Source of the DNA: Gammaproteobacteria bacterium
GTDB lineage: Bacteria > Pseudomonadota > Gammaproteobacteria > VBWC01
Direction: 5' to 3'
Length of the DNA: 64,000 nucleotides
Assembly (NCBI GenBank): GCA_023266115.1
Contig: JAHFRU010000001.1
Span: 271,905-335,904 of the forward strand
Within the stretch, counting starts at the first letter, position 1. Each line of letters starts with the position of its first letter. Below the pieces are notes generated by a model. That model had not been told where the DNA came from and ran no database searches. It saw only the letters and a list, made by a program, of their open reading frames with translations. Of the stretch, positions 1-64,000 are shown piece after piece. A program made the position numbers and the translations under genes.

Positions 1-190
1 GCACGGCGACGTCGCCTTCATCGGCGCGCGTCAGTCCGGCGATGATATTGATCAGCGTGGACTTGCCGGCGCCGTTCGGTCCGAGCAGGCCGAAAAACTC
101 GCCGCCGTTGATCGTAAGACTCACGCCGTTGAGCGCGTTCACGCTGCCGAAACGTTTGTGTACGGACTGTATGTTGATTGCCGGAGTCAT
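1..190 (-). CDS. ABC transporter ATP-binding protein, N-terminal part (gene continues beyond the window start)
   Basis: The reverse-strand translation from the ATG at 190-188 reads MTPAINIQSVHKRFGSVNALNGVSLTINGGEFFGLLGPNGAGKSTLINIIAGL... This includes the Walker A motif GPNGAGKST. The frame differs from the ORF-track entry 18..266. Confidence 0.8.
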   Translation of the reverse strand, partial: MTPAINIQSVHKRFGSVNALNGVSLTINGGEFFGLLGPNGAGKSTLINIIAGLTRADEGDVAV

Positions 191-383
191 GGTGAGCGGA
201 TGCATCAAGGCGGACTATGATAACCAATCCGCGGGGCAAGGGTGCAGCCGGTGAAACAGCAGGCATGATAACGGCAACTTGTTACGCCCGGCGGGGATTG
301 CCAACGCGCACCGGCAATACAGTGGCCCCGGCAGCGCGATACACGAACGGTATCGCGCTGCCGGGGTCTACCGGTGGCAGTGT

Positions 384-1712
384 TTACTTGCCAAGAACGC
401 GCAGCTCGACGCGGCGATTCTGGGCCTGACCTTCCTTGCTGCCGTTATCCGCGATCGGCCGGGTCGGGCCGTAACCCTTGGCCTCGACATTCGCCTCCGC
501 AACACCGTTCTTCACCAGAAACGCCCGTACCGCCTCGGCACGCTGCTGCGAGAGCGCGGTGTTATAGGGTTCCGTTCCGCGGTTATCGGTGTGGCCGCTG
601 ATCTCGATGCGCAGTTCCGGACGGTCGCGCAACGTCGCGGCAATGCCCGTCAATACCGTTGAGGATGCCCTCGTCAGTAATGCCGAGTCATATTCAAACG
701 TCACGCCACGTAGCGTGAACGTCTCGCCGGTAACCGAGAACGTAAGACCTGGCGGGACGGACTGATCCATCGCGCTCAGGCAACCATTCGGATCGACCTT
801 GTCACCCGCCCTGGAGCCGGCGCACTGATCCTTGCTGTCCACAATGCCGTCGGCATCGCTGTCCATCTCGCAGCCGAGGGCGCTTACCTTCATGCCGGCA
901 GGCGTGCCGGGGCAGCGGTCGAGGTCGTCGACGACGCCGTCGCGATCGCTGTCGATCTCGCAGCCTTGCGCATTTACCTTGCGCGCGGCCGGCGTCTTCG
1001 GGCAGCGGTCCTTGCTGTCGGTGACGCCGTCATGATCGGCATCCACCATGCAACCGGTGCCGTCCACCGGCGTTCCGGCCGGCGTATCCGCACAGCGATC
1101 GTCGGCATCGTTGACGCCGTCGCCGTCGCTGTCGCCGACCGGTACCGCTGCCGCCTGCGTTTTTCCGCCGAACGGGATCGCCAAACCGACGTTAAACACC
1201 CAGTCCGCGAAGCTGCTCTGACCCGCGCGGCTGGAGTTATCGTCGTCATACCGGTAGCGCGCGTCGACACGCAGCGCAATGCCGCGCTCGTTCAGCGTAT
1301 GCATCACGCCACCGCCGGCGCTGGCGAGCAGGTTGGCGGCGCTCTTGCCAGGGACTTCGGTATCCATCGTGCCGATACCGAGCAGGCCGTAGGGATTCCA
1401 GCGGCGTTCCCGGCTGAAGAAATACAGGCCGTCGAGTTCGATGCCGCCCTGATCGTATTCACCGCTGGTGTTGGTGAAATCCATCGCCGAGTGGATCGCA
1501 TTCAGCTCGAGATTCCACTTGTCGTTGATCAGCCGCCCGATACCGAGCTGCGTATTGAAGCCGTCATCCGCGGCACGGCCGCTGTCAGACGCGATGTAGC
1601 CCAGCGCCGGCGCCAGATACCACTTGCGTTCCGTCTGATCGTCTGCGGTGGCGACCATGCTCAGGCCGAGAAAGGCACAGGCCAGAATGGCCAGGAATTT
1701 GTTGTTTATCAT
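384..1712 (-). CDS. OmpA-family outer-membrane protein with thrombospondin type-3 (TSP3) Ca-binding repeats
   Basis: It has a signal peptide and an N-terminal beta-barrel-like region. It has about five tandem DxDxDGxxDxxDxC repeats (DSDGDGVNDADDRC, DADHDGVTDSKDRC, DSDRDGVVDDLDRC, DSDADGIVDSKDQC). The C-terminal OmpA domain reads ...RIEISGHTDNRGTEPYNTALSQQRAEAV. Confidence 0.85.
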   Translation of the reverse strand: MINNKFLAILACAFLGLSMVATADDQTERKWYLAPALGYIASDSGRAADDGFNTQLGIGRLINDKWNLELNAIHSAMDFTNTSGEYDQGGIELDGLYFFSRERRWNPYGLLGIGTMDTEVPGKSAANLLASAGGGVMHTLNERGIALRVDARYRYDDDNSSRAGQSSFADWVFNVGLAIPFGGKTQAAAVPVGDSDGDGVNDADDRCADTPAGTPVDGTGCMVDADHDGVTDSKDRCPKTPAARKVNAQGCEIDSDRDGVVDDLDRCPGTPAGMKVSALGCEMDSDADGIVDSKDQCAGSRAGDKVDPNGCLSAMDQSVPPGLTFSVTGETFTLRGVTFEYDSALLTRASSTVLTGIAATLRDRPELRIEISGHTDNRGTEPYNTALSQQRAEAVRAFLVKNGVAEANVEAKGYGPTRPIADNGSKEGQAQNRRVELRVLGK

Positions 1713-2279
1713 TGGTAACTCCCCGCTCCCAAAAAAAATCTTTGATCCCCGCGCAGCTGACCCTGTGGATCGGCTGCAACAAGCGCCCGTATCCCTGATA
1801 TCCGGTGTGCGTGCCGCGTCTCCGCTAAAAAGCGGGATTGCGCGGAGCTCTCTGGCGATTCATGCCGCGTCTCGCACCAGACGTTACCGCGCCTGTCAGG
1901 CGGCGTCGTCAATGCGAGCTGCCGGCGCGTATTGCATGCGAGGACATTTTTCCGCGGATTGTTCTTGTCGCCGGCACCGTCAGGGACGCTCCCGACAGGG
2001 AAGCCTATGATACCGAATCTGCGGTCGAATGGCCCGGGCCGGCCGAAAAAAAACGCCTGTTACCCGGTGTAAGCGGTAGAAAGCATAAAAGTCGCGGGGA
2101 ATATCCGGCGCCCGCCGGTGGCGGCGGGTGCGTGGGGTGCTCCCGGATACCCCTTGTGCGGGTAACCGGGCGACGATTGCTACGCTCTTTCCGGCCAGGA
2201 TCGACGCGTCTTGCGCTTGCCGGTTTTCTGTCCAGCGCACGGCGCCTTGATCAACGGTTTATCCGACAGCAGCGTCGCC

Positions 2280-2960
2280 TCATGGCGATTCGATCGACAG
2301 CAGTTTGCACAGCTTTAGCGGGTCATCGACGCGTCGTTCACCGCGCAGCATCACGGGTATCGTCAGTAACAGAATTCGGAGATCCAGGAGCAGGGACCTG
2401 TTGTCGATGTACCACAGATCCAATTGAATGCGTTGTGACCAGCCTAGCCAGGTATTCCCGCTGATCTGTGCAATTCCCGTGAGTCCCGGCCGCAAGGCCA
2501 GTCGCCGCGACTCAACATCGCCGTAAGCGCTGGCCTGACAGGGGATATCCGGCCGTGGTCCGACGAGCGACATGTCGCCCGTCAGGACATTGACCAGCTG
2601 TAGTAATTCATCAAGCTTGCTGCGTCTCAATAAATGGCCTACCCGGGTAACACGCGGATCCCCCCAGCGGATTTCCTCGTCCGGAAAGATCCCGAAGCTG
2701 TGGGTGTGAAAGGTCCGTAGCTTGTATATCGTAAATGGCCGTCCGCCACGGCCAACGCGAGATTGCGTGAAAATCGGACTCCCGGACGAATCGAGGCGTA
2801 TCAGCAACATCAACAGCAGCATTAGCGGCAGCGCCATCAAGAACAAGGGAATCGCGATCACCAGATCGACAATCCGTTTGGTATATTCGCCGTGCAGAGT
2901 GCCGCCTGTCCGGTCGGATACGGTAGAAAACACGCCCGTCGACTTGTTGATTTGTCTCAT
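2280..2960 (-). CDS. Undecaprenyl-phosphate sugar phosphotransferase (bacterial sugar transferase, PglC/WbaP C-terminal-domain type)
   Basis: The 226-aa product has an N-terminal TM helix (LVIAIPLFLMALPLMLLLMLLI). The conserved core reads RPFTIYKLRTF...MSLVGPRP...PGLTG. Its start overlaps the upstream stop as ATGA. Confidence 0.85.
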   Translation of the reverse strand: MRQINKSTGVFSTVSDRTGGTLHGEYTKRIVDLVIAIPLFLMALPLMLLLMLLIRLDSSGSPIFTQSRVGRGGRPFTIYKLRTFHTHSFGIFPDEEIRWGDPRVTRVGHLLRRSKLDELLQLVNVLTGDMSLVGPRPDIPCQASAYGDVESRRLALRPGLTGIAQISGNTWLGWSQRIQLDLWYIDNRSLLLDLRILLLTIPVMLRGERRVDDPLKLCKLLSIESP

Positions 2961-4267
2961 CAGTCGCCCACTCGACTGGAGCCAGCCTGTGGCTCCAGTC
3001 GTCCCGTCACGGAATATCCTGTATTCAAGCGCTCCCTGGCTCCAAGGTCGGCGTAAAGACGGGTCATCTCCGCAAAATACCGATCACCGCTGTAATGTCG
3101 TTCAACAAACAGGCGCGCCCTGCGGCCGAAGAATTCCACTTCGCTATCCGGCATTGAAGCAACTTCATCCAGACGGCTGGCCAGCGCTGCGGCATCACGC
3201 GGGGGAAACAACCAGCCGTTATCGCCGTCGATGACCATTTCCGGAATGCCGCCAATGCCGGCAGCAATGACCGGTTTGCCGCTGGCAAACGACTCCAGAA
3301 TCGCGAGAGACGCGTTCTCGTACCATTCCGACGGCACTACGACAGCACGTGCATTGCCGATCAATGAGGCCAGCAGGGCCGGCGGTACGTGATCGATGAA
3401 TTCCACCGCGATGTGCAGTTGGTCAGCGAGTGTCTGCAGAAAATTGCGTTCCGCTCCCCAGCCGACGATCTTGATCGCTGCTTTCGCCTGCGCCGCGGCG
3501 CGTATAAAAGTCGCGAGTCCTTTCTCGGGCGCGAGCCGGCCGAAATATAAAAAATACCTGCCCGGCTGGAAGGATGGTGTCCACAGCCGTTCGTCGAAGA
3601 AGTTACGGAGATGAACCAGTCGTTCGCCCGGCCATCCCCACGCAATAAATTTGTCAAACATAAACCGGCTGGGACATATCAGTCTGTCGATATGACGCTC
3701 ATAAAACCCTGCCCAGCGGTGAAACACGGACTCCATCGCGACCAGTGAACTCACCGCTGCTGAACCATGCAGGCAGCGCTTGCGGATCAGCGGCAACACC
3801 CGGCCGCCACGGCATTCTTCGCACACGCTGTTGCCATCGTACATTTTGTAGGCGGGACAGAGCAGCTTGTAATCGTGAGCGGTCATCACGATCGGCACAC
3901 TGCGGCGACCCAGTACCGGCAGGATCGCGGGAGAAATATGGTGATAGATACTGTGAATATGTACCACGTCCGGACTGTAACGATCGAGAAGACGGCTGAT
4001 GTTGGCGCGGGCCTCGCGTGAATACAGCACCTTGCCCGCCAGCCGCAGCCGGGTGGGCAACGAGTAGTCGCCGCCGAACTCGAGCTCATCGACGAAGAAT
4101 TCCTGCCATGGAGTAGCTAGGTTGTCGCGATGCTTCATGGAGAATACCGCCGTCTGCCAGCCGCGTGCCTGAAACAAACGATCCTGATCCAGGAATAACG
4201 CGTCGGAGCCGGCGCGGCGGTAGTGATAGTTATTGATCGAGAGGAGTCGCTTCACGCCGTTATTCAC
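2960..4267 (-). CDS. Glycosyltransferase family 4 (GT1/GT4 fold)
   Basis: The C-terminal motif EWYENASLAILESFASGKPVIAAGIGGIPEMV is the GT4 EX7E region. The likely start is the GTG at 4267 (VNNGVKRLLSINNYHYRR) or at 4255. The ORF-track start at 4315 would overlap the upstream gene. Confidence 0.85.
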   Translation of the reverse strand: MNNGVKRLLSINNYHYRRAGSDALFLDQDRLFQARGWQTAVFSMKHRDNLATPWQEFFVDELEFGGDYSLPTRLRLAGKVLYSREARANISRLLDRYSPDVVHIHSIYHHISPAILPVLGRRSVPIVMTAHDYKLLCPAYKMYDGNSVCEECRGGRVLPLIRKRCLHGSAAVSSLVAMESVFHRWAGFYERHIDRLICPSRFMFDKFIAWGWPGERLVHLRNFFDERLWTPSFQPGRYFLYFGRLAPEKGLATFIRAAAQAKAAIKIVGWGAERNFLQTLADQLHIAVEFIDHVPPALLASLIGNARAVVVPSEWYENASLAILESFASGKPVIAAGIGGIPEMVIDGDNGWLFPPRDAAALASRLDEVASMPDSEVEFFGRRARLFVERHYSGDRYFAEMTRLYADLGARERLNTGYSVTGRLEPQAGSSRVGD

Positions 4268-4284
4268 ACACTCGTTGTTCGCCG

Positions 4285-5043
4285 TTAAATCCGTAGACCG
4301 CCTTTCCACAAGCATCGATCGCCGGTGATGCCGGCCGTAAAACTATCTCGTCCATGCAGCACACGAGCGTCGTGGAAGAACACAGCATCGCCTTCATTGA
4401 GCCGGACCGCAAGCGGCAGTGACCGGTCGACGGTGTCCTGTAGAAAACAATGAAAGTTTTCCACGATGGCAAGCAGATCCGGCGATACCTGATTTCTCAT
4501 CGTATAATAATTCCACCGCAGAAACGGCCCGTCCGGAGGCGTAGCGATGATCGTCGATTCGACATGCACGCCCGCTTTATTAAATCGCACGATGGCCCCG
4601 GTCAGCATGGTCAGCAATTCGGGTCTTTCGGTCGCCAGCACCGACAGTAAACGTTGGCCGTCCAGAAACAGGGTTGCGCCGCCGCGCGGCGCGGCGCGGT
4701 GGCAGACCATGAATACGATCGGCGGCGGATCGTAAAGGTAGGCGCCATCGGTGTGCAACGGTTGCGCAGAACTGGAGTGGCGAAAACGTTGCGGGAATTC
4801 CGGGTTGAATTCAACGTCGGACCACAAATTCCCGGTCGCGAGGCCGGTCTTGACGTCCTCGTCCACGGGCACACGCTCGCATTGTTCTGCCAGCGCCTCG
4901 TCCCAGAATTCCCGGTGGCGACCCACCGCCGGATGCGTGCGCGCGACAACCAGCCGCGCCGTCCGGCAGGCGGCGGTGATACGTGCGCCGACATCCGGGG
5001 GGGAATCCAGCTTGCGCAGGTCAAGTCTACAGAACGCTTCCAT
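4285..5043 (-). CDS. TauD/TfdA-family Fe(II)/2-oxoglutarate-dependent dioxygenase-like protein
   Basis: The 252-aa product carries an HTDGAY-type motif (PLHTDGAYLYDPP) and a later His (FFHDARVLHGRD). This matches the TauD and clavaminate-synthase-like fold. A 3-nt spacer separates it from the upstream stop. Confidence 0.65.
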   Translation of the reverse strand: MEAFCRLDLRKLDSPPDVGARITAACRTARLVVARTHPAVGRHREFWDEALAEQCERVPVDEDVKTGLATGNLWSDVEFNPEFPQRFRHSSSAQPLHTDGAYLYDPPPIVFMVCHRAAPRGGATLFLDGQRLLSVLATERPELLTMLTGAIVRFNKAGVHVESTIIATPPDGPFLRWNYYTMRNQVSPDLLAIVENFHCFLQDTVDRSLPLAVRLNEGDAVFFHDARVLHGRDSFTAGITGDRCLWKGGLRI

Positions 5044-5046
5044 ACG

Positions 5047-6315
5047 TCAGTCCGCGACCCTGGCACTCTTATGGGATCGGTGCAAGGCTGTGCGGCCGGT
5101 CTGGTCAACCACCTCTGAAAATTGATCCACGCAATTTCGCATGGCCAGTAAATCGCGCTCCCCGACATCCGAATGCAACGGCAACGTGAGCAGGCGTCGG
5201 GCAAAATCGCCAGCGGCCGGGTGGGCGCCTGAACGCACGTAAGTCGCGGTGGCCGGAATCTCCGAGAGCAAACGACGATACATTCGCGACGGCCCCAGTC
5301 CTTGCTGCCAAAGGCTGGCAAACAATCGATCGCGTTCCGTTTCTGACCGCAGCAGCAACGGATACCGCCATAGCCGGTCGGTGCGTGTGGCCGTGCTGCA
5401 ATCGGCGGCGGCCATGCGCATGCTGTGCGTTGCGACATCAACCCAGGGTACGTCCGGCCCGCGCAGTATCGACTCGATGGTATCTTCGCGCCATCGCCCC
5501 GTACTTCTGTGGCGGTCGATCGCCTGTGGCAGGAGTCTGTGCAGACGGCGCGGAAACGGCTCGAGTTCCGTCAATTCACGATAGGAAATGGCGTCGACCG
5601 GGACTCTCGCCACACGTGTAAGAAACCGGTAAACCGCAGGTTGAATCGAGAGGTTGTAGAGTAAACAGTTAGCCCGATGCATGAGCCGCCTAACCCCGGT
5701 TTCGCTTCTATCGGCGGGCTGCGGGGGTAGCGCGTTCGCTGCGGTTGAGCCGAGTGTCTGCAGCAGAACTCCGCCGCGCCGCAGTGATACCGGCTTGCCA
5801 CGTCCGAAGCTGATAACAACCAGGTCGGCGCTCGAGCGGACTTGCATGTCCAGCGGGAAAGCGTGCGCGTGGTCTTCAATGAGTAACGGCCCGTCGCTGC
5901 CGAGCATGCGGCGCAGTGCCTGGTCGTTCGACGGGAGCCCGAGAAATCTGATCGACAGTAAGGCAACCGTGTGCCGGGTGATGGACCTTTCCACACTTAC
6001 AGGGTCGAGCCAGGGTAGCTCCGGTAGCGTGTCCGCGAGCACCGGCTGCACGCCGGCGAAGACCGCGGCGCTCACGACATCCGGACACGCATACGCCGGC
6101 ATCACCACTTCGGGGCGCGTCGTCGTAGCACGATTTGCCGCAAGTTTCAGCGCTGCTGCCAGCGCCGCCGTTCCCGAGCCGTACCAGTGGGCAAGATACC
6201 CCGGAAACTGCAGATTTGCCGCCGCGGACGAGGCCTTGTGCCCGGCCGACCGCGGACTGATGCCCCGCAACGGTACGCGTTCACCTGCCGGGCGCAACTG
6301 ACGCGGGATCATCAT
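5047..6315 (-). CDS. DegT/DnrJ/EryC1/StrS-family PLP-dependent sugar aminotransferase or dehydratase-like protein (divergent)
   Basis: The sequence SGTAALAAALKLA...VVMPAYACPDVVSAAVFAGVQPVLADT...LLIEDHAHAF...VISFGRGKPVS fits this fold. The proposed start MMIPRQ at 6315 overlaps the upstream stop as ATGA. The ORF-track start at 6354 is over-extended. Confidence 0.65.
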   Translation of the reverse strand: MMIPRQLRPAGERVPLRGISPRSAGHKASSAAANLQFPGYLAHWYGSGTAALAAALKLAANRATTTRPEVVMPAYACPDVVSAAVFAGVQPVLADTLPELPWLDPVSVERSITRHTVALLSIRFLGLPSNDQALRRMLGSDGPLLIEDHAHAFPLDMQVRSSADLVVISFGRGKPVSLRRGGVLLQTLGSTAANALPPQPADRSETGVRRLMHRANCLLYNLSIQPAVYRFLTRVARVPVDAISYRELTELEPFPRRLHRLLPQAIDRHRSTGRWREDTIESILRGPDVPWVDVATHSMRMAAADCSTATRTDRLWRYPLLLRSETERDRLFASLWQQGLGPSRMYRRLLSEIPATATYVRSGAHPAAGDFARRLLTLPLHSDVGERDLLAMRNCVDQFSEVVDQTGRTALHRSHKSARVAD

Positions 6316-7475
6316 GCACAGGTCTTGCGAGCTGAATATTCTTCGAGCGGGCATATCCCGGCAATTATTTCCGCCATGGTCTCCAATTCTTCCTGCGACA
6401 CTTCAGTAAGCAATGGCAGGCAGAGAATCCGCTTGCTCAGCGATTCCGCGACAGGCATGGCTGGTCCGGACCTGATGAACGGCAGTCGATTGAGCGTCGG
6501 ATTGAAGTAGATATGGGGAATGAATCCAGCGTTGGTCAACGCGGCCATTGCAGTTTCGCGCAGCTCGGGTGTTGGAAATACGACCGGAAAAAAGGCGTGA
6601 TTCACCCGGGCCAGCGCATTGAATTGTTGCAGCCCGGTTGCGCTGGACGCCTCCAGCCGCAGCCGAAGTTTCTCGGCGCTTTGACGCCGGTGCGTCATCA
6701 CCGCATCGATATCGTCGAGCAGGCACAACCCCACTGCTGCGTGCAACTCGCTCAGCCGGCCATTGATACCCGGCGCCTGCACCTGGCCGTCGACCGCCTG
6801 GCCATTGTTGACGGCCAACCGGGCACGCCGACAGTGTTCCGCGTCGCGCAGCACAACCGCGCCGCCCTCAACGGTATGAAAAAGCTTGGTGGCGTGCAGG
6901 CTGAGTACCGACGCATCGCCGCAGGCAAGCACACTCCGGTCCAGGTAATCAACGCCGAAAGCGTGTGCCGCGTCGTAGATGCACAACAGTCCGCGACGGG
7001 CGGCTATCTGATCGATCGCGTCGATATGGCACGGGTTACCGAAGGTATGGGTGGCGAGAATGGCGCGCGTATTCACGGTTATTGCCGCTTCGATTTGGCG
7101 CGGATCGATGTTATAGGTGCGGGCATCGATATCGGCGAACTGCGGAGTGAGCCCGAGCCACGCGAGTGAGCTGACGGTCGTTACCCAGGAGAAGGGTGAG
7201 GTGACAACCGAGCCTGACACTCCCAGCGCGTGCAGGGCGACCTGCAGTGCCAGCGTGCCACTGCTGGTTAGCACCAGGTACTCGACGCCGAGATAGTCGG
7301 CGAGCCGTTCCTCCAGCTCGCGCACCATCGGCCCGTTATTCGTCAACCGGCCGGATGCAAAGATTTCCCTCGCCAGCTGTTCGAAGCGATCGCGGTTCGG
7401 CAAGTTGATCAGCGTTGACGCGCCTGCTGATGGCGTCGTTATGCGACGATCGGTTCGAGTGACGTGGCCATGCAT
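6312..7475 (-). CDS. DegT/DnrJ/EryC1/StrS-family aminotransferase (nucleotide-sugar aminotransferase)
   Basis: The sequence reads GPMVRELEERLADYLGVEYLVLTSSGTLALQVALHALG...FADID...ILATHTFGNPCHIDAIDQIAARRGLLCIYDAAHAFG...LSLHATKLFHTVEGG. The exact start is uncertain because the ORF overlaps the upstream gene by 37 nt. Confidence 0.85.
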   Translation of the reverse strand: MHGHVTRTDRRITTPSAGASTLINLPNRDRFEQLAREIFASGRLTNNGPMVRELEERLADYLGVEYLVLTSSGTLALQVALHALGVSGSVVTSPFSWVTTVSSLAWLGLTPQFADIDARTYNIDPRQIEAAITVNTRAILATHTFGNPCHIDAIDQIAARRGLLCIYDAAHAFGVDYLDRSVLACGDASVLSLHATKLFHTVEGGAVVLRDAEHCRRARLAVNNGQAVDGQVQAPGINGRLSELHAAVGLCLLDDIDAVMTHRRQSAEKLRLRLEASSATGLQQFNALARVNHAFFPVVFPTPELRETAMAALTNAGFIPHIYFNPTLNRLPFIRSGPAMPVAESLSKRILCLPLLTEVSQEELETMAEIIAGICPLEEYSARKTCA

Positions 7476-8626
7476 GCAAGGTTACCCTCCATTTCTGCGG
7501 CACTTGGGAAAGTGAATAGTGCGTAACCCAATATATCTTTCGAGGATGTAAACCGGCTCACAGTCGCGCCGGTCGACGTTGTCAGTTGCATATCGATCGT
7601 ATAGGGATTCAGGTGTGGCGCCATTCGCAGCCCGCGCAGCTTGCCAGGCGATCTGGAATGAATCATCCACGAGGCGTGAAATCCCGGTGGTTTTTCCGGG
7701 CGGAAAGGCAATGTCACCGGTGCGCCGAGCGATTGCATGATGACGATATCCGCCATGTCGACCCCCGTGTGATGTTGAATGAGCAGCGGCAGGCAGTTAC
7801 CGCCGGCGCGTGGCCCGATCTCGATCAACCACAGGTCACCGTTGTTATCGAACATGGCATCGAGATTGAAGACCAGGTTGTCAATGCCAAGTAACGCCAT
7901 GAGCCGTTGCAGCTGCTTCAGAAGCGTCTCCCGTCGTTCCGCGGCAAGGTGGCCCGGGAAGCTCTCGCCAACCGGCGCGTATGCCGAACACTCGCTATCG
8001 AAATGCTCATCGCCGAGGCAAGTAAAGGCGAGTTTGCCATCGACAACCACGCCATCGCCGGCGATCTGGGCGCTGTCCCGCGCTATCCACTGTTCAACGA
8101 TTACGCTTGCGCTACGCGAGTAATGCTGCGCGTTGCGGAAAGCCTGGCCCATGTCGGCGGCATTGTCGACACGGCTCACGCCTTTACTTCCGGATGAATC
8201 GGCCGGTTTGACCATTACCGGAAGCCCCATGGAGCGTGCCACCTCGCACGCCTCTGGAAGATCGGCAGCAACGGCGAACCCGGGCGTATTAAAGCCGTGA
8301 TCTCGCAGGAAAGCGCGAAAGAGAGCCTTGTTCGTCAGTACGTGGACCGCGGCCGGAGGGCATCCGGGAAGACCCATTTGATCGGCTACGTACGCCGCAG
8401 TCCACGCCGCGGGATCGGACGCAAACGCGATAATGCCGTCAATCCTCAATTTCCTGGCCAATGTAAGGACCGCCCGGTGGTCTGTCGTGCTGACGTTATA
8501 ATACTCGTGCGCGAGCCGATGCCCTGGATTATGCGGCACATAATCCACCGTGATCACCCGGTGACCCAGCTTGAGAGCACGCAAGATTACCGGCAGCTGG
8601 AATATGGATCCGCCGAGGATTAGCAA
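7439..8626 (-). CDS. ATP-grasp domain protein (carboxylate-amine ligase type)
   Basis: The 395-aa product opens with a Rossmann-like N-terminus (MLILGGSIFQLPVILRALKLGHRVITVDY). Its ATP-grasp core reads LTNKALFRAFLRDHGFNTPGF...GLPVMVKPADSSGSKGVSRV...LWLIEIGPRAGGN. It is the first gene of the minus-strand operon. Confidence 0.8.
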   Translation of the reverse strand: MLILGGSIFQLPVILRALKLGHRVITVDYVPHNPGHRLAHEYYNVSTTDHRAVLTLARKLRIDGIIAFASDPAAWTAAYVADQMGLPGCPPAAVHVLTNKALFRAFLRDHGFNTPGFAVAADLPEACEVARSMGLPVMVKPADSSGSKGVSRVDNAADMGQAFRNAQHYSRSASVIVEQWIARDSAQIAGDGVVVDGKLAFTCLGDEHFDSECSAYAPVGESFPGHLAAERRETLLKQLQRLMALLGIDNLVFNLDAMFDNNGDLWLIEIGPRAGGNCLPLLIQHHTGVDMADIVIMQSLGAPVTLPFRPEKPPGFHASWMIHSRSPGKLRGLRMAPHLNPYTIDMQLTTSTGATVSRFTSSKDILGYALFTFPSAAEMEGNLACMATSLEPIVA

Positions 8627-8959
8627 CGTTGACAGATTTCCCCCTTGGCGCCCCGTCGGTATTTTTTTATTTCAGGGCTACGGTTACTACTGCTTGTTTC
8701 AATCTAAACGCGGATCGGATTCCCGTCAATAAACGCGTGCTCGACCGGTTGGCCCAGGTGCGATCCGGTGCTAACGGCCGATGAGGATGACGGACCGCCG
8801 AACTTCGGATATTTGTGCCACCTTTGCCGGGAAGGTTTTGATTTCCCATTGACGTGCAGGCCGGCGTCCGCGCAGTTTTTTGTTTTGCCGCAACGACTTA
8901 AGGTGTGCGGGTGTTGTTAACTGCGTGCGATGGTTTACGTCGGGATCGCCAGGGAATCC

Positions 8960-10522
8960 TCATGCCCCGGACTCCATTTTATTCCGTCCGGGCCAGGCTT
9001 TCTTTTGCGCTTGACGCTTCGCAGTCTTTTTGATCGCGGGCGGCGGTTTGATCACCTGCTTATCGAGCAGCAGGTTCAGCGTGTAGCGGATGCCGAATCC
9101 GGTGGTATCGGTCGGTACGTGCGCCAGTCCGCCTTTATTACTACTGGCGCTCAGGTCGACGTGCAGCCAAGGGATATCCTTGCCGACGAAGCGGCTCAAG
9201 AAACGCGTCGCGAGGATGTGATCCGCCGTGCCGTCGAGGGCGCACTGCTTGATATCGGCGATGTCGCTGTCAAGCGCCTTGTCGTAATCGGCATCGGTCG
9301 GAAACGGCCAGACGCGCTCGCCGCTGTCGCGCCCGGCCGCAATCACGTCGGCCAGCATCTCGTCGCGATTGGTAAACGCGCCGCTGTAGGCGGTGCCCAG
9401 CGCATGTACGCAGGAACCGGTCAGCGTTGCATAATCGATGATCAGGTCCGGTTTGGCTTGTGAGGCGATCGCCAGCGTATCGGCCAGCACCATGCGGCCC
9501 TCGGCATCGGTATGCACCACTTCAATCGTCGTGCCGTTGCTCGCCGTCACGATGTCGTTTGGCTTGTAGGCCTTGGGGCCGACGTGGTTCTGCGCCAGAG
9601 CGAGCCAGCAGTCGACGGCGATGTCGGCCTTGATCCCGGTAAGCGCCAGCAGCGTGCCGAGCGCAACAGCGCTGCCGGCCATGTCTTCGTGCATGCCGTA
9701 CATGAACTTCGCCGGTTTCACGTTGACGCCGCCGGTGTCGTAACAAATACCCTTGCCGACCAGCGCCAGTTTTCGTTTGGCATGGCGCGGCCGGTATTGC
9801 AGATGCACAATGCCGGCATCCGCCGCGGCGCTGCCCTGCGCAACGGCGAGAAATGCGCCGGCCTTTTTGCGCTTTAATGCGGCGGTATCGAGAAACTGCA
9901 TGCGCCAGCCGTGTTGCCGGGTGAGCGTCGCAATACGTTTGCGATACATCGCCGGCGTCAGCTCGTTCGACGGCAGTATCGTCAGCTCGCGCGCAAGATT
10001 ATTACCGGCCGCCTCGGCCAGGGTACGGGCAAGATCGATTTGTTTGCCCACGCCGTGCAGTGCGACCGTGGCCAGGCGCTTCGGTTTCGGTTGCTTGCTT
10101 TTGAATTGCGGCAGCTCGGCCGATGCGGCGAGCAGCGCCGCCACCAGCGCCAGCGCCGCGTGTTCGGTGTCGGCGGGGGTTAGCCCGGCGAACAGTACAT
10201 CAATATTGGCGGGATCAGCGCCGAGCAGCGCCGCAACCGCCTTGCGCGCCAGTGTCAGCCGTTGGAACGCGCTGCTGTCCGCTGCCAGCCAGATGCACGC
10301 CACCCGGGTACCGGTACCGTTCGGCAGCTCCGTCACGAATGGCTCCGTCGTGCCCACCCGGTCGCCGAGGCGCTCAAAACGCTTCTTGATGATGTCTCGG
10401 TACGCAAAAACCGGCCAGGCCGGTTTGGCGTCGCTACACGGCAATACCACGATCAACGCGTCAATAGAATCAACGGCCTTTTCGGCCGGCGCGTTCAGGT
10501 TCTGTTTTACCTTGATTTTCAT
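8960..10522 (-). CDS. pepA: Leucyl aminopeptidase, peptidase family M17
   Basis: M17 signature NTDAEGRMVLADTL and the catalytic region VGKGICYDTGGVNVKP...HEDMAGSA. The product is 520 aa. Confidence 0.9.
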   Translation of the reverse strand: MKIKVKQNLNAPAEKAVDSIDALIVVLPCSDAKPAWPVFAYRDIIKKRFERLGDRVGTTEPFVTELPNGTGTRVACIWLAADSSAFQRLTLARKAVAALLGADPANIDVLFAGLTPADTEHAALALVAALLAASAELPQFKSKQPKPKRLATVALHGVGKQIDLARTLAEAAGNNLARELTILPSNELTPAMYRKRIATLTRQHGWRMQFLDTAALKRKKAGAFLAVAQGSAAADAGIVHLQYRPRHAKRKLALVGKGICYDTGGVNVKPAKFMYGMHEDMAGSAVALGTLLALTGIKADIAVDCWLALAQNHVGPKAYKPNDIVTASNGTTIEVVHTDAEGRMVLADTLAIASQAKPDLIIDYATLTGSCVHALGTAYSGAFTNRDEMLADVIAAGRDSGERVWPFPTDADYDKALDSDIADIKQCALDGTADHILATRFLSRFVGKDIPWLHVDLSASSNKGGLAHVPTDTTGFGIRYTLNLLLDKQVIKPPPAIKKTAKRQAQKKAWPGRNKMESGA

Positions 10523-10614
10523 TTAGAATATGCCGGGTTCACCTTGACCAAGGCCATTAAAACACAGATCATATCGCGCTCACGCGATTTCTGGTATCCA
10601 AGGTAAGCTGTCTC

Positions 10615-11619
10615 ATGAATAACACTGATAAGAAACGGCTGCTCCGCGACATGCTGTTTTCCCGGCGTTTCGAGGAGCACTGTTACGTAGGCTATGTCGA
10701 ACGCAAAATCGGCGGATTCCTGCACCTGTATCCGGGTCAGGAGGCCTGCGCCCATGGCGTGATGGCGGCAGCAAAGCCGGGATTCGATTATGTGATTACC
10801 GGCTACCGGGATCATGTCCACGCCATGCTGAGCGGCGCCGACCCCAAGGCCGTCATGGCCGAGCTCTACGCGAAAGAAACCGGCACCTGCAAGGGCCGCG
10901 GCGGCTCCATGCATATATTTGATGTCGAGCACCGCTTCATGGGCGGCTATGCGCTGGTCGGCGGGCCGTTTCCGCTGGCGGCCGGCATGGCCAAGGCCAT
11001 CAAGCTGAAGGGCGGCGAAGAGATCGCGATCTGCTTTCTCGGCGATGCCGCCAACAACCAGGGCAGCTTTCATGAGGCGCTGAACATGGCGTCGGTATGG
11101 AAACTGCCGGTGCTCTATGTCTGCGAAAACAATCTTTATGGTATCGGCACGCGCATTGACCGTTCGACGGCGGTGCTGGATCAGTACAAGCGCGTCGCCG
11201 GTTACAACATTCCATCCGAGCAGGTCGACGGCCAGGACATCGAGATCGTCTACAAAGCCGCGCAGAAAGCGGTCGATCATGTCCGTTCCGGCACGGGACC
11301 GTATTTTCTCGAGCTGATGACCTACCGCTATCGCGGCCACTCGATGTCCGATTCCAACACCTACCGCTCCAAGGACGAAGAGAAGGAGTGGATCGAGCGC
11401 GACCCGATCAACATCCTGCGCGAGCGTTTGATCAAGGCCAAGGTGCTGACGATGGCCGAGTTCAAGGCGATGGACAAAGAGATACTCGATGAAATAGACA
11501 ACGAAATCGTGCCGTTCGCCGAACAGTCGCCGGAACCGGACGTCGCCGAACTGGAGAAGTATCTGTTCGCCGAGAACGATCCCTGGGTAACGGGCGGTGC
11601 ACAGGGAGAGGCGAGCTGA
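10615..11619 (+). CDS. pdhA: Pyruvate (2-oxoacid) dehydrogenase E1 component, alpha subunit (TPP-dependent)
   Basis: The sequence reads YPGQEACAHGV...GGSMHIFD...LGDAANNQGSFHEALNMASVWKLPVLYVCENNLYGIGT...YRYRGHSMSD. Confidence 0.9.
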   Translation: MNNTDKKRLLRDMLFSRRFEEHCYVGYVERKIGGFLHLYPGQEACAHGVMAAAKPGFDYVITGYRDHVHAMLSGADPKAVMAELYAKETGTCKGRGGSMHIFDVEHRFMGGYALVGGPFPLAAGMAKAIKLKGGEEIAICFLGDAANNQGSFHEALNMASVWKLPVLYVCENNLYGIGTRIDRSTAVLDQYKRVAGYNIPSEQVDGQDIEIVYKAAQKAVDHVRSGTGPYFLELMTYRYRGHSMSDSNTYRSKDEEKEWIERDPINILRERLIKAKVLTMAEFKAMDKEILDEIDNEIVPFAEQSPEPDVAELEKYLFAENDPWVTGGAQGEAS

Positions 11620-12599
11620 TGGCCGAGATACGCTTCTGGGAGGCGATCCGCCGTGCCCATGACGAAGAGATGGCGAACGATCCGCTGGTGATCGCGATGG
11701 GCGAAGACATCGGCGTCGCCGGTGGCACCTACAAGGCGACGCAAGGGCTGTACGACAAATACGGCCCTGAACGGATCATCGACACGCCGATTTCAGAGAA
11801 TGGCTACACCGGCCTCGGTATAGGCGCGTCGTTTCTCGGCGTGCGGCCGATCATCGAGATCATGTCGGTCAACTTCGCCTGGCTGGCGCTGGATCAGATC
11901 GCCAATTCCGCCGTCAAGGTGCGTTACATGTCCGGTGGCCAGCTCACAGCGCCAGTGGTGATCCGCTCACCGGGTGGCACCGCGCATCAGCTGGGCGCGC
12001 AGCATTCGGCGCGCATGGAAAAGGTATTCATGGGCATCGCCGGTCTAAGAGTTGTCACTCCGTCGACCCCGCGCCAGGCCTACGGCATGCTGAAGTCCGC
12101 CGTGCGCTGCAACGACCCGGTGTTCATCTATGAACACGAGCTGATGTACAACATGAAGGGCGAGGTGCCTGACGCTGAATTCTTCCATCCGCTGGTAGGC
12201 TCGGAGGTTGCGCGCGAAGGCAAGGACGTGACGCTGTTCGGTTACAACATCTCGGTGCACTGGTGTCTGGAGGCGGCGAAGCTGCTGGCCGACAAGCACG
12301 GCATCAATTGCGAGGTCGTTGACCTGTACTGCTTAAGCCCGCTGGATCGGGCAGGCATTAAAAAGTCGGTATCGAAGACGCATCGTGCAATCATCGTCGA
12401 AGAGGCCGAACCCGCCGTGGGCGTAGGCGCGGAGGTCATGGCGATTATCAATGAAGAATGTTTCTTCGAACTCGACGCCGCGCCGAAACGCGTCTCCGCC
12501 GTCAATATCCCGATCCCCTACAACCACGCCCTCGAAAAAGCCACGATCCCGCATGCCAAGGATGTCGTGAAGGCGGTGCGGGCGATGATGGGGAAGTAA
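11619..12599 (+). CDS. pdhB: Pyruvate (2-oxoacid) dehydrogenase E1 component, beta subunit
   Basis: It is coupled to pdhA by a TGATG overlap. The sequence reads IAMGEDIGVAGGTYKATQGLYDKYGPERIIDTPISENGYTGLGIGAS... Confidence 0.9.
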   Translation: MAEIRFWEAIRRAHDEEMANDPLVIAMGEDIGVAGGTYKATQGLYDKYGPERIIDTPISENGYTGLGIGASFLGVRPIIEIMSVNFAWLALDQIANSAVKVRYMSGGQLTAPVVIRSPGGTAHQLGAQHSARMEKVFMGIAGLRVVTPSTPRQAYGMLKSAVRCNDPVFIYEHELMYNMKGEVPDAEFFHPLVGSEVAREGKDVTLFGYNISVHWCLEAAKLLADKHGINCEVVDLYCLSPLDRAGIKKSVSKTHRAIIVEEAEPAVGVGAEVMAIINEECFFELDAAPKRVSAVNIPIPYNHALEKATIPHAKDVVKAVRAMMGK

Positions 12600-12635
12600 A
12601 GGTATTAGTGACGGTAGTAACCGCCGGCTGAATAG

Positions 12636-12700
12636 TGATCCCCTCACCCCGACTCTCTCCCTGTGGGAGAGGGGGGAAGACAGGGTGGGGCGCAACCAGT
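12636..12700. repeat. REP-like palindromic element (cccctcacccc...ctctccctgtgggagagggg)
   Basis: An inverted repeat ctctccc/gggagag sits within a C-tract/G-tract palindrome. The same module recurs at 20745-20785, 22785-22825 and 38265-38320. Confidence 0.6.
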
Positions 12701-12821
12701 CTGAATTTGGTGTCGGTGAATGATTAAAGCGTCCCTTCTCCTTTAGGGAGAAGGACACGACTGCATGGATGCAGGAGGTCGAGCAACGCAGGAGCAGTTG
12801 CCGGGGATGAGGGATAGTTAA

Positions 12822-12974
12822 CTAGGGAAGCTCTGATGTGTCGTCATTCCGGGCGGAGCGTAGCGGAGACCCGGAATCCAGCGCTTTCGAAACAGGGTGT
12901 TACTGGATTCCCGCGAAGTTCATGCCCGGAGGGTACGGGAATGACAACAAAATGATTAATCAGAGCTTCCCTAG
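12822..12974. mobile_element. Miniature inverted-repeat element, family 1 (~150 bp, 16-bp perfect TIR CTAGGGAAGCTCTGAT / ATCAGAGCTTCCCTAG)
   Basis: Perfect terminal inverted repeats are visible. The internal hairpin modules are gtcattccgggcgg...cccggaatcc and ggattcccgcgaag...gggaatgac. A second copy lies at 37442-37594 in the opposite orientation. Confidence 0.75.
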
Positions 12975-13140
12975 AAGTTTGTTCCCTCACCCCGACCCTA
13001 CCCCCAGGGAAATCCTAAGGGAGAGGGGGAACGCGCGTAGGATGGGTGCAGCCGCAGGCGCAACCCATCAGAACACTGGATTCCTGCTTGTGCAGGCACG
13101 ACTAGCAACGGCAGAACTAAAACGATAAACAGCTGACCCG

Positions 13141-16100
13141 ATGTCTCAACCCTACACAATCAAAATGCCGCAGCTCTCCGACACGATGACCGAAGGTGTG
13201 GTCGTCAGCTGGGAGAAGAACATCGGCGACAGGATCGAGCGCGGCGACATCGTCGCGACTGTCGAGACCGACAAGGCCATCATGGACGTTGAGGTGTTCC
13301 GCGAGGGCTATCTCTCGGGCCCGCGCGCGGCCGTCGACAGCGTCGTGCTGGTTGGTGGCGCGCTAGCCTATCTGGTAGCCAGCGCGAACGAGGTTGTCGC
13401 GGAAGCCGGCGCGGCGCCGGTGGCGTCCGGCGATGAGGAAGCATCCGCAGCACCCGCCGCCGCATCGGCCAGCGCCGCGCCGCAGGCATCCGCCGAACCC
13501 GAAGGCGTCACCCACATAATCAAAATGCCGCAGCTGTCGGACACGATGACCGAAGGTGTTGTCGTTGAATGGCAGAAGCAGGTTGGCGACAAGATCGAGC
13601 GCGGTGACATCGTCGCCAGCGTCGAGACCGACAAGGCGATCATGGACGTCGAGGTGTTTCGCGAGGGCTTTCTGTCCGGCCCGCTGGCCGAGGCCGACAG
13701 CGTGATTCCGGTAGGCGCTGCCATGGGTTATCTGGTCGAGGCCAGGGCGCAGGTGCAGAGCGGCGCGATGGCGCCCGTCGCCGCTGCGGCCGCAGAGCCG
13801 CAGAAGAAAAAGAAGACCGCCGCGTCGACATCATCGGCGACTACAGCCGGTACGCGTCCCGCGTCGCGCCCGAAGAGCAAGCTCGCGACACCGTATGCGC
13901 GCAAACTCGCCGGCGAGACGGGCGTCGATCTCAACATGCTGGCCGGCAGCGGCCCGCGCAACGTGATTGTCGGCGCCGACGTGCATCGCACCGCGCCGGT
14001 CGTGCCGGCGGGCGCAGCGTTCCCGGTCGTTGAAGTGCCCGGTGCCGGCCGGCCGATGACCTCGCTGGAGCGCAACATTGCGCAGGCCATGAGCGGCGCG
14101 CTAAGCATGCCGACATTCCGGGTTAGTCTGAACGCGCAACCCACGGCACTGATCAGCGCGGCGAAGAAGGCCGGCATCTCGGTCTCGGTCGCGATCGCCA
14201 GGGCCTGCGCGCTGGCGATGCAAAAACACCCGAACATGAACTGGGCCTATCAGCCGGTCGACAAACTCGTCGAGCGCGCCAACGTCGATATCGGCGTGGC
14301 CGTCGCCGCCGACGATGGCGGGCTGGTGGTGCCGATACTGCGCAACTGCGAATCGCGCACGCTGGCTGAGCTCAATGCCGACTGGAGTGACCTCGTCCCG
14401 CGCGCGCGCAAGCGCCGCCTGAAGCCGGTCGAATTTCAAAACCCGACGTTCATGGTGTCGAACATGGGCATGCTCGGTGTGACGTACTTCGATGCGATTC
14501 CAACGCCGGGCACTGCCGCGATACTTGCAATCTCGTCAGCCGATGAGCGGGGCATGCCGCTCACGATCACCGCGGATCACCGCGTCGTCAACGGAGCGGA
14601 TGTGGCCATGTATCTGAACACCCTGAAGCAGTACATCGAACAGCCGGACGGCTGGATGGGCGCGGGCGGTCCGGCGATCCCGGCCGGCAACTGGAACTAC
14701 GATGTCGTCATCATCGGCGGCGGCCCCGGCGGCGAAGACTGCGCGCGCGAACTTGTCGAACACGGCCTCAAGGTCGCGATGATCAACGATGCGCCGTTTC
14801 CCGGCGGCGAATGTCTGTGGCGCGGCTGCATTCCGTCCAAGGCGTGGCGTGCCGCGGCCGATCGCATCCGCGACCGCGTGCATGACGCGCGCCTCGGCAT
14901 CAAGGGCACGACTACCGCGAAGCTTGACTGGAAGATGCTCGAAAAAACCCGGCGCGGCGTGCTCGAAACACGCGGCGCGATGGCGCTGAAGACCGATACC
15001 AGCCTCAAGATCAAGTTCATCCAGGGCTTCGCGCGTTTCGAAAACGATCACACCGTGTTCGTCGATACCTCCGGCAATCAGAAGGACCCGCATGCGCGCG
15101 CGCCGCAAGGTGCCGGAAAGAAAGGGCAACGCATCACATTCGGTTGCGCGGTCATCGCAACCGGCGCGCCGCCGTTCGTACCGCCGATCCCCGGCGCGGC
15201 TGAAGGCCTCAAGTCCGGCGGCGTGCTCACCTCCGATACCGTCTGGTTCCTGAAACAGGCGCCAAAGAAACTCGCCATCGTTGGCGGCGGTGCAATCGGT
15301 GTCGAGATGGCGCAGATTTTCCAGGACTTCGGCGCGCAGGTCACGCTGGTCGAGGTGCAGGAGCGCATCCTTGCCGAGGTCGAACCCGAGGTCGCGAAGA
15401 ATCTCGCCACGATACTGAATGACGATCCACGCCTGACCGTGCACACGGCTGCGAAGGTCGAAAAGATCAGCGGCAAGCCGGGCAGGATGGAGCTGACTTT
15501 CAAGCCCGCCGAAGGCCGCGCGAAGAAACTTGCCGTGGATTACGTGATCATGGCCACCGGCAAGCGTCCGGTGCTCGATCCACTAAACCTCGCCGCCGCC
15601 GGTGTCGCCATCGACAAAGGCGTGATCAATGCCGACGCCTCGTGCCGCACCAGCATGCCGCATATCTTCGCGGTCGGCGATGTGATTGGCGGCTACATGC
15701 TCGCGCATACCGCCGGCCAGCAGGGCCGCGTCGCCGCCGCCACCATCAGCGGCGAGTCCGCAAAATACGATCAGGACAAGGACTGCGGCGTGATCTTCAC
15801 GCGCCCGCAGGCCGCGTTCGTCGGCCTGTCGGTTGCACAAGCCAAGCAGAAAAACATCGACGCCGTCGAAGTGAAAATGCCGATGAGCATCGACGCCAAG
15901 GCAATGATCACCGGCGAAACACTGGGCATGATTAAACTCGTCGCCGACAAGGCCAGCCGCCGCATCATCGGCGTGCACTTCCTCACCGACCACGCCGACA
16001 CGCTGATCGGCGAGGCCGTGATGATGGTCGCGGGTCAACTGACGCTCGACCAGGTCGCTCACGCCATCCACCCGCACCCGACCCAGACCGAACTCTTCGG

Positions 16101-16164
16101 CGAAATGGCTCGCCGGTTGCTGTCGCGCCTGCGGCGTTCGCAAAAGATCGCGGTGAAAAAGTAG
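13141..16164 (+). CDS. Fused dihydrolipoamide acyltransferase (E2) and dihydrolipoamide dehydrogenase (E3) in one 1007-aa polypeptide
   Basis: It is a single uninterrupted ORF. It has two lipoyl domains (..VETDKAIMDVEVFREGYLSGP.. twice) and a peripheral-subunit-binding domain (ATPYARKLAGETGVDLNMLAGSGPRNVI). The E2 catalytic core carries DHRVVNGA. A short Gly/Pro linker (GAGGPAIPAGNWN) follows. The E3 part has an FAD-binding motif (YDVVIIGGGPGGEDCA), the redox disulfide CLWRGCIPSK, a second Rossmann motif (LAIVGGGAIGVEMAQ) and a C-terminal HPHPTQTE. Confidence 0.85.
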   Translation: MSQPYTIKMPQLSDTMTEGVVVSWEKNIGDRIERGDIVATVETDKAIMDVEVFREGYLSGPRAAVDSVVLVGGALAYLVASANEVVAEAGAAPVASGDEEASAAPAAASASAAPQASAEPEGVTHIIKMPQLSDTMTEGVVVEWQKQVGDKIERGDIVASVETDKAIMDVEVFREGFLSGPLAEADSVIPVGAAMGYLVEARAQVQSGAMAPVAAAAAEPQKKKKTAASTSSATTAGTRPASRPKSKLATPYARKLAGETGVDLNMLAGSGPRNVIVGADVHRTAPVVPAGAAFPVVEVPGAGRPMTSLERNIAQAMSGALSMPTFRVSLNAQPTALISAAKKAGISVSVAIARACALAMQKHPNMNWAYQPVDKLVERANVDIGVAVAADDGGLVVPILRNCESRTLAELNADWSDLVPRARKRRLKPVEFQNPTFMVSNMGMLGVTYFDAIPTPGTAAILAISSADERGMPLTITADHRVVNGADVAMYLNTLKQYIEQPDGWMGAGGPAIPAGNWNYDVVIIGGGPGGEDCARELVEHGLKVAMINDAPFPGGECLWRGCIPSKAWRAAADRIRDRVHDARLGIKGTTTAKLDWKMLEKTRRGVLETRGAMALKTDTSLKIKFIQGFARFENDHTVFVDTSGNQKDPHARAPQGAGKKGQRITFGCAVIATGAPPFVPPIPGAAEGLKSGGVLTSDTVWFLKQAPKKLAIVGGGAIGVEMAQIFQDFGAQVTLVEVQERILAEVEPEVAKNLATILNDDPRLTVHTAAKVEKISGKPGRMELTFKPAEGRAKKLAVDYVIMATGKRPVLDPLNLAAAGVAIDKGVINADASCRTSMPHIFAVGDVIGGYMLAHTAGQQGRVAAATISGESAKYDQDKDCGVIFTRPQAAFVGLSVAQAKQKNIDAVEVKMPMSIDAKAMITGETLGMIKLVADKASRRIIGVHFLTDHADTLIGEAVMMVAGQLTLDQVAHAIHPHPTQTELFGEMARRLLSRLRRSQKIAVKK

Positions 16165-16226
16165 CAGATTGTCCACGGCCGGGAAAGCCCGGGCCTTGAA
16201 CGACGATTCGGTGGTATTACCCGCCT

Positions 16227-16328
16227 GTCATTTCGAGCCTGGTCCCGAGCGCAGCGAGGGAGCACGCGAGAAATCCGTGTCTCGAACGAGCGTGAAAGAC
16301 ACGGATTTCTCCCTGCGGTCGAAATGAC
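16227..16328. repeat. Dispersed palindromic repeat, family 3 (GTCATTTCGAGCC...GGTCGAAATGAC)
   Basis: Outer inverted repeat gtcatttcgagcc / ggtcgaaatgac with an inner hairpin gagaaatccgtgtc...gacacggatttctc. A second copy lies at 20929-21040 in the same orientation. Confidence 0.7.
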
Positions 16329-16445
16329 ACCGATCCAAGTCGGAATGACACCGACCCAAATTGGGTTAACTGCGTGATTCCCGCCTTAAAACGGTTACCA
16401 CTCTCCAAACGCGTCGAAGCTAAGTGAAGCCTGGCCGGTAACACG

Positions 16446-19400
16446 GTGCCAGCCGCCAATGTCTCACGCCGCCGCCTCCCCGGGTTTACACGGCGGCCAC
16501 GAAAAGCCATTATGGCCGTCAGGGGTTTCTTCGACAGGTGTTCGCGCATGTCCAGGCTGTCGCATACGACGGTAACGGAAATATTCGCCGCGCTGGCGCC
16601 CTCCGGGCTCGGGGTTGCCTATGCCGATCTGGCTGGCACGATTCTCGACGTCAATCCATCGTATTGCCGAATGGTCGGCTATTCACGGGAGGCGCTGGTC
16701 GGGCGCCGTATTTCAGAGATCACCTCTCCAGATGATGTCCGGAACGACATCCATGGTTTTCAGGAACTGGTTTCCGGGCACGTCCCGAGCTATCGCGTCG
16801 AAAAGCGTTATCTGCGCAAGGACAACACCGTTGTCTGGGCATCGGTGCTGGTGCTGCTGATCAAAGGAGACAACGATGCCCCCGCCAACATGCTCGCTCT
16901 TATCGAAGACATCACCGATCGCAAGCGGCTCGAAAGCGAGAAGCAGACCATGGAGCTGCGCTACCAGACGCTCTTCAACCAATTGCCGAACAGCGTTGTG
17001 CTGATCGACGCCGCTACGAGGATCATCGGCTTCAACGACGAGGCGCTGCGCGTTTACGAATACACGCCAGAGGAAATGTTGCAGCTGTACGTCAAGGATT
17101 ACTCGCTGGCCTATAACGAGGAGCGGATACAGGAAATCATGCAGCGGCTGCTGGCCACCGGCCGGGCCGATTTTCTGTCGCGGCATAAAACGAAAAATGG
17201 ACGCGTCCTCGATGTAAAAGTGTCCGTGCGCGCCATCCGGCTGCCGAATGAGGCGCCTCTTTTCCAGTGTGTTTTTCATGACATCACCGCCATCAAGCAG
17301 GCCGAGCACGCGCTGACGCAGGAAAAGGCGAACCTCAACGCCATCATGGACAACCTGCCACACCTGCTGTGGCTGAAGGATCGCGAAGGGCGCTACATCG
17401 CGGTCAATGCGCCTTTCGCGGCCTCGGCCGGCAAGGCGAGTCCACAGGAAATACTGAATAAAACCGACTTCGATCTCTGGCCGCATGAGCTCGCCGAGAA
17501 ATTTCGCGCCGACGATGCGGATGTCATGGCGACGCGCCGGCGTAAGCAGCTGGAGGAATATGTGCTGGATAAAGGCCGGTATATCTGGGTCGAGACCAAC
17601 AAGACGCCGATCCTGGACAGCGACGGCAAACTGCTCGGCACCGTAGGCTTTGCGCGCGACATCACCGCCAGCAAACAGGCCGCGGAAGCCCTGCGGCAAA
17701 GCGAAGAAAGGTTGCGGCAGGCGACCCGCGCGTCCCGGGCCGGCATCTTCGATCACGATTACCTCACCAACATGCTCTACTGGTCTCCCGAGCTGCGGGA
17801 CATCTACGGCCGCGCGCCCAATGACCCGGCGACATTTGACGCATTCATCGCGCATATTCATCCGGACGATCGCGAGCGGGTCATGACGAGCATCCGCAAT
17901 GCTCACGATCCGGCCATCACCGGGACCGACGATCTGTTTTTCGTCGAGTTCCGGCTGGTGCGCACCGATGGCACGACGCGCTGGGTGATCGCGCGTTCAC
18001 AGGCCTTATTTGAAGGCCAGGGCGTGGCACGACGTCTGGTACGCACCATCGGCGCCATTGTCGATATCACCGCGCGCAAACGGGCGGAAACCGCACTGCG
18101 CGACAGCGAGGAGCGTCTGGCGCTCGCCACGCATGCGGGCGGTGTCGGCATCTGGGACTGGAATATCGACGGCGGTGAGCTTGTCTGGGGCGACGGTATG
18201 TTCCAGCTGTATGGCATACGGCGCGAGGATTTCGCGGGACGCTATGACGTGTGGTGCCGCAGCTTCCACCCGGATGATCGGGCGCGGGCGGAAGCCGGGA
18301 TACAAGCCTGCGTTCTGGACAAGAAATCTTTTGATACCGAATTCCGCATCGTCCGTCCGGACGGTGGAATCCGGCATATCAAGGCCCACGGCGAACTGGT
18401 CTGTGACGAACACGGCCGCGTCCAGCGCATGGTTGGCACCAACTGGGACATCTCCGAACTCAAACGCGCCGAGGAGGCGATGCGCGAGGGTCACGAACGG
18501 TTGCAGCAGGCGCTGGAGGCGAGCAATACCGGCACCTGGCGCGTTGATCTACGCAGCAATATGGATTCACGCGACGCCTCGCTGAACCGCATGCTTGGCC
18601 TGCCGGGGGAGCCAAGCACGCAGTCCGTGGAAGACTGGTTTTCGTATCTGCATCCCGACGAGGCGCCGGCGCTGCACGAGGCCTGGCAGCGCGCGATGGA
18701 AACCGGGCTGTATGACGTGGAGCATCGCCTGATCCGTCGCGACGGCACGGTGCTATGGGTGTACGACCGCGGCGTCATGGTGCGCGATGGCGCTGGTCAA
18801 TTGAGTTACGCGATCGGCGCGGCCATGGACATTACTGAGCGCAAGCAGGCCGAAGAGACCATGCGGCTGGCGGCATCGATCTACCAATCCAGCATGGAAG
18901 CCATCCTGGTGACCGACGAGCGCAACCGCATCGTCGACGTCAACCTGGCCTTCACGCGCATTACCGGCTATACACTGTCCGAGATTACCGGCCAGGACCC
19001 CAGCATATTGCAGTCCGGCCGGCACGACGACGCGTTTTACCGCGAGATGTGGCGCGCCATTCACGACGACGGTCACTGGCAGGGCGAAATCTGGGACCGG
19101 CGCAGGAACGGCGACGTGTATGCCAAATGGGTCAATATCAGCGTCATCCGGCATGCGGACGGCAGCGTGTACCGCCACATCGCGCAGTTCTCCGACATCA
19201 CCGAAAAAAAGCGTCAGGACGAATTGATCTGGACGCAGGCCAACTACGATGCGCTCACCAGCCTGCCGAACCGCCGGTTGTTCCAGGACCGCCTCGAAGT
19301 GGAAATCCGCAAATCCAATCGCACGGGTTCGCCGATCGCGCTGCTGCTGATCGATCTCGACCGCTTCAAGGAGATCAACGACACGCTGGGCCACGCCAAG

Positions 19401-20516
19401 GGCGACGTGCTGTTGATCGAGGCCGCACGCCGGATCAACGCCTGCGTGCGCGACGCCGACACCGTCGCGCGCCTCGGCGGCGATGAATTCACGGTGATCC
19501 TGCCCGAGGTGGCCGACACAACGGACGTCGAGCGCGTTGCGCAGGAAATCATCGAGGAACTGAACAAACCGTTCTCCCTCGGCGGCAAGGAGTTCGGCTA
19601 CATCTCCGCGACCGTCGGCATCACGCTGTGCCCCGATGACGCGCAGGACTTCGACAGCCTGATGAAACACGTCGACCAGGCCATGTATCGCGCGAAAGGC
19701 GAAGGACGTAGCCGCTTCGGCTACTTCACGCCGTCGATGCAACAGGAGGCGCAGGAAAAACGCGCGCTGACTGATGACCTGCGCCAGGCGCTGGCCAGAG
19801 GCGAACTCGAGGTGTACTACCAGCCCATCGTCGACATGAAACACCGCAGGATCGTCAAGGCCGAGGCGCTGCTGCGCTGGAAACACCCCGCGCGCGGCAT
19901 GATCGAGCCCGACGTGTTCATTCCGCTGGCGGAAGAATCCCGCCTGATCGTCGACATCGGCGAATGGGTGTTCGGCGAGGCGTGTGCCCGCGTCGATCAA
20001 TGGCGCCGGCAGTTCGGCACTATCATCCAGGTCAGCATCAACAAATCCCCGGTGCAATTTGAATTCACCGCCGGCAAATCGTGGGCGAACATACTCGAAC
20101 GCCACGGTCTGCCCGGCAACAGCATCACCGTCGAAATCACCGAAGGCCTTCTGCTCAAGGAATCAACCAAGATCAAACAGCACCTGCTGGAATTCAGAAA
20201 CAACGGTATCGAAGTATCGATCGACGACTTCGGCACCGGCTTCTCGTCGCTGTCGTACCTGAAACAATTTAACATTGACTACCTCAAGATCGACCGCTCG
20301 TTCGTGCGGTATCTGGCCGGCAACGACAACGACATCGCGCTGGTCGAGGCCATCATCGTCATGGGCCGAAAACTTGGCATCCGCACCGTCGCCGAAGGCA
20401 TCGAAACCCAGGCCCAGCACGACCTGCTCGCCTCCTTCGGTTGCGACTACGCGCAGGGATTCCTCTATTCCCCCGCGGTGCCGTCGCAGGAGTTTGTGCG
20501 GTTGCTGGGGGAGTGA
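16446..20516 (+). CDS. Multi-PAS (about 7 PAS/PAC) GGDEF-EAL signalling protein (diguanylate cyclase/phosphodiesterase)
   Basis: Seven successive PAS/PAC-like modules each end in ...DIT(A/E)RK(R/Q)AE. A GGDEF domain (RLGGDEF) and an EAL domain (EALLRW...EITEG...DDFGTG) follow. The true start may be an internal ATG at 16511 or 16548. Confidence 0.9.
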   Translation: MPAANVSRRRLPGFTRRPRKAIMAVRGFFDRCSRMSRLSHTTVTEIFAALAPSGLGVAYADLAGTILDVNPSYCRMVGYSREALVGRRISEITSPDDVRNDIHGFQELVSGHVPSYRVEKRYLRKDNTVVWASVLVLLIKGDNDAPANMLALIEDITDRKRLESEKQTMELRYQTLFNQLPNSVVLIDAATRIIGFNDEALRVYEYTPEEMLQLYVKDYSLAYNEERIQEIMQRLLATGRADFLSRHKTKNGRVLDVKVSVRAIRLPNEAPLFQCVFHDITAIKQAEHALTQEKANLNAIMDNLPHLLWLKDREGRYIAVNAPFAASAGKASPQEILNKTDFDLWPHELAEKFRADDADVMATRRRKQLEEYVLDKGRYIWVETNKTPILDSDGKLLGTVGFARDITASKQAAEALRQSEERLRQATRASRAGIFDHDYLTNMLYWSPELRDIYGRAPNDPATFDAFIAHIHPDDRERVMTSIRNAHDPAITGTDDLFFVEFRLVRTDGTTRWVIARSQALFEGQGVARRLVRTIGAIVDITARKRAETALRDSEERLALATHAGGVGIWDWNIDGGELVWGDGMFQLYGIRREDFAGRYDVWCRSFHPDDRARAEAGIQACVLDKKSFDTEFRIVRPDGGIRHIKAHGELVCDEHGRVQRMVGTNWDISELKRAEEAMREGHERLQQALEASNTGTWRVDLRSNMDSRDASLNRMLGLPGEPSTQSVEDWFSYLHPDEAPALHEAWQRAMETGLYDVEHRLIRRDGTVLWVYDRGVMVRDGAGQLSYAIGAAMDITERKQAEETMRLAASIYQSSMEAILVTDERNRIVDVNLAFTRITGYTLSEITGQDPSILQSGRHDDAFYREMWRAIHDDGHWQGEIWDRRRNGDVYAKWVNISVIRHADGSVYRHIAQFSDITEKKRQDELIWTQANYDALTSLPNRRLFQDRLEVEIRKSNRTGSPIALLLIDLDRFKEINDTLGHAKGDVLLIEAARRINACVRDADTVARLGGDEFTVILPEVADTTDVERVAQEIIEELNKPFSLGGKEFGYISATVGITLCPDDAQDFDSLMKHVDQAMYRAKGEGRSRFGYFTPSMQQEAQEKRALTDDLRQALARGELEVYYQPIVDMKHRRIVKAEALLRWKHPARGMIEPDVFIPLAEESRLIVDIGEWVFGEACARVDQWRRQFGTIIQVSINKSPVQFEFTAGKSWANILERHGLPGNSITVEITEGLLLKESTKIKQHLLEFRNNGIEVSIDDFGTGFSSLSYLKQFNIDYLKIDRSFVRYLAGNDNDIALVEAIIVMGRKLGIRTVAEGIETQAQHDLLASFGCDYAQGFLYSPAVPSQEFVRLLGE

Positions 20517-20574
20517 GCGGAGGGCGGCCCGCCGTCCGCTGTCGCGCCTGCGCCGCTCACAAAAGGTAATAAAA

Positions 20575-20690
20575 AGACCCTCGTCATTCCCGCGAACTCG
20601 GGAATCCGGATTTTTTTCCAAACCAACAAACTCTGGATTCCGGGTCGGCGCTGCGCGCCGCCCGGAATGACAGTTTCGAGTTCTGATGGG
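20575..20690. repeat. Hairpin-module repeat (gtcattcccgcgaa..gggaatcc / ggattccgg...cccggaatgac)
   Basis: It shares its hairpin modules with MITE families 1 and 2. It lies in a 576-bp intergenic region packed with repeats. Confidence 0.6.
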
Positions 20691-20928
20691 TTATGCCTGT
20701 GGCTCCACCCATCCCGCAAATCGCGGATCCTGCTTTTTACTTCCTCTCCCTCAGGGAGAGGGTTGGGGTGAGGGGGGGGATTCATCGTTGCGGTAAATTC
20801 GCCTCGTTCCCGGCAGTATCGCCATGCATTGCCCTCGACCGCCGCTCGCGGCATTGCGCTACCCCGCCGTGCCGGTTGTCACAACCGCGCGGATCGTCGA
20901 GAATCACCTCAGGAACCTCTGATTAAGT

Positions 20929-21040
20929 GTCATTTCGAGCCCTGTCCCGAGCATCGCGATGGAGCTGGCGAGAAATCCGGGTGGTAAACACTTCGAGGCG
21001 ATTCCACCACATCAGGATTTTTCCCTGCGGTCGAAATGAC
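20929..21040. repeat. Dispersed palindromic repeat, family 3, second copy
   Basis: Same outer inverted repeat as 16227-16328 (gtcatttcgagccctgtcccgagc...ccctgcggtcgaaatgac). The central segment differs. Confidence 0.7.
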
Positions 21041-21092
21041 AAGAAGCCACTTGATCAGGATTTCCCTCATTCAATAAGGGCCACGTAACGAT

Positions 21093-22766
21093 ATGACCGC
21101 CACACTGATTCGAATTCTGCTTCTTGCCGTCATCGCCAGCGGCGTACTGACCAACGCGTATGCCGCCCCCGGCGATGAGGCCACAGCACCGCCAGCCACA
21201 GAGGCCGCGCCCACCCCAGACAACTGGTCGCATCTTGACGTATTGGTCAGCACCATCAACGCCAAACGCCAGGAAATCAGCGTGCGGTACCGCGATCTGG
21301 CCGCGAGCGCGGGTGGGCCGGAGCGCGAGCGCATCGCTAACGACATCGATCAACTGAATCTCGACCTGGACTCGCTGCAGACCGCGTGGGAAATGATGGC
21401 GACCGGCGGGGCGGACCTCAGCCTGTTCGGCGTGAAGACCGAGACGGCATTCAACTGGCGCACCGAGTTGCAGTCCGTGTTCGAGCCGATACTGGTCGAA
21501 CTCAAACGGCTCACCGAGCGGCCGCGCAAGATCGAGCGACTGCGTAACGAACAGGTCTACTATCAGCAACGCCTGGAGGCTGCCGAAACCGCGTTGCAAA
21601 GCGTCACGCAATATCGCGAAAGCGCGCCGTCGCCGGCGTTGAAAACCGCCTTCGCCGCGCTGGAAGAGCGCTGGCGCAAACGCCGCGACGATTTGCAAAG
21701 CCGCATGCAGCTGATCGACTTCGAATTGCAGGAGATGTTCGCGCCCAGCAAGCAGTCACAACGCGATCCGATCGAATCGCTCAAGCAGCTGTTGTCGGGA
21801 CGCGTGTTAAATCTGGCGATCGCCGCCGTGGCCATGCTGCTGGTCTGGCTGCTGTTGCGTGGCGTGGCGCTTCTCTACAACAAGGTCCGCGCCCGGCAAC
21901 CGCGCCAACGCAGCGTGATGGCGCGCGCCACCGGCCTGTTTTTTTATCTGGCGACCACGTTGCTGGTATTGTTCTCCGGCATGGCGGTGTTGTACGTGCG
22001 GGGTGATTGGCTGTTATTGGGGCTGTTTATTATTTTGCTGGTCGGTGCGGCGTGGGCGATACAAAGGTCCTTGCCGCACTACATCGTCGAGGCCAAGCTG
22101 ATGCTCAACCTGGGGCCGGTGCGCGAAGGCGAGCGGTTGATCTATTGCGATCTGCCGTGGCAGGTCAAGGCGCTGAACATGTACACCACGCTGGTCAATC
22201 CGCTGCTCGACGGCGGCCTGTTGAAAATCCCGGTGCGCGAACTCGTCGGCTACAACTCGCGCGAGCACCACGCCGACGAGCCGTGGTTTCCGTCCCGCAG
22301 CGGCGACTTCGTCATGCTCGCCGACGGCAGCTTCGGCCAGGTGATCGCGCAAACGCCGGAACAGGTGCAACTGAAAGTCGCCGGCTCCATCAAGACCTAT
22401 CGCGCCACGGCGTATCTGGAACAACATCCGCGCAACCTGTCGCAACAGGGCTTTGGGTTGGCCGTGACCTTCGGGCTGGACTATCACCACCAGAAAGACA
22501 TCGCCGCGATACGCGACACCTTCGAGCAGGAACTCGCCGCCGGACTGCGCCAGAGCGACATCGCGCCGCACCTGACCAGCTTGTCCGTGGAATTCAGCGC
22601 GGCCGGCGCCTCATCACTGGATTTCATCGTCATCGCCGCGTTCACCGGTGAAGCGGCCGGGCAGTATCATAAAATCCAGCGCCTGATCCAACGCCTGGCC
22701 ATTGACGCCTGCAACAAACACAAATGGGTTATGCCTTTCGCACAGATTACCGTGCATCAGGCCTGA
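21093..22766 (+). CDS. Mechanosensitive ion channel family protein (MscS-like) with an N-terminal periplasmic coiled-coil domain
   Basis: It has a signal peptide, an Ala/Pro-rich stretch, a coiled-coil region, three TM helices (LNLAIAAVAMLLVWLLL; LFFYLATTLLVLFSGMAVLYV; LLLGLFIILLVGAAWAI) and a C-terminal beta domain. Confidence 0.6.
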   Translation: MTATLIRILLLAVIASGVLTNAYAAPGDEATAPPATEAAPTPDNWSHLDVLVSTINAKRQEISVRYRDLAASAGGPERERIANDIDQLNLDLDSLQTAWEMMATGGADLSLFGVKTETAFNWRTELQSVFEPILVELKRLTERPRKIERLRNEQVYYQQRLEAAETALQSVTQYRESAPSPALKTAFAALEERWRKRRDDLQSRMQLIDFELQEMFAPSKQSQRDPIESLKQLLSGRVLNLAIAAVAMLLVWLLLRGVALLYNKVRARQPRQRSVMARATGLFFYLATTLLVLFSGMAVLYVRGDWLLLGLFIILLVGAAWAIQRSLPHYIVEAKLMLNLGPVREGERLIYCDLPWQVKALNMYTTLVNPLLDGGLLKIPVRELVGYNSREHHADEPWFPSRSGDFVMLADGSFGQVIAQTPEQVQLKVAGSIKTYRATAYLEQHPRNLSQQGFGLAVTFGLDYHHQKDIAAIRDTFEQELAAGLRQSDIAPHLTSLSVEFSAAGASSLDFIVIAAFTGEAAGQYHKIQRLIQRLAIDACNKHKWVMPFAQITVHQA

Positions 22767-22913
22767 GAGAACTGCACACTATTGCCCCCCCCCTCTCACT
22801 TAGGGAGAGGGGGGGGTGAGGGGATATATACGATATGCAGTCACTTTTTCTGTGCGCAGGCTCACCGTGCTACCATTTCCATTCCACCTGAATTCAGCAT
22901 CAACCAGGGACGT

Positions 22914-23744
22914 CATATGAAAAACCTCAGCGCCATACTGTCCGCCACCATCCTTTCAGCCTTAGCGCTAATCACCACCCCGGCCCACGCCGCCGACGAC
23001 ACCACCGCCGCCCTTAGCAAAGTACTCGCCGGCGAACACCGCTCGGCAGAAAACAAGGCGCGCGATAAATACCGCCACCCGATCGAAACGCTGGAATTCT
23101 TTGAAGTCAAACCCGACATGACTGTCGTCGAGATATTCCCCGGTGGTGGTTGGTATACCGAAGTCCTCGCGCCGTTTTTAAAAGACAAAGGCACCTATTA
23201 CGCCGCCGGTAACGATCCCGAATCCCACAGCAAGTTTTCCAGACAGAGCGCGAAAAGTTTCCAGGAGAAAATGGCATCCAGCGACATCTATAGCAAGGTC
23301 AACATCACCGTGCTGGAGCCGCCCAAACACACCACCGTCGCCCCGGCCGGCAGCGCGGACCGCGTGCTGACGTTTCGCAACATCCACAACTGGATGAAGG
23401 CCGGCACCGCCGATGCGGTATTCGCCGCGATGTACAAGGCACTGAAACCCGGCGGCATACTCGGCGTCGTCGAACACCGCGGCGACGCCAGCGTGGAGCA
23501 AGACCCCGAGGCAGGTTCAGGCTACGTCAACCAGGACTACGCGATTGCGCTCGCCGAAAAAGCCGGCTTCAAATTCGTCGCCAGCAGCGAAATCAACGCA
23601 AACCCCAAAGACACCAGGAACTATAAAAAAGGTGTCTGGACATTACCGCCGACACTCGCGCTGAAAGACAAGGACAAAGACGTCTACCTCGCCATCGGCG
23701 AGAGCGACCGGTTTACGTTGAAGTTTGTTAAGCAGGGGGAATGA
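22914..23744 (+). CDS. Predicted periplasmic class I SAM-dependent methyltransferase (COG4798-like)
   Basis: The start MKNLSAILSATILSALALITTPAHA forms a signal peptide. Downstream motifs are VVEIFPGGGWYTEVLAP and LKPGGILGVVEH. The ORF-track start at 22782 is over-extended into a REP element. Confidence 0.75.
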   Translation, partial: HMKNLSAILSATILSALALITTPAHAADDTTAALSKVLAGEHRSAENKARDKYRHPIETLEFFEVKPDMTVVEIFPGGGWYTEVLAPFLKDKGTYYAAGNDPESHSKFSRQSAKSFQEKMASSDIYSKVNITVLEPPKHTTVAPAGSADRVLTFRNIHNWMKAGTADAVFAAMYKALKPGGILGVVEHRGDASVEQDPEAGSGYVNQDYAIALAEKAGFKFVASSEINANPKDTRNYKKGVWTLPPTLALKDKDKDVYLAIGESDRFTLKFVKQGE

Positions 23745-24086
23745 GTAGGAAAACGGCTCTTTCCACTGACCGTCATCGGAAACTCTTATCACGAGTAGAA
23801 GGTCAGCGGTTTCACGAAATCCAATTTGATTGGCGGCATGGTTGGTTTTTATTTGGACCGTTTTCCCGTCGTGTGTGAGCGCATCGTAACTACTGGCGCC
23901 AGATGGAGCCTTTGTCAGGCTGTAGTGATCGATAGCGATAAGTTCGCCGAAATCCCCAAGTAAGTTTCCCAGGCCGCTCCAGTTATGTTCCGGCGCAAGG
24001 TTCCGTAGAGCCTTCTGCGAGGCAAAAATGCTGGCCAGCACGTGTTGGATGGCGGCTATTCTTTGCTGTTTGTCGCCGCTAGTCAT
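23643..24086 (-). CDS. Hypothetical 147-aa protein in a low-GC islet (possible PD-(D/E)xK-like nuclease fold)
   Basis: The ORF lies downstream of an XRE-family HTH gene on the same strand. Local GC is about 50% against about 63% in flanking DNA. The motif is ...GDFGELIAIDHY...YDALTHDGKTVQIKT. Its 3' end overlaps the convergent methyltransferase gene by about 100 nt, so the exact extent is uncertain. Confidence 0.4.
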   Translation of the reverse strand: MTSGDKQQRIAAIQHVLASIFASQKALRNLAPEHNWSGLGNLLGDFGELIAIDHYSLTKAPSGASSYDALTHDGKTVQIKTNHAANQIGFRETADLLLVIRVSDDGQWKEPFSYSFPLLNKLQRKPVALADGEVDVFVLVFQRECRR

Positions 24087-24141
24087 TTTTGTGCTTCAAG
24101 GGCGGAGAAGCCGGAAATGGTGGGGTCAACGTTCTGCATCG

Positions 24142-24447
24142 CTATGCCCCTTTCAATTCTTTGAGCAAGCTTTTACGTTGCGTTCTTGGCATCTGTCCTA
24201 GCGACAGCATTAGCTCGGCCAGTAGGTCGTCCCTGCAATAGAAGAAAGGCGTCGGTACGCCTAGGGCCCCGGCCAACCGCTCCATGGTTTGGAAGTCCGG
24301 GGTGTGTTTGCCGGTTTCGTATTGGTTTATCCGCGGGCTGGCGGAAAATTCATCGATACCCGCTTTAATGCCAAGCGCCTTTTGAGAAAGCCCGGCCCGC
24401 TCGCGTGCCTGTCGCAGTCGTTCGGGTATAGGAGTATTGCCAGCCAT
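24142..24447 (-). CDS. XRE-family helix-turn-helix transcriptional regulator
   Basis: The motif ERLRQARERAGLSQKALGIKAGIDEFSASPRINQYETGKHTPDFQTMERLAGALGV is a classic HTH_XRE. The product is 101 aa. Confidence 0.8.
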   Translation of the reverse strand: MAGNTPIPERLRQARERAGLSQKALGIKAGIDEFSASPRINQYETGKHTPDFQTMERLAGALGVPTPFFYCRDDLLAELMLSLGQMPRTQRKSLLKELKGA

Positions 24448-24528
24448 AATGTCTCTCGACCGATATATCGTTGACTAGCTAAGAGATTCTTAGTATTTTT
24501 TGCGTTTTGGATACTAAAGAATCCTTAG
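24448..24528. promoter_or_regulatory. Divergent promoter region with two imperfect palindromic operator-like sites (CTAAGAGATTCTTAG; CTAAAGAATCCTTAG)
   Basis: The two 15-bp near-palindromes are about 30 bp apart. They lie between the XRE gene (minus strand) and the ankyrin gene (plus strand). A TTGACT hexamer sits adjacent. Confidence 0.45.
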
Positions 24529-25131
24529 ATGCGTGGAATCAGGCCGGGAAAGTCGTTGAATGCGACGGTTCGGAGATGCGTCCTCGTGATTCTCGTGTGT
24601 CTGGCGCTTGCCTGCGCCACCACCCCACACCTACCCGACGTCGTCGCGACCGGCGATCTGGCCGAGGTCGAACGGTTGATCGAACACGACGCAGCGCTGG
24701 ACGAACGCGAAAAGCGCTATGGCCGAACGGCATTGCACATGGCGGCGATGGGTGGGCATGTCGAGGTGGTACGGGCGTTGTTGGCGCAGGGCGCGGCGGT
24801 GAATGGCGGGGACAGTTACGGGTTTACGGCATTGCATTTGGCGGTATGGCAGGGGCGGGCGGCGGTGGTGGAGGTGTTGTTAGCCGCTGGCGCGGATGTG
24901 AATGCCAACCGTAACCACAGGCGCGTGACGCCGTTGCATGTCGCCGCGCAGTTCGGGCATGCGGTAATCGCGCGACGCTTGATCGCGGCGGGGGCGGATG
25001 CGAATGTAAGGGCAGGGAACGGGGAGACGGCGTTGGGGGTGGCGAGGCGGTTGGGGAGGAGTAAGGTAGCGGAGGTGTTAGCGGCGGTAAGGGCTGGGTC
25101 CGCATGGTTGGTTTGGTGGGCCCAGCCGTAG
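24529..25131 (+). CDS. Ankyrin-repeat protein (secreted or lipoprotein)
   Basis: It has an N-terminal signal/lipoprotein-like sequence (VLVILVCLALACATT). At least four ankyrin repeats follow (GRTALHMAAMGGHVEVVRALLAQGAAVN; GFTALHLAVWQGRAAVVEVLLAAGADVN; ...). Confidence 0.85.
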   Translation: MRGIRPGKSLNATVRRCVLVILVCLALACATTPHLPDVVATGDLAEVERLIEHDAALDEREKRYGRTALHMAAMGGHVEVVRALLAQGAAVNGGDSYGFTALHLAVWQGRAAVVEVLLAAGADVNANRNHRRVTPLHVAAQFGHAVIARRLIAAGADANVRAGNGETALGVARRLGRSKVAEVLAAVRAGSAWLVWWAQP

Positions 25132-25233
25132 CGGCGGGTCGGTGTTGGATGTTGGGCTTCGTGGCCCCGGGCTACCCTGCGGGCCTGTATTCAGGGTTTC
25201 AAATCGACGCGTAGAAAGGTTTCAATTGGCCGC

Positions 25234-26475
25234 ATGCCTGCCCAATCCCTGATTACTCGCTTTCTGCGCCCGAGATTGATCGAAGCGCTTGCAGACACGC
25301 CGGTCGTTCTGGTACATGGTCCTCGCCAGTGCGGTAAGTCGACGCTGGTGCAAACCGTCAAGGGGTATACCTACATCACCTTCGACGATGAGGTGCAACT
25401 TGCGGCGGTGAAGGCTGACCCGGTAGGTTTTGTGGCGGATTTACCGGACAGGGTGATTCTTGACGAGGTCCAGCGCGCACCGGGGCTGTTCGCTACGCTG
25501 AAGGCGGCAGTGGACCGCGATCGTCGGCCGGGGCGTTTCATTTTGACTGGTTCAGCCAATGTGCTGCTAGCACCGAAATTGTCGGATTCGCTCGCCGGAC
25601 GGATGGAGTTATTGCGGCTTCACCCCCTGGCGCAGTGTGAGGTCGCGGGGGGCATGCCCCATTTTCTCGATGTGCTTTTCGCGGGTGGGTTCAAGGCGCG
25701 GAAGTACGACCGCCTGGGTGCGGAGTTGGCGGAGCGCATCGTCGCAGGTGGATATCCGGCAGCGTTGGCACGCGGCTCCGGCCGTCGCCGGCGTGAATGG
25801 TATCGGGCTTACATCGAAGCACTGGTGCAACGCGATGTACGGGAGTTGGCGCGCATCAGCGCATTGGATGCATTGCCACGGTTGCTGCAACTCGCTGCGG
25901 GCCAGTCGGCACGATTGCTGAACGTCAGCGAACTAGCCGCGCCGTTTCAATTGAGCCGGCCGACCATTCGCGACTATGTGACGCTGCTGGAACGCATATT
26001 TGTGATCGAGATGCTCCCGCCGTGGCACAGCAACCGGCTGAGTCGATTGGTGAAGACTCCAAAATTGCACATGGGCGATACGGGTCTTATAGCGAGTCTG
26101 CTTGGCGTAGATGCAGCAGCGCTAGCGAAGGATCGTGCGTTGCTCGGCCAGTTGTTGGAGACATTCGTATTTCAGGAGCTGCGGCGGCAAGCAAGTTGGC
26201 ATGAGGACGCCATCGGTTTCCATCATTTCCGTGACAAGGACGGCTACGAGGTTGACATTGTACTGGAACGCGAGGGGCGGGACATCGCGGGAGTTGAGAT
26301 CAAGGCGGCGGCGACGACAGTCACGGAGTCGGATTTCCGCGGGTTGCGAAAACTCAAGGGCACAAGCGGCGCGCGGTTTGTCGCTGGTGTCGTGTTATAC
26401 GATGGAGAGAGCGCTGTACGGTTCGCAGATGATTTATTCGCAGTGCCAATCAAGGCGCTCTGGGGTATGAAATGA
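25234..26475 (+). CDS. AAA+ ATPase with DUF4143 domain (COG1373)
   Basis: Walker A motif LVHGPRQCGKST and Walker B motif RVILDEVQ. The C-terminal part is DUF4143-like. Confidence 0.85.
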   Translation: MPAQSLITRFLRPRLIEALADTPVVLVHGPRQCGKSTLVQTVKGYTYITFDDEVQLAAVKADPVGFVADLPDRVILDEVQRAPGLFATLKAAVDRDRRPGRFILTGSANVLLAPKLSDSLAGRMELLRLHPLAQCEVAGGMPHFLDVLFAGGFKARKYDRLGAELAERIVAGGYPAALARGSGRRRREWYRAYIEALVQRDVRELARISALDALPRLLQLAAGQSARLLNVSELAAPFQLSRPTIRDYVTLLERIFVIEMLPPWHSNRLSRLVKTPKLHMGDTGLIASLLGVDAAALAKDRALLGQLLETFVFQELRRQASWHEDAIGFHHFRDKDGYEVDIVLEREGRDIAGVEIKAAATTVTESDFRGLRKLKGTSGARFVAGVVLYDGESAVRFADDLFAVPIKALWGMK

Positions 26476-26538
26476 ACACATCAAATGGGGTTTGGTGTGT
26501 GACGGCATTGGGCGTCATCCATATCCTGATTCTGTGCC

Positions 26539-26823
26539 ATGGTAAATAATTCCGTCGAAATCCGTTACTGCACGCAATGCCGCTGGTTGCTCCGGGCCGC
26601 GTGGATGGCGCAGGAGTTATTAACGACCTTTGATCAGGAAATCACTGAACTGACACTGCGACCGGACACCGGCGGTATTTTCGAGGTGTATGCCAACGGC
26701 AAGCAGGTATGGTCGAGAAAAGAGGCAGGCCGTTTTCCGGACATTACCGAGCTCAAGCAGCTGGTACGCGATGAGATTGCCGCGGACAAGGACCTCGGGC
26801 ATGCGGACAGGAAAGGCGCGTAG
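26539..26823 (+). CDS. Rdx-family (SelW/SelT-like) thiol-disulfide oxidoreductase-fold protein
   Basis: N-terminal IRYCTQCRWLLRAAWMAQELLTTF carries the CxxC of the Rdx family. The product is 94 aa. Confidence 0.7.
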   Translation: MVNNSVEIRYCTQCRWLLRAAWMAQELLTTFDQEITELTLRPDTGGIFEVYANGKQVWSRKEAGRFPDITELKQLVRDEIAADKDLGHADRKGA

Positions 26824-26855
26824 TCGTTAACGCCAGGCGAAGAGGAGAGATAGAC

Positions 26856-27374
26856 ATGAAACACGCCATTACGTTTGTTCTGTTGGTGATGTGGGCCATG
26901 CCGTCGCAGGCGTTGGAAGTAGGCGATATCGCGCCTGATTTTTCCTTGCGAGGGTCGGATGGCAAGCTGCATCGGCTGGCGGATTACCGTGGCAAGGAAA
27001 CGGTGGTGCTGGCCTGGTTCCCCAAGGCCTTTTCGCGGGGTTGCACCATCGAGTGCAAATCGCTGGCCGAGAACGGTCACTTGATCAAGAAATTCGCTGC
27101 CACGTATTTTATGGCGAGTGTTGATCCTGTTGCTGACAACACGGGGTTTGCAATGGAACAAAAGGCGGATTTCCCGTTGCTGAGCGATCCCACCAAACAG
27201 ACGGCGCGCGCCTATGGGGTATTGAGTGAGGCCGGTTATGCCGTTCGCTATACCTTTTATATTGGCGTCGACGGGAAGATACTGGCGATCGACAGCAATG
27301 TAAAACCGGCCACATCCGCGGAGGATATGGCCGGCATGCTGGCAACGTTGGGTACGCCGCTGGCGGAGAAGTGA
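26856..27374 (+). CDS. Peroxiredoxin (AhpC/TSA/redoxin family), secreted
   Basis: It has a signal peptide. Motifs are VVLAWFPKAFSRGCTIE (peroxidatic Cys in an FxxxCT context) and a thioredoxin fold. Confidence 0.85.
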   Translation: MKHAITFVLLVMWAMPSQALEVGDIAPDFSLRGSDGKLHRLADYRGKETVVLAWFPKAFSRGCTIECKSLAENGHLIKKFAATYFMASVDPVADNTGFAMEQKADFPLLSDPTKQTARAYGVLSEAGYAVRYTFYIGVDGKILAIDSNVKPATSAEDMAGMLATLGTPLAEK

Positions 27375-27380
27375 CGGAGG

Positions 27381-27530
27381 GCTGGATTCTCGCGAAGCAT
27401 ATACCCCCGAGGGTGCGGGAGTGACAAAGACTGGATTCCTCGGCGGCTGTTCCCGACGCCGCCCTACCTCCTGCATCCATGCAGTCGCGCTTTCGTGGGA
27501 ATGACAGAAGGGTGGATTCCCGCCCGACAG
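27381..27530. repeat. Partial copy of MITE family 2 core (ggattcctcggcggctgttcccgacgccgcc...ctgcatccatgcagtcgcgctttcgtgggaatgaca)
   Basis: It matches the core of the elements at 28571-28776 and 33896-34126 but lacks their terminal inverted repeats. Confidence 0.6.
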
Positions 27531-27535
27531 GTACG

Positions 27536-28081
27536 CTAATACCTGCCGTTCGTCTTGCTGATGTAGTTACTCAGCTGCCGGCTTTCGTGGTTCATGCGCA
27601 TCAGATTCGTGTGCGTGTTACGGAACAAGGCGCGCATCACCTTGTAGACAACACCGGGATTCGTCTCCAGCAGGGCCTCGAACGCGTCGGGTTCAATGGA
27701 ATAAACAACAGCGTCGCCTGCCGCGCGCAGCTTCGCTGTGCGGGGTGTACGGTCGACAAAGGCGCGGGTTCCGGCGCATTCGCCGGCTTTCATGATGTAC
27801 AGCTTGATCTCCTGATCTTCCCTCGCTCGGATGACCGCGAGCTTGCCGCTGGCCAGCAGAAACAGCGCATTGTTTTGATCGCCTTCTGATACCAGTATCT
27901 CGCCGTCGGTTAAAACACGCGCGACCATGGCGCGCGCCAGCACCTGACATTCCGTGTCATGCAGTTCCGCACCGATAGAAGAGACCCCTATGACTTCAGG
28001 GTCTGGCCGATCGTTGATCGCCGGGTGGTCTTCGTTGCACGCCACTGGGCGCGCGTCGTTATTATGTTGAAAACTTTTCAC
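27536..28081 (-). CDS. Cyclic nucleotide-binding domain protein (stand-alone cNMP-binding/Crp effector domain)
   Basis: The sequence GEILVSEGDQNNALFLLASGKLAVIRAREDQEIKLYIMKAGECAGTRAFVDRTPRTAKLRAAGDAVVYSI matches the cNMP-binding beta-roll. Confidence 0.8.
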   Translation of the reverse strand: MKSFQHNNDARPVACNEDHPAINDRPDPEVIGVSSIGAELHDTECQVLARAMVARVLTDGEILVSEGDQNNALFLLASGKLAVIRAREDQEIKLYIMKAGECAGTRAFVDRTPRTAKLRAAGDAVVYSIEPDAFEALLETNPGVVYKVMRALFRNTHTNLMRMNHESRQLSNYISKTNGRY

Positions 28082-28570
28082 ACTAAAGCTCCATATGAAT
28101 CAAATAAACCAGGGGTTGTGTAATAGATACGGGTCTTCCTGTAACCCGTAGAAGGCGAATCTAACGGCCGACCCTGTCCAATCTTTAGTAGGCGTATCGA
28201 AGTAGCAGGAACCGTGATGAAATCGTGACATTCGTGTGACGGAGGTGGGGTGACCCGGGATCTAATACGCGATCAGTGAGAATGAGACACGCGTTATGGC
28301 GGTTTGGTTCCAGGTGGCGATGAATGAGTTTGTGATGGCGGGGCTGAGGTTAACGGGGTGGCGGAACACGGATCGGGTTCGAATGTTGGGCTGCGCGGGC
28401 GCGGGCAACCTGCGGGACTTGGCACCTGATTTTTCTTCCAGAGTAATAATGTGATGAAAAATACAAAATTTCACGTCGCCTGTTACATACCCGCATGAGC
28501 GTGATGCCGATTTCTGACCAGGCAGTGGAAAATACTTTCTTTATTGACGAACCCGGGTATATTGCGTTTA

Positions 28571-28776
28571 CTATCGGGAATTACCTATAAGCGTGACACG
28601 GCCAACGGCTGTCATTCCCGCGAAAGCGCGACTGCATGGATGCAGGAGGGGCGGCGTCGGGAACAGCCGCCGAGGAATCCAGCGCCATTCACAACCGCTG
28701 GATTCCGGGTCTTCGCTGTGCTCCGCCCGGAATGACGGTCGCGATGTGTTGTCACGTCATTTGGTAATTCTCAATA
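28571..28776. mobile_element. Miniature inverted-repeat element, family 2 (~205 bp; TIR CTATCGGGAATTACC ... GGTAATTCTCAATAG)
   Basis: Terminal inverted repeats are present. The internal modules are gtcattcccgcgaaagcg, the near-palindrome ctgcatggatgcag and ggattccgggtc...cccggaatgac. An inverted copy with about 90% identity lies at 33896-34126. Confidence 0.75.
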
Positions 28777-28821
28777 GTTGTACGCGTTCATTTCTAAAAA
28801 ATAACACGGAGGTTACACCGA

Positions 28822-29129
28822 TGAAATTACCTCAGGTCGCACTGGTCGCCGCTATCTCGCTTTTCGCCACCGGGAATAGTTGGGCGCAAAACAATTGGTC
28901 GAATAGCAATAACACCGGCAACTTCGGCGGAAGCTTCGGTAACAGCTCGTTTTCGCAGACCAGCAACAATATGACCATTTCGCAGCGTACTGGCAGTGGT
29001 GCCGATTCGTTCTGCCAGTTTTTCAGCTATTCATTCGGCTTGACGCAAATTATTCAAATCATCCAGGGAAATTCCATGACACAGGTCTTCGGTTCCAACC
29101 TTGACCCGGTGACCGATCCCTGCCTGTAA
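28822..29129 (+). CDS. Small secreted Asn/Ser/Gly-rich protein (hypothetical)
   Basis: A GGAGG RBS lies 7 nt upstream. The signal peptide is MKLPQVALVAAISLFATGNSWA. The mature part is a low-complexity N/S/G/Q-rich region (NNWSNSNNTGNFGGSFGNSSFSQTSNN) with two Cys. A rho-independent terminator follows at 29201-29227. Confidence 0.6.
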
Positions 29130-29200
29130 AGCCTTGCAGCAGTCCAGAGAAAAACGGGGCCCAGGAGAATGGGAGCAGCGTTTTTTGCATAACCCACCAA

Positions 29201-29227
29201 GTGTGCGAAGCACACAAACTGTTTTTT
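29201..29227 (+). terminator. Rho-independent terminator (GTGTGCgaaGCACAC followed by a T-tract)
   Basis: A 6-bp GC-rich stem with a 3-nt loop is followed by AAACTGTTTTTT. It lies immediately downstream of the small secreted protein gene. Confidence 0.6.
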
Positions 29228-29389
29228 AATGGGTGCCTAGCGGCAAGGTCGGTGGGTTAGGCGCGTAGAACGCGCCTAACCCACCGACTATTCGCAATGG
29301 CGTTGCCGAGGGTGCGTGCGCGATTGCATCCGGCGTAATGTGCTTTGCTTATTGCGCCTTGCGGCGTGGTTTGTTCATACGCTATGGGT

Positions 29390-31375
29390 TCAGCGCGCAA
29401 ATACCACGATGCCGTTGGCCGGTATGGTGATGCGTGCCGAGGCCGGCAGGCCGTGCAGCGGGGCGCCGTCGGCATGCACACCGCTGCCGTTGCCTGCCAC
29501 CCAGGGATTGACCCAGTGGTCGTAGACGTCGGCGTTGAAGACCTCGCGCCAGTTACCCGCGCCGGGAAAGCCGAGCGTGTAGTCATGCCAGGTGGTTTCG
29601 GCGAGGCTGGCGACGATGACCACATCCTGGCCCACGTCAGGCACCCAGCGATGGAACGCGAGTATGCGGTGTGCATTATGGACATGGAAGATGTGGATGC
29701 CGCTGGCGGTCAGCGCCGGTAACGAACGCCGCAACGCGATCAGTTCGCGCGTGTAGCGCAGAAAATCCCTCATGTGACGGTCGGTGTCGAGTCCGCTCCA
29801 CCCGATGCGGTCCGCGCTTTCCGGATCATCGTGCCACGGTTTGTCTTCGAGAAATTCCTGGCCCATGAACAGATGCGGGATGCCGGCGGCGGTCAGCACC
29901 AGGCCAAGCGCAACGCGCGAGCGGCTGCGCGCGTACCACGAGCGCGCGTCGGCGCCGTCAGCGAGGCGCGCAATGCGGGGCTTGCGGCCCTGATAGACGA
30001 GGTCGTGATCCTCAATGGCCTGCACCGCGCGCCAGTGATCGCGCACGGCCGGCGAGCGCAGTTGCGCGGCGACGGCGTCCATGTCGACGACGGCATCGCG
30101 CCCGCTGGCAGCCTGCGCCACGGCTCCGCGCAGCGCGGTACGCAGGCCGTCGCCGGACGCGGCGTCAAAACCCGCGCCGCCCGTCGCGGCGGGTTCGACG
30201 ACGGCGCCATCCACCGGCCAGTGCTCGGCGATCTGGATGGCCTCCGGTTTGACGTAGCGGCAGGTGTCGGTCAGCCATTGGCAGAAGCGCCAGCCGTGCT
30301 CGCCGCCTTCGTTTCGAATGACGCTGACCTCGTCGTAGCGGAAGCCGTCGCAATGGCATTCGGTGAGGAACATGACGGCGTTGTCGATCAGATACTGTTT
30401 GACGTCGTTGTTCCAGTAGGCGTAGACGAGGCCGCCGGCCCAGCCGCGATCGGTGAAGTAGAGGCTGTCGTTGTGATTACCGTAGGGCTTGCGATCCAGG
30501 AAGTAGATGCTGCGATCGCCGAAGTCGCCGCCGGCGTGGTTATACACGACATCCATCAACACGGCGATGCCGTAGACATGGCACATATCGACCAGCATGC
30601 GGAACTGACCGGCGGTGCCGGTGATATCCTTGCGCTGGTACGGCGCGAGTCCCGGCGCCGCGTCGTGCAGGCGCGCGTTGACCATGGTCAGGTAATCATT
30701 CAGCGCCGAATCGTCGTCGTGCACGCCGTAGTCGGTTTCCGGCGAGAACGGATCGACGTTGTTGTAGCCCAGGCTGAACTGGGTTGGGAATTCACTGATC
30801 GGCAGCGGCTGGATAGCGGCGATGCCAAGCGCCTTGAGATAGGGCAGTTTGGCGACGACATCGAGAAACGTGCCGTGGCGACGGCCGGGCGGGATATACC
30901 AGGTGCCGATGTGTAACTGGTAGATGATCAGTTCATGAAACGCCGGCGGGCGCCAACCCTGGTCATGCCACGGAAACGCGGCAGGATCGACCAGCAGGCA
31001 CTGACACTCGGGCCACGTGGGTGTTTCGGTGAGATCACGGGCATACGGATCGCGCTTGAGTCCCTCGGTACCACCGACCGGGCCGGTGACATGGAGCATA
31101 TAACGATCACCGGCCTTGAGCCCCGGCACGAAACCGGCCCGGCGGCCGTTCGCAGTCGCGACCAGTCTGGCCTGGCGATGATGCAGCCAGGTGCCGGCGG
31201 ACTTGCGATAATCCCACAGCACGCGCACCTCGCGCGCCGCCGGCGCCCACACCTGGAACGTCGCACCCGCGCCCGAGGGCAACAGCTTGCCGCCCATCGG
31301 CGTGGCGTCGGTAATATGATCGAGCGTGAGAAAATCGTCCTGCCCGGTCGCCGGAGTGGTGGTGAGTTCGTGCAT
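29390..31375 (-). CDS. Glycoside hydrolase family 13 enzyme with N-terminal CBM48/E-set domain (TreZ or isoamylase-like alpha-amylase family)
   Basis: GH13 region I reads DVVYNHAG, region II reads GFRYDEVS, and region III is AEHW-type. The N-terminal part is beta-sandwich-like (ATFQVWAPAAREVRVLWDY). Confidence 0.85.
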   Translation of the reverse strand: MHELTTTPATGQDDFLTLDHITDATPMGGKLLPSGAGATFQVWAPAAREVRVLWDYRKSAGTWLHHRQARLVATANGRRAGFVPGLKAGDRYMLHVTGPVGGTEGLKRDPYARDLTETPTWPECQCLLVDPAAFPWHDQGWRPPAFHELIIYQLHIGTWYIPPGRRHGTFLDVVAKLPYLKALGIAAIQPLPISEFPTQFSLGYNNVDPFSPETDYGVHDDDSALNDYLTMVNARLHDAAPGLAPYQRKDITGTAGQFRMLVDMCHVYGIAVLMDVVYNHAGGDFGDRSIYFLDRKPYGNHNDSLYFTDRGWAGGLVYAYWNNDVKQYLIDNAVMFLTECHCDGFRYDEVSVIRNEGGEHGWRFCQWLTDTCRYVKPEAIQIAEHWPVDGAVVEPAATGGAGFDAASGDGLRTALRGAVAQAASGRDAVVDMDAVAAQLRSPAVRDHWRAVQAIEDHDLVYQGRKPRIARLADGADARSWYARSRSRVALGLVLTAAGIPHLFMGQEFLEDKPWHDDPESADRIGWSGLDTDRHMRDFLRYTRELIALRRSLPALTASGIHIFHVHNAHRILAFHRWVPDVGQDVVIVASLAETTWHDYTLGFPGAGNWREVFNADVYDHWVNPWVAGNGSGVHADGAPLHGLPASARITIPANGIVVFAR

Positions 31376-31493
31376 TGGAAGCTCCTTTTCGCTGGCCGGC
31401 GATCCTGCCGATATGATTTCCGGAATGCCGCACCGACGTCCGCGGCGTCCATTGCTGAAGAAGTATAAACGTCCGCCCCGGCAACGAGCAGGT

Positions 31494-32608
31494 TTACTTC
31501 AGCAGCACCCAGGTAAAATGCACGCCGAAATCTGGGGTGTTATCGAAATGAAGGAAGTTCTCCGTGACGCCAAACCCGACGATACCGATGGCGGTATCCC
31601 AATTGAGGCCCGCCGTGATCTGGATGGCCGTGTCACTTAGCTCGGAATCGACGTTGGTGCGGTACGGGTGTTCGGCCAGCCGCGTCTGCACGAATGAACG
31701 GGTGTTGGCCAGACCCTTGAACCGGTGCAGCCAGCTGATGTTCACGAATGGCAGATTCGGCGGCTCAAAGCCGGTCTGTCGGAACTTGCCGGGAAACACC
31801 GCACCGAAATTGACTATCCATGCATCCCGGGTGTAGCGCCGTTCAATCGTCATCTGGTAACCGAAATCCCAACTGCCGGTCGACAGGAATTCGTCCTCGT
31901 CCATCAGCGGGATCTTCAGCCCGATTTCCAGATTGCCGTACCAGTCGCGTACCAGCTCCGGCAGTGCGTAACGCAGGAACAGGCTGGGATCGCTCAGGCC
32001 GCCGCTCGACGGGCGATCGAGCAGGACGACACCCTGTCCGTTACCCCGGCCGAGCACCACTTGTGCCCGGTTGTTTTCGACGTAGCCCCGTTCGCCCTGG
32101 TCGAGGCCGGCGGCATCGTGGAAACTGTATAGATGGTCTGATCGAGTAACTGGCCGCCGTAGTGTATGTAACTGACGCCCAGGCCAATGTCGATGCGATC
32201 CGTCAGTCCCCGGTGCACGAAGAACTCGAGCAGGCGGAATTCGCCGTCGATGTAATAGGCCTGCTCCTTTGAAAGACCCAGTATGAAGGCGGCGTCGGCG
32301 GCGTCCAGCGCGCGCCGCGTGTTGCCGCGCGTCTGTTTCAGATAGTCCTCGACCTCCGGGCTGACCTGAAAATTGTTGACGATGGAGTAATGCATTTCAA
32401 TCATGGAACGCCCTTTGCCGAAGGGCGCGGCGGGCGTCGGCGCAAAACCGAGTACCAGAAAGTTGGGGAAGGTCTAGTCCCGGACGCGGAACGGCGCGCC
32501 GAGTGAGTCTTCAATGAGCGGAACCGGTTCGCCGTTGGCAATGCCGGCGCCGGCAAACAGGCAGCTCAAACCGATTAACCCGAAGACTTTCCATTGTCTT
32601 CCAATCAA
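31494..32608 (-). pseudogene. Disrupted outer-membrane beta-barrel protein gene (DUF3187-like) with an in-frame TAG after the signal peptide and a frameshift near 32112-32125
   Basis: A TTG start with a GGGAGA RBS precedes the signal peptide KVFGLIGLSCLFAGAGIANG. An in-frame TAG follows at 32478-32480. The frame then continues through MIEMHYSIVNNF...LLDQTIYTV. The protein-like sequence resumes in another frame (FHDAAGLDQGERGYVENNRAQVVLGRGNGQ...) and runs on to the aromatic C-terminus ...FTWVLLK. Confidence 0.55.
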
Positions 32609-32827
32609 CAGTCAGTCTCCCAACGATCGCTGAAGCCAGGTCGTATGGATGATTATAGATGATCTGTTGGCGAGGTATTGTCGCGGGCCTGTGGGTAATG
32701 GGTCGAATGAACGGCGTGAAACTTGATGCGGATCCCATACTCCGCCACCGGTAGCAGATCACCAGGCCGGGGCTCGTTTGATACGCCGCATAGAGGCAGG
32801 GACCCGGGGCGTCAACGGGGCCTGATG

Positions 32828-33124
32828 CTATTTAAACCAGGCGATTCGCTCGGTCATGCACTCGTGTCCGCCCATCTTAAGGTCACGGCAAACCTGTGGC
32901 CGCTGCTCGTAGATCTTGCATTTCATGGTATTGCGGTCCAGGGCCGCGCACCAGCCGTCATCCAGCCACGCCATGCTTCTGCCGCCCCACTGGTCGGTCG
33001 CAATAAAATGCCCGGGCACGCCGGTGTCGGAAATCAGCATGACTTCCAAACGGCAACAGCAGGCCTCGCAGTTGGCACAGCTCACGTCGGTTTCGGGCGG
33101 GGTAGTTACGTCTATGCTCATCAA
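32828..33124 (-). CDS. YkgJ-family cysteine-cluster protein (UPF0153, putative Fe-S/zinc-binding)
   Basis: The N-terminal cluster is CANCEACCC and a later cluster is C..C...C (WCAALDRNTMKCKIYEQRPQVC). The product is 98 aa. Confidence 0.8.
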   Translation of the reverse strand: MMSIDVTTPPETDVSCANCEACCCRLEVMLISDTGVPGHFIATDQWGGRSMAWLDDGWCAALDRNTMKCKIYEQRPQVCRDLKMGGHECMTERIAWFK

Positions 33125-33289
33125 TCACTCTTCATTTTCGATACAAGCCAGCCGGGGTCGAATCACCGCTCGCGCTAATAAAAAAACGACGGCGTCGGGC
33201 CTGCGTTACACTAGCGCATTACTTCGAATCATGGCCTATTCCGCTTTCCCTGGCCACTTTTCCCGCACCATAAACCGAATAGAAACCCC

Positions 33290-33832
33290 ATGGCCCTTAA
33301 AGCAACCATATACAAAGCCGAGCTCGGCATCGCCGACATAGACCGGCACTATTACCACGATCACACGCTGACCATCGCCCAACATCCGTCGGAAACCGAC
33401 GAGCGTTTGATGGTGCGCTTACTCGCTTTTGCGCTGCACGCCCATGAGCACCTTACCTTCGGCAAGGGGCTGAGCATAGAGGACGAACCGGATGTGTGGC
33501 TAAAGGATCTCACCGGCGCAATCGACCTGTGGATAGACGTCGGCCAGTCCGACGAGAAGCGGATACGCAAGGCCTGCGGTCGCGCGAAGCACGTCGTTAT
33601 CTACAGCTACGGCCGTGGCGCGGACGTGTGGTGGGAGAAAAACCGCAGCGCGCTGGCCCGCGCCGGGAATCTCAGTGTGTTTAGTCTGCCGACCGACGCC
33701 AGCGCGTCGCTCGCCAAGCTGGCGCAGCGCACCATGCATTTGCAATGCACCGTCCAGGACGGGCAGGTGTGGCTGGCGGATAACGATGACCGGATCGAGG
33801 TGGAGATGAAGGCGCTGTTAACCGGGCAGTAA
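33290..33832 (+). CDS. yaeQ: YaeQ-family protein
   Basis: MALKATIYKAELGIADIDRHYYHDHTLTIAQHPSETDERLMVRLLAFAL... matches the conserved YaeQ N-terminus. The product is 180 aa. Confidence 0.9.
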   Translation: MALKATIYKAELGIADIDRHYYHDHTLTIAQHPSETDERLMVRLLAFALHAHEHLTFGKGLSIEDEPDVWLKDLTGAIDLWIDVGQSDEKRIRKACGRAKHVVIYSYGRGADVWWEKNRSALARAGNLSVFSLPTDASASLAKLAQRTMHLQCTVQDGQVWLADNDDRIEVEMKALLTGQ

Positions 33833-33895
33833 GATGGGCGTTCTGTCGAGAATAGTGTCATACCCGCGTAGGCGGGTATCCAATAACCTGCGAAT

Positions 33896-34126
33896 TATTG
33901 AGAATTACCAAATGACGTGACAACACATCGCGACCGTCATTCCGGGCCCCTGCCTTCGCAGGGGCAGGCTGCGCGCAGCGAAGACCCGGAATACAGCGGT
34001 TGTGAATGGCACTGGATTCCTCGGCGGCTATTCCCGACGCCGCCCTGCCTCCTGCATCCATGCAGTCGCGCTTTCACGGGAATGACAACCGTTGGCCGTG
34101 TCACGCTTATAGGTAATTCTCGATAG
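33896..34126. mobile_element. Miniature inverted-repeat element, family 2, inverted copy (with a ~30-bp internal insertion)
   Basis: Its reverse complement aligns with 28571-28776 at about 90% identity, with the same TIRs (TATTGAGAATTACC ... GGTAATTCTCGATAG). It carries an extra gcgcagcctgcccctgcgaaggcaggggc hairpin. Confidence 0.75.
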
Positions 34127-34252
34127 AATACGGCCTGAAATTCCTGGATTCCCGTTTCCACGGGAATGACGTATACGTGGGGCAGCCGCGGGTTGCGCCC
34201 GTTGTCGTACGTGGTTTGCTAAACATAGACCGGATTAAACGGGAGTCACAAC

Positions 34253-34795
34253 GTGATGACATGGATACGCCTGGCCGCCGGTGGCGTGATGTGGCTATGC
34301 ACGACGGCCGCGCTGGCGCAGGGCGGCGCGTTCTTCGGCAACACGCGGGGCGGCAGCGATATGTTTTATGGCGGCACCATTAGCGTGAGTCTCGGCGCTG
34401 TGGATTACTATGCGCTCGCGCCGATGGTCGGCATGCACCTCGGCGCGCAGGTATCGGTGGGCGGCACGCTGATATACCGCTATCGAAAAGACGACCGGTA
34501 TGCGCAAACGCTGACGACGGACGACTATGGTGCCAGCATCTTTGGCCGGTATCGTGTGACACCCATTATTTTCGCCCAGGTCGAATACGAATATCTCGAC
34601 TATGAATATATCCGCACCAACCAGAGTACCGGCCGCGACACCGCCGACAGCCTGTTTGTCGGTGGCGGCATAAACTCGCCGCTGAGCGGCAACGCTTCGA
34701 TGTATGCCACCGCGCTATACAACGTGCTGCATGACGCCGCCAGCCCTTACGATAGCCCGTGGGCCATTCGGTTTGGCGTCAGCGTCGGGTTTTGA
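34253..34795 (+). CDS. Outer-membrane beta-barrel protein (OmpA-like TM domain/porin family)
   Basis: It has a signal peptide (LCTTAALAQG) and alternating hydrophobic beta-strand patterning. The C-terminal aromatic residue (...FGVSVGF) is typical of OM beta-barrels. Confidence 0.7.
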   Translation: MMTWIRLAAGGVMWLCTTAALAQGGAFFGNTRGGSDMFYGGTISVSLGAVDYYALAPMVGMHLGAQVSVGGTLIYRYRKDDRYAQTLTTDDYGASIFGRYRVTPIIFAQVEYEYLDYEYIRTNQSTGRDTADSLFVGGGINSPLSGNASMYATALYNVLHDAASPYDSPWAIRFGVSVGF

Positions 34796-34854
34796 TGCGC
34801 GAGTTGGTCCCGGAGGTCAGCAGTCAGGATACAATTTAACGCCGAAGTTTGGCG

Positions 34855-35334
34855 CTATGCCGGTTGCGCCTGCCGCATCCAGGACAAGTACGCAGCAACC
34901 TCCGTCGTATTCTCCAGCGGTGACCACGGCGCGAAGTCGCGCTCGGTGGTGGGTATGTACGCGCCCTCCTTCACTTCCAGCGCGACGGTGCCGGATTGCC
35001 TGCATACGTAGGCGTGCCAGGTGTTCGGCGGGATCTCGACGGCGCGGGTGGTGGTGCGCGACATCGGTGTGCGCTGGATGACGTGACCGGCATCATTGAA
35101 GATCAGCAGATCGATCTGCCCTTCCAGCAAGATAAATAATTCCCACTTGTGTGATTCAGGGTGGCGATGCGGACGCATGTAGGTAGGCGGTTCGGTGGCA
35201 ATGAACAGGCGCTGTACCGCGGAGTCCAGGGTTTCATGCACATTCAGATGGGCGCGCAAACGCGCCGCCTGCGTGGCTTGGCCGGCGAGTGTGTTCAGGT
35301 TGTCTGCTGTTATGGTTTTGATCATATGCGTCAA
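34855..35334 (-). CDS. WbuC-family cupin-fold metalloprotein
   Basis: The 159-aa product has cupin motifs (PTYMRPHRHPESHKWELFILLEGQIDLLIF...NTWHAY). Confidence 0.7.
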   Translation of the reverse strand: MTHMIKTITADNLNTLAGQATQAARLRAHLNVHETLDSAVQRLFIATEPPTYMRPHRHPESHKWELFILLEGQIDLLIFNDAGHVIQRTPMSRTTTRAVEIPPNTWHAYVCRQSGTVALEVKEGAYIPTTERDFAPWSPLENTTEVAAYLSWMRQAQPA

Positions 35335-36052
35335 GTCGAGGTTGGAGATTAGTAGTTTGTTATCTTGAACAAGTCAGGCGCAGAGAACAACGATTTCTGT
35401 TCAGCAAGGAGGAGTGTCTTGTCGCGGTGCTCCTGGTCACCATGTTCGCGGCGCCCGTTCCCGACGCCGCTCTCGGTCCTCGCGCCCGGCAGGACGACCC
35501 CTCCGTCCCCGGCCCGGGCGTAGGCGGAAAGGACAGGATGTCAGATGCATGGGCCTTTGATCATGATCGCGTGACCCGGCCGGTGCACATCTGGCGGGGA
35601 GGCGGATCACTATGTGCCGCTGCTGCCGGCGCAACCGTTGTTCGCTATACGGAACAAGCCAGGCAAGCCTCTATTCCGGCGAAGGCCGCATGCTGCTGTT
35701 CCCGCACTGGAACGACATCATCGCGCCGTTTGCGGACCCGGTACCGAGCGCCTGAGCAGGTCAGCGGCAGGCGGGCGTGGAATCGCGTGGGTCGTCTCCC
35801 GGGCCTCGGTGTTCACAGGGGCGGGCAGCGCGCAGTGCCAGAATCCCGTAGCAGCGGGTCGCGGAGACCGGGTTGCCGCGTTCACGGGATTGACGGAGTG
35901 GGACGTGCGCGAACTTTGTGTCCGCCGGGAGCAGGAACCACACTAATGCCTTCGCCATTTCGGGCGACGCGCAGCGCGGAACCGGAATCCAGTGGTGGAT
36001 AGCGCTGCTTCAGGATAGATGTCGAGGCTCATGTTGCCGGGTTGCCGCCCCG

Positions 36053-36460
36053 CTATTTTTCGGGCTCATCAAAATCGAGTGCCGCGATAATTCTGTTCAG
36101 GCGGCCCTGCTCGCCGGTCCCCTGCGCAAGCGCTGTATTCGCATCCCCCGCGGTGCGGGTGATGAGCTCAATACGTTCGATATAGACGCGGGTGCATTCG
36201 GCGACCTTGGCTTTTAGCAGCGTCAGGAGCGCGACGATTTCGTCGGGATTTTTCACCCATGCCTCGATATAAATGCCTTCTTTGTCTTTTATCTTCGGTT
36301 TGGAAGGGTGCTTTGACAGCAGGGTATTAAAGACGTTACACCAGTCGGTGGGCGCCTGATGTGACAGCTTGAAGACGATATCAATATAGGGTTCTTTCCG
36401 GATTATCGGTGGTCGTTTCTCATCGATGCCGATAATTTTGATATCACTGATACCTTCCAC
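36053..36460 (-). CDS. Hypothetical protein (135 aa), lower-GC gene
   Basis: Coding-like composition with no recognisable motif. Local GC is about 52%. Confidence 0.45.
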   Translation of the reverse strand: MEGISDIKIIGIDEKRPPIIRKEPYIDIVFKLSHQAPTDWCNVFNTLLSKHPSKPKIKDKEGIYIEAWVKNPDEIVALLTLLKAKVAECTRVYIERIELITRTAGDANTALAQGTGEQGRLNRIIAALDFDEPEK

Positions 36461-36767
36461 CAGCCGCTACTCCTTGTTGCACCTGCCTGGAAAATCGCCA
36501 GCCATGAAACACCCACCGTCGGGAGCTCTGCAGGCATACATCCGGAACGATCCTCGTTCCGATGTCAGCGGCCGCCGTTTGGGAATCAGCAGTTTTTTCC
36601 TGTTCAGGCACCCTCACGGTTCGTGGCCTGCCTGATGTTCCAGTTGCCGTTGCCAGCGCCCGGGCGGCGGGGAATCGATGCTAGTATGATACGACGCTAT
36701 TTCTGAACGCGAATTCTGTTGGCGGGGTGCTGCTGTGCACCGTTCATCGCGACGCCATGAGGTATGG

Positions 36768-37445
36768 ATGAGACCCTGGGAATTGCTCGATACCGCGCCC
36801 GTGCCCGGCGAAGGCGTTGAGTTGCGGCTGTACCGGCGCGGTGATGAGTTCGCGATTAATATTGCCGGCCGTGGCGAACTGATGAACAGCCGGGTCCATG
36901 GCTCCGAGGATGCGTTGGCCGAGCAGACCTGCGCCAGGCTGAAGGGTTGCGTGAATCCGCGCTTGCTGATCGGCGGGCTGGGCATGGGGTTTACGCTGGC
37001 GGCGGCGCTGCGGCACGTCGGTGATCAGGCGCAGGTAGTCGTGGCGGAACTGGTGCCGGCCGTGGTGACGTGGAACCGGGGGCCGTTGGGGGAGTGTGCC
37101 GGCCATCCGTTGCTGGACTCGCGCGTGACGGTGCACGAGGGCGATGTCGCCCGCGTGATCAAGGGCGGGCAGCAGATCTATGATGCGATTTTACTGGACG
37201 TGGATAACGGCCCCGAGGGCCTCACGCGCACGGAAAACGACTGGCTGTATAACTTCAGCGGCTTGAGCGCGGCCTGCGCGGCGCTGCGCCCCGGGGGTGT
37301 GCTGGCCGTGTGGTCGGCTGGTCCCGACCGGGATTTTGTGGAACGGCTGCGCAAGGTGGGGTTCGACGTCGATGAGATACGCGTGCGTGCGCATGGCGGT
37401 AAGGGCGCGCGGCACGTTATCTGGTTCGCCAGGCGTGGGGGTTAA
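36768..37445 (+). CDS. Spermidine-synthase-like class I SAM-dependent methyltransferase fold protein
   Basis: Motifs are LLIGGLGMGFTLAAAL, AILLDVDNGP and GVLAVWSAGPD. The ATG at 36768 (MRPWELL) is the preferred start. Confidence 0.7.
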   Translation: MRPWELLDTAPVPGEGVELRLYRRGDEFAINIAGRGELMNSRVHGSEDALAEQTCARLKGCVNPRLLIGGLGMGFTLAAALRHVGDQAQVVVAELVPAVVTWNRGPLGECAGHPLLDSRVTVHEGDVARVIKGGQQIYDAILLDVDNGPEGLTRTENDWLYNFSGLSAACAALRPGGVLAVWSAGPDRDFVERLRKVGFDVDEIRVRAHGGKGARHVIWFARRGG

Positions 37446-37594
37446 GGAAGCTCTGATTAATCATTTTGTTGTCATTCCCGTACCCTCCGGGCATAAACTT
37501 CGCGGGAATCCAGTAACACCCTGTTTCGAAAGCTCTGGATTCCGGGTCTCCGCTACGCTCCGCCCGGAATGACGACACATCAGAGCTTCCTTAA
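37442..37594. mobile_element. Miniature inverted-repeat element, family 1, second copy (TIR TTAAGGAAGCTCTGAT / ATCAGAGCTTCCTTAA)
   Basis: It is near-identical to 12822-12974 in reverse orientation and has perfect 16-bp TIRs. Confidence 0.75.
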
Positions 37595-37660
37595 TTTATA
37601 AAACGATCAGCGGTAAGATCAGCGTATTTTTTAACTATCCGGCGGCGAGGAATCGGCAAA

Positions 37661-38029
37661 GTGGCATCGGATAACGACAAGTTGCACAAGGTGGTGGCCG
37701 ACGCGCGGCGCGCCCGTGATAGCCGCGAACAGGATTACCGCGAGCAGGCGCTAAAAATGTACCCGCCGGTTTGCGGGCGCTGCTGCCGCGAGTTTACGCG
37801 CAAGAATCTGCATGAGCTGACCGTGCACCACCGTGATCACAATCACGGCAATAATCCCGCCGATGGCAGTAACTGGGAGTTGTTGTGCATGTACTGCCAT
37901 GACAACGAACACCAGCGGCAGCTGGAGGCGCAACAGGGCAATACCGCCACCGGCAGCGCCAAGGGTGCGACTGCTACGTTTAATCCGTTTGCCGATCTCA
38001 AGGCGAAGCTGGGCAAGAAGCCCCCGTAG
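37661..38029 (+). CDS. yajD: YajD-family HNH nuclease
   Basis: YPPVCGRCCREFTRKNLHELTVHHRDHNHGNNPADGSNWELLCMYCHDNEH carries the HNH/His-Me finger Cys-His cluster of YajD. Confidence 0.85.
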   Translation: MASDNDKLHKVVADARRARDSREQDYREQALKMYPPVCGRCCREFTRKNLHELTVHHRDHNHGNNPADGSNWELLCMYCHDNEHQRQLEAQQGNTATGSAKGATATFNPFADLKAKLGKKPP

Positions 38030-38189
38030 TCTGGAAGCAGGCGCGTAGCGCCGGAATTCGGGTCGTGGTTCGGCATACCCGGATTTCGCCGCGCGTCATC
38101 CAGGCTGCGAGCGAACTGGATGTGGTGCAGGGCGCATACGACTGGTGATATGAATGCCTTCGTATCGGTTTTGGATATGAGCTTGCCAT

Positions 38190-38320
38190 AAGCGTCCCTT
38201 CTCCTCCCGGGAGAAGGACAGGATGAGGGGATCTGATAAAGGGGGTACAGGGATAACGGTATGAATTTACCCCCCTCACCCTGAGCCTCGACCCTCCGGG
38301 TATGAATCCGGGCGGGAGAG
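38190..38320. repeat. REP-like palindromic elements (cccttctcctcccgggagaagg; cccctcaccctg...gggcgggagaggg)
   Basis: The same cccttctcc..gggagaagg hairpin occurs at 12725-12760. Confidence 0.55.
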
Positions 38321-38510
38321 GGACTTCTCAAAAAAGTTTTGTTCGTAGTGCGAGCGAAGCTTCCGAAAAACTTCGCTGTTCACCGTAGCGGCAAAGGGAC
38401 TGACCTCTGTTTTATTTTATCGAGATTCAGTACATTATTGACAGGCGCCGTCTGATGGGACCGCCGTGGTTGATCGAATGATTTTCCGTCAATTATCAGG
38501 AGCAAATATC

Positions 38511-38612
38511 ATGAGCAAAGAACAAAAAAGCAATAAAGAAACGAAGAAGAAACCGGCCATGACGCAAAAAGAAAAGAAGGCGGCGAAGAAGGCCAAGAAG
38601 GCATCCAAGTAG
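38511..38612 (+). CDS. Small lysine-rich protein (33 aa; MSKEQKSNKETKKKPAMTQKEKKAAKKAKKASK)
   Basis: An AGGAGC RBS lies 7 nt upstream of the ATG. A GC hairpin (gcggggcc...gccccgc) follows downstream. The composition is highly basic. Confidence 0.45.
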   Translation: MSKEQKSNKETKKKPAMTQKEKKAAKKAKKASK

Positions 38613-38797
38613 TGAACGAATAGCGGGGCCAGGTGTTGCCCCGCGCTCGCATCTTGTCCACGTCGTGTTATGGCTGAACCACGGCGGAATTAACGGACAG
38701 AACACTTGAAACACCGGGCGACGGTTTGGGGTAACCCTGATCAGGTGTTCTGACCATTTGGTTGCTTAATTCGGGAAACCGGCTATTTCCGCGCGTT

Positions 38798-39046
38798 TCA
38801 GGCGTCGTTGGCCGGCCAGTCGGTGCGTAGATAAAGTGCCTCAACTTCTTGCCGCGCCCATGGTGTCCGGCGCAGGAATTTGAGACTGGACGTAATGCTG
38901 GGATTGCTGGTGAAACACTTAATCTTGATCTGTCGTCCCAGCGCTTCCCAACCGTAGTTTTCCACCAGCCGGGTAACCACCATTTTCAGCGTTACGCCGT
39001 GTAGCGGATCCTGAGCGGTTGACTTACTCTTCTGTTGCGGTGCCAC
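38798..39046 (-). CDS. VF530/DUF2132-family putative DNA-binding protein
   Basis: The conserved core reads DPLHGVTLKMVVTRLVENYGWEALGRQIKIKCFTSNPSITSSLKFLRRTPWARQEVEALY. The start is probably the GTG at 39046. The ORF-track start at 39109 would overlap the upstream RRM gene by 86 nt. Confidence 0.7.
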   Translation of the reverse strand: MAPQQKSKSTAQDPLHGVTLKMVVTRLVENYGWEALGRQIKIKCFTSNPSITSSLKFLRRTPWARQEVEALYLRTDWPANDA

Positions 39047-39305
39047 GGCCGTTGCCCGCTTCCGGTTTCGTTTCGGCCTTTTTAACCCGGATCCTGCTAC
39101 CGGCGACATCTGTCGCGTTGAGATTCTTCATCGCTGCCTTGGCATCGCCCTGTTTGGGCATCTCGACAAAGCCGAAGCCCTTGGAGATGCCTGTCACTTT
39201 GTCTATGATCAGGGTACAGGACTGCACGGCGCCGTAGGGCTCGAACAGGTTGCGGAGTTCGGCCTCGGTGGTGGTCCGGGCGAGGTTGCGTATCAGTAGT
39301 TTCAT
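39024..39305 (-). CDS. RNA-binding protein with RRM (RNP-1/RNP-2) domain
   Basis: RNP-2 is LLIRNL and RNP-1 is KGFGFVEM. The product is 93 aa with a Gly/Arg-rich C-terminus. Confidence 0.85.
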   Translation of the reverse strand: MKLLIRNLARTTTEAELRNLFEPYGAVQSCTLIIDKVTGISKGFGFVEMPKQGDAKAAMKNLNATDVAGSRIRVKKAETKPEAGNGRGTATEE

Positions 39306-39437
39306 GGTATCACCGTGTTAACTTGAAGAGCCGGAAGTATACCGCCTGTGGCGGGTAGCGGAATCGATATTCATTGCCCGGTAACCCCGATGGCCCGATT
39401 ACATCTTACATCCATTAAAGCCGGCAGATTATTCGCT

Positions 39438-39917
39438 ATGAACCTTAAAGTCATCGACAAGGTGGGCATGCCGCATGTCATGGGGTTTATTTTGCATAAA
39501 CTTGCGGCGTACGACCGCTCGTTGATGGAGTGGATCAAGTTATTGCCATTGAATAAAAAAGCGCGGATGCATGGCTGTTGTGCCTATCCTGTCTATTCCA
39601 GGGCCCGGAAGGATGAGCTGGTTAAAGGCTACCGGATACGCGCCAGCGTCAATGTCGAGGTGGCGCCACCGATTGTGTTTCAACACTGGGGCCGCGTGCC
39701 GTCGGTCAGCCATAAGCAGGGCTGGTATTCGGGTGAACAAACCTTTGTGTTTGAGGATCTGGAGGAATGCGCGCTGCATACCCTGGCGCATGAGTGTTTT
39801 CATTTTCTCAGCCACACGCGGCAGTTGACGCACAAGAATACCGAGGCGAACGCCAACTGGTGGGCGGATCAATGGCTGGACGAGTTCAAGAAGACAAAGG
39901 GGTTGGCGCCGGACTAA
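39438..39917 (+). CDS. Hypothetical protein with HExxH motif (HECFH), possible metallopeptidase-like
   Basis: The start at 39438 (MNLKVIDK) is preferred over the ORF-track start at 39348. It has no other recognisable family features and lower GC. Confidence 0.4.
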   Translation: MNLKVIDKVGMPHVMGFILHKLAAYDRSLMEWIKLLPLNKKARMHGCCAYPVYSRARKDELVKGYRIRASVNVEVAPPIVFQHWGRVPSVSHKQGWYSGEQTFVFEDLEECALHTLAHECFHFLSHTRQLTHKNTEANANWWADQWLDEFKKTKGLAPD

Positions 39918-40095
39918 GTGCCGCGGTTATCGGTGCGGGGAATGCCGGATTTCTCGCGCGCTGCTCCCGGCAGGACGCTGCCTCTTCCATCCATGGAGGC
40001 TCGCTTGCGTCGGACAGACGAGGCGCGGATGCGCTTCAGGTAGCCGCCGTTTTTTAACTTGAGTTGCCCCGCTTCATTGCTTCGAGGGTATCGAA

Positions 40096-40374
40096 ATGAA
40101 AGCTACCGCTGAATTACAGGTCATTCCGGTTGGCAGTGGCGCGTCCGTCCGGCAGGAGGTGCTGCGGGTGGTCGAGCTGCTCAAGCATTACGATTTTATT
40201 ATCGAGACCCATGCGGCGGGCACCAATATCGAAGGGGAGCTCGCCGATATCCTTGCCGCGGTCGAGAAAATACACGAGAAGCTGCATCAGCAGGGCAGCG
40301 TGCGTCTGCTGAGTTATCTTAAACTGGAAACCCGCATCGATAAGACGCCGACATTGGCAGGCAAACGCCTTTGA
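40096..40374 (+). CDS. MTH1187/YkoF-family (DUF77) thiamine-binding-like protein
   Basis: MKATAELQVIPVGSGASVRQEVLRVVELLKHYDFIIETHAAGTNIEGE matches the conserved family N-terminus. Confidence 0.8.
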   Translation: MKATAELQVIPVGSGASVRQEVLRVVELLKHYDFIIETHAAGTNIEGELADILAAVEKIHEKLHQQGSVRLLSYLKLETRIDKTPTLAGKRL

Positions 40375-41240
40375 TGGGCAATGCGTCGCAGTACGCCAGC
40401 GCCGACGTGCCTGAGGATGTGGCGACGGGTCCGCTGTTAACCTTGAAAGAACACGTGGCTTTGATCGCGGCCGTACAGGCCGGCGCGCCGCATGTCGAGT
40501 GCTCGCTGGATCTCGGCCGGTCGACGGAGAGCGTTGCGATAGGCGTTGACGGCTGGGTCTGGCAAGGCCGGTTATATCCGTACCTCGATATCTGCAAGGA
40601 CAGAACCATCTACTACCGGGTGGACGGAACGTTTGCGCCGGTATCGCGCTACGCGACGTCGCTGATCAAACTGGTGCCGACCGAGTGGGGACCGCCGACC
40701 TTTGAAATCGACGGCATTAAGATGTTGCCGACCGTGCAGACCTCGCCCTATGACGACGCCCGACGCAAGGTCGCGTTGATTCAACCGCGCGGCAAGGTGA
40801 TTCTGGATACCTGCGGGGGGCTGGGCTATTTCGCCGCGTGGTGCGTGCAGGGTCTGGCCAAACAGGTGCTTTCTTATGAAAAGAATCCCGACGTGATCTG
40901 GTTGCGCAGCTTGAATCCCTGGTCGCCCGGCGCAGATGATGTGTTGAGCCTGACGCGGGGCGACATCGTCGAGCAGATTGCGGCGCTGCCCGGCGGTTCG
41001 GTCGATGCCATCTTGCACGACCCGCCGCGCTTCGGTATCGCGGGCGAACTCTACTCGCAGGTTTTTTATGACCAGCTTGCCCGGGTGATGAAGCGCAAGG
41101 GCAAGCTGTTTCACTACACCGGGACCCCGAACAAATTAACCAGCGGCCGCGACGTACCCAATGAAGTGGTGACACGCTTGCGCCGCGCGGGTTTTGTGGC
41201 GGCGCCGAGCGGTGATGGGCTGTTGGCGGTAAAGCGCTAA
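40371..41240 (+). CDS. Putative class I SAM-dependent methyltransferase
   Basis: A glycine-rich motif (VILDTCGGLGYFA) and an acidic motif (AILHDPPRFG) are present. It is coupled to the upstream gene by an ATGA overlap. Confidence 0.55.
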   Translation: MMGNASQYASADVPEDVATGPLLTLKEHVALIAAVQAGAPHVECSLDLGRSTESVAIGVDGWVWQGRLYPYLDICKDRTIYYRVDGTFAPVSRYATSLIKLVPTEWGPPTFEIDGIKMLPTVQTSPYDDARRKVALIQPRGKVILDTCGGLGYFAAWCVQGLAKQVLSYEKNPDVIWLRSLNPWSPGADDVLSLTRGDIVEQIAALPGGSVDAILHDPPRFGIAGELYSQVFYDQLARVMKRKGKLFHYTGTPNKLTSGRDVPNEVVTRLRRAGFVAAPSGDGLLAVKR

Positions 41241-41550
41241 ACGGTAATCCTGCAAAGGGCACGCGCTCTGGCCCCGTTTCTTCGGAATAAGCCGGAAACA
41301 CGGCGTCAGGCGGCGGCGTGTCAAGAAACCCCCTTATTCTTGACGGAACTAACCCATAACGGCATAGTCTGAATTGGTGTTCGCGGGTCTTGATCACGTC
41401 AACACGGATAAGAAGCGCGGACAATTTGCAGTTTGCCGTATTGTTGTTTGTCGGTTAGTAGCGGAATACCCTCTGTGGTGTCCTCCTGTCATCCTTCCTT
41501 CATGACTCTCACGCAGACTTTTTTGTAATTAGTTCAAGGAATATTTTTTA

Positions 41551-41754
41551 ATGAAGACTGGTATTGTAAAGTGGTTTGACGCTTCAAAAGGCTTTGGTTT
41601 TATTTCTCCCGAAGATGGTGACAAGGATGTGTTTGTACATCACTCCGCTATCACCGGCGATGGATACAAAAGCCTCGATGAAGGTCAGCGGGTATGCTTC
41701 GACGTCCAGAACGGCGCGAAAGGCCTGGCCGCTGCCAATGTTGTCGCCGTCTAA
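41551..41754 (+). CDS. cspA: Cold-shock protein (CspA family)
   Basis: [34 protein letters not shown] carries the RNP motifs of cold-shock domains. A long 5' UTR lies upstream. Confidence 0.95.
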
Positions 41755-41785
41755 AGCGCGCCAACATTAGCAAGGTGTAGTACGG

Positions 41786-41815
41786 AACCCCGCCAATGGC
41801 GGGGTTTCTTTTTTG
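41786..41815 (+). terminator. Rho-independent terminator (AACCCCGCCaatgGCGGGGTT followed by TCTTTTTT)
   Basis: An 8-9-bp GC-rich stem with a 4-nt loop and a T-tract lies 30 nt after the cspA stop. Confidence 0.85.
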
Positions 41816-42001
41816 TGAGGTAAAAAAACAAAGAAAAGTCAGCAGGGTTCGATCTCATTTATTATTTTCTGGAAAAAAAAAGGGTTAACGGATTAGTATG
41901 TGTGCCTAACCTGGCTACGTTCCGGCTTTCAATAGCCCCTTGTGTATTTGATCACATTTGCGTGAATCGCTGGATCACAGACCCGCCGGCATTGTCGCGG
42001 T

Positions 42002-42727
42002 GTGTGCGGAGACAATATGGAAAGTATCGTAAGCGGCATCGGCAGCTACCGGGGACTGGCGGTAATCGGTGTTGAATTTGCGCTTGTTGTCATCGCCTTT
42101 CTGGTGTGCGCCGGTGTTGCGCGAATTGTCATTAGTCGGCTAAGCGCAGCCGATCTTCTTGGCCAGGCTCAAGGCAAGGCCAAACATCTTCAGCGCACGG
42201 CGAACTGGCTGTTCTTGCTGCTGGCAATTCTGGCCTGTGTCGCCGTGGCCGTGATCAACGGCTACTATATTTACAAGGGCGAGGATATATACGCGCGCAC
42301 CCGGGAATTTATTGCCAACATCCCTCCCGAATACTGGACCCGTTTAGGGTTAGGCCTCGCAAAAATATCCGGTCTTGCCGTTCTCGCGTGGTTCGTTATC
42401 CGCATGTTGCGACGTGGCCTGTCCCGTTTACGGGACAAGGCTATGGCCTGGGAAAGAATACGAACGAATGAAGAAAGCGTTGCGAAATTCTTTCGTGCCC
42501 TAAATAACATACAAACCAATGGTATCTGGTTGTATATCGTTGCCTTGTCAATCGGCATCCTTGCCCTGCCGGCGACGATAGAAGACACGTTGTATATTGT
42601 CCTGAGGATATACTTGATCGTCGCGATTGGCCTTTTGGTGACCAACGCCGTGGCGGCTATAGTCGATAGCATGGATGCCGTGAGCAGGCGCTACGCGAAA
42701 CCAGGTAACTGGCTGGCCGGAGTATGA
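42002..42727 (+). CDS. Integral membrane protein (multi-TM), possible N-terminal extension module of the adjacent MscS channel
   Basis: It has 5-6 hydrophobic helices. It ends 4 nt before the MscS gene, in a different frame. The start is probably the ATG at 42017. Confidence 0.5.
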   Translation: MCGDNMESIVSGIGSYRGLAVIGVEFALVVIAFLVCAGVARIVISRLSAADLLGQAQGKAKHLQRTANWLFLLLAILACVAVAVINGYYIYKGEDIYARTREFIANIPPEYWTRLGLGLAKISGLAVLAWFVIRMLRRGLSRLRDKAMAWERIRTNEESVAKFFRALNNIQTNGIWLYIVALSIGILALPATIEDTLYIVLRIYLIVAIGLLVTNAVAAIVDSMDAVSRRYAKPGNWLAGV

Positions 42728-42731
42728 ACGC

Positions 42732-43718
42732 ATGCGTGTGCTGGTGCCGACGCTCAGGCGAACGCTCGAATACATCCTGTACGTGATCGCAACCAGTTTG
42801 ATACTGCTGCAACTGGAATTCATCGCGGAACTCGCGAAATACGGGCCGATGATAGTGCAGGCCCTGGGGATCGTGTTTCTGGCGAGAGTGGCGGTGGAAA
42901 TCGCCGATCTGCTGGTCGACAAGACGATGGTGAAAGGCGACGAGCTATCGAGCCTGGAGCGCCAGCGCGAGCAGACGCTTATTCCTATTATTAAAAACCT
43001 GATTAAATACATTTTGTATTTTATTGCCGTTGTTCTGGTCTTGGGGGCAATCAACGTCAATCCCTGGCCATTGCTAGCCGGTGCCGGCATCGTGGGCGTG
43101 GTCGTCGGTTTGGGCGCGCAGCCCCTGATAAACGATATTCTTGCTGGATTCTTTATTCTCTTTGAGAATCTTTTTTTGGTCGATGACTTTATCGAAGCCG
43201 GTCCAGCGCGTGGTGTTGTCGAAGGTATCCAGATGCGTACCACGCGTATTCGTGATCCTGATGGCCAGCTGCATATCCTGCGCAACGGCGAGATCAGGGA
43301 AGTCGTCAATTATTCCAAGGGATTTACCAATGCCGTGGTTGAAGTAGGTGTTGCCTACGACTCGAACCTCTATCATGTTTATACAGTACTCGAAGACGCC
43401 GGGAAGGCCCTCAAAGAAACCAACGCCAGCGTGTTGGCACCTACAGTCGTCGAAGGGCTGGTGAGATTCGGCGAATCGGATCTGGCCATCAGGACCGTTA
43501 CCCGCGTCCGGCCCGGAGCCCATGGGGTCGTCGCACGGTGCAAACTGATAAAAGATGCCTTTGATAAGGAGGGCATTGAAATACCCTATGCGCGCCGCGT
43601 ACTCATAATAAAAAAAGAAGGCGAACCAGGGGGGGGGCGGGCGTCGAATCGTAAGTTCTACACAGCGCCGTCAGAGCCAATATCCCTGCCCTATCGGTAC
43701 GTTTCGTGGATTGGGTGA
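42732..43718 (+). CDS. Mechanosensitive ion channel protein, MscS family
   Basis: Three TM helices include the pore helix GAGIVGVVVGLGAQPLINDILAGFFILFEN. The beta domain reads IRDPDGQLHILRNGEIREVVNYSKG. Confidence 0.85.
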   Translation: MRVLVPTLRRTLEYILYVIATSLILLQLEFIAELAKYGPMIVQALGIVFLARVAVEIADLLVDKTMVKGDELSSLERQREQTLIPIIKNLIKYILYFIAVVLVLGAINVNPWPLLAGAGIVGVVVGLGAQPLINDILAGFFILFENLFLVDDFIEAGPARGVVEGIQMRTTRIRDPDGQLHILRNGEIREVVNYSKGFTNAVVEVGVAYDSNLYHVYTVLEDAGKALKETNASVLAPTVVEGLVRFGESDLAIRTVTRVRPGAHGVVARCKLIKDAFDKEGIEIPYARRVLIIKKEGEPGGGRASNRKFYTAPSEPISLPYRYVSWIG

Positions 43719-43908
43719 TAACCGCCGGCGATTTGTCCGGATTCCCAGACAGGCCGACGCGATGCAGCGGAGAAATTGTGAGAAAAACAGTACCGTCGAT
43801 CGTCGCGCATCCCCGGATTCTGGTGGAGGTTTGATGGATGTCGCTGAATAAATCGCGGCGTGTTTGCTGGTGTTTGCCGTGTCGCGGGTAACGAAATCGC
43901 AGGCTGTT

Positions 43909-45099
43909 ATGACGCAGGGTGTTCATCAGATAATTGTTTTCGTCGCGGTGATGACGGTTATGGTGTTGCTATCTGCGTGCGGGGGTAACAACGATAGCGA
44001 TGCCGCCGCCAGCTCATTTGGCAGTATTTCCGGAACCGTGCTGGCCGCGAGCGGGTCGCCGCAACCTTCGGTGCATGTGCGAGCGATACTCGAAAGCAAT
44101 CCGTTGGTCCAGGTCGGGAGGTTCACCGATGGCGACGGCGGTTACCGGATCGACGGTTTGCTTCCCGGTTCCTACCAGGTAGTGGTTGAGAATATTGATG
44201 GTCGCGGCACGCCGGCGGTAACGCGCAACCGGATCAGTAATGGCGTTACCGAATCGACGCCGCAGTTTCCCGATGAGTACTATTCCGCCGCTGCGGAAAA
44301 CGCCACCGATGATCCGGCGCTATCGACCTCGACTACCGTCACCGCCAACCAGCTGATGGATGGTATCAACTTTACATTGAACGATTCCGGCACGCCGGGG
44401 GGCGTTGTGTTGCCCGGCGCCGAAAGTGTTGCCGCCATTGCGATCGGCGATACCGTCAACGGGACGCTGGGGGAGCAGGGCGATTTCACCGATGATGTTG
44501 GACTGGGCGTCTTCGTCGATTATTTTTCGTTCACCGGGGCCGCAGGCAGGCGCGTGACCGTGAGCCTGGATTCCACGGCCTTTGATGCAGTGCTGATTGT
44601 GTGGGGACCGAACGGATTTAATCCCGTCGATGACGATTCCGGTACCGGCGCCAACGCACTGATGACGTTCGCACTGCCCGAGGTCGGCACGTATATTATC
44701 GGGGTCACCAGTTATGCGAAGGACCAGAAAGGCGCCTATACGCTGTCGTTACAGGCGGCGGCGCCGGATAACACGCCGGTCATCGCGTTCGGTGCCACCA
44801 TCAACGGTGCGCTGGCGACCAGTGACACCGTAACGTCAGGGTTTTTCGAGGATACCTACAGGTTCGATGCGACGGCGGGGACGGCGTATACGCTGTCTTT
44901 ATCGTCGGCCGCGTTTGATTCGTTTCTGATCCTGCTGAGTCCGACCAATCTGTTGACCTTCAATGACGATGCCAATCCGCCGTCGCCGGACGCGCGGCTG
45001 TCGGGAACGTTAGCCGAGACGGGGACCTGGTACGTCATCGTATCGTCGTTAGGGCAGGGAGAAACCGGCTCCTACCAGTTAACACTGACCAGTCCATGA
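43909..45099 (+). CDS. Lipoprotein with carboxypeptidase-regulatory-like domain and two pre-peptidase C-terminal (PPC) domains
   Basis: A lipobox LLSACGG is present. A CarbopepD_reg-like module reads ISGTVLAA...VHVRA...GDGGYRIDGLLPGSYQVVV. Two PPC-like modules follow (DYFSFTGAAGRRVTVSL...GTYIIGVTSY...GAYTLSL; DTYRFDATAGTAYTLSL...GTWYVIVSS...GSYQLTL). Confidence 0.7.
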   Translation: MTQGVHQIIVFVAVMTVMVLLSACGGNNDSDAAASSFGSISGTVLAASGSPQPSVHVRAILESNPLVQVGRFTDGDGGYRIDGLLPGSYQVVVENIDGRGTPAVTRNRISNGVTESTPQFPDEYYSAAAENATDDPALSTSTTVTANQLMDGINFTLNDSGTPGGVVLPGAESVAAIAIGDTVNGTLGEQGDFTDDVGLGVFVDYFSFTGAAGRRVTVSLDSTAFDAVLIVWGPNGFNPVDDDSGTGANALMTFALPEVGTYIIGVTSYAKDQKGAYTLSLQAAAPDNTPVIAFGATINGALATSDTVTSGFFEDTYRFDATAGTAYTLSLSSAAFDSFLILLSPTNLLTFNDDANPPSPDARLSGTLAETGTWYVIVSSLGQGETGSYQLTLTSP

Positions 45100-45683
45100 A
45101 AGTAGACGAGGAAATCAACATGCTTATCCGCATTGGTGTTCTGGCACTATCGATCACGATCAGTACCGTGGCCTGCGCCATGACTCAGGTGAGCTTCACG
45201 ACGGCGGATATGCTCGATAATGCCGAGCACATCGTGCTTGCGCGGTGCAGCCGCGTGAAGTTCGACACCGGCCGGGGCGTGTTTTTGGGCAAGGCGGGTT
45301 ATTTCTATTTTGATATCGAGGAAGTCATCAAGGGCGTGCCGCCGCTGCGGAATAGTGAGTTGGTGCTGCGGCTGGGCGGCGTGACCGCGCCGAACGCCCC
45401 GTTTGTGGCAGGCGAACGGGTGGTGCTGTTTCTCGGCAAAAAAAACCAGGACGGCTATCCGACGCTGTATGGCTCGCAGAATACCGTACTCCGGGTGATC
45501 GAGGCTGCGCGGGAGTTTCCACATCCGGCGCTGCAGGGCCAGCACCAATGGGTCATCAAGAATGGCGTGACCGGCATCGCCGGCGCGCCCGCTGACCCGG
45601 CAGCTGCCAAAGCGATATCGCTTGATGCGTTTCTGACGGAGGCCCGCGCTCGCGTGGCGGCATCCAAGAGGTCTGGTCAGTGA
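45096..45683 (+). CDS. Hypothetical secreted protein
   Basis: It has a signal peptide (MLIRIGVLALSITISTVACA). The start is either the ATGA-overlap ATG at 45096 or the ATG at 45120. There are no recognisable motifs. Confidence 0.55.
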   Translation: MKVDEEINMLIRIGVLALSITISTVACAMTQVSFTTADMLDNAEHIVLARCSRVKFDTGRGVFLGKAGYFYFDIEEVIKGVPPLRNSELVLRLGGVTAPNAPFVAGERVVLFLGKKNQDGYPTLYGSQNTVLRVIEAAREFPHPALQGQHQWVIKNGVTGIAGAPADPAAAKAISLDAFLTEARARVAASKRSGQ

Positions 45684-54394: not shown

Positions 54395-57363
54395 GGTGGC
54401 CGGTCGTGACCCAGACGATATTCGGGCTGATGCTTGCGGTGATTTTGACGTTTCTCTATGTCAAGACCCAGGCCGTCGACATGCATGAGCATAACCGCAA
54501 GACACAGTTGCTCGGTCAGCTCAAGCAGGTCGATGCGAGCCTGAATGGGAACATGCTGAAATCGCGTAACGAATTGCTGCTGCATTACGATCCGCTGGTC
54601 GCGGATATCAATCAACTTAAAGGACTGCTCGGCGAAATCCGTTCCGGGCGGCATGCGATCTACGGCAACAGTTCGGCCGAGATCGATGTGGAAATCGACG
54701 AGATTAGTCGTCTGCTGCTCGACAAGGAGCGCTTTCTCGAGGAATTCAAGTCGCACAACGCGATACTGCGCAACTCGCTGCACTATCTGCCGGCCGCCGG
54801 GGGGCGTCTGCTGAAGAAGCTTTCCGCGCGGAATATCCCGACGCCGCTGGTGACCATGCTGTCGGATGCCTTGAACGATACGCTAAGCTTCAGCATCCTG
54901 TCGACGCCCGAGTTCGCTGCGGAAGTCACCGCCGATATCGAGGCGTTGCGTGCGAATATTACGCGTTTCCCGAATGAATTTGTCCGCGAGATTCAGCATA
55001 TCGGTGAGCATGCCGAGCGTATCGTTATCGAAAAGCCGCTGGTCGATGATTTGATCAACCGGCTGGTGACGATGCCGACAGTACATCGTTTTAACCAGCT
55101 CGGCGCGGCATACAGCAAGTTTCACGAGGCCGTAGTGCAGCGCACCGATGTCTTCCGGCTGTATCTCTATGTGTTCTCGATATTTCTGGTGCTTTATATC
55201 TTTTACGTCATGGTTCAGCTGCGGCGCAAGGCCGCCGAGTTGCAATCTACCGTACAGGAGCTGAATTACCAGAAGTTTGCGCTGGATCAGCATGCGGCCG
55301 TCAGCGTCGCCGACGCGCGCGGCCGGGTGGTGTACGTCAACAATATCTACAGCGAAATGAGCCAATATCCGCGTGACGAGCTGCTCGGCCAGGATCACCG
55401 TATTCTGAATGCGGGTCATCATACGCCTGAAGACTTGGCGGGTGGCTTCTTCAAGGAGATGTCGGACACGATCGCCGGGGGCCGGGTGTGGCGGGGCGAG
55501 ATCAAGAGCCATAAAAAGGATGGCGGTCACTACTGGACCGATACCACGATCGTGCCGTTTGTCGACAATACGGGGCGTCCGTACCAGTACGTTTCGATCC
55601 GTTATGACGTGACCGAGCGCAAGCTGGCCGACGAGGCGCTGTTCGAGGCAAAGGAGCGCGCGCAGACAACGTTGCAGTCGCTGGGCGACGGAGTAATCGC
55701 CACGGACAAGACCGGTCACGTCGAATATCTCAATCCGATCGCGGAGATGCTGACCGGATGGTCCAGCGGCGAAGCGCGGGGACGACCGTTGTTGGTGATT
55801 TTCCCGATCATATACGAAGCGACTAGGGTGCCGGTGGAGGACCCGATCAGGACTATCGTCGAGAAAAAGGAGATTATCCGGTTTGCCGGCGATCTGTTGC
55901 TCACCGGACGGCATGGCAAGGAGTACGCCATCGAGTTGACGGCGGCGCCGATCCGGGACCGCAACACCCTGTTTATCGGCGGTGTGCTGGCATTTCGCGA
56001 TGTAACGGAGATGCGCGGCATGGCGCGCCAGATGAGTCATCAGGCGGCACACGATGCATTGACCGGCCTGGTCAACCGCCGTGAGTTCGAGCGCCGTCTT
56101 GGCCAGTTGCTGAAGAGCGCCAAGGAACGTGATGTTCAGCATGCACTCTGTTACGTCGACCTCGACCAGTTCAAGGTCGTCAACGATACCTGCGGCCATA
56201 TGGCCGGCGACGAATTATTGCGCCAGCTGGCGACTGTGTTGAAAGGCAAGGTACGCGAACGCGATACGCTCGCGCGCCTGGGCGGTGACGAGTTCGGGAT
56301 ATTGCTGGGCGAGTGTTCCATACAGCGCGCCAAGGAAATCGCCGAAGAGATATGCCGCGCGGTCAACGAATTCCGTTATGTCTGGAAAGACCAGATCTGC
56401 GAGATCGGCGCAAGCATCGGCATGGTCCCGATCACGCGCGACAGTGACAGTCTGGCGCAGCTGCTGGGCGCGGCGGACGCGGCCTGTTATGCGGCGAAAG
56501 ATCGCGGCCGCAACCGCGTGCATGTCTACCAGGAGGACGACGCAGAGGTACAGCGGCGCCACGGCGAGATGCTGTGGGTGCCGCGCATCGTGCTCGCGCT
56601 GTCGGAAGGTCGTTTCAGGTTGTATGCGCAGAGCATCCTGCCCGTGAATGGTGATACCGATGAAGGCGATCACTACGAGGTGCTGGTGCGTATGGTCGAC
56701 GAGCAGGGCAAGCTCGTGCAGCCCGACGACTTTCTGCCGGCGGCGGAGCGGTATGATCTGATGCCGGCGATTGATCGCTGGATTATCCGTGCCTTCTTTG
56801 CGATGTACGAGGCTACCTATGGCAACAGCGCGATCAGCCGCCACGATACCGTTGCGCTGAATCTGTCCGGCGCCTCGTTGAACGACGACAAGTTCCTGGA
56901 CTTTTTGTTTGATCTGATCAGCCACCACTCCGTGCCGCCGCACGTGCTGTGTTTCGAGATCACCGAGACCGTCACGATCTCGAATCTGACCAAGGCAACC
57001 GCATTCATGAAGGAGTTGCGCGCCAAGGGTTGCCGGTTTGCACTGGACGATTTCGGCAGCGGTCTGTCGTCATTCGAGTATCTGAAAAACCTGCCGGTCG
57101 ATTACCTGAAGATTGACGGCTGTTTCGTCAAGGAGATGGTCAAGGATTCCATTGACTACGCGATGGTCGCCTCGATCAACCAGATCGGGCATGTCATGGG
57201 GATACAGACCATCGCCGAAAGTGTCGAGAAGAAAATGACGCTCGACAAGCTGGTCGAGATCGGCGTCGATTTCGCCCAGGGTTACCACATCGACAGGCCG
57301 GAACCCCTCGAAGAGTATCTGCAAAAGAAAAAGCGACGCGGGCTGACGCTGATCAAGCGCTGA
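54391..57363 (+). CDS. Membrane sensor-PAS-PAS-GGDEF-EAL protein (diguanylate cyclase/phosphodiesterase)
   Basis: TM1 is followed by a ~200-aa unassigned sensor region and TM2 (VFRLYLYVFSIFLVLYIFYVMV). Two PAS domains, a GGDEF domain (RLGGDEF) and an EAL domain (EALVRM...EITET...DDFGSG) follow. Confidence 0.9.
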   Translation: MRWPVVTQTIFGLMLAVILTFLYVKTQAVDMHEHNRKTQLLGQLKQVDASLNGNMLKSRNELLLHYDPLVADINQLKGLLGEIRSGRHAIYGNSSAEIDVEIDEISRLLLDKERFLEEFKSHNAILRNSLHYLPAAGGRLLKKLSARNIPTPLVTMLSDALNDTLSFSILSTPEFAAEVTADIEALRANITRFPNEFVREIQHIGEHAERIVIEKPLVDDLINRLVTMPTVHRFNQLGAAYSKFHEAVVQRTDVFRLYLYVFSIFLVLYIFYVMVQLRRKAAELQSTVQELNYQKFALDQHAAVSVADARGRVVYVNNIYSEMSQYPRDELLGQDHRILNAGHHTPEDLAGGFFKEMSDTIAGGRVWRGEIKSHKKDGGHYWTDTTIVPFVDNTGRPYQYVSIRYDVTERKLADEALFEAKERAQTTLQSLGDGVIATDKTGHVEYLNPIAEMLTGWSSGEARGRPLLVIFPIIYEATRVPVEDPIRTIVEKKEIIRFAGDLLLTGRHGKEYAIELTAAPIRDRNTLFIGGVLAFRDVTEMRGMARQMSHQAAHDALTGLVNRREFERRLGQLLKSAKERDVQHALCYVDLDQFKVVNDTCGHMAGDELLRQLATVLKGKVRERDTLARLGGDEFGILLGECSIQRAKEIAEEICRAVNEFRYVWKDQICEIGASIGMVPITRDSDSLAQLLGAADAACYAAKDRGRNRVHVYQEDDAEVQRRHGEMLWVPRIVLALSEGRFRLYAQSILPVNGDTDEGDHYEVLVRMVDEQGKLVQPDDFLPAAERYDLMPAIDRWIIRAFFAMYEATYGNSAISRHDTVALNLSGASLNDDKFLDFLFDLISHHSVPPHVLCFEITETVTISNLTKATAFMKELRAKGCRFALDDFGSGLSSFEYLKNLPVDYLKIDGCFVKEMVKDSIDYAMVASINQIGHVMGIQTIAESVEKKMTLDKLVEIGVDFAQGYHIDRPEPLEEYLQKKKRRGLTLIKR

Positions 57364-57468
57364 CGGCCGGGATGTTCCAGCGCTGGTCGTCGTGTTCCGG
57401 GCCGCTGTCGGCGGTATAATACCCGTACACTGCTTTTGTCGAATCCATCAGCCGAAAAAGGAGTAGTA

Positions 57469-57852
57469 GTGCGTATTCTCCATACCATGCTGCGTGTGCG
57501 CGACCTTGAACGTTCGCTCGAATTTTATACCGACGTGCTGGGCATGCGGTTACTGCGTCGGCAGGAATACCCGGGTGGCAGATTCACGCTGGCCTTTGTC
57601 GGCTACGGCGAGGAGGCTGCCACCGCGGTGGTTGAATTGACGCACAACTGGGACGTGTCGGACTACCAGATGGGCGATGCGTTCGGCCACATCGCGATAG
57701 GCGTCGACGATGTTTACGCCGCCTGTGACGATATCAAACGGCGCGGCGGCAAGGTGGTCCGTGAGGCCGGGCCGATGAAAAACGGCACGACCGTGATCGC
57801 CTTCGTCGAAGATCCCGATGGCTACAAAATCGAATTCATTGGCCGGACCTGA
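57469..57852 (+). CDS. gloA: Lactoylglutathione lyase (glyoxalase I)
   Basis: An AAGGAG RBS lies 5 nt before a GTG start. The sequence (M)[25 protein letters not shown]...[18 protein letters not shown] is canonical GloA. The ORF-track TTG start at 57436 is over-extended. Confidence 0.9.
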
Positions 57853-57861
57853 CGCAACGGA

Positions 57862-58281
57862 GTGACGACAGCGATGAGACGAAACGTACCCGGTATTTTC
57901 GTGGTGATGACGGCCGGCATGCTGTCGTTGGCCTGTTCCGACAAGGGACAGCAGCGCGAGGTTGATGGCATGAGTTTATCGGTGTTTTCCCGGCCAGCGG
58001 TATTCGAGGTCGGAAGCAATGCGGAGATTACCGCAACATTGCAGCGCAACGGTAAACCGGCAGGCGACTGCAGTTTGCGCGTGCGGCAGTATATGCCGGG
58101 TATGGAGATGGGTGCCGATGCGGCGTGGCATACGATGGAACCCGACCGCTCAGCCGGGAAATTCCGCGCGACGACCGGCGAGTTTTCTATGGGCGGTGAC
58201 TGGGAGCTCGAATTCGCGATTGAATGCGGCGAGGTCACCCGAAAGGCTGCGTTTCGCTATACCCTTGAGTGGCCCGAGTAA
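57862..58281 (+). CDS. Lipoprotein, FixH/YtkA-like beta-sandwich candidate
   Basis: A signal and lipobox LSLACS are present. It is a 139-aa beta-rich protein carrying GDWEL. Confidence 0.45.
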   Translation: MTTAMRRNVPGIFVVMTAGMLSLACSDKGQQREVDGMSLSVFSRPAVFEVGSNAEITATLQRNGKPAGDCSLRVRQYMPGMEMGADAAWHTMEPDRSAGKFRATTGEFSMGGDWELEFAIECGEVTRKAAFRYTLEWPE

Positions 58282-58313
58282 GTAATCGTCCTGGCAGTGA
58301 GTGGACCGCTTGA

Positions 58314-58739
58314 TTACAGCAGGCGCTTTAAACCTTCCAGATAACGTCGCTCGTCCGGCGCTGTTCCGCCGCGGTTTGCTTCCCATAAAGTTTCACCCAG
58401 GCACTCCATCATCAGGTGCTCGGCGTCGTGCTCGTTACCAGCGCGCATGACCAGTCGACGGTAAACCGGGCCGATTCCCGCGGGTCGGTCCGTGGTTATC
58501 TGTTCGTGCAGGGTAATGTGCATGCCCATATGCAGGAAGGGATTCGATTCGCCTATTTCAGGCGCGTAGTCGCGCTCGATAGCGGCTTCCGGACGCGCAA
58601 GAATGGCGTGGTACTCGGGATGCTGTGCGATGACGGCGGCCACCAGCTGCTCGAGCGGTTCGAGCGGCTGCGCGTCACGATGCTTGCGCCACGCATCCAG
58701 ATAGAACTGCCGCAGTTCGTTACGATTGCGCCCGTACAT
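58314..58739 (-). CDS. DUF1841-family protein
   Basis: MYGRNRNELRQFYLDAWRKHRDAQPLEPLEQLVAAVIAQHPEYH... matches the conserved DUF1841 N-terminus. Confidence 0.7.
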   Translation of the reverse strand: MYGRNRNELRQFYLDAWRKHRDAQPLEPLEQLVAAVIAQHPEYHAILARPEAAIERDYAPEIGESNPFLHMGMHITLHEQITTDRPAGIGPVYRRLVMRAGNEHDAEHLMMECLGETLWEANRGGTAPDERRYLEGLKRLL

Positions 58740-59409
58740 CGCCGGTGATGTGCCGTTTGCCTGCGGACGTCGGTTCGGAAATACGTTTGCCGCGGTATTC
58801 GCACAGATCGTTGATCAGACATTCCCCGCAGCGGGGGTTGCGTGCCGTGCAGACGTAACGGCCCTGCAGTATCAGCCAGTGGTGTGCGTCAGGTTTGAAC
58901 TCATCGGGCACGAACTTCAGCAGTTTTCTTTCCACTTCGGCGACCGTCTTGCCCGGTGCCAGGCCGGTGCGATTGGCGAGACGGAAAATATGCGTATCGA
59001 CCGCGATCGTCGGATGACCAAATATGGTGTTCAGTATGACGTTGGCGGTTTTTCGGCCGACGCCGGGCAGTGCTTCCAGCGCCGCCCGGTCTTCCGGCAC
59101 CTTGCCGTGATGTTGCTGCAGCAGGATCTCGCAGGTACGGATGATGTTGCTGGCCTTGGTGTTAAACAGGCCGATTGTGTTGATATATTGTTTTAATCCG
59201 CTTACACCGAGCGCCGCGATGGCCCGCGGCGTAGCGGCGGCGCGGAACAGTTTATCGGTGGCCTTGTTAACGCCCTTGTCGGTCGCCTGCGCTGACAGGA
59301 TGACCGCCACCAACAGTTGAAACGGCGTGCGGTAATGAAGTTCCGTGGTCGGCCTGGCGTTTGCCTGGCGCCAGCGCGTAAATATTTCGATCCGCTTCTG
59401 CCTGTTCAT
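58720..59409 (-). CDS. nth: Endonuclease III (DNA glycosylase/AP lyase)
   Basis: The helix-hairpin-helix region reads LLVAVILSAQATDKGVNKAT. Downstream sequence is ...LPGVGRKTANVIL... The C-terminal [4Fe-4S] cluster reads CTARNPRCGECLINDLC. The preferred start is MNRQKRIEIF. Confidence 0.9.
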   Translation of the reverse strand: MNRQKRIEIFTRWRQANARPTTELHYRTPFQLLVAVILSAQATDKGVNKATDKLFRAAATPRAIAALGVSGLKQYINTIGLFNTKASNIIRTCEILLQQHHGKVPEDRAALEALPGVGRKTANVILNTIFGHPTIAVDTHIFRLANRTGLAPGKTVAEVERKLLKFVPDEFKPDAHHWLILQGRYVCTARNPRCGECLINDLCEYRGKRISEPTSAGKRHITGDVRAQS

Positions 59410-59460
59410 GGCCATCAATCATCAATGATGTGCCGGCACCCGGGCAGGTACCGCGTGGGT

Positions 59461-60159
59461 TCAGGTCGGGGCCGGGACCGCGCCCGGATGAGCGCGGCCA
59501 ATCACCGTCGCCGGCTGCTTCTTGCCGCGCGCGTCGATGAAGTTCTTCAACGCGACCAGCAGGCCGAGGCCGATGAACGCGCCGGGCGGCAGTATCGCCA
59601 GCAGAAAGCCGTGGTAGTCATGGATGACCGTGACCGTGAGCCAGCTAGCCGATTCACCGAACATCATTTCTGCCTGTGCAAACAGTGTTCCTTGGCCCAG
59701 TACCTCGCGCATGGCCCCCAGTACCACCAGCACCGCGAGAAATCCCGAGCCTATCGCCAGACCGTCAATGGCTGACGGCACCACGCTGTTCTTGAACGCG
59801 AATGCTTCGGCACGCGCAATAATATTGCAATTGGTCACGATCAGCGCGATAAAAATACCCAGGACACTGTATAGCTCGTGAAAATACGCGTTCATCGCCA
59901 GTTCGATAGCGGTGACAATGGATGCGATGACCAGCACGAAGATGGGAATCCGTATTTCCGGCCGCGTTTGATGCCTGATCAGCGACACGGCGACATTGGA
60001 CAGTACGAGCGTCATTAATGTCGCGATCCCGAGGCCGAGTCCGTTGACCACTGACGACGTGACTGCAAGCAGCGGGCACAGACCCAGTATCTGGACCAGC
60101 GCGGCATTGTTGTGCCACAGTCCGTCGCGGGTAATCTGGGCGAGGTCGGTATTACTCAC
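59461..60159 (-). CDS. rnfE: Rnf/Rsx electron transport complex subunit E
   Basis: The sequence reads [28 protein letters not shown] start overlaps the rnfG stop (GTGAGTAA). Confidence 0.9.
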
Positions 60160-60811
60160 TTTCGTTGTCCACCGTGTCTTCGAGGATGGTCGCGACGCGC
60201 GGATTGAACAACCCATCGCGATTGATGATGAAGTATTGTAAACATTTATAGACCGCCTTGACTATAGCGCGCGGCGTAATGGTCGCGCCGGTAAACTGGT
60301 CGAAAACGCCGCCGTCGCGTTTAACCGCCCATTCGCGACTGTCGGTCGTATACAGCGAATGGCCTGCAAAACTATTGATCCAGGTGCTGCGCCTTATTTC
60401 GATCTTGTCGCCCAATCCCGGTGTTTCCTTGTGGGAAACCACGCGTGCGCCCATGACGGTACCGTCGTAATTGATCGCGACCAGCAACCTGATTTCGCCG
60501 CTGTAACCGTCCGGTGCCGATGGAGTCATCACGGCCGCTACCGGGACACCGTCCATGCGCGCGCGGTATACGGTTACCGGTGTACTGGTGCCGAGCAGCG
60601 CTTCCGACCGTACCAGTAACGTGTCCGTCACAAGTTCATTGTTATAAAGCGACGGCGGAACCAGAACATTGAGGGTTTTCAGCAAGTCCTCGCGCTCTTT
60701 CAGCAGAATGAGATCTTTGGTATTCCCGAAGGTGATGGCAACAATGGCCGTTCCGGCGATCCCGAACAGCCCCAGCGCCAACCCTGCGATCATCATGGAT
60801 TTGCGTAGCAC
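60152..60811 (-). CDS. rnfG: Rnf/Rsx electron transport complex subunit G
   Basis: An N-terminal TM helix is followed by an FMN-binding domain (...[14 protein letters not shown]). Confidence 0.9.
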
Positions 60812-60815
60812 GGCA

Positions 60816-61853
60816 CTACTTCCGGTCGTGACCGAAAACGCGCGGTCTGAAGTAGTAGTCGATGGTTGGTGCGGTCATGTTCATCAGCAGCACCGCGAAT
60901 GCCACGCCGTCCGGGTAGCCGCCCCAGGCGCGGATCACGTACACCAGTATGCCGATGCCGGCGGCGTAGACGAGCCGTCCGGGATTGGTGGTCGCGGCGC
61001 TGACCGGGTCGGTCGCGATAAAGAATGCGCCGAGCATCGTCGCGCCGCTGACGAGATGAAACCACGGCGTCGCGTGGGTATTGGCATCGATCAGATAAAA
61101 AATCTCGGCGATAGTAAACAGCGCACCGAGCATGGCGGCCGGAATATGCCAGCTGATGACCTTCATGTAGATCAGCCACAGTCCGCCGATCAGGAATCCG
61201 CCGCTGATCCACTCCCAGCCCTTGCCGCCGATATTGCCGAATATCGGGCTGGTGGCAATGACGTTGCTCACGGTTTGATCGAGCAATAGCTGCGTTTTCA
61301 GCGTATCCAGCGGCGAGGCCATGGTGAACGCGTCTATCGGCAGGCCCTCGGGCAGGCGGCCCGCAAAGATCGCGCTAGCGGCGTCAATAAGCCCGAGCTT
61401 GACCTCGAGCAGCATTTGCGGCGCTGTCCATGAGGTCATTTCCAGCGGAAAGGAGATCAGCAGCATCACATAACCGAGCATCGCCGGATTGAACGGGTTG
61501 TAGCCGAGGCCACCGTACAACTGTTTGCCGATGACGATGGCGAACGCAGTGCCGCATAACGTGAGCCACCATGGCGACAGCGGCGGCAACGCCAGTGCCA
61601 GCAACATGGCCGTTACCACCGCACTGCCGTCGGTAATGAACGGCCAGACCGGGCGGGAGCGCGCACGCAGCACTGCGCCTTCGCAAACCAGCGCAACCAC
61701 GCATGCCAGCAGGATATTGATGGCCACGCCCCAGCCGAAGAAATAGATATAGGCCGCAATCCCCGGGATCAGCGCGTAGATCACGCGCAGCATGACACGC
61801 GTGACCGACGTGCGTGCGTGACCGTGCGGCGAGGTGGGGGAGTCAAATTGCAT
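60816..61853 (-). CDS. rnfD: Rnf/Rsx electron transport complex subunit D
   Basis: The sequence VMLRVIYALIPGIAAYIYFFGWG... matches RnfD/NqrB-like polytopic membrane proteins. Confidence 0.9.
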   Translation of the reverse strand: MQFDSPTSPHGHARTSVTRVMLRVIYALIPGIAAYIYFFGWGVAINILLACVVALVCEGAVLRARSRPVWPFITDGSAVVTAMLLALALPPLSPWWLTLCGTAFAIVIGKQLYGGLGYNPFNPAMLGYVMLLISFPLEMTSWTAPQMLLEVKLGLIDAASAIFAGRLPEGLPIDAFTMASPLDTLKTQLLLDQTVSNVIATSPIFGNIGGKGWEWISGGFLIGGLWLIYMKVISWHIPAAMLGALFTIAEIFYLIDANTHATPWFHLVSGATMLGAFFIATDPVSAATTNPGRLVYAAGIGILVYVIRAWGGYPDGVAFAVLLMNMTAPTIDYYFRPRVFGHDRK

Positions 61854-61871
61854 AACGGATCCGGGTCGTAC

Positions 61872-63404
61872 TCAGTCGTTGTCGACGGCTTCTTCGGTGT
61901 GCGGCGTGTTGTCCTGGTTCTTTGCCAGCGAGGCCTTCTTCAGCCGACGCCTGGCCTCGCGCTCTGCCTTTTCCCGGGCCAGGCGGTCCAGACGGAACTC
62001 GTGGCGTTGCCGGGCGATGTCGGCCTGTTCATGTTCGCGCTCTTTGATCCAGATCGCGCCTTTGGCGTAGCGATAGTATTGCACGAGCGGGATATTGCTG
62101 GGGCAGACATAGGAGCAACAGCCGCACTCGATGCAGTCGAACAGATTGTACTCCTGTACCTTGTCCAGATCGTTGGTATGCGCGTACCAGTACAGTTGTT
62201 GCGGCAGCAGCATCACCGGGCAGGCGTCGGCACAGGCGCCGCAGCGTATGCACGGCATCACCGGCCGCGGCGGCACGATATCGGCCTCGGTGGCAGCGAT
62301 GATGCAATTGGTGGTTTTGATGACCGGCACGGCGTCCGAATGCAGCGCGTAGCCCATCATCGGACCGCCCATGACCAGGCGCTTGACCGCCGCCGGATCG
62401 CCGCCGCACTGGATGATCAGATCACGGACGGGCGTGCCGAACGCCACGTCGAGATTGCGCGGCTGGCTGACGCCGCCGCCGGTGACCGTGACGTAACGCG
62501 ACACCAGCGGCTGGCCGTCCTGCACTGCCCGGTGTACCGCCAGCGCGGTCGCGACGTTGTGACAGACGATGCCGATATGGATAGCCAGGCCGTTCGCCGG
62601 GACCTCTTTGCCGGTGATCACCCTGATCAACTGCTTCTCGCCGCCTTGCGGGTAAACCGTCGGGCACAGTATTACATCGATTCCTGCCTCGTGCAGCGCA
62701 GCGTCGTGCAGCGCCCGGAAGGCCTCCGGTTTGTTGTCCTCGATCGCGATGACACATACACGCGCCTGTAAGGCATGCTGCATCACGCGCAGCCCGGCGA
62801 TGATCTCGCGCGGGTATTCACGCATCAGCATGTCGTCGCAGGTGATATAGGGTTCGCACTCGATACCGTTGAGGATCAGCGTGTCGATCCCGTCGAGTTT
62901 GCCGGGGTTCAGCTTGATATAGGACGGAAAGCCCGCGCCGCCAAGGCCGACGATGCCGGCATCGCGAATCAGGTTGCGCAATGCGCTGGGCGCCAGTTGC
63001 AGGTAATCGCCGACGCGCGGATGCTCAAGCCCGCGATCTTCGCCGTCCGGTTCGATGACGATGCAGGTGGCGTTCAGGCCCGACGGGTGTGGCACTGCGT
63101 AGTCGCCGATATCGACTACCGTGCCGGAGGTGGAGGCATGCACCGGCGCGCTGAGGAACTCCTGGGCGCGCCCGATCATCTGTCCCTTGAGCACCTTGTC
63201 GCCGACCTGCACGATCGGCTCGGCCGGTTCGCCAATATGCTGGTGCAGCGGCAATATCAATCGCTCCGGCAGCTTGGCGCGGATCACCGGCAGGTTGGTC
63301 GATTCGTGTTTATGCTGTGGCGGATGGATGCCCCCGTGAAATGACCAGAGACGCCGTTGCCCATGCAGGATATCGACACCGTCGTGGTATAGGTTGGCGC
63401 TCAA
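61872..63404 (-). CDS. rnfC: Rnf/Rsx electron transport complex subunit C
   Basis: The N-terminus reads SFHGGIHPP. The NADH/FMN-binding region reads [13 protein letters not shown]. Two 4Fe-4S ferredoxin motifs follow ([12 protein letters not shown]; [13 protein letters not shown]). Confidence 0.9.
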
Positions 63405-63958
63405 CGGTAGCTCCCGGCTATCCTGGCTTTTTCCGGAGCCGGCCAGCGCCAGCTATCGATCGTTTGCGCGATCGGCACCATGCTAATGCAATCCACCGGG
63501 CAGGGCGCGACACACAGATCGCAGCCCGTGCACTCTTGCTCGATCACCGTGTGCATCTGCTTCGCCGCACCGAGAATGGCGTCGACCGGGCACGCCTGTA
63601 TGCACAGCGTGCAGCCGATGCACCGCGGCTCGTCGATCGCGGCCACCATTTTTTCCTTGACCTGCCCGTTTTCAGGGTTCAGCGGCTTCGGGTCGCGGCC
63701 GAGCAGATCGGCGAGCGCGAGTATGCCGGCCTCACCGCCCGGCGGGCACTGGTTGATATCGGCCGCACCACTGGCGATCGCGGTGGCATACGGTCGGCAT
63801 CCGGGATAGCCGCACTGTCCGCACTGTGTCTGGGGCAGAATCGCGTCGATCTTGTCGACCAGCGGATCGCCCTCGACCTTGAAGCGAACGGCGGCAAAGC
63901 CCAGCAGCAGGCCGAACACGACCGACATGACGCCCAGTGAGAGTACGGCTGCAAGCAT
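63401..63958 (-). CDS. rnfB: Rnf/Rsx electron transport complex subunit B
   Basis: The N-terminal cluster reads [14 protein letters not shown]. Ferredoxin motifs are [12 protein letters not shown] and [12 protein letters not shown]. An ATGA overlap links it to rnfC. Confidence 0.9.
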
Positions 63959-63961
63959 TGA

Positions 63962-64000
63962 ATCAGCCTCGGACCAGACCCGCGAAACCCATGAAGGCCA
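63962..64000 (-). CDS. rnfA: Rnf/Rsx subunit A, C-terminal end (partial; gene continues beyond the window end)
   Basis: The reverse-strand frame reads ...[11 protein letters not shown] with a stop at 63962-63964, directly upstream of rnfB. This is consistent with rnfABCDGE order. Confidence 0.5.

What the first reader, a model, noticed from the sequence alone, without database searches (positions are those of the whole stretch)
2280..8626. Tightly coupled six-gene glycan-tailoring operon combining two DegT enzymes, an ATP-grasp ligase and a TauD-like dioxygenase with an initiating sugar transferase
All six genes are on the minus strand. Their junctions are ATGA overlaps, a 3-nt spacer and overlapping ends, which indicates one translationally coupled unit. 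The gene order is ATP-grasp, DegT aminotransferase, divergent DegT-like, TauD/TfdA-like dioxygenase, GT4, then a PglC/WbaP-type phosphotransferase. That content suggests synthesis of an amino sugar. The amino group would be acylated with an amino acid or carboxylate by the ATP-grasp enzyme. The sugar may be hydroxylated by the 2OG dioxygenase. The product would be loaded on undecaprenyl phosphate and extended by one sugar. A TauD-family enzyme and an ATP-grasp ligase together in a nucleotide-sugar pathway is uncommon. It points to a non-standard sugar decoration on an O-antigen, capsule or protein-glycosylation unit.
Basis: partly seen in the sequence, partly recalled or inferred. Interest (0 to 1): 0.62.

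Follow-up and report, generated by a model that had tools for sequence, protein, structure and literature searches.

The report
Rare six-gene sugar-tailoring cassette
This is a real, tightly packed six-gene operon, rare and probably transferred between lineages as a unit, that most likely builds a lipid-linked, unusually decorated amino sugar; its iron/2-oxoglutarate oxygenase belongs to a small, uncharacterised enzyme family that sits beside sugar-initiating transferases in many bacterial phyla.

Summary
Six intact minus-strand genes (2280-8626) encode an ATP-grasp ligase, a DesI-like DegT aminotransferase, a divergent DegT-like PLP enzyme with catalytic Lys and Asp intact, a short TauD-like Fe/2OG oxygenase with an intact triad, a GT4 and a small monotopic phosphoglycosyl transferase. 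Junctions are ATGA or TGATG overlaps or a 3-nt spacer.

The same cassette recurs in about 10 other uncultured beta/gammaproteobacterial contigs with different flanks. The GT4 is variable. No flippase, polymerase, ligase or 4,6-dehydratase lies nearby.

The DegT + ATP-grasp pair is a widespread module, with precedents in B. cereus Pat/Pyl and Neisseria PglB2.

The TauD-like enzyme is probably not a simple terminal hydroxylase. Its family (about 137 clusters among 1.84 billion representatives) lies within 3 kb of a small PGT in 53 of 77 genome loci. It is flanked by, and twice fused to, an aldo/keto-reductase-like protein. In this cassette the DegT-like enzyme takes that place. This suggests "oxidise to a carbonyl, then reduce or transaminate".

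Product, substrates and acceptor remain unknown. I rate it a new variant of a known kind, with moderate interest.

The parts
8701..8729 (-). sigma-70-like promoter match (TTGACG-17-TAGATT) about 75 nt upstream of the ATP-grasp start
   Evidence: the only promoter-like hit in 1600-9100. It is a consensus match only, not proof of function.
7439..8626 (-). ATP-grasp ligase (395 aa, TTG start), L-amino-acid-ligase-like; predicted to amide-link a carboxylate to the sugar 4-amine
   Evidence: best PDB matches 4dim and the L-amino acid ligase 3vot; 45-47% homologues lie directly after a DegT in L085 and L086.
6312..7475 (-). Canonical DegT/DnrJ/EryC1 sugar aminotransferase (387 aa), closest to DesI-type 4-aminotransferases
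   Evidence: 279 bits, full length. (TIGR04427 DesI 255 bits, below its 650 cutoff). (DesI 2po3, E 1e-58). Lys and Asp are aligned.
5047..6315 (-). Divergent DegT-like PLP enzyme (422 aa) with SFGRGKP Lys motif and an insertion of roughly 100 aa
   Evidence: K174, D148 and S169 are invariant. AF2 pLDDT 87.5, nearest folds are the sugar aminotransferases WecE, PseC and WbpE; small family.
4285..5043 (-). Short TauD/TfdA-family Fe(II)/2-oxoglutarate oxygenase (252 aa)
   Evidence: H97, D99, H230, T124 and R243 are invariant; pLDDT 94.8, nearest folds BBOX, TmpA, IsnB and GlaH; 137 clusters at E<=1e-30.
2960..4315 (-). GT4 (GT-B) glycosyltransferase; probable true start GTG 4255; a variable part of the cassette
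   Evidence: It is absent in L006, and no clear match to this GT4 was found at that position in L004 and L090.
2280..2960 (-). Small monotopic phosphoglycosyl transferase (226 aa, PglC/WbaP-core type)
   Evidence: 189 bits; the Asp-Glu dyad and the PRP motif align with WbaP and PglC, and the diNAcBac fingerprint is absent.

Best explanation
A self-contained six-gene operon, probably transferred between lineages as a unit, that assembles an undecaprenyl-diphosphate-linked mono- or disaccharide. The reducing-end sugar is a non-standard, N-acylated amino (probably diamino) deoxyhexose.

Proposed steps:
1. The DesI-like DegT transaminates an NDP-4-keto-6-deoxyhexose made by a dehydratase encoded elsewhere. 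Enzyme class is shown; substrate is inferred.
2. The ATP-grasp ligase uses ATP to amide-link a carboxylic or amino acid to that amine, as Pyl and PglB2 do. Inferred from conserved DegT/ATP-grasp pairing and published precedent.
3. The TauD-like Fe/2OG oxygenase oxidises a C-H of the sugar to a carbonyl. The translationally coupled DegT-like PLP enzyme converts that carbonyl to a second amine. In most other lineages an AKR-like partner reduces the carbonyl instead. Inferred from the partner swap and the fusions.
4. The small PGT transfers the finished sugar-1-phosphate to polyprenyl phosphate. Catalytic motifs are shown.
5. Where present, the GT4 adds one more sugar.

Flipping and the final acceptor (LPS, capsule or protein) depend on genes outside the cassette.
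For: - Domains and catalytic residues are intact in all six proteins.
- Tight junctions occur here and in other lineages.
- The cassette recurs with unrelated flanks: between LAP and OmpA here and in L003, and next to RND pump genes in L080, L081 and L088.
- Purifying selection acts on all six genes.
- DegT/ATP-grasp pairs at 42-47% identity occur in a Marinobacter polysaccharide locus with RmlA/RmlB-like genes and in a Pseudomonas flagellar glycosylation island.
- Pyl ligates 2-oxoglutarate to a UDP-4-amino sugar upstream of a small PGT (PMC11626204). PglB2 is an ATP-grasp/PGT fusion that makes GATDH (PMC11130364).
- The TauD-like gene lies within 3 kb of a small PGT in 53 of 77 loci.
- Its immediate neighbour is AKR-like in 54 of 77 loci, DegT-like in 5 and plain DegT in 3, never AKR and DegT-like together.
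- Two AKR-TauD fusion proteins exist.
- Thirty positions are conserved between cassette-type and AKR-type TauD-likes, with only two conservative class differences. This argues for the same chemistry in both contexts.
- KanJ/KanK is a precedent for an Fe/2OG dioxygenase making a keto sugar that a reductase then processes (PMC5533434).
- The PGT is the best conserved cassette protein (58-70% identity). The cassette persists without a GT (L006).
Against: - No substrate or product is known for any of the six proteins.
- All structural neighbours of the TauD-like protein act on small amino-acid-like molecules, not sugars.
- The AKR-like partner has a His where canonical AKRs have the catalytic Asp, judged by eye, so its activity is unproven.
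- No 4,6-dehydratase, flippase, polymerase or ligase lies in any cassette locus.
- Known monotopic PGTs use UDP-sugars, whereas the DegT looks most like dTDP-sugar enzymes.
- Which amine the ATP-grasp enzyme acylates cannot be deduced.
Confidence: 0.5

Rival explanations
1. The TauD-like enzyme simply hydroxylates the sugar or its acyl group as a terminal decoration. The DegT-like enzyme is an ordinary second aminotransferase acting on an unrelated keto position.
For: Hydroxylation is the default chemistry of TauD/CAS-like enzymes. The nearest folds (BBOX, TmpA, GlaH, VioC, AsnO) are hydroxylases.
Against: It does not explain why the family is almost always adjacent to, and sometimes fused with, an AKR-like oxidoreductase. 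It also does not explain why that partner is exchanged for a PLP enzyme exactly in this cassette, with a 3-nt spacer.
Confidence: 0.15
2. The TauD-like and DegT-like enzymes do not touch the sugar. They make the unusual acid or amino acid (for example a hydroxy- or amino-substituted acid) that the ATP-grasp ligase then attaches to the 4-amino sugar.
For: All structural relatives of the TauD-like protein use small amino-acid-like or carboxylate substrates. DegT-family enzymes acting on non-sugar substrates are known (own knowledge: Campylobacter jejuni Cj1436 and Cj1437). The ATP-grasp enzyme resembles L-amino-acid ligases (LAL_C2, 3vot).
Against: The same TauD-like active-site signature occurs in 54 AKR-type loci. 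Only 3 loci outside the cassettes showed a recognisable ATP-grasp gene, so their product would have no evident ligase. The constant partner of the family is the PGT, not a ligase.
Confidence: 0.17
3. The cassette is not for a surface glycan. It makes a diffusible secondary metabolite (aminoglycoside- or nucleoside-like) or a cytoplasmic compound.
For: No flippase, polymerase or ligase genes are nearby. Several copies lie next to RND efflux genes. DegT, ATP-grasp and Fe/2OG enzymes are common in antibiotic pathways.
Against: A membrane-embedded polyprenyl-phosphate phosphoglycosyl transferase is the most conserved member of the cassette. More distant homologues of the DegT-like, TauD-like and ATP-grasp proteins all sit in polysaccharide or glycosylation loci.
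Confidence: 0.06
4. The grouping is fortuitous, or some genes are decaying.
For: None found. The TauD gene is the most diverged from the sister MAG (87% aa identity, dN/dS 0.39).
Against: The reading frames are intact, catalytic residues are kept, dN/dS is below 0.4 for all six genes, and order and coupling are conserved in about 10 independent contigs.
Confidence: 0.02

Closest known systems
Bacillus cereus ATCC 14579 UDP-yelosamine operon (Pdeg dehydratase, Pat aminotransferase, Pyl ATP-grasp, small PGT); Hwang et al. 2014, as cited in PMC11626204
   Same: A sugar aminotransferase and an ATP-grasp ligase that N-acylates a UDP-4-amino sugar are encoded directly upstream of a small monotopic PGT.
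   Different: The B. cereus operon carries its own 4,6-dehydratase and has no Fe/2OG oxygenase or second PLP enzyme.
Neisseria pgl core locus with PglB2 (ATP-grasp/PGT fusion), PglC aminotransferase, PglD dehydratase and PglA GT4-type galactosyltransferase (PMC11130364)
   Same: A compact module that makes an Und-PP-linked 4-N-acylated trideoxyhexose (GATDH) through an ATP-grasp enzyme. A single glycosyltransferase then extends it, and other genes are dispersed elsewhere in the genome.
   Different: In Neisseria the ATP-grasp domain is fused to the PGT, and a dehydratase and the flippase PglF lie in the locus. There is no TauD-like or second DegT-like gene. The window PGT lacks the diNAcBac-type fingerprint.
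KanJ/KanK of kanamycin biosynthesis (Sucipto et al. 2012, as cited in PMC5533434)
   Same: An Fe/2OG dioxygenase converts a sugar carbon to a ketone, and a dedicated partner enzyme then processes that ketone. The same logic is proposed here for TauD-like + AKR-like or TauD-like + DegT-like.
   Different: KanJ is not a close relative (by my recollection it belongs to the PhyH branch; this was not tested). It acts on a free aminoglycoside, and its partner is a reductase, not an aminotransferase. It is an analogy only.
gamma-Butyrobetaine hydroxylase (BBOX) and TmpA, the nearest solved structures
   Same: Same double-stranded beta-helix fold and the HxD...H plus Arg cofactor site (TM about 0.75).
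   Different: Identity is only 17-19%. The window protein lacks their N-terminal domain (252 aa against about 380 aa). Its genomic context is glycan assembly, not carnitine or phosphonate metabolism.
DesI (dTDP-4-amino-4,6-dideoxy-D-glucose transaminase)
   Same: Best sequence match of the canonical DegT (E 1e-58).
   Different: It scores 255 bits against the 650-bit equivalog cutoff, so it is not an orthologue by NCBIfam criteria.

Membership tests
Monotopic phosphoglycosyl transferase (PF02397 Bac_transf, small PglC-like class) | Full-length match to the Bac_transf core with one N-terminal re-entrant hydrophobic helix | tested here: met
   188.7 bits, profile positions 1-178 of 179. The hydrophobic stretch IVDLVIAIPLFLMALPLMLLLMLLI is visible.
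Monotopic phosphoglycosyl transferase (PF02397 Bac_transf, small PglC-like class) | Catalytic Asp-Glu dyad and the PRP nucleotide-binding motif | tested here: met
   query LDEL and GPRP align with the DE dyad (D93/E94 of PglC) and the PRP motif of WbaP and PglC.
UDP-diNAcBac-specific small PGTs (PMC10186338) | GLLLP loop motif plus a five-residue aromatic box (Y118, Y122, W150, F154, F197 of C. concisus PglC) | tested here: not met
   alignment to 8g1n. The loop reads EEIRW instead of GELLP. The box positions read Q, Y, W, I and one unaligned residue (2 of 5 kept). The authors' own HMM was not available.
TauD/TfdA Fe(II)/2-oxoglutarate dioxygenases (PF02668) | HxD...H facial triad, 2OG-binding Arg and Thr, and the double-stranded beta-helix fold | tested here: met
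   (75.5 bits against a cutoff of 27). H97, D99, H230, T124 and R243 are invariant; pLDDT 94.8, with BBOX and TmpA as top folds.
gamma-Butyrobetaine / TmpA / TMLH hydroxylase equivalogs | Score above the NCBIfam equivalog cutoffs, and the N-terminal domain | tested here: not met
   57.8 bits against 414.75, 44.1 against 400 and 38.9 against 268. The match covers only the C-terminal core.
DegT/DnrJ/EryC1/StrS sugar aminotransferases: canonical gene 6312-7475 | Full-length PF01041 match with the Schiff-base Lys and the PLP-binding Asp | tested here: met
   (279 bits, profile 6-359 of 360). Lys in SLHATK and Asp in YDAAHA fall in the invariant columns.
DesI equivalog (TIGR04427) | Score at or above the curated cutoff | tested here: not met
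   255.3 bits against a cutoff of 650.
DegT/DnrJ/EryC1/StrS sugar aminotransferases: divergent gene 5047-6315 | Schiff-base Lys, PLP Asp and the fold-type I sugar-aminotransferase fold | tested here: met
   K174, D148 and S169 are invariant in 17 sequences; top folds are WecE, PseC, WbpE and DesV (TM 0.57-0.63). The Pfam match covers only the N-terminal half.
DegT/DnrJ/EryC1/StrS sugar aminotransferases: divergent gene 5047-6315 | Acts on a nucleotide-linked keto sugar | not testable with these tools
   Context alone points to glycan work: cassette copies and, for the 30-39% homologues, PEP-CTERM-type EPS loci directly after a GT2.
ATP-grasp carboxylate-amine ligases | ATP-grasp fold with a pre-ATP-grasp N-terminal domain and an LAL-type C-terminal domain | tested here: met
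   (PF07478, PF02222, PF13535, PF02786, and PF18603 slightly below its cutoff). (4dim E 1e-19, 3vot E 7e-17).
Pyl / PglB2-type sugar N-acyl ligases | Sequence orthology to Pyl or to the PglB2 ATP-grasp domain, and acylation of an NDP-4-amino sugar | not tested
The support is contextual only: the DegT/ATP-grasp pairing.
GT4 glycosyltransferases | GT-B two-domain match (Glyco_transf_4 + Glycos_transf_1) | tested here: met
   102.6, 93.6 and 46 bits, all above the cutoffs.
Wzx/Wzy- or ABC-dependent O-antigen/capsule locus | Flippase, polymerase, chain-length regulator or ligase genes in the locus | tested here: not met
   None was found in the 64-kb window or within about 10 kb of the cassette in L080 and L081. 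ORFs under 250 aa between 31 and 42 kb were not all scanned.

The most novel reading that the evidence does not exclude
The TauD-like enzyme is a sugar C-H oxidase that generates the keto sugar itself, using O2 and 2-oxoglutarate. It would replace the NAD-dependent SDR dehydratase or dehydrogenase found in all textbook amino-sugar pathways. Its partner then either reduces the ketone (AKR-like: net epimerisation or deamination, as with KanJ/KanK) or transaminates it (DegT-like, as in this cassette). That would define a new, oxygen-dependent route to amino and epimeric sugars at the initiating step of glycan assembly, spread across Proteobacteria, Cyanobacteria and Bacteroidota. No SDR dehydratase was found in any cassette locus or in the window. 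Only 11 of 25 complete TauD loci that carry a DegT have one within 10 kb.
Probability: 0.2. Interest if true: 0.8.

Novelty: new variant of a known kind. Interest (0 to 1): 0.55.

Why it matters
If the model holds, the cassette makes a previously undescribed N-acylated diamino sugar as the first residue of a surface glycan.

More generally, it exposes a small Fe/2OG oxygenase family, with its AKR-like or PLP partner, that is linked to initiating phosphoglycosyl transferases in several phyla. I found no published function for this family: no paper held both 'TauD' and 'bacillosamine', and a wider search on TauD, O-antigen, ATP-grasp and aminotransferase returned nothing on it.

That gives PGT substrate-annotation efforts (PMC11626204) a new, testable UDP-sugar target. 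It also offers a compact six-gene unit, convenient for heterologous expression, as a source of new sugar-tailoring chemistry.

Tried and rejected
- Searched for flippase, polymerase, ligase or dehydratase genes in the rest of the window. None was found, so the destination of the glycan cannot be named.
- One context look-up failed because the protein is not on record.
- Tried to read the yelosamine paper. It is not held, so Pyl is cited only through PMC11626204 and no sequence comparison was possible.
- Literature searches for 'ATP-grasp + viosamine' and 'TauD + bacillosamine' found nothing. One query was malformed.
- An Rfam scan of 1-12000 found no riboswitch or leader. There are no tRNA genes in the window. 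Tandem repeats are irrelevant to the operon.
- Terminator-like hits inside the operon are fewer than in shuffled sequence, so they carry no weight.
- PGT substrate prediction fails: similarity to WbaP (UDP-Gal) and to PglC (UDP-diNAcBac) is equal (122 against 120 bits).
- I tested whether a missing dehydratase is a general feature of TauD-like loci. The result is mixed, 11 of 25 loci having one, so this is weak support at best.
- Pocket analysis of the AF2 model was not possible because model coordinates are not exposed to scripts.
- I considered taurine or phosphonate metabolism because of the TauD and TmpA similarity. I rejected it for lack of any Ppm, sulfonate or transport genes and because of the PGT linkage.


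Full report
**Observation**

Pfam and NCBIfam give the following:
- 7439-8626: ATP-grasp ligase, with several ATP-grasp models and the L-amino-acid-ligase C-terminal domain.
- 6312-7475: full-length DegT/DnrJ/EryC1 aminotransferase (279 bits). Its best matches are DesI (TIGR04427, 255 bits, below the 650-bit cutoff) and PDB 2po3 (E 1e-58).
- 5047-6315: divergent DegT-like protein. Only its N-terminal half matches PF01041 (76 bits).
- 4285-5043: 252-aa TauD/TfdA-family oxygenase (75.5 bits).
- 2960-4315: GT4.
- 2280-2960: 226-aa small Bac_transf phosphoglycosyl transferase (189 bits).

The junctions, read, are as follows:
- ATP-grasp/DegT: a 37-nt overlap, with a GGAGGG Shine-Dalgarno sequence before the DegT ATG.
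- DegT/DegT-like: ATGA.
- DegT-like/TauD: a 3-nt spacer.
- GT4/PGT: TGATG.
- TauD/GT4: a 31-nt overlap from ATG 4315, or a 27-nt spacer from GTG 4255. The second fits the conserved N-terminus of a homologue better.

The only sigma-70-like match in 1600-9100 lies about 75 nt upstream of the first gene. Terminator-like hits are fewer than in shuffled sequence. No Rfam family matches 1-12000.

**A real unit, and one that appears in different genomic settings**

The window comes from a metagenome. A sister MAG (Gammaproteobacteria bacterium, VBWC01; L003) has the same genes in the same place, between an M17 leucyl aminopeptidase and an OmpA-family gene.

The order ATP-grasp, DegT, DegT-like, TauD-like, (GT), PGT recurs at 41-70% identity in several places:
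- four further MAGs of beta- and gammaproteobacteria (L004-L007);
- L080 and L081, where it lies next to RND efflux genes;
- metagenome contigs L087-L090. L088 has the same upstream genes as L080 and may be the same lineage.

Gene calls in L080 and L081 show the same 4-nt overlaps and short gaps. The GT4 is the variable part. It is absent in L006, my GT4 query found no clear match at that position in L004 and L090, and it is split in L081. The PGT is the best conserved member (58-70%).

Against L003, all six genes have dN/dS of 0.16-0.39. Pseudogenes and chance adjacency are therefore excluded.

The rest of the 64-kb window holds housekeeping and signalling genes. I found no wzx, wzy, wzz, waaL, oligosaccharyltransferase or SDR 4,6-dehydratase in the window or within about 10 kb of any cassette copy.

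**Module A: DegT plus ATP-grasp**

The ATP-grasp protein belongs to a large family, with more than 3000 hits. Two cultured-organism homologues at 45-47% identity lie immediately after a DegT that is 42-43% identical to the cassette DegT:
- In Marinobacter the pair sits in a polysaccharide locus with typical RmlB- and RmlA-like genes (N-termini checked).
- In Pseudomonas citronellolis the pair sits in a flagellar glycosylation island that has no dehydratase of its own.

Published precedents exist for the chemistry. B. cereus Pat/Pyl ligates 2-oxoglutarate to a UDP-4-amino sugar directly upstream of a small PGT (PMC11626204). Neisseria PglB2, an ATP-grasp/PGT fusion, makes glyceramido-acetamido-trideoxyhexose (PMC11130364).

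The acid used is unknown.

**Module B: TauD-like plus DegT-like**

The TauD-like protein keeps the Fe triad H97/D99/H230 and the 2OG ligands T124/R243. It folds with pLDDT 94.8. Its nearest structures are BBOX, TmpA, IsnB/PvcB, GlaH, KDO1 and VioC at 14-20% identity.

The family is small:
- 62 clusters at 90% identity in 5.8 billion sequences;
- 137 representatives at E<=1e-30 among 1.84 billion.

A scan of one genome per species gave 77 loci in Proteobacteria, Cyanobacteria, Bacteroidota and other phyla.
- In 53 of them a small PGT lies within 3 kb. Among loci with full flanks the figure is 43 of 58.
- In 54 the immediate neighbour is a divergent aldo/keto-reductase-like gene. The catalytic Tyr and Lys appear to be kept, by my reading of the alignment. 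Its nearest PDB match there is an AKR annotated as 'DON 3-epimerase chain D'.
- In 5 the neighbour is the DegT-like gene. These are exactly the cassette loci.
- In 3 the neighbour is an ordinary DegT.
- AKR-like and DegT-like never occur together.

Two proteins are AKR-TauD fusions (P0384 and P0396).

Cassette-type and AKR-type TauD-likes share 30 conserved positions. Only two conservative Phe/Tyr positions distinguish the classes. The oxygenase therefore probably does the same thing in both settings, and what follows differs.

An oxidoreductase and a PLP aminotransferase as alternative partners point to a carbonyl product. KanJ/KanK shows that an Fe/2OG dioxygenase can create a keto sugar for a partner enzyme (PMC5533434).

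The DegT-like protein has the Schiff-base Lys (K174, motif SFGRGKP) and the PLP Asp (D148), both invariant. Its model has pLDDT 87.5, and its nearest folds are all sugar aminotransferases. Its more distant relatives (30-39%) sit directly after a membrane GT2 in exosortase/PEP-CTERM-type EPS loci. It is therefore a glycan-pathway enzyme and is likely active.

**The PGT**

The Asp-Glu dyad and the PRP motif align with WbaP and PglC. The published fingerprint of UDP-diNAcBac-specific PGTs is not met: the GLLLP loop is absent and only 2 of 5 aromatic-box residues are kept (against PMC10186338). Similarity to WbaP and to PglC is equal. The donor sugar cannot be read from the sequence.

**Synthesis**

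The most economical reading is a portable cassette. It converts a keto-deoxyhexose nucleotide from the general pool into an N-acylated amino sugar. It adds a second nitrogen through an oxidise-then-transaminate step. It loads the product on polyprenyl phosphate and optionally adds one sugar.

Shown here:
- gene content and intact catalytic residues;
- translational coupling;
- conservation as a unit;
- the linkage of the TauD-like family to PGTs and to AKR-like or PLP partners.

Inferred:
- every substrate and product;
- the order of the steps;
- which amine is acylated;
- the final acceptor.

The main rivals are two. In one, the oxygenase is a plain hydroxylase. In the other, module B makes the acid used by the ATP-grasp ligase. 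The small-molecule specificity of all structural neighbours favours the second rival. The lack of any ligase in most AKR-type loci argues against it.

The boldest reading still allowed is that the Fe/2OG enzyme itself supplies the keto sugar, which would explain the missing dehydratase. Support for that reading is weak and mixed.

**Verdict**

It is a new variant of a known kind of system, comparable to the PglB2 and Pyl type of initiating-sugar tailoring modules.

The most interesting element is not the ATP-grasp/TauD co-occurrence as such. It is the TauD-like family linked to PGTs, apparently unreported, and its exchangeable partner. I score interest at 0.55.

Noticed in passing
L008-L079 (for example L029 10001-12100; L014 9371-11700): In Cyanobacteria, Bacteroidota, Alphaproteobacteria, Psychrobacter and Pelagibacteraceae the TauD-like gene forms a conserved trio with a divergent aldo/keto-reductase-like gene and a small PGT. 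A PglD-like acetyltransferase and a DegT often follow. Two AKR-TauD fusion proteins exist (P0384, P0396).
   Followed up: partly
L083, L084, L092-L166 (for example L102 about 7800-10071): Homologues of the DegT-like protein at 30-39% identity lie immediately downstream of, and often overlap, a multi-TM GT2 gene. The surrounding loci are exosortase/PEP-CTERM-type EPS loci with export, beta-barrel, FemAB-like and deacetylase genes. No curated family covers this GT2/PLP-enzyme pair.
   Followed up: partly
window 4285-5043 against L003 10001-10756: The TauD-like gene is clearly more diverged from the sister MAG than its neighbours: 87% aa identity against 94-97%, dS 0.18 against about 0.10, and dN/dS 0.39. 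This could reflect local recombination or relaxed or diversifying selection.
   Followed up: partly
window 13141-16164 (+): A 1007-aa protein combines two lipoyl domains, an E3-binding domain and a 2-oxoacid dehydrogenase acyltransferase domain with a complete dihydrolipoamide dehydrogenase (Pyr_redox) part. It is an E2-E3 fusion downstream of the E1 alpha and beta genes. The 360-bp tandem repeat at 13149-13827 is the duplicated lipoyl domain.
   Followed up: no
L086 6896-9773 and L085 2355-9194: A DegT/ATP-grasp pair homologous to the cassette pair sits in a Pseudomonas citronellolis flagellin glycosylation island, next to a 1173-aa double GT2. The same pair sits in a Marinobacter polysaccharide locus with RmlA/RmlB-like, HD-domain, nucleotidyltransferase and phosphatase genes.
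   Followed up: partly
L080 12681-15293 (-); L005 and L081 just after the PGT: Some cassette copies have recurrent neighbours. In L080 an AMP-binding enzyme, a carrier protein and an unknown 275-aa protein lie on the opposite strand. In L005 and L081 a protein of about 265-275 aa with weak lysozyme and peptidoglycan-binding hits directly follows the PGT.
   Followed up: no
window 384-1712 (-), repeat at 846-1038: The flanking OmpA-family protein carries thrombospondin type-3 repeats encoded by a 90-bp tandem repeat.
   Followed up: no
window 1838-2464 (+) / L001 12580-13182 (-): A 200-aa gene was called on the opposite strand overlapping the 3' end of the PGT gene. It has no Pfam hit and is probably spurious. 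In the sister MAG the DegT-like protein is named 'group 1 glycosyl transferase' and the ATP-grasp protein 'putative carbamoyl-phosphate-synthetase'. The first name does not fit the PLP-enzyme evidence, and the second reflects only the shared ATP-grasp fold.
   Followed up: no

Follow-up and report, generated by a model that had tools for sequence, protein, structure and literature searches.

A widespread gene fusion in sulfur-oxidising gammaproteobacteria probably supplies E2 and E3 as one chain to a three-gene pyruvate dehydrogenase complex

Introduction

The 2-oxoacid dehydrogenase complexes are the textbook example of a non-covalent multi-enzyme assembly, in which E3 is a shared, exchangeable subunit. 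A 64,000-nt stretch of gammaproteobacterial DNA (GCA_023266115.1, JAHFRU010000001.1:271905-335904; here called the window) contains an ORF that seems to depart from this rule. The locus raises the question of whether an E2 acyltransferase and an E3 flavoprotein are really encoded as one chain and, if so, in which complex such a chain would work and how that complex could be assembled.

Results

The ORF occupies 13141..16164 on the plus strand and encodes a protein of 1007 aa (106.1 kDa), for which an identical entry (P0001) exists in NCBI and ENA; in the translation of the window its only stop is the terminal one. The initial annotation had described a single ORF with a complete E2 and a complete E3, which was confirmed by translation and by Pfam, and every quoted motif was found. 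On the E2 side (all coordinates on the plus strand), Pfam recognises two copies of Biotin_lipoyl. Lipoyl domain 1 (13150..13377, approximately residues 4-79) carries the lipoyl lysine K45 and is modelled by AF2 as a beta-sandwich with a pLDDT of ~80-88, and lipoyl domain 2 (13507..13737, approximately residues 123-199; Biotin_lipoyl at 127-195) carries K165; both lysines are part of an ETDKA motif and are unchanged across 60 homologues. They are followed by a peripheral-subunit-binding domain (13882..13983, residues 248-281; E3_binding, PF02817, 7e-11, 42.6 bits versus a cutoff of 23.7), which has a conservation of 0.71-0.78 and invariant residues P251, R254, A257 and G271 in the homologue alignment, and by the acyltransferase catalytic domain (14038..14661, approximately residues 300-507; 2-oxoacid_dh, PF00198, at 305-506, 7e-47) with S440, H480 and N484 and the motif DHRVVNG at 479-485, of which D479, H480 and R481, like S440, are invariant. 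The joining segment GAGGPAIPAGNWN (507-519) leads into an E3-type flavoprotein disulfide reductase (14671..16161, residues 511-1007; Pyr_redox_2 at 520-862, 1.5e-65, and Pyr_redox_dim at 883-989) with the motifs GGGPGG (526-531), CLWRGCIPSK (558-567), GGGAIG (715-720) and HPHPTQTE (977-984).

Upstream of the fusion lie the genes for an E1 alpha subunit of the heterodimeric pyruvate dehydrogenase type (10615..11619, plus strand; 334 aa, Pfam E1_dh, 1.3e-86) and for an E1 beta subunit (11619..12599, plus strand; 326 aa, Pfam Transket_pyr and Transketolase_C), in which Pfam found no lipoyl domain. A heterodimeric alpha/beta E1 had been claimed 540 bp upstream, and this held: the gap is 541 bp, and curated NCBIfam cutoffs are passed by the alpha subunit (TIGR03182 PDH_E1_alph_y, 414.9 bits, cutoff 393.85) and by the beta subunit (PRK09212, 369 bits, cutoff 321). 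The order E1 alpha-E1 beta-fusion is kept in every related locus that has upstream DNA. The spacer between E1 beta and the fusion is 25-180 bp in most related loci and is unusually long here in part because it contains a MITE-like insertion of 153 nt (12822..12974, no strand assigned) with perfect 16-nt terminal inverted repeats, which is not part of the enzyme; a second copy is present at 37442-37594, in opposite orientation and with unrelated flanks. No second E2 or E3 was found within 6 kb in 80 related loci or anywhere in the window, no Rfam match was obtained across 10000-17000, and promoter and terminator scans gave nothing above chance.

The E2 half is nearest to mitochondrial-type E2p by NCBIfam, PDB search and alignment with human E2p, and its best PDB relatives are chains of mitochondrial-type 60-mer E2p. 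Its score of 297.7 bits against TIGR01349 (PDH E2) is under the cutoff of 445, a deficit due to the fusion and shortening of the protein, and therefore substrate specificity is assigned from the E1 genes. In the alignment with human E2p, ~14 residues are missing ahead of the DHR motif, and P502 corresponds to P642 of 647 residues, so that the alignment ends 5 residues short of the human C-terminus. The catalytic domain reaches the canonical position of the C-terminal tail (DGWMG, 503-507), where the sequence follows the pattern ExWMG and W505 is invariant.

The E2 half extends to its usual C-terminal tail, after which come ~3 variable residues and then the E3's own N-terminal tail. Judged by this order, the junction (14647..14700, plus strand, residues 503-520) is essentially a linker-less, end-to-end join. 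The junction follows the pattern ExWMGPxGPAIPEGxWDY. None of 120 homologues departs from W505, G510, P514, G516, W518 or Y520, and the spacing from W505 to Y520 is exactly 14 residues in 117 of them, whereas the other linkers of the fusion differ in length by tens of residues. Conservation of the junction equals that of the catalytic domains (0.84, versus 0.20-0.34 for the true linkers), and it is predicted to be ordered, with AF2 pLDDT values of 71-86 versus less than 50 for the true linkers and a pTM of 0.76 for a model of the catalytic domain with E3, all structure models being of single chains. The "Gly/Pro linker" of the initial annotation, taken as a generic linker, could not be upheld; the segment is a highly conserved join of fixed length.

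Neighbouring E2 and lpdA genes are the common arrangement and can share a reading frame only 12 nt apart, and truncation or frameshifting has left a few of the database entries as fragments (P0121, P0127), so a missed stop or a frameshift that merges two adjacent genes by a sequencing or assembly error deserved consideration. However, a stop or frameshift at the junction, which had been named as the sign of two ordinary genes, is absent from 80 of 80 independent genomes, the related loci having been fetched from species-representative genomes and the junction being in frame and stop-free in each. The search for full-length homologues proposed at the outset yielded more than 120, which are 65-92% identical, have the same domain set and come from assemblies in NCBI, JGI, ENA and Logan, among them complete genomes with sizes of 3.1 and 2.96 Mb. 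Organisms with the fusion and a complete genome include Sulfuriflexus mobilis and Ectothiorhodospiraceae bacterium 2226. The junction sequence itself is conserved among the homologues, and its DNA contains neither a homopolymer run nor an in-frame stop. The artefact was therefore rejected, its probability being practically nil. A fusion that merely serves translation, in which internal initiation at M506 or cleavage by a protease at the junction would yield free E3 for assembly into a canonical complex, is also highly improbable. M506 does lie where a stand-alone E3 would be expected to start: P0122, a stand-alone relative that is 58% identical to the E3 half and whose match begins at fusion residue 511, starts with MG ~9 residues before IPEGDWD, and the codons upstream of M506 (P-E-x-W) can resemble a ribosome-binding site. 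Yet the DNA upstream of M506, GACGGCTGG, lacks a Shine-Dalgarno motif, the junction is predicted to be ordered, and a separation of the halves would not need a conserved junction of fixed length. In addition, 16 of 120 homologues have L or I in place of M506, whereas W505 never changes, and thus the constraint is on a hydrophobic residue and not on a start codon; M506 was rejected as a conserved internal start. The covalent E2-E3 fusion is genuine and conserved, purifying selection acts on it, and it is widespread among sulfur-oxidising gammaproteobacteria, with at least 80 species-level genomes.

The remaining alternative concerns the activity of the E3 half, which might be a specialised "CLWRGC" flavoprotein disulfide reductase and not a housekeeping lipoamide dehydrogenase; the lipoyl arms would still be its substrate, coupled to another acceptor or role such as redox defence, of which the mycobacterial Lpd-DlaT-AhpD-AhpC system is an example. 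Lipoamide_DH is the best-scoring NCBIfam family, and the score against TIGR01350 (376.0 bits) is under the cutoff of 408.8. The redox disulfide C558/C563 is found in the unusual context CLWRGC where CLNVGC is canonical, the W-R pair of this motif does not vary, nor does the conserved basic C-terminal helix ARRLLSRLRR, so that the E3 half is, by its motifs, a divergent subtype. P0122 adjoins an operon in which a canonical E3 is already encoded, and therefore the subtype could have a specialised role, and P0124 combines a lipoyl domain, the CLWRGC E3 subtype and an AhpD-like CMD domain in one fusion. Against such a specialisation, GGGPGG, C558/C563, GGGAIG with the NAD-type acidic E738, and the His-Glu dyad H979/E984 are invariant, relatives of the subtype are repeatedly tied to lipoyl domains or 2-oxoacid dehydrogenase operons, and dihydrolipoyl dehydrogenases supply all of the best matches by family and by fold; E3 chains in the PDB are hit at E about 1e-60, and a Foldseek search against the PDB retrieved solved E3 structures from many organisms at E 1e-44 to 1e-47 with target-normalised TM-scores of 0.87-0.90. 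Moreover, E3 activity is indispensable for turnover of a pyruvate dehydrogenase complex, and no other E3 is present within 6 kb in the 80 loci. A specialised reductase is thus unlikely, although less so than a release of free E3.

Discussion

The preferred reading, with a probability of about 0.8, is that E1 alpha, E1 beta and the fusion are the three genes of a pyruvate dehydrogenase complex, with the ORF supplying its E2-E3 subunit, and that the E3 dimers are likely to be located at two-fold contacts. The assignment to pyruvate dehydrogenase is based on the two E1 subunits, which exceed curated PDH cutoffs, and on the proximity of the E2 half to E2p. In such a complex, E1 would decarboxylate pyruvate and acetylate the lipoyl arms of the fusion, the E2 core would pass the acetyl group to CoA, and the covalently attached E3 would re-oxidise the dihydrolipoyl arms with NAD+. 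The fused chains would have to pair via their E3 halves, because an E3 needs the His-Glu dyad of the partner chain. The stoichiometry would be set at one E3 per E2 chain, and the retained subunit-binding domain would be left to E1 alone. The proposal of the initial annotation that a 1:1 stoichiometry results and that E3 dimers form between tethered chains is reasonable in this light, and it is strengthened by a geometry argument.

In canonical cores the C-terminal tail of E2 plugs into the two-fold-related subunit. Because the E3 directly continues this tail, the E3 dimers would most likely have a rigid position on or close to the two-fold contacts that E2 trimers make with each other, a placement that we infer from sequence and single-chain models. 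Sixty fused E3 chains cannot be accommodated inside a canonical E2 cage: ~3.9e6 cubic angstroms would be needed versus ~0.86e6 available. A closed 60-mer with inward C-termini is too small, and therefore the complex must deviate in some way from the textbook architecture; the volumes do not allow the fusion family to enclose E3 in a canonical cage, and a non-canonical core becomes plausible. One tentative idea, to which we give less than even odds, is that the E3 dimers brace neighbouring E2 trimers as structural struts, which would give a natural counterpart of a "trimer-dimer fusion" cage, and that E2-E3 fusion has possibly evolved repeatedly. It is based on the combination of three-fold E2 trimers and two-fold, obligate E3 dimers with a conserved, essentially linker-less connector of fixed length; the E3 dimers would then sit on the knob-and-socket two-fold contacts or replace them, and all binding domains would be available for E1.

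The fusion probably arose by loss of the E2 stop codon directly upstream of an in-frame lpd gene. This is supported by an Azospirillum plasmid on which E2 and lpd are in the same frame, 12 nt apart. Single-piece tblastn hits that resemble fusions were obtained for plasmids of Azospirillum, Rhizobium and Rhodococcus; the one that was inspected, on the Azospirillum plasmid, was rejected as a fusion, the hit having crossed the stop between separate E2 and lpd ORFs.

With E3 welded to the E2 C-terminus, the stoichiometry would be set and E1 and E3 would no longer compete for the binding domain. The large family and the invariant junction recommend the protein for cryo-EM and for the engineering of protein cages. 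Family members are present in RefSeq under uninformative names ("FAD-dependent oxidoreductase", "hypothetical protein"), and therefore metabolic reconstructions of sulfur oxidisers may wrongly score E2 as missing. The novelty of the fusion had, however, been overstated, as the arrangement is common in public genomes and is said to have been described in 1997 for T. ferrooxidans.

That first description, of the PdhC E2-E3 fusion in Thiobacillus (Acidithiobacillus) ferrooxidans, reportedly goes back to Powles and Rawlings (1997, Microbiology 143:2189), who are said to have found a three-gene pdh cluster with a heterodimeric E1 alpha/E1 beta and one E2-E3 gene. The present family likewise has an E2-then-E3 gene after pdhA/pdhB and no separate lpd in the cluster; the host there is an autotrophic sulfur-/iron-oxidising proteobacterium and here an uncultured gammaproteobacterium, and the two are likened by description, not by sequence. 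In the genome paper of A. ferrooxidans, three genes (AFE3068-70) are given for pyruvate dehydrogenase (PMC2621215), and the supplements contain no relevant entry; no paper on natural pyruvate dehydrogenase E2-E3 fusions was found in the open-access full-text literature.

With the canonical complexes that have an alpha2beta2 E1 (Geobacillus stearothermophilus, mitochondria; 1EBD, 1B5S, 6CT0) the fusion shares the type of E1, the domain set and the fold of E3. In those complexes, E2 is a 60-mer and its subunit-binding domain takes either E1 or E3 non-covalently, whereas here E3 is covalently attached at the E2 C-terminus in a 1:1 ratio without a flexible linker, the binding domain is presumably reserved for E1, E2 is ~14 residues shorter before the DHR motif, and CLWRGC replaces CLNVGC. 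In the lipoyl domain-E3 fusions of Neisseria (P64k/Lpd; 1OJT, 1BHY, 5U25), which are among the best matches to the E3 half (E 1e-57 to 1e-63), E3 is likewise covalently joined to another module of the complex, but this module is nothing more than a lipoyl domain, attached N-terminally through a flexible linker, and both the E2 core and the binding domain are missing. Engineered E2p 60-mer nanoparticles (8EQN) also carry a dimeric module, the "locking domain", on the C-terminus of the E2p core, where it stabilises the shell from inside (PMC8113551); locking domains are small enough for the cage, whereas the 53-kDa E3 on each chain here is not.

More distant E2-E3 fusions of 838-928 aa were also found (P0128, P0129, P0132, P0135, P0138, P0163, P0164, P0191, P0201), some of them archaeal (Bathyarchaeota, Promethearchaeota) and others bacterial. 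They share the module order with the present protein, and P0128 and P0138 are also preceded by E1 alpha and E1 beta genes, but they are only 30-36% identical to it and have one lipoyl domain, the canonical CLNxGC and unconserved linkers of variable length. They may represent independent fusion events, in which case the joining of E2 and E3 in one chain would have evolved more than once, archaea included.

That the fusion of components or an altered E2 C-terminus can change the architecture of the core has precedents in Actinobacteria. OdhA/Kgd of Corynebacterium and Mycobacterium is an E2o-E1o fusion, and actinobacterial E2p is reportedly trimeric (Bruch et al., 2021). In OdhA/Kgd it is E1 that is joined to the E2 catalytic domain, in another lineage, whereas in the sulfur oxidisers E2 is joined to E3.

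A conserved E2-E3 fusion

The ORF at window positions 13141-16164 (+) is unbroken, with its one stop codon at the very end, and encodes a protein of 1007 aa with a calculated mass of 106.1 kDa. Its Pfam matches are two Biotin_lipoyl stretches in the N-terminal part, E3_binding (residues 248-281), 2-oxoacid_dh (305-506, 7e-47), Pyr_redox_2 (520-862, 1.5e-65), Pyr_redox (710-783) and Pyr_redox_dim (883-989). This full domain set ahead of a single stop bears out the initial annotation, which had read the ORF as a complete acyltransferase (E2) joined to a complete dihydrolipoamide dehydrogenase (E3), and each of the motifs that it quoted is present in its place. Every module and catalytic residue for the E2 and E3 reactions is provided in one conserved chain. 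The E2 half is closest to the mitochondrial-type, 60-mer-forming E2p, with the engineered E2p particle PDB 8EQN among its matches, and retains S440, H480 and N484; about 14 residues are absent before the DHR motif, and the half scores under the TIGR01349 cutoff.

A stop codon or frameshift missed at the junction would split this ORF into two ordinary genes, and such an assembly or sequencing artefact can be rejected on several grounds. The junction DNA contains neither a homopolymer run nor an in-frame stop. Scanning a single genome for each species produced 333 matching stretches, and the best 80, which were retained, are near full-length (each spans at least residues 5-973 of 1007), with a junction that is in frame and stop-free in all 80. 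A search for full-length homologues in related genomes, proposed in the initial annotation, returned more than 120 proteins with the same domain set (98-100% coverage, 65-72% identity, 1003-1140 aa, median 1020) from NCBI, JGI, ENA and Logan assemblies, and the fusion is found in the complete genomes of Sulfuriflexus mobilis (3.11 Mb, WP_126453847.1) and Ectothiorhodospiraceae bacterium 2226. The named hosts among the best 80 are Sulfuriflexus, Thiohalobacter, Thiohalomonadaceae, Thiogranum, Granulosicoccaceae, Chromatiales and Thiotrichales, largely sulfur-oxidising Gammaproteobacteria.

Both NCBI and ENA already list the protein of the window, its contig there being 442 kb long, and a member of its 90% cluster, from a gammaproteobacterial MAG, is named "hypothetical protein". 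Other public names of the family are equally uninformative or partial ("FAD-dependent oxidoreductase", "dihydrolipoamide dehydrogenase"), and because, in addition, both halves score below the NCBIfam equivalog cutoffs, the E2 function is possibly missed by automated pathway reconstructions.

Operon and genomic setting

Upstream of the fusion lie the genes for E1alpha (10615-11619; TIGR03182, 414.9 against a cutoff of 393.85) and E1beta (11619-12599; PRK09212, 369 against 321), both exceeding the curated NCBIfam cutoffs for heterodimeric E1 of the pyruvate dehydrogenase (PDH) type. The alpha/beta-type E1 that had been placed about 540 bp upstream is therefore confirmed, with a gap of 541 bp. 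Among the best 80 of the 333 stretches, the order E1alpha-E1beta-fusion is preserved at each locus with upstream DNA. The search within 6 kb of the fusion at each of the 80 loci, and over the whole 64-kb window, found no second E2 or E3 homologue, and thus the fused gene is the operon's sole E2 and E3. The flanks are unrelated (a divergent M17 aminopeptidase gene and a gene for a PAS-GGDEF-EAL protein).

The 541-bp spacer between E1beta and the fusion, compared with 25-180 bp in most relatives, has gained repeats. Within it, at 12822-12974, lies a MITE-like element, about 153 nt long and bounded by perfect 16-nt terminal inverted repeats (CTAGGGAAGCTCTGAT), which recurs at 37442-37594; the two copies are in opposite orientation, about 97% identical and differently flanked, and the 16-mer had no match at all in 100 shuffles of the window. 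On either side of the spacer copy is a REP-like unit (CCCTCACCCCGAC...GGGAGAGGGGG; 12641-12675 and 12984-13029), and these two units together with the MITE account for the unusual length of the spacer.

Elsewhere in the window, the region of about 24000-45000 has a G+C content of 0.53-0.60, lower than over the first 20 kb (about 0.60-0.64), and many short ORFs, several of those tested being without a Pfam match; it also includes an AAA_14/DUF4143 ATPase (25234-26475), and GC skew becomes strongly positive from about 24 kb. This region may be a genomic island. Three large signalling proteins are encoded within the 64 kb (16446-20516, 46639-48807 and 54391-57363): two are PAS-GGDEF-EAL proteins, of which one has 1356 aa and the other 990 aa and a DAHL domain, and the remaining one is a CHASE2-adenylate/guanylate cyclase.

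The E2-E3 junction

The initial annotation had described GAGGPAIPAGNWN as a short Gly/Pro linker, and this is the main point to correct: rather than a generic flexible linker, the segment is a conserved stretch of near-constant length that is predicted to be ordered. Across 120 homologues, conservation per position is 0.84 for residues 501-520, the level of the catalytic domains, whereas the three true inter-domain linkers reach 0.20-0.34 and differ in length by tens of residues. The spacing from W505 to Y520 is exactly 14 residues in 117 of the 120, and W505, G510, P514, G516, W518 and Y520 are invariant (family consensus IEQPExWMGPxGPAIPEGxWDYDVVVIGGGPGGEDCAR). The alignment with human E2p (647 aa) stops at P502, equivalent to human P642, and therefore residues 503-507 (DGWMG) stand at the place of the canonical five-residue C-terminal tail. 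The match to P0122, a free-standing E3 that belongs to the same subtype (487 aa, 58% identical), begins at residue 511 (TTVIPEGDWD). Taken together, the alignments make this an end-to-end fusion of a full-length E2 and an E3 with its native N-terminal tail, with about three variable residues between them.

In the AlphaFold2 model, the true linkers are disordered (pLDDT <50 at 96-117, 212-238 and 285-297), whereas the junction is ordered (block means 71 and 86). The catalytic domain and E3 modelled alone gave a pLDDT of 84.8 (80 and 78 for the junction blocks) and a pTM of 0.76. Because the E3 half makes up 69% of this model, that pTM hints at a defined relative orientation of E2 and E3, but is no proof of it.

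The E3 half and its subtype

The best sequence families of the E3 half are all dihydrolipoyl dehydrogenase, and it shares the fold of solved enzymes of this class (target-normalised TM-scores 0.87-0.90); PDB sequence and fold searches found no chain spanning both halves. Against TIGR01350 it scores 376 bits, under the cutoff of 408.8, and its features mark it as a distinct subtype: an invariant GGECLWRGCIPSKAWR where others have GGTCLNVGCIPSK, the motif GGGPGGEDCAR, a short insertion near residues 641-667 and an invariant basic C-terminal helix, EMARRLLSRLRR. The His-Glu dyad H979/E984 is invariant, and because this dyad works across the dimer interface, E3 activity needs two fused chains to pair. 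An acidic residue ending the second Rossmann strand is known to confer NAD preference in E3, and E738 at this position suggests the use of NAD over NADP.

The stand-alone P0122 (locus L081, 7280-8743) shares the N-terminal IPEGDWD tail and the C-terminal RRLLARLRR helix. Its gene is divergent from a canonical E1a-E1b-E2-E3-lipoate-ligase operon, which is complete and includes an E3 of its own; this suggests that the CLWRGC subtype may do more than a housekeeping E3. In another protein, P0124 (L083, 1895-4288, 797 aa), a CLWRGC-type E3 with 48% identity to the present E3 half is combined with a lipoyl domain and, at the C-terminus, a CMD/AhpD-like domain. The chain resembles the mycobacterial Lpd-lipoyl-AhpD peroxidase relay in fused form; close by is a gene that matches Pfam DsrE weakly.

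Origin and distant fusions

A fusion would need no more than a single lost stop codon, and E2 directly followed by lpdA is the common layout on plasmids and chromids. Azospirillum brasilense Sp7 plasmid p1 (L090), a region without annotation in the PLSDB table, has E2 (2329-3669) and lpd (3682-5079) in the same frame 12 nt apart; it was rejected as a fusion, since these are separate ORFs and tblastn reads through the stop.

When 1.84 billion proteins were clustered at 50%, all of the close family fell under one full-length representative (P0012), and the family resembles a single, fairly tight clade. From this search came nine further full-length E2-E3 fusions of 30-36% identity. Their lipoyl domain is single, their CLNxGC motifs are canonical, and their linkers vary in length and lack conservation. 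Two of the nine follow E1alpha/E1beta genes, and two are archaeal, P0163 (Bathyarchaeota) and P0191 (Promethearchaeota), of 916 and 914 aa and about 30% identical to the query. The P0191 gene (L085, 6001-8745) is near ESCRT-II, MIT/AAA ATPase and SecY genes, with no E1 genes near it at this locus. Given these distant bacterial and archaeal fusions, the architecture is recurrent and possibly arose more than once.

Proposed function and assembly

The complex would be a pyruvate dehydrogenase, since the fusion adjoins PDH-type E1 genes. The built-in E3 would re-oxidise both lipoyl arms of each chain, at a stoichiometry set at a single E3 for each E2. The subunit-binding domain, which is retained and conserved, would serve E1 only, and this would do away with the competition between E1 and E3 that the Geobacillus complex shows.

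In canonical cores, the C-terminal tail of E2 inserts into the subunit that is related to its own by the two-fold axis. A dimeric domain placed on the C-terminus of engineered E2p 60-mers comes to lie inside the cage (PMC8113551). Sixty E3 halves were estimated to occupy about 3.9e6 cubic angstroms. The cavity of the E2p 60-mer, assuming a diameter of 118 angstroms, offers about 0.86e6, and thus a textbook cage with internal E3 is impossible. Either the two-fold bridges would be where the chain exits the shell, or the construction of the core would be a different one. Two-fold axes and E3 dimers agree in number (30 in a 60-mer, 12 in a 24-mer) and the connector is rigid, and for these reasons E3 dimers sitting on the two-fold contacts would be the most economical model.

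Relation to known systems

The fusion is real and had been read correctly, but its kind was already known: it is widespread, is present in public databases under uninformative names and has a published precedent. Powles and Rawlings reportedly described in 1997 (Microbiology) a PDH complex of Thiobacillus ferrooxidans in which a gene following pdhA and pdhB encodes E2 and E3 as a fused subunit. Consistent with this, pyruvate dehydrogenase is given as three genes, AFE3068-70, in the genome paper of A. ferrooxidans (PMC2621215). New here are the demonstration of a linker-less, length-fixed and conserved junction, the recognition of CLWRGC-type E3 as a distinct subtype, the argument from volume that the fused E3 has no room in a canonical core, and the discovery of distant E2-E3 fusions in bacteria and archaea. 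No natural E2-E3 fusion is, to our knowledge, the subject of a structural or assembly study, nor did the PDB searches yield one. Related ideas are found in the Neisseria lipoyl-E3 fusion (PDB 1OJT, 5U25) and in actinobacterial OdhA, an E2o-E1o fusion. Engineered E2p particles carrying locking domains (PMC8113551) are a further relative in concept.

Follow-up and report, generated by a model that had tools for sequence, protein, structure and literature searches.

A controller gene with its operators beside a truncated BisI-family nuclease gene: probable decay of a restriction-type defence cassette in a gammaproteobacterial hot spot

The islet and its neighbours

The locus lies within a 64-kb stretch of gammaproteobacterial DNA (the window), between a methyltransferase-like gene and a divergent ankyrin-repeat gene. 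The list of open reading frames gives two co-oriented frames on the minus strand, one of 147 aa (23643..24086) and one of 101 aa (24142..24447), as described in an earlier note on this DNA. That note had also seen an overlap of about 100 nt between the 147-aa frame and the convergent methyltransferase-like gene, which measures 102 nt (23643-23744). The GC content over positions 23745-24528 is 51.5%, so that the islet ranks among the lowest 1.4% of windows of its size in the 64 kb. The reported dip in GC is real, but the flanks are not uniformly at 63%: they average 59.5% over 3 kb, with 56.7% in the left 1 kb and 63.1% in the right 1 kb. Furthermore, GC begins to fall while still inside the 3' end of the methyltransferase-like gene, and the window has four further stretches that are just as low. 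The overall description was borne out: the islet is foreign in composition and encodes a small HTH regulator and, behind it, a small nuclease of the PD-(D/E)xK type.

The neighbour called a methyltransferase gene in the earlier note is present and intact (22917..23744, plus strand, 275 aa; 320-aa frame from a TTG at 22782), although its Pfam methyltransferase matches (E about 1e-3) fall short of the curated cut-offs. It is 87% identical in nucleotides to its counterpart in the syntenic relative L001, of equal length, and has a dN/dS of 0.14. Because an apparent signal peptide can be read at its N-terminus (MKNLSAILSATILSALALITTPAHA), we judge that the product is probably not a DNA methyltransferase. 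On account of this peptide and the sub-threshold matches, the gene was rejected as a restriction-modification partner, and it is not counted as a member of the cassette. On the other side, the ankyrin-repeat gene (24529..25131, plus strand; Pfam Ank_2, E 1.5e-30) adjoins the regulator gene in all three relatives. Beyond it lies a gene for an AAA_14 + DUF4143 ATPase (25234..26475, plus strand; PADLOC candidate PDC-S01), which L001 lacks; it adds a second variable gene to this hot spot.

The controller gene and its predicted operators

The 101-aa protein (24142..24447, minus strand), noted earlier as a member of the XRE family, matches Pfam HTH_31/HTH_3 and, judged by sequence likeness, belongs to the C.Csp231I/C.EcoO109I class of restriction-modification controller (C) proteins. 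A phmmer search of the PDB returned C.Csp231I itself (3lfp, E 1e-22, residues 9-94 on 4-89), and the PADLOC model Control_protein PDLC03667 covers 93 of the 101 positions (E 5.6e-26). The likeness in sequence and fold includes the C-terminal extension. As with C.Csp231I and C.EcoO109I (the motif-8 class of Sorokin), the protein has about 100 aa with extended C-terminal helices, two 15-bp operators are predicted upstream of its gene, and the gene is collinear with a downstream endonuclease gene that it does not overlap. This endonuclease gene is on the same strand, 55 nt away (spacer 24087..24141, minus strand; 47 nt and not conserved in L001).

The arrangement also differs from that of the characterised members. 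C.Csp231I and C.EcoO109I are controllers of type II restriction-modification systems, whereas the controller in the window is without a DNA methyltransferase partner; a C5 methylase like those of related loci has no match anywhere in the 64 kb. The endonuclease is truncated and comes from a methyltransferase-independent family, and the distal operator abuts the divergent ankyrin gene rather than a restriction-modification gene. PvuII (type IIP, with the controller C.PvuII) differs in requiring its own methyltransferase and a GACT-type C-box, neither of which is found in the window.

The proximal C-box (CTAAGAGATTCTTAG, 24479..24493), which is OR-like, fits the motif CTAAG-N5-CTTAG exactly. The distal, OL-like box (CTAAAGAATCCTTAG, 24514..24528) has one mismatch and abuts the ATG of the ankyrin gene; at the same position in L001 and in a second relative, L048, the motif is free of mismatches. 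An AT-rich spacer of 20 bp (24494..24513) separates the two boxes, and an operator pair of this kind defines the class. This motif and a long AT-rich spacer have been published for C.Csp231I (PMC4321490, PMC4824078), with spacers of 18 bp in Csp231I and 25 bp in EcoO109I (PMC4321490). When up to one mismatch is allowed, the 64 kb contains only two matches to the motif, both of them C-boxes, against 0.4 expected by chance. Across 103 loci, every fetched homologue of the HTH gene has such a box pair immediately upstream, and box pairs occur nowhere else; the pair is also kept in L001, L048, L049, and L050. The 81-bp intergenic region (24448-24528) shares 93% identity with that of L001, compared with 75-85% in the adjacent coding DNA, and the dN/dS of the controller gene is 0.07 (window against L001). 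Controller gene and operators are thus both intact and under purifying selection.

The nuclease gene and its truncation

The BisI/Eco15I family comprises small, homodimeric PD-QxK endonucleases. Its characterised members cut GCNGC sites containing 5-methylcytosine and need no methyltransferase. Codons 1-110 of the 147-aa frame (23757..24086, minus strand) correspond to a gene of this family, as indicated by PF22522, the family alignment A1, and blastn. The match to PF22522 has an E-value of 1.1e-21 and scores 77.7 bits (cut-off 27); NCBIfam gave no match. The PD-(D/E)xK-type core proposed in the earlier note is present as a PD-QxK variant, in the form GDFGE...YDA...VQIK, on the evidence of the alignment, the profile match to Eco15I, and hhalign. 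Residues E48, D68, and Q78-I-K80 are retained in the window and are invariant in alignments A1 and A2. The profile of the nuclease family matches Eco15I (8q5m, E 2.3e-4) with the E, AD, and QIK residues aligned, and hhalign gives a probability of 97.4% (E 1.3e-11); Eco15I homologues themselves bear PF22522. In its AF2 model (pLDDT 91.6), the full-length relative P0002 has an NhoI/Eco15I-like fold, with NhoI or Eco15I accounting for all of the top 12 Foldseek matches.

Such likeness places the 147-aa frame in the BisI/Eco15I family of modification-dependent (Type IIM) restriction enzymes (Pfam DUF6998), in which modification dependence is demonstrated for distant members only, at about 20% identity to the subfamily in the window. 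BisI, Eco15I, and NhoI (PDB 8q5m, 8q5n, 8q5o, 8rpx) share with the window nuclease the PF22522/DUF6998 domain and the E...D...Q-I-K active site (for Eco15I: PMC11347163), and share with its family a small size of about 145-175 aa. However, the subclade to which the window nuclease belongs is separate from the solved enzymes, about 20% identical to them, and very conserved. It is marked by an R-D-N-K-H segment where Eco15I-like enzymes have H-V-N-A-H, so that the (H/R)(V/I/T/M) motif of the methyl pocket is half matched. In full-length relatives the invariant R-D aligns to this di-residue, the first position fitting and the second not, in an alignment that HMMER and hhalign place one residue apart. 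Within DUF6998, the RDNKH subclade extends from Proteobacteria to Prochlorococcus and archaea. Pfam lists DUF6998 as of 'unknown function', and no mention of it was found in searchable papers.

Genes of the BisI family are solitary and sometimes lie beside a C5 methylase or Vsr, as BisI itself does (PMC4926085). The window nuclease, too, stands without a cognate methyltransferase. No recurrent partner of DUF6998 emerged from 43 genomes, in which 1,519 neighbouring ORFs were clustered and 150 neighbours Pfam-scanned; these 150 spread over 141 Pfam families, with DNA_methylase (C5) in 2. An HTH gene or other recurrent partner is missing at 42 of the 43 genome loci. The pairing with a controller is found at the remaining one, the L001 contig, and in neither of two close metagenomic relatives. 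Since the pairing is confined to this lineage, the controller may not have co-evolved with this nuclease.

In the earlier note, the truncation of the 147-aa frame went unseen, and its overlap with the convergent gene was read as the mark of a recent insertion. Both Pfam and the alignment show the truncation. Family homology is lost after QWKE at codon 110, while relatives continue with the invariant R-D-N-K segment (A1), and the PF22522 match covers profile positions 2-98 of 136 only; the conserved C-terminal quarter is gone. What follows is a non-homologous tail of 37 codons and a stop (23643..23756, minus strand), which reads through a 12-nt deletion junction and then along the antisense of the neighbour's 3' end. 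The tail accordingly matches the antisense of the methyltransferase-like gene in L001. The junction itself (23745..23756) separates the methyltransferase-like gene's stop codon from the last nuclease codon that shows homology. Breakpoints in blastn against L001 fall at window positions 23758 and 23742, and the corresponding L001 interval spans 2,110 bp. The overlap is therefore the product of a 3' truncation of the nuclease gene by deletion, followed by read-through, rather than of an insertion. Assemblies in NCBI, ENA, and Logan contain this truncated protein in identical form.

A frameshift, considered in place of a deletion, was rejected, as no frame of the window encodes the 39-aa C-terminus that is missing (no tblastn match at E <= 10). 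Several database proteins lose homology at the same position as the window nuclease, and serine recombinases occur near 5-6 loci. Together these prompted the idea of invertible C-terminal cassettes, which was likewise discarded, there being no second C-terminal copy in 45 loci, apart from a weak match in L029 (E 6e-3).

According to the modelled fold, the deletion takes part of strand 108-115, helix 116-122, strands 124-126 and 131-135, and the C-terminal helix, such that the window frame does not hold a complete NhoI/Eco15I-like fold. The (H/R)(V/I/T/M) di-residue near the C-terminus is lost with the deleted segment. In the alignment, the missing RDNKH segment corresponds to the H-V region by which NhoI and Eco15I sense methylation; in NhoI this comprises H139 and V140, of which V140A is insoluble and H139A impairs activity (PMC11347163). 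The replacement tail has a pLDDT of 57-68, whereas the true C-terminus reaches 96-97 in a full-length relative. This drop in confidence is the sole use made here of the AF2 model of the truncated frame, because this model copies the family fold via the alignment. With two strands of the beta core and the conserved RDNKH segment lost, the truncated nuclease is most likely inactive. In the retained 110 codons, dN relative to L001 is 0.098, dS is saturated, and non-synonymous changes are not in excess, which may mean that the truncation is recent or that selection still acts on the stump.

A defence hot spot and its interpretation

Comparison with relatives shows how variable this spot is. L001, whose flanks are about 85-90% identical to those of the window, carries beside the same ankyrin gene the controller gene, a full nuclease gene of 149 aa, and a reverse-transcriptase gene, including 2.1 kb that are absent from the window. 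The presence of the same pair at the same place tells against the recent insertion that had been proposed. Around the reverse-transcriptase gene (L001 6500-12500), Rfam returned no retron or other known RNA at E <= 1. In L048, DISARM genes and an MspJI-like nuclease stand behind the same ankyrin-controller unit, the gene content there being DrmMII, the MspJI-like enzyme, Vsr, and DrmB. The unit and its boxes are thus kept in all three relatives, and everything downstream of the controller's stop codon differs. A metagenome scan with the methyltransferase-like protein, covering 48 loci, found no empty site in which this gene joins the ankyrin gene directly. These loci are all at or below 80% aa identity, with no ankyrin, HTH, or DUF6998 gene nearby, and insertion polarity can consequently not be read from an empty site among them.

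Together, the locus is a chromosomal defence hot spot with a probably dead nuclease, and neither a recent insertion nor a toxin-antitoxin pair. We consider it probable (roughly 0.78) that a restriction-type defence cassette once stood here and has decayed into the present islet, in which the controller of the C.Csp231I class and its operators are intact and the BisI-family nuclease is truncated. By analogy with Csp231I, the C protein would bind as dimers to both CTAAG-N5-CTTAG boxes upstream of its own gene, first activating and later repressing its promoter, and this promoter would drive a bicistronic transcript into the nuclease gene. In this genome, a deletion removed the last ~39 nuclease codons; relative to L001, the closest syntenic genome, the downstream reverse-transcriptase gene would have gone as well. 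Translation of the nuclease now enters the antisense strand of the neighbouring gene for 37 codons. The controller probably still autoregulates, and it may repress the divergent ankyrin gene.

Control of the ankyrin gene leads to the best surviving alternative, that the HTH protein is chiefly a local regulator of this gene, and that the downstream DNA is an integration hot spot for unrelated defence genes. The constancy of the ankyrin-C-box unit against changing downstream DNA is consistent with such a role, as are the distal box at the ankyrin ATG and a promoter-like, sigma-70-like site for the ankyrin gene (24471-24499, plus strand) that overlaps the proximal box. Controller homologues with boxes and no recognisable nuclease (orphan C) occur elsewhere, and the spacer between controller and nuclease is not conserved. 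However, characterised members of the class control restriction genes that are co-transcribed with them (PMC4824078), and the first cargo behind the controller is of restriction type in all three relatives, namely a BisI-like gene in two and DrmMII with an MspJI-like gene in the third. This alternative is possible, at rather long odds as the chief explanation, and is compatible with the remnant reading rather than exclusive of it.

The stump might instead still function under C control, whether as a nuclease of relaxed specificity, a nicking enzyme, a DNA-binding protein, or a dominant-negative subunit. Its 110 residues include the helix for dimerisation and the catalytic triad in full (E48, D68, Q78, K80), dN against L001 is low in this part, the frame is open for 147 codons, and the controller gene and operators are intact. 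We nevertheless regard this as unlikely, given the elements of the modelled fold that were cut or removed, the importance of the aligned NhoI region, and a substitute tail that is another gene's antisense and modelled with low confidence. Decayed copies at L044, L045, and L046 indicate, moreover, that the family commonly degenerates.

Least probable is the suggestion of the earlier note, a working two-gene toxin-antitoxin or abortive-infection module in which the HTH protein neutralises or silences a small toxic nuclease: the regulator-then-nuclease order resembles type II toxin-antitoxin operons, the HTH has weak, sub-threshold matches to HipB/MqsA-type antitoxin models, and the catalytic residues of the stump are intact, but the HTH matches controllers far better and has cognate C-boxes, the same HTH precedes quite different genes in L048, the nuclease copy has lost a quarter of its fold, and a family that stands alone in 43 genomes, with an HTH at 1 of 43 loci and no regular antitoxin, needs none.

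For the window itself, the significance is small: both genes are of known kinds, the decay of their copy in the islet is nothing unusual for defence genes, and the locus exemplifies a controller gene outliving its own nuclease. Three close relatives with three different defence cargos behind one conserved controller nevertheless illustrate compactly how cargo turns over at a defence hot spot. A more speculative view, which we hold to be rather improbable, is that the ankyrin gene, controller gene, and C-boxes form a fixed regulatory landing pad that exchanges methyltransferase-independent, modification-dependent nucleases (BisI-like here and in L001; MspJI-like with DISARM in L048). If this were true, C-protein control of restriction enzymes that lack a methyltransferase would be a real regulatory arrangement and not an accident. 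Separately, and just as tentatively, the RDNKH subclade could have a specificity other than GCNGC/5mC; distinct and highly conserved, it is a candidate for a new recognition specificity. More broadly, with DUF6998 identified as the BisI/Eco15I family, its hundreds of 'hypothetical proteins' can be annotated to match.

Composition and controller of the islet

The islet at 23745-24528 has a GC content of 51.5%, against 59.5% in both its 3-kb flanks and the whole window, and falls within the lowest 1.4% of same-size windows. The dip described in the earlier note is therefore present, but its flank value of about 63% is not. GC content is equally low (47-52%) in four other stretches of the window: 27781-28541, 37841-38401, 41041-41901, and 42241-42981. 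The two co-oriented genes that had been reported are minus-strand ORFs at 24142..24447 (101 aa) and 23643..24086 (147 aa). As had been claimed (about 100 nt), the latter overlaps the convergent gene (22917..23744, plus strand), with which it shares 102 nt. This neighbour was called a methyltransferase, yet it has only sub-threshold Pfam methyltransferase matches. Its N-terminal sequence looks like a signal peptide, so we consider it unlikely to be a DNA methyltransferase and call it methyltransferase-like.

The 101-aa helix-turn-helix (HTH) protein matches generic XRE-type Pfam models. The PADLOC Control_protein model PDLC03667 covers 93 of its 101 positions (E 5.6e-26), and residues 9-94 match the solved C.Csp231I (PDB 3lfp, E 1e-22). 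C.Csp231I and C.EcoO109I belong to a controller (C) protein class of their own, whose operators comprise two CTAAG-N5-CTTAG palindromes with an unusually long spacer (18 bp for C.Csp231I, 25 bp for C.EcoO109I; PMC4321490, PMC4824078). The same layout is found in the 81 bp preceding the window C gene, where a proximal C-box (24479-24493, CTAAGAGATTCTTAG) and a distal C-box (24514-24528, CTAAAGAATCCTTAG) are separated by 20 AT-rich bp. Allowing up to one mismatch, these are the sole matches to the motif on both strands of the 64 kb (chance expectation 0.4). Among 103 fetched loci, exact motif pairs occur only directly upstream of C-protein homologues: in L001, a gammaproteobacterial MAG that is the closest genome and syntenic with the window; in L048, a third relative; and in L049 and L050/L051. 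On this sequence evidence, the HTH gene is a restriction-modification controller. Window and L001 share 93% identity in the intergenic region upstream of the C gene but only 75-85% in adjacent coding DNA, and dN/dS of the C gene is 0.07. Together with the conservation of the boxes, these values indicate that controller and operators are intact and constrained.

The homologues in L049 (3927-4303) and L050/L051 (3924-4315) are 61-66% identical and keep the paired boxes. Neither a nuclease nor a methylase gene could be recognised next to them, which suggests that these controllers are orphans.

The ATG of the divergent ankyrin gene (24529..25131, plus strand) abuts the distal C-box in the window, L001, and L048. 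A sigma-70-like TTGACT-17-TATTTT site for this gene, on the plus strand in the 24471-24529 region, overlaps the proximal C-box. The controller may therefore also repress the ankyrin gene, the product of which reads as secreted.

The nuclease family

The 147-aa ORF matches Pfam DUF6998 (PF22522) with 77.7 bits (cut-off 27) and, weakly, PADLOC models of 'Type II methyl-directed restriction enzyme'. No mention of DUF6998 was found in the searchable literature. A profile built from 43 full-length relatives matched Eco15I in the PDB (8q5m, E 2.3e-4), with the helix Glu, Asp, and Q-I-K of the family lining up with those of Eco15I. For P0002 (149 aa), the nearest full-length relative, the AlphaFold model reaches a mean pLDDT of 91.6, and the best 12 Foldseek matches of that model are all NhoI/Eco15I chains, followed by PvuII. 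Conversely, proteins returned with the Eco15I catalytic domain as query nearly all bear the PF22522 tag, and their profile aligns with the window-type profile at a probability of 97.4% (hhalign, E 1.3e-11). Sequence profiles, modelled structure, and reciprocal searches thus identify DUF6998 as the BisI/Eco15I family. The PD-(D/E)xK-like core recognised in the earlier note was correct: catalytic E48, D68, and Q78-I-K80 are all kept in the window ORF.

BisI/Eco15I enzymes are small homodimeric PD-QxK nucleases that work without a methyltransferase and cut GCNGC only when it carries several 5-methyl- or 5-hydroxymethyl-cytosines (PMC11347163, PMC4926085). In the HMMER alignment, the invariant R-D-N-K-H of the window subclade stands opposite H-V-N-A-H of Eco15I, a register from which hhalign differs by one residue. 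On the HMMER alignment, the subclade fits position 1 of the published (H/R)(V/I/T/M) motif of the BisI family, but not position 2. Modification dependence is established for characterised members of the family and is presumed for this subclade.

The nuclease gene was compared at 43 genome loci in Proteobacteria, Planctomycetes, Cyanobacteria (including Prochlorococcus), Chloroflexi, and archaea, where it shares 50-77% identity with the window ORF over the homologous part and lacks a conserved neighbour. Among the 150 flanking ORFs, 141 Pfam families are represented; Resolvase is found five times, and C5 methylase, Vsr, and XRE HTH are each found twice. Two close metagenomic relatives likewise have no HTH neighbour, and the pairing of C gene and nuclease is confined to the window lineage. 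An endonuclease that stands alone, is widely transferred, and has no methyltransferase fits the picture of a modification-dependent enzyme. Such solitary occurrence argues against a toxin requiring an antitoxin, and the toxin-antitoxin module proposed earlier is not upheld. BisI itself adjoins an inactive C5 methylase (PMC4926085), and window-type genes similarly have occasional methylase or Vsr neighbours. Decayed genomic copies, broken at other positions, occur in three loci (L044, L045, and L046), showing that the family often loses function.

Truncation of the window nuclease

In the window ORF, the PF22522 match is limited to profile positions 2-98 of 136. Aligned with 14 relatives, identity is high through '...DGQWKE' (residue 110) and gone thereafter, while all relatives go on with IYYGxFxxVxxxSRYSARDNKHMIAxSKL, which holds invariant R, D, and K. 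Residue 110 lies at 23757-23759, with 12 nt between it and the convergent gene's stop codon, and the last 37 codons are antisense of that gene; antisense of the L001 copy yields the same tail peptide. The missing 39-residue C-terminal peptide has no coding trace in any frame of the window, and a frameshift was therefore rejected in favour of a deletion. An identical 147-aa protein is present in the NCBI, ENA, and Logan assemblies, which makes an assembler-specific artefact unlikely, although these assemblies possibly share reads.

On the modelled fold, truncation removes half of strand 108-115, helix 116-122, strands 124-126 and 131-135, and the C-terminal helix. The lost region aligns with the His-Val part of NhoI/Eco15I. 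This pair makes up the pocket that receives the internal methyl group in the half-site of the other subunit; NhoI V140A is insoluble and H139A impaired (PMC11347163). Tail pLDDT is 57-68 in the window-protein model versus 96-97 in the relative, which is weak evidence because the former model takes the family fold from its alignment. From sequence and model, we infer that the product is probably inactive. The kept 110 codons have a low dN (0.098) relative to L001, with dS saturated; truncation may therefore be recent or the stump still under selection, two readings that a pair of sequences cannot separate.

Five database relatives (P0365, P0366, P0367, P0371, and P0393) likewise lose homology or end after W-x-E (profile 108-109). 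This amounts to about five proteins among 50%-identity representatives, a marginal excess over chance, and one of them resembles a frameshift. No cassette or inverted copy was found to account for the shared break. Between window 23757-24086 and L001 8001-8330, synonymous divergence of the nuclease gene is saturated, whereas that of the methyltransferase-like and C genes on either side is only 0.48-0.73; the C-nuclease spacers (55 nt in the window, 47 nt in L001) cannot be aligned. The nuclease alleles may predate their flanks, or may have been exchanged separately.

Cargo turnover at a defence locus

L001 carries, in order, AhpC, Rdx, ankyrin, C (91% aa identity), full-length DUF6998 (149 aa), a 417-aa reverse transcriptase, the methyltransferase-like gene, a GIY-YIG gene, and a 564-aa gene. 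Blastn aligns window 25127-23758 with L001 6966-8329 and window 23742-22865 with L001 10440-11317, leaving 2,110 bp in L001 versus about 15 bp in the window between these blocks. The reverse transcriptase (L001 8989-10242; PADLOC RT_UG17, E 3e-39) lies directly downstream of the nuclease gene, and the whole segment comprising it and its repeats is missing from the window. These repeats, two 97-nt direct copies (L001 8530-8626 and 8851-8934, 86% identical) preceding the reverse transcriptase, could be an associated non-coding RNA; Rfam gave no match over the segment. Conversely, the window has a 413-aa AAA_14/DUF4143 ATPase (25234-26475, plus strand; PADLOC candidate defence protein PDC-S01, E 1.5e-166) that the syntenic L001 position lacks, and which is thus a second variable gene of the hot spot.

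The 130-aa GIY-YIG gene (L001 11444-11836), between the methyltransferase-like and 564-aa genes, is absent from the window; the short repeats flanking it also occur at window 20912-20981. REP-like short palindromic repeats of the GGATTCCCGCTTTCGCGGGAATGAC type lie at 20581-20607, 28611-28631, 34144-34171, 35473-35495, and 39962-39996, and another lies within the L001 segment missing from the window (10243-10437), just past the methyltransferase-like stop codon.

L048 has the ankyrin gene, operators, and C gene (protein 88% identical) in common with the window, and homology stops 7 nt before the C stop codon. Behind them (L048 1147-6933) lie a DrmMII-type C5 methylase, an MspJI/AspBHI-like methyl-directed endonuclease (E 5e-150), Vsr, DrmB, and then a large helicase, which by sequence are parts of DISARM class 2 plus a Type IIM enzyme. 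A single metagenome scan with the methyltransferase-like gene gave only more distant homologues in other contexts, and no empty site. The same ankyrin-C unit with differing downstream genes in L001 and L048 contradicts the recent insertion first suggested; the islet has instead long been resident at a defence hot spot, where the cargo behind the controller gene is exchanged.

What the analysis shows is the family to which each gene belongs, the paired operators, the truncated nuclease, the synteny, and the selection acting on the C gene; how the locus works is proposed. By analogy with Csp231I (PMC4824078), C dimers would activate the C promoter from the distal box and repress it from the proximal box, and transcription would continue into the nuclease gene. 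A nuclease dimer made from a full-length copy would cut foreign DNA that carries modifications. In the window genome, the controller part alone is likely to work. The locus thus joins a known kind of controller to a known kind of nuclease, the latter truncated and probably dead here, at a defence locus of variable content. As a discovery it carries little interest; its value lies in annotation, where DUF6998 can be equated with the BisI family, and in illustrating how cargo changes behind a C gene that is itself conserved.

Follow-up and report, generated by a model that had tools for sequence, protein, structure and literature searches.

The inverted pair of repeats, A and B, that brackets a group of genes in this uncultured gammaproteobacterial lineage very probably arose through two independent, recent, and simple MITE insertions, which took place after the lineage had split from a sister lineage that is ~95% identical to it at the nucleotide level. 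The sister lineage, represented here by the MAG X1_MaxBin.010 and four other assemblies (L026-L031), lacks both copies and displays clean empty sites in their place, and in the window (that is, the whole 64-kb stretch of DNA that we analyzed) a TA dinucleotide is duplicated around each copy; it is on these grounds that we invoke two separate events. All of the sequences compared were metagenome assemblies. We conclude that A and B neither brought in, flipped, nor degraded the genes that lie between them, and in this regard the finding is largely an ordinary one. It is useful as a negative, in that a pair which resembles a composite transposon or an invertible segment appears to be two unrelated recent MITE hits on an older, decaying piece of chromosome.

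Copy A (28574..28774, plus strand) has a body of 201 nt, and copy B (33898..34123, minus strand) has a body of 226 nt that is inverted with respect to A. An earlier reading of this DNA, made from the sequence alone, had described an inverted pair of TIR-bounded elements, and this description was confirmed; A and the reverse complement of B are identical at 194 of 201 aligned positions (96.5%), with a longest exact stretch of 50 nt and two indels of 3 nt and 22 nt (86% identity with gap columns counted). The TIRs of copy A occupy 28574-28598 (left) and 28750-28774 (right), and those of copy B occupy 33898-33922 (right) and 34099-34123 (left); in a repeat search, the TIR arms of copy B were 27 nt long and 78% identical, i.e., imperfect. 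Two blocks of the TIR are conserved (TYGRGAATTACC and CGTGACA), and the TIR motif occurs 4 times in the 64-kb window, compared with 0.21 occurrences expected by chance. Between its TIRs, copy A carries a module that we call M1 (28611-28682, GTCATTCC...GGAATCCAG) and another, M2 (28698-28736, CTGGATTCC...GGAATGAC); relative to A, copy B has an extra hairpin (CCCCTGCCTTCGCAGGGG) nested inside M2. With a length of <500 bp, TIRs of 25 to 27 nt, and no coding capacity (the only ORFs there are ones that overlap the repeat), both copies fit the generic description of a MITE. The MITE call that accompanied the earlier description was strengthened by the empty sites, by the TA duplication, and by copies at unrelated loci in a second genome, but the limits then given for the TIRs proved too wide, as the outermost C and G belong to the target flank and the TA is the target duplication.

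The empty sites could be defined to the base. In the sister locus L026, site A reads GCGTTTAC-TA-GTTGTACG (core, TTTAC-TA-GTTG); the filled site in the window reads C-TA-[201 nt]-TA-G, and both flanks align cleanly with L026. Site B is empty (CTAAT-TA-GCATACG) in four independent assemblies of the sister lineage (L026-L029; NCBI GCA_006218035.1, ENA ERZ27284376, and Logan SRR8863439 and SRR8438314) and reads AAT-TA-[226 nt]-TA-GAATACG in the window. When the ends were inspected for target-site duplications, TA was present on both sides of each copy, at 28572..28573 and 28775-28776 for A (a CTAG target) and at 33896..33897 and 34124-34125 for B (a TTAG target), with the proviso that, formally, the TA could equally be part of the terminus of the element instead of a 2-bp duplication. 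In mechanistic terms, each copy would have inserted at, and duplicated, a TA between genes of the native chromosome, and the inverted arrangement of the pair would be a by-product of two random insertions.

We consider it highly improbable that the common ancestor instead already had both copies and that the X1_MaxBin.010 lineage later lost them by precise excision or deletion. A single TA could conceivably be regenerated by recombination between the 2-bp TA repeats, and the 3.5% divergence between A and B, together with their two indels, might be read as a sign of age. However, A and B differ by module-level indels of a kind that recurs among other members of the family, which fits two different donor copies. 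Furthermore, ancestral presence would demand footprint-free loss at three sites (A, B, and that of a MITE of a second family at 37445-37591), and cut-and-paste excision of the Tc1/mariner type usually leaves footprints. MITE B is missing as well from a more distant relative (L016), where the spacer between yaeQ and the outer-membrane-protein (OMP) gene is 50 bp (421 bp in the window) and where the family-2 site is likewise empty. The outgroup polarity provided by L016 covers site B and the family-2 site, and its contig stops inside the secreted-protein gene; a search for site A in the same organism by way of the cNMP-binding protein returned only a nonsyntenic homolog with 71% identity (L025).

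The gene content given for the bracketed segment by the sequence-only reading was borne out. From left to right, it comprises a gene for a small secreted protein (28821..29129, plus strand; 102 amino acids, N/S/G-rich, with a signal peptide), which has orthologs in L016 and L026; a GH13 gene (29390..31375, minus strand) encoding a 1,4-alpha-glucan branching-enzyme-like protein of 661 amino acids with CBM48, Alpha-amylase, and Alpha-amylase_C domains; a DUF3187 outer-membrane-protein pseudogene with a TAG codon and a frameshift (31494..32608, minus strand); a gene for a YkgJ-type CxxCxxCC zinc/iron-binding protein (32828..33121, minus strand); and yaeQ (33290..33832, plus strand). Across the interval from 22.9 to 45 kb of the window, the sister loci L026 to L030 are collinear with it and on the same strand at 78 to 97% identity (93 to 97% around the MITE-flanked block), and they differ from it by indels only. 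Since the sister lineage holds the whole block without either MITE, the block must be older than the MITEs, and each of these must have arrived separately.

The same comparison bears on the proposal that the pair marks a composite unit or mediates inversion, which was not supported: the sister lineage has the entire block in the same order and orientation with neither element. For a composite transposon, the two MITEs would be the ends of a 5.55-kb unit that delivered the secreted-protein gene, GH13, DUF3187, ykgJ, and yaeQ. The pair has a left TIR at each of its outer ends, the two being inverted and with one mismatch in their first 35 nt, and in principle a transposase could use them; moreover, composite transposons associated with IS630 are known, to judge from a title cited in PMC2170065. 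Yet five MITE-free sister assemblies have the block at this very locus, with its order and orientation unchanged, and miss only the MITE bodies plus one TA at each site. Even in the more distant L016, ykgJ, yaeQ, the OMP gene, and the synteny to the right are conserved, and TA flanks both sides of each MITE rather than just the outer ends. We give this possibility almost no credence, and, as far as comparison of the sequences goes, it is already refuted as an account of the origin of the block. The composition profile likewise revealed nothing that marks the block as foreign, its GC content being within the range of its surroundings.

An invertible segment, in which the A/B pair supports RecA-dependent flipping of 28775-33897 and the population is polymorphic for orientation, seems to us a quite unlikely description as well. 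The arms (201 aligned nucleotides, 96.5% identity, and a 50-nt exact stretch) are sufficient for occasional homologous recombination, and a Logan contig (L002) has its breaks precisely within the two right TIRs and so leaves the orientation unfixed. We do not count these contig ends as evidence of inversion; they are ordinary breaks of a k-mer assembler at a repeat. Against flipping, an ENA assembly of the window lineage that spans the segment has it oriented as in the MITE-free relatives, i.e., in the ancestral state. Junctions of the alternative type did not turn up, and the pair consists of short arms that were inserted only recently. The alternative orientation of 28777-33895 that had been envisaged in relatives did not appear, and all spanning assemblies, taken at the level of assembly rather than reads, have one orientation only, a comparison that a low-frequency inversion could escape. 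A 442-kb NCBI contig places the segment at a similar position with mostly the same neighboring genes, as judged from a listing of gene content, not orientation. If two independent insertions are indeed what occurred, the resulting pair could at some later time serve as a substrate for RecA-mediated inversion or be transposed by way of its outer ends; the sequences compared contain no trace of either.

The decay of the DUF3187 gene had been taken as a sign that selection on the bracketed block is relaxed. The gene carries two lesions, a CAC-to-TAG change at codon 43 (32476-32474) and a +2-nt frameshift near 32131, and the latter is common to the window and to L026. That the frameshift is present in the MITE-free sister indicates that the decay predates the bracket and argues against the proposed connection. 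GH13 and DUF3187 are relocated relative to the more distant relative (L016, L021); the breakpoints are some 375 and 1060 bp away from the closest MITE ends, and the MITE-free sister lineage has the rearranged arrangement too. Homologs of YaeQ at 75% identity (L017-L020) and of the GH13 protein at 69% identity (L022-L024) had no useful synteny with the window. The sequence-only reading had itself held that its proposal would be refuted by an element scattered over hundreds of intergenic sites with no tie to breakpoints, or by an unchanged gene order with no inversion polymorphism in all relatives, and this is largely what we found: the family sits at multiple unrelated intergenic sites, no copy lies at a breakpoint seen here, and the gene order of the sister is unaltered.

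The elements belong to a MITE family that is apparently undescribed and has recently been very active, with base-precise empty sites and a clean TA/YTAR signature in an uncultured Gammaproteobacteria lineage. At least six further copies, of 126 to 337 nt, were found at unrelated sites in X1_MaxBin.010 (L007, L008, and L010); by count, the 64-kb window holds 2 copies, and at least 6 lie within 21.6 kb of sister-MAG loci chosen by TIR match, the analysis having covered 64 kb of this genome and about 42 kb of the sister MAG. All 13 of the 13 genuine ends examined have a pyrimidine followed by TA (a Y-TA flank). The family is a mosaic across its size range of 126 to 337 nt, and the module-level indels that distinguish A from B recur among its other members. 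Between the ~95%-identical genomes, there are at least five MITE presence/absence differences in ~20 kb. A second MITE family is represented by the family-2 MITE (37445..37591, minus strand; 147 nt; TIR, AGGAAGCTCTGAT), which is flanked by TA at 37443-37444 and 37592-37593; its site is empty (TTAA) in both L026 and L016, and the TA is duplicated in the window. A near-identical partner lies at 12825-12971 in a C-TA...TA-G context.

What moves these elements would have to be encoded elsewhere. The window ORFs that were scanned or annotated (all but a few small ones) included no gene for a transposase, a RAYT, or a GIY-YIG protein, and a search of 185,579 species genomes with a 21-nt TIR pattern (GAATTACCWAWWRRCGTGACA) yielded no autonomous element with matching TIRs, its only matches being the MITE copies of X1_MaxBin.010 and about five chance ones. 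The same pattern retrieved one weak copy (L012) and chance matches from metagenome contigs, copy B had no BLAST match among the PLSDB plasmids, and a scan of the window at Rfam gathering thresholds returned only a cspA thermoregulator at 41427-41812, the repeats being unmatched. We infer that mobilization would occur in trans, through a DDE transposase of the IS630/Tc1-mariner type, since IS630 is the one IS family that is characterized by a 2-bp TA duplication; elements of this family insert at TA with duplication of the dinucleotide, and the preferred target of IS630 proper is CTAG (PMC2170065). MITEs with TA termini include Correia and RUP, the latter being linked to IS630-Spn1 (PMC2229807). 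IS630/Tc1-mariner MITEs such as RUP of Streptococcus pneumoniae share with the window family a size of ~100 to 340 nt, the lack of coding sequence, TIRs, insertion into and duplication of TA in a CTAG/YTAR context (PMC2170065, PMC2229807), and an intergenic, multicopy distribution that is polymorphic between close relatives. However, no cognate IS630-family transposase or IS was found for the window TIRs in the genomes and metagenomes scanned, and the interior of the window elements is made up of hairpin modules in a variable mosaic, not of the remains of a deleted IS.

This interior raises a further alternative, namely, that the whole unit is spread as a REP/REPIN-type repeat through single-stranded hairpins, by a RAYT (Y1 HUH) or by an Ssn-type GIY-YIG single-stranded DNA nuclease system. 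The modules are dRS3/NTS-like hairpins with an ATTCCSG...CSGGAAT stem. Exact dRS3 sequences (ATTCCC-N8-GGGAAT) occur twice in the window, at 20586-20605 and 34148-34167, compared with 0.00 expected. The first of these sites lies within an NTS-type hairpin (20582..20609, plus strand; CGTCATTCCCGCGAACTCGGGAATCCGG) that has 1 mismatch to the 28-nt NTS motif published for Neisseria (PMC11893778), the extended motif that we used being CGTCATTCCCGCGMAVGCGGGAATCYRG with a threshold of ≤1 mismatch; a free M2 module is situated beside it at 20633-20671. The second site lies within a free-standing hairpin (34144..34171, minus strand; CGTCATTCCCGTGGAAACGGGAATCCAG) that is present in both lineages. In Neisseria, dRS3-type repeats have been treated as REPINs with a Group 2 RAYT (bioRxiv 10.1101/2021.07.10.451892), and the repeats are cleaved by SsnA (PMC11893778). 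In addition, a 46-amino-acid remnant of a RAYT N terminus is found beside a truncated copy in L010 (NF047646; E value, 2e-6; 27.7 bits, compared with a cutoff of 80), a fragment for which Pfam returned nothing, and in the sister lineage L030 has at its edge, near the syntenic region, a GIY-YIG gene whose C-terminal tail is encoded by a repeat. A module pair that lacks TIRs (27377-27505) also behaves as an indel between GRARTGAC repeats. Nevertheless, we regard this explanation as unlikely. The TIRs of A and B (25 to 27 nt) are unrelated to the modules, the empty sites miss whole TIR-to-TIR units, and insertion is into YTAR with duplication of TA; to our knowledge, elements that are moved by HUH transposases make no target duplication. 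Moreover, the family-2 MITE contains the same M2 and M3 modules, and that a second, unrelated TIR pair encloses them with the same TA duplication argues that it is the TIRs that delimit the mobile unit and not the modules.

Modules of the interior type also occur free-standing in the genome, as well as inside the second TA-duplicating TIR family, and this appears to account for the supposed third, partial copy of the MITE. The sequence in question, at about 27381-27505, does exist, with 94.8% identity over 77 nt, but it consists of free-standing modules without TIRs and is not a truncated MITE; at 27377..27505 (plus strand), an M3-like module (CTGGATTCTCGC...GGGAGTGAC) is joined by one M1, and the pair is an indel relative to the sister lineage, with GRARTGAC direct repeats at its bounds. 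The modules resemble the NIME (dRS3 plus RS) and NTS repeats of Neisseria in their ATTCC(C/G)G...C(G/C)GGAAT stem, in their GTC and CAG flanks, and in their occurrence as intergenic mosaic clusters that vary between close relatives. NTS-type motifs are reported from many nonneisserial bacteria (PMC11893778). The window modules differ from the neisserial repeats in that most of their loops are 18 to 40 nt long rather than 8 nt (modules inside MITEs keep the stem and flanks, with loops longer than in dRS3) and in that the TIRs of two MITE families also enclose them. One tentative and, on balance, rather doubtful possibility is a NIME-like system in which at least two distinct TA-duplicating MITE families carry, within their TIRs, an exchangeable cargo of dRS3/NTS-type hairpins, which in Neisseria are recognition sites of Ssn single-stranded DNA nucleases or REP sequences of RAYTs. 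If this were true, DDE-type transposition would actively spread the hairpin sites of a second system that acts on single-stranded DNA, a two-layer mobile-repeat symbiosis that is undescribed for Neisseria, where CREE and NIME are separate classes. Were such packaging functional, it would tie the spread of MITEs to the biology of the Ssn nuclease or of RAYT hairpin repeats outside Neisseria.

Of the elements that have been described, the Correia repeats (CREE/NEMIS) offer another close parallel. Like the window MITEs, they have TA at both termini and duplicate it, their TIRs are ~25 nt long, internal blocks set their size classes, and they lie just upstream of genes (PMC2229807, PMC1797815); with the features predicted for the window copies, they also share outward promoter-like hexamers formed by the terminus and flank, a long hairpin RNA, and the lack of a known transposase. 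This likeness is functional and architectural only; compared by eye, the window TIR (TATCGGGAATTACCTATAAGCGTGACA) is not convincingly similar to that of Correia (TATAGTGGATTAACAAAAATCAGGACAA), the host is an uncultured gammaproteobacterial lineage, and the interior is dRS3/NTS-like, which in Neisseria is a separate class.

The window copies may affect the genes beside them. An outward-facing sigma-70-like site (TTGTCA-18 nt-AATAGT; 28749..28778, plus strand), predicted by consensus match, is made up of the right TIR of copy A, the TA, and the flank, and the secreted-protein gene has its ATG 43 nt downstream of this site. On this basis, the right TIR and TA would provide copy A with an outward promoter just upstream of that gene. 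On copy B, the same predicted site (33923-33894, minus strand) is directed into yaeQ at its 3′ end. The predicted RNA folds of the two copies have energies of −102 and −104 kcal/mol (z, about −6), and by this prediction read-through RNA would fold into a long hairpin, as has been described for Correia elements.

Copies A (28574-28774, 201 nt) and B (33898-34123, 226 nt, in the opposite orientation), the inverted pair of repeats that brackets the ca. 5.1-kb block, have ends that could be fixed through empty sites in relatives. A and the reverse complement of B are identical at 194 of 201 aligned positions (96.5%), with two further indels (3 and 22 nt) and a longest exact match of 50 nt at the right end. 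Each has imperfect terminal inverted repeats (TIRs) of ca. 25 to 27 nt; those of copy B were returned by a repeat search as 27-nt arms with 78% identity. The conserved TIR blocks are TYGRGAATTACC and CGTGACA, and the TIR motif of this family (family 1) occurs exactly four times in the 64-kb window, against 0.21 expected. The sequence-only reading was therefore correct in describing an inverted pair, and its designation of the copies as MITEs is borne out by base-precise empty sites at both loci.

These empty sites come from a sister lineage reached via YaeQ and GH13 cluster members and represented by five assemblies: contigs L026 (GCA_006218035.1, MAG X1_MaxBin.010), L027 (ENA ERZ27284376), L028 and L031 (both Logan SRR8863439), L029 (SRR8438314) and L030 (ENA ERZ27284380). 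They are collinear and on the same strand as window positions 22.9 to 45 kb, at 78 to 97% identity (93 to 97% near the MITE-flanked block), and they lack both copies. At site A the sister reads GCGTTTAC-TA-GTTGTACG and the window GCGTTTAC-TA-[201 nt]-TA-GTTGTACG; at site B, four assemblies read CGGCTAAT-TA-GCATACG and the window ...GAAT-TA-[226 nt]-TA-GAATACG. The target contexts are CTAG (A) and TTAG (B). Because empty and filled sites compare cleanly, with the TA duplicated at each end of both copies, as a check for target-site duplications had called for, A and B are each a simple insertion into TA. A more distant relative (contig L016, Logan SRR25621603; ca. 80% nucleotide identity) also lacks copy B, and its yaeQ-OMP spacer is 50 bp, compared with 421 bp in the window.

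The block was in its present place and orientation before either MITE arrived. Sister and window share an identical gene order: Rdx, AhpC, cNMP-binding(-), secreted protein(+), GH13(-), DUF3187 remnant(-), ykgJ(-), yaeQ(+), OMP(+) and the genes beyond. It had been proposed that the inverted copies could mediate inversion of the block or mark a composite mobilizable unit. Since the block predates both MITEs, it was neither delivered as composite-element cargo nor inverted: a sister without the copies has the same genes, in the same order and on the same strands, at the same locus. An exact Logan match to window 28750-33922 (contig L002) runs 27 nt into each right TIR and stops there. Repeats ordinarily break assemblies in this way, and the break is uninformative about orientation.

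The gene content itself was described correctly. Between AhpC plus a cNMP-binding regulator on the left and a small beta-barrel OMP on the right, the block encodes a 102-aa signal-peptide protein rich in N, S and G, a GH13 enzyme with CBM48, Alpha-amylase and Alpha-amylase_C domains, the DUF3187 remnant, a CxxCxxCC (YkgJ-type) protein and YaeQ. The window is ordinary chromosome; its genes include those for the pyruvate dehydrogenase complex, Rnf, argininosuccinate synthase and GGDEF/EAL proteins. ENA metagenome contig ERZ27280116:k141_1185012 is identical to it in sequence, and its proteins are also present on a 442-kb NCBI MAG contig.

DUF3187 in the window is a true pseudogene. Relative to an intact 366-aa ortholog in the more distant relative (contig L021), it carries a nonsense lesion at codon 43 (CAC to TAG, 32476-32474) and a frameshifting 2-nt insertion near 32131. 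The frameshift is common to the sister, whose copy has additionally lost segments matching 31518-31825 and 32269-32627. The decay therefore predates, and is unrelated to, the MITE bracket, and the proposal that it reflects relaxed selection on the bracketed block is unsupported. Gene decay is general in this neighborhood and extends beyond the MITE-flanked interval: 35550-35740 holds what is left of an alpha/beta-hydrolase gene that is intact in L016 (615 aa), and in the sister lineage a 454-bp deletion between GCGCCG direct repeats (window 35268-35721) truncates a DUF6016 gene. Further strain-level indels are a reverse-transcriptase gene (RVT_1, 290 aa; L026 289-1161, L030 15812-16684) absent from the window, and an AAA_14/DUF4143 ATPase gene between Ank and Rdx in the window (compared region, 25234-26475) absent from the sister lineage.

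A real, older rearrangement did occur inside the block. The synteny of ykgJ, yaeQ and GH13 is kept in the sister, but in the organism of L016 and L021, ykgJ directly adjoins the secreted-protein gene, and GH13 and DUF3187 are located elsewhere, in the order MoeA, GH13, a 233-aa gene, DUF3187. The window has the GH13 (29389-31488) and DUF3187 (31505-32627) segments in permuted order, no more than 16 bp apart, and lacks both moeA and the 233-aa gene. This arrangement could stem from a circular intermediate or from a duplication with subsequent deletion. The MITEs are ruled out as its cause, as the sister without them shares the rearranged state and the breakpoints (ca. 29150 and 32835) lie ca. 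375 and 1,060 bp from the nearest MITE ends.

Family 1 is dispersed and mosaic. A 21-nt TIR pattern scanned against 185,579 species, each represented by one genome, matched only X1_MaxBin.010, apart from ca. 5 chance matches, and an nhmmer profile found at least six copies within 21.6 kb fetched from that MAG. These copies (126 to 337 nt) have the same two distinguishable ends and differing interiors, the latter being built of hairpin modules of the form GTCATTCC(C/G)G - loop - C(G/C)GGAATCCAG; Y then TA precedes 13 of 13 genuine ends. At one locus of this MAG (L008, 3981-4449), two copies stand head to head, one without its right TIR and the other without its left. The two meet at the boundary of a GGAATGAC module, which points to module ends as sites of recombination or nested insertion; the copy on the left is inserted directly beside a GGGAACCTCTGAT TIR of the other family (below). 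A supposed third partial copy in the window (27377-27505) does contain related modules (M3-like and M1) but is no truncated MITE: it has no TIR. The modules form a free-standing cluster between GRARTGAC direct repeats, and the sister lineage lacks this cluster.

A second family, with the TIR (A/G)GGAAGCTCTGAT, encloses modules M2 and M3, its M2 being 88% identical to that of copy A. Its two window copies (12825-12971 and 37445-37591; 147 nt each) form a 97% identical inverted pair 24.5 kb apart, and both are TA flanked, in CTAG and TTAA contexts. The 37445-37591 copy is absent from L026 and L016, which have a precise empty TTAA where the window has a duplicated TA. Conversely, family 2 insertions between the secreted-protein gene and GH13 and between Ank and Rdx are found in the sister only. 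The MITE system has been active recently, given at least five presence/absence differences in ca. 20 kb between ca. 95% identical genomes.

TIR-to-TIR units thus insert at YTAR and duplicate TA. IS630-family elements likewise insert into and duplicate TA, with CTAG preferred by IS630 (PMC2170065); the RUP MITE is tied to IS630-Spn1, and Correia elements, too, end in TA (PMC2229807). The A/B element is a new member of this TA-duplicating MITE class, resembling IS630-derived and Correia elements in behavior and not in sequence. It would be mobilized in trans, probably by an IS630/Tc1-mariner-type DDE transposase, an assignment we put no higher because no cognate transposase was found. Among the window ORFs scanned or annotated (all but a few small ones outside 23 to 44 kb), there was no transposase, RAYT or GIY-YIG gene. 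Local effects are possible: the right TIR of copy A, together with the TA and the flank, makes up an outward promoter-like site, TTGTCA-18 nt-AATAGT, which precedes the secreted-protein start codon by 43 nt, and the copy B equivalent points antisense into yaeQ. Transcripts crossing either copy would, by folding prediction, form a TIR-closed hairpin (-102 and -104 kcal/mol; z of about -6).

The hairpin modules resemble neisserial repeats. At least 10 ATTCCSG...CSGGAAT hairpins occur in the window (ca. 0.1 expected), two of which fit dRS3, defined as ATTCCC-N8-GGGAAT (PMC1797815), exactly (0.00 expected). The hairpin at 20582-20609 matches the 28-nt Neisseria Transformation Sequence (NTS; PMC11893778), CGTCATTCCCGCGMAVGCGGGAATCYRG, with one mismatch; further hairpins of the dRS3/NTS kind lie at 20633-20671 and 34144-34171, among ca. 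10 sites overall. In this uncultured gammaproteobacterium, such hairpins are both free-standing and within MITEs. NTS-like "Ssn-related motifs" are common outside Neisseria and are cut by GIY-YIG single-stranded DNA nucleases (PMC11893778); the same neisserial repeat has also been treated as a REPIN tied to a Group 2 RAYT (bioRxiv 10.1101/2021.07.10.451892). The edge of L030 carries a GIY-YIG gene whose tail is encoded by a repeat, and X1_MaxBin.010 locus L010 (2173-2313) holds a 46-aa ORF (MSHYRRADTAGGTYFFTVASYRRQPILCDE...), starting ca. 90 bp downstream of a truncated family 1 MITE, whose match to the N terminus of REP-associated tyrosine transposase (NF047646; E = 2e-6) falls short of the family cutoff. 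Both are consistent with either link and prove neither. The one unusual feature is the packaging of dRS3/NTS-like hairpins within two different TIR families, to which we attach a modest probability of being a novel case.

Other repeats were also noted. A third hairpin type, TGTCATTTCGAGCC...GCGAGAAATCC, occurs at 16226-16280 and 20928-20982, the latter preceded by a GGAACCTCTGAT TIR-like motif at 20912, and in L030 (1-101, reverse complement), where it encodes the C-terminal tail (...CHFEPCPERSEGS...) of the GIY-YIG protein, reminiscent of how ssnA genes are flanked by Ssn-related motifs. A perfect GC-rich palindrome, GGTGGGTTAGGCGCG-TAGAA-CGCGCCTAACCCACC, and a related half-site lie at 29187-29300; REP-like hairpins of a different family (GGATGGGTGCAGCC...) at 13040-13074 and 20680-20714; and PLP-type repeats (CCCCTCACCCC...GGGAGAGG) at 12640-12672 and 20743-20775. 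An Rfam cspA thermoregulator (41427-41812, 108 bits) lies upstream of a cold-shock protein gene.
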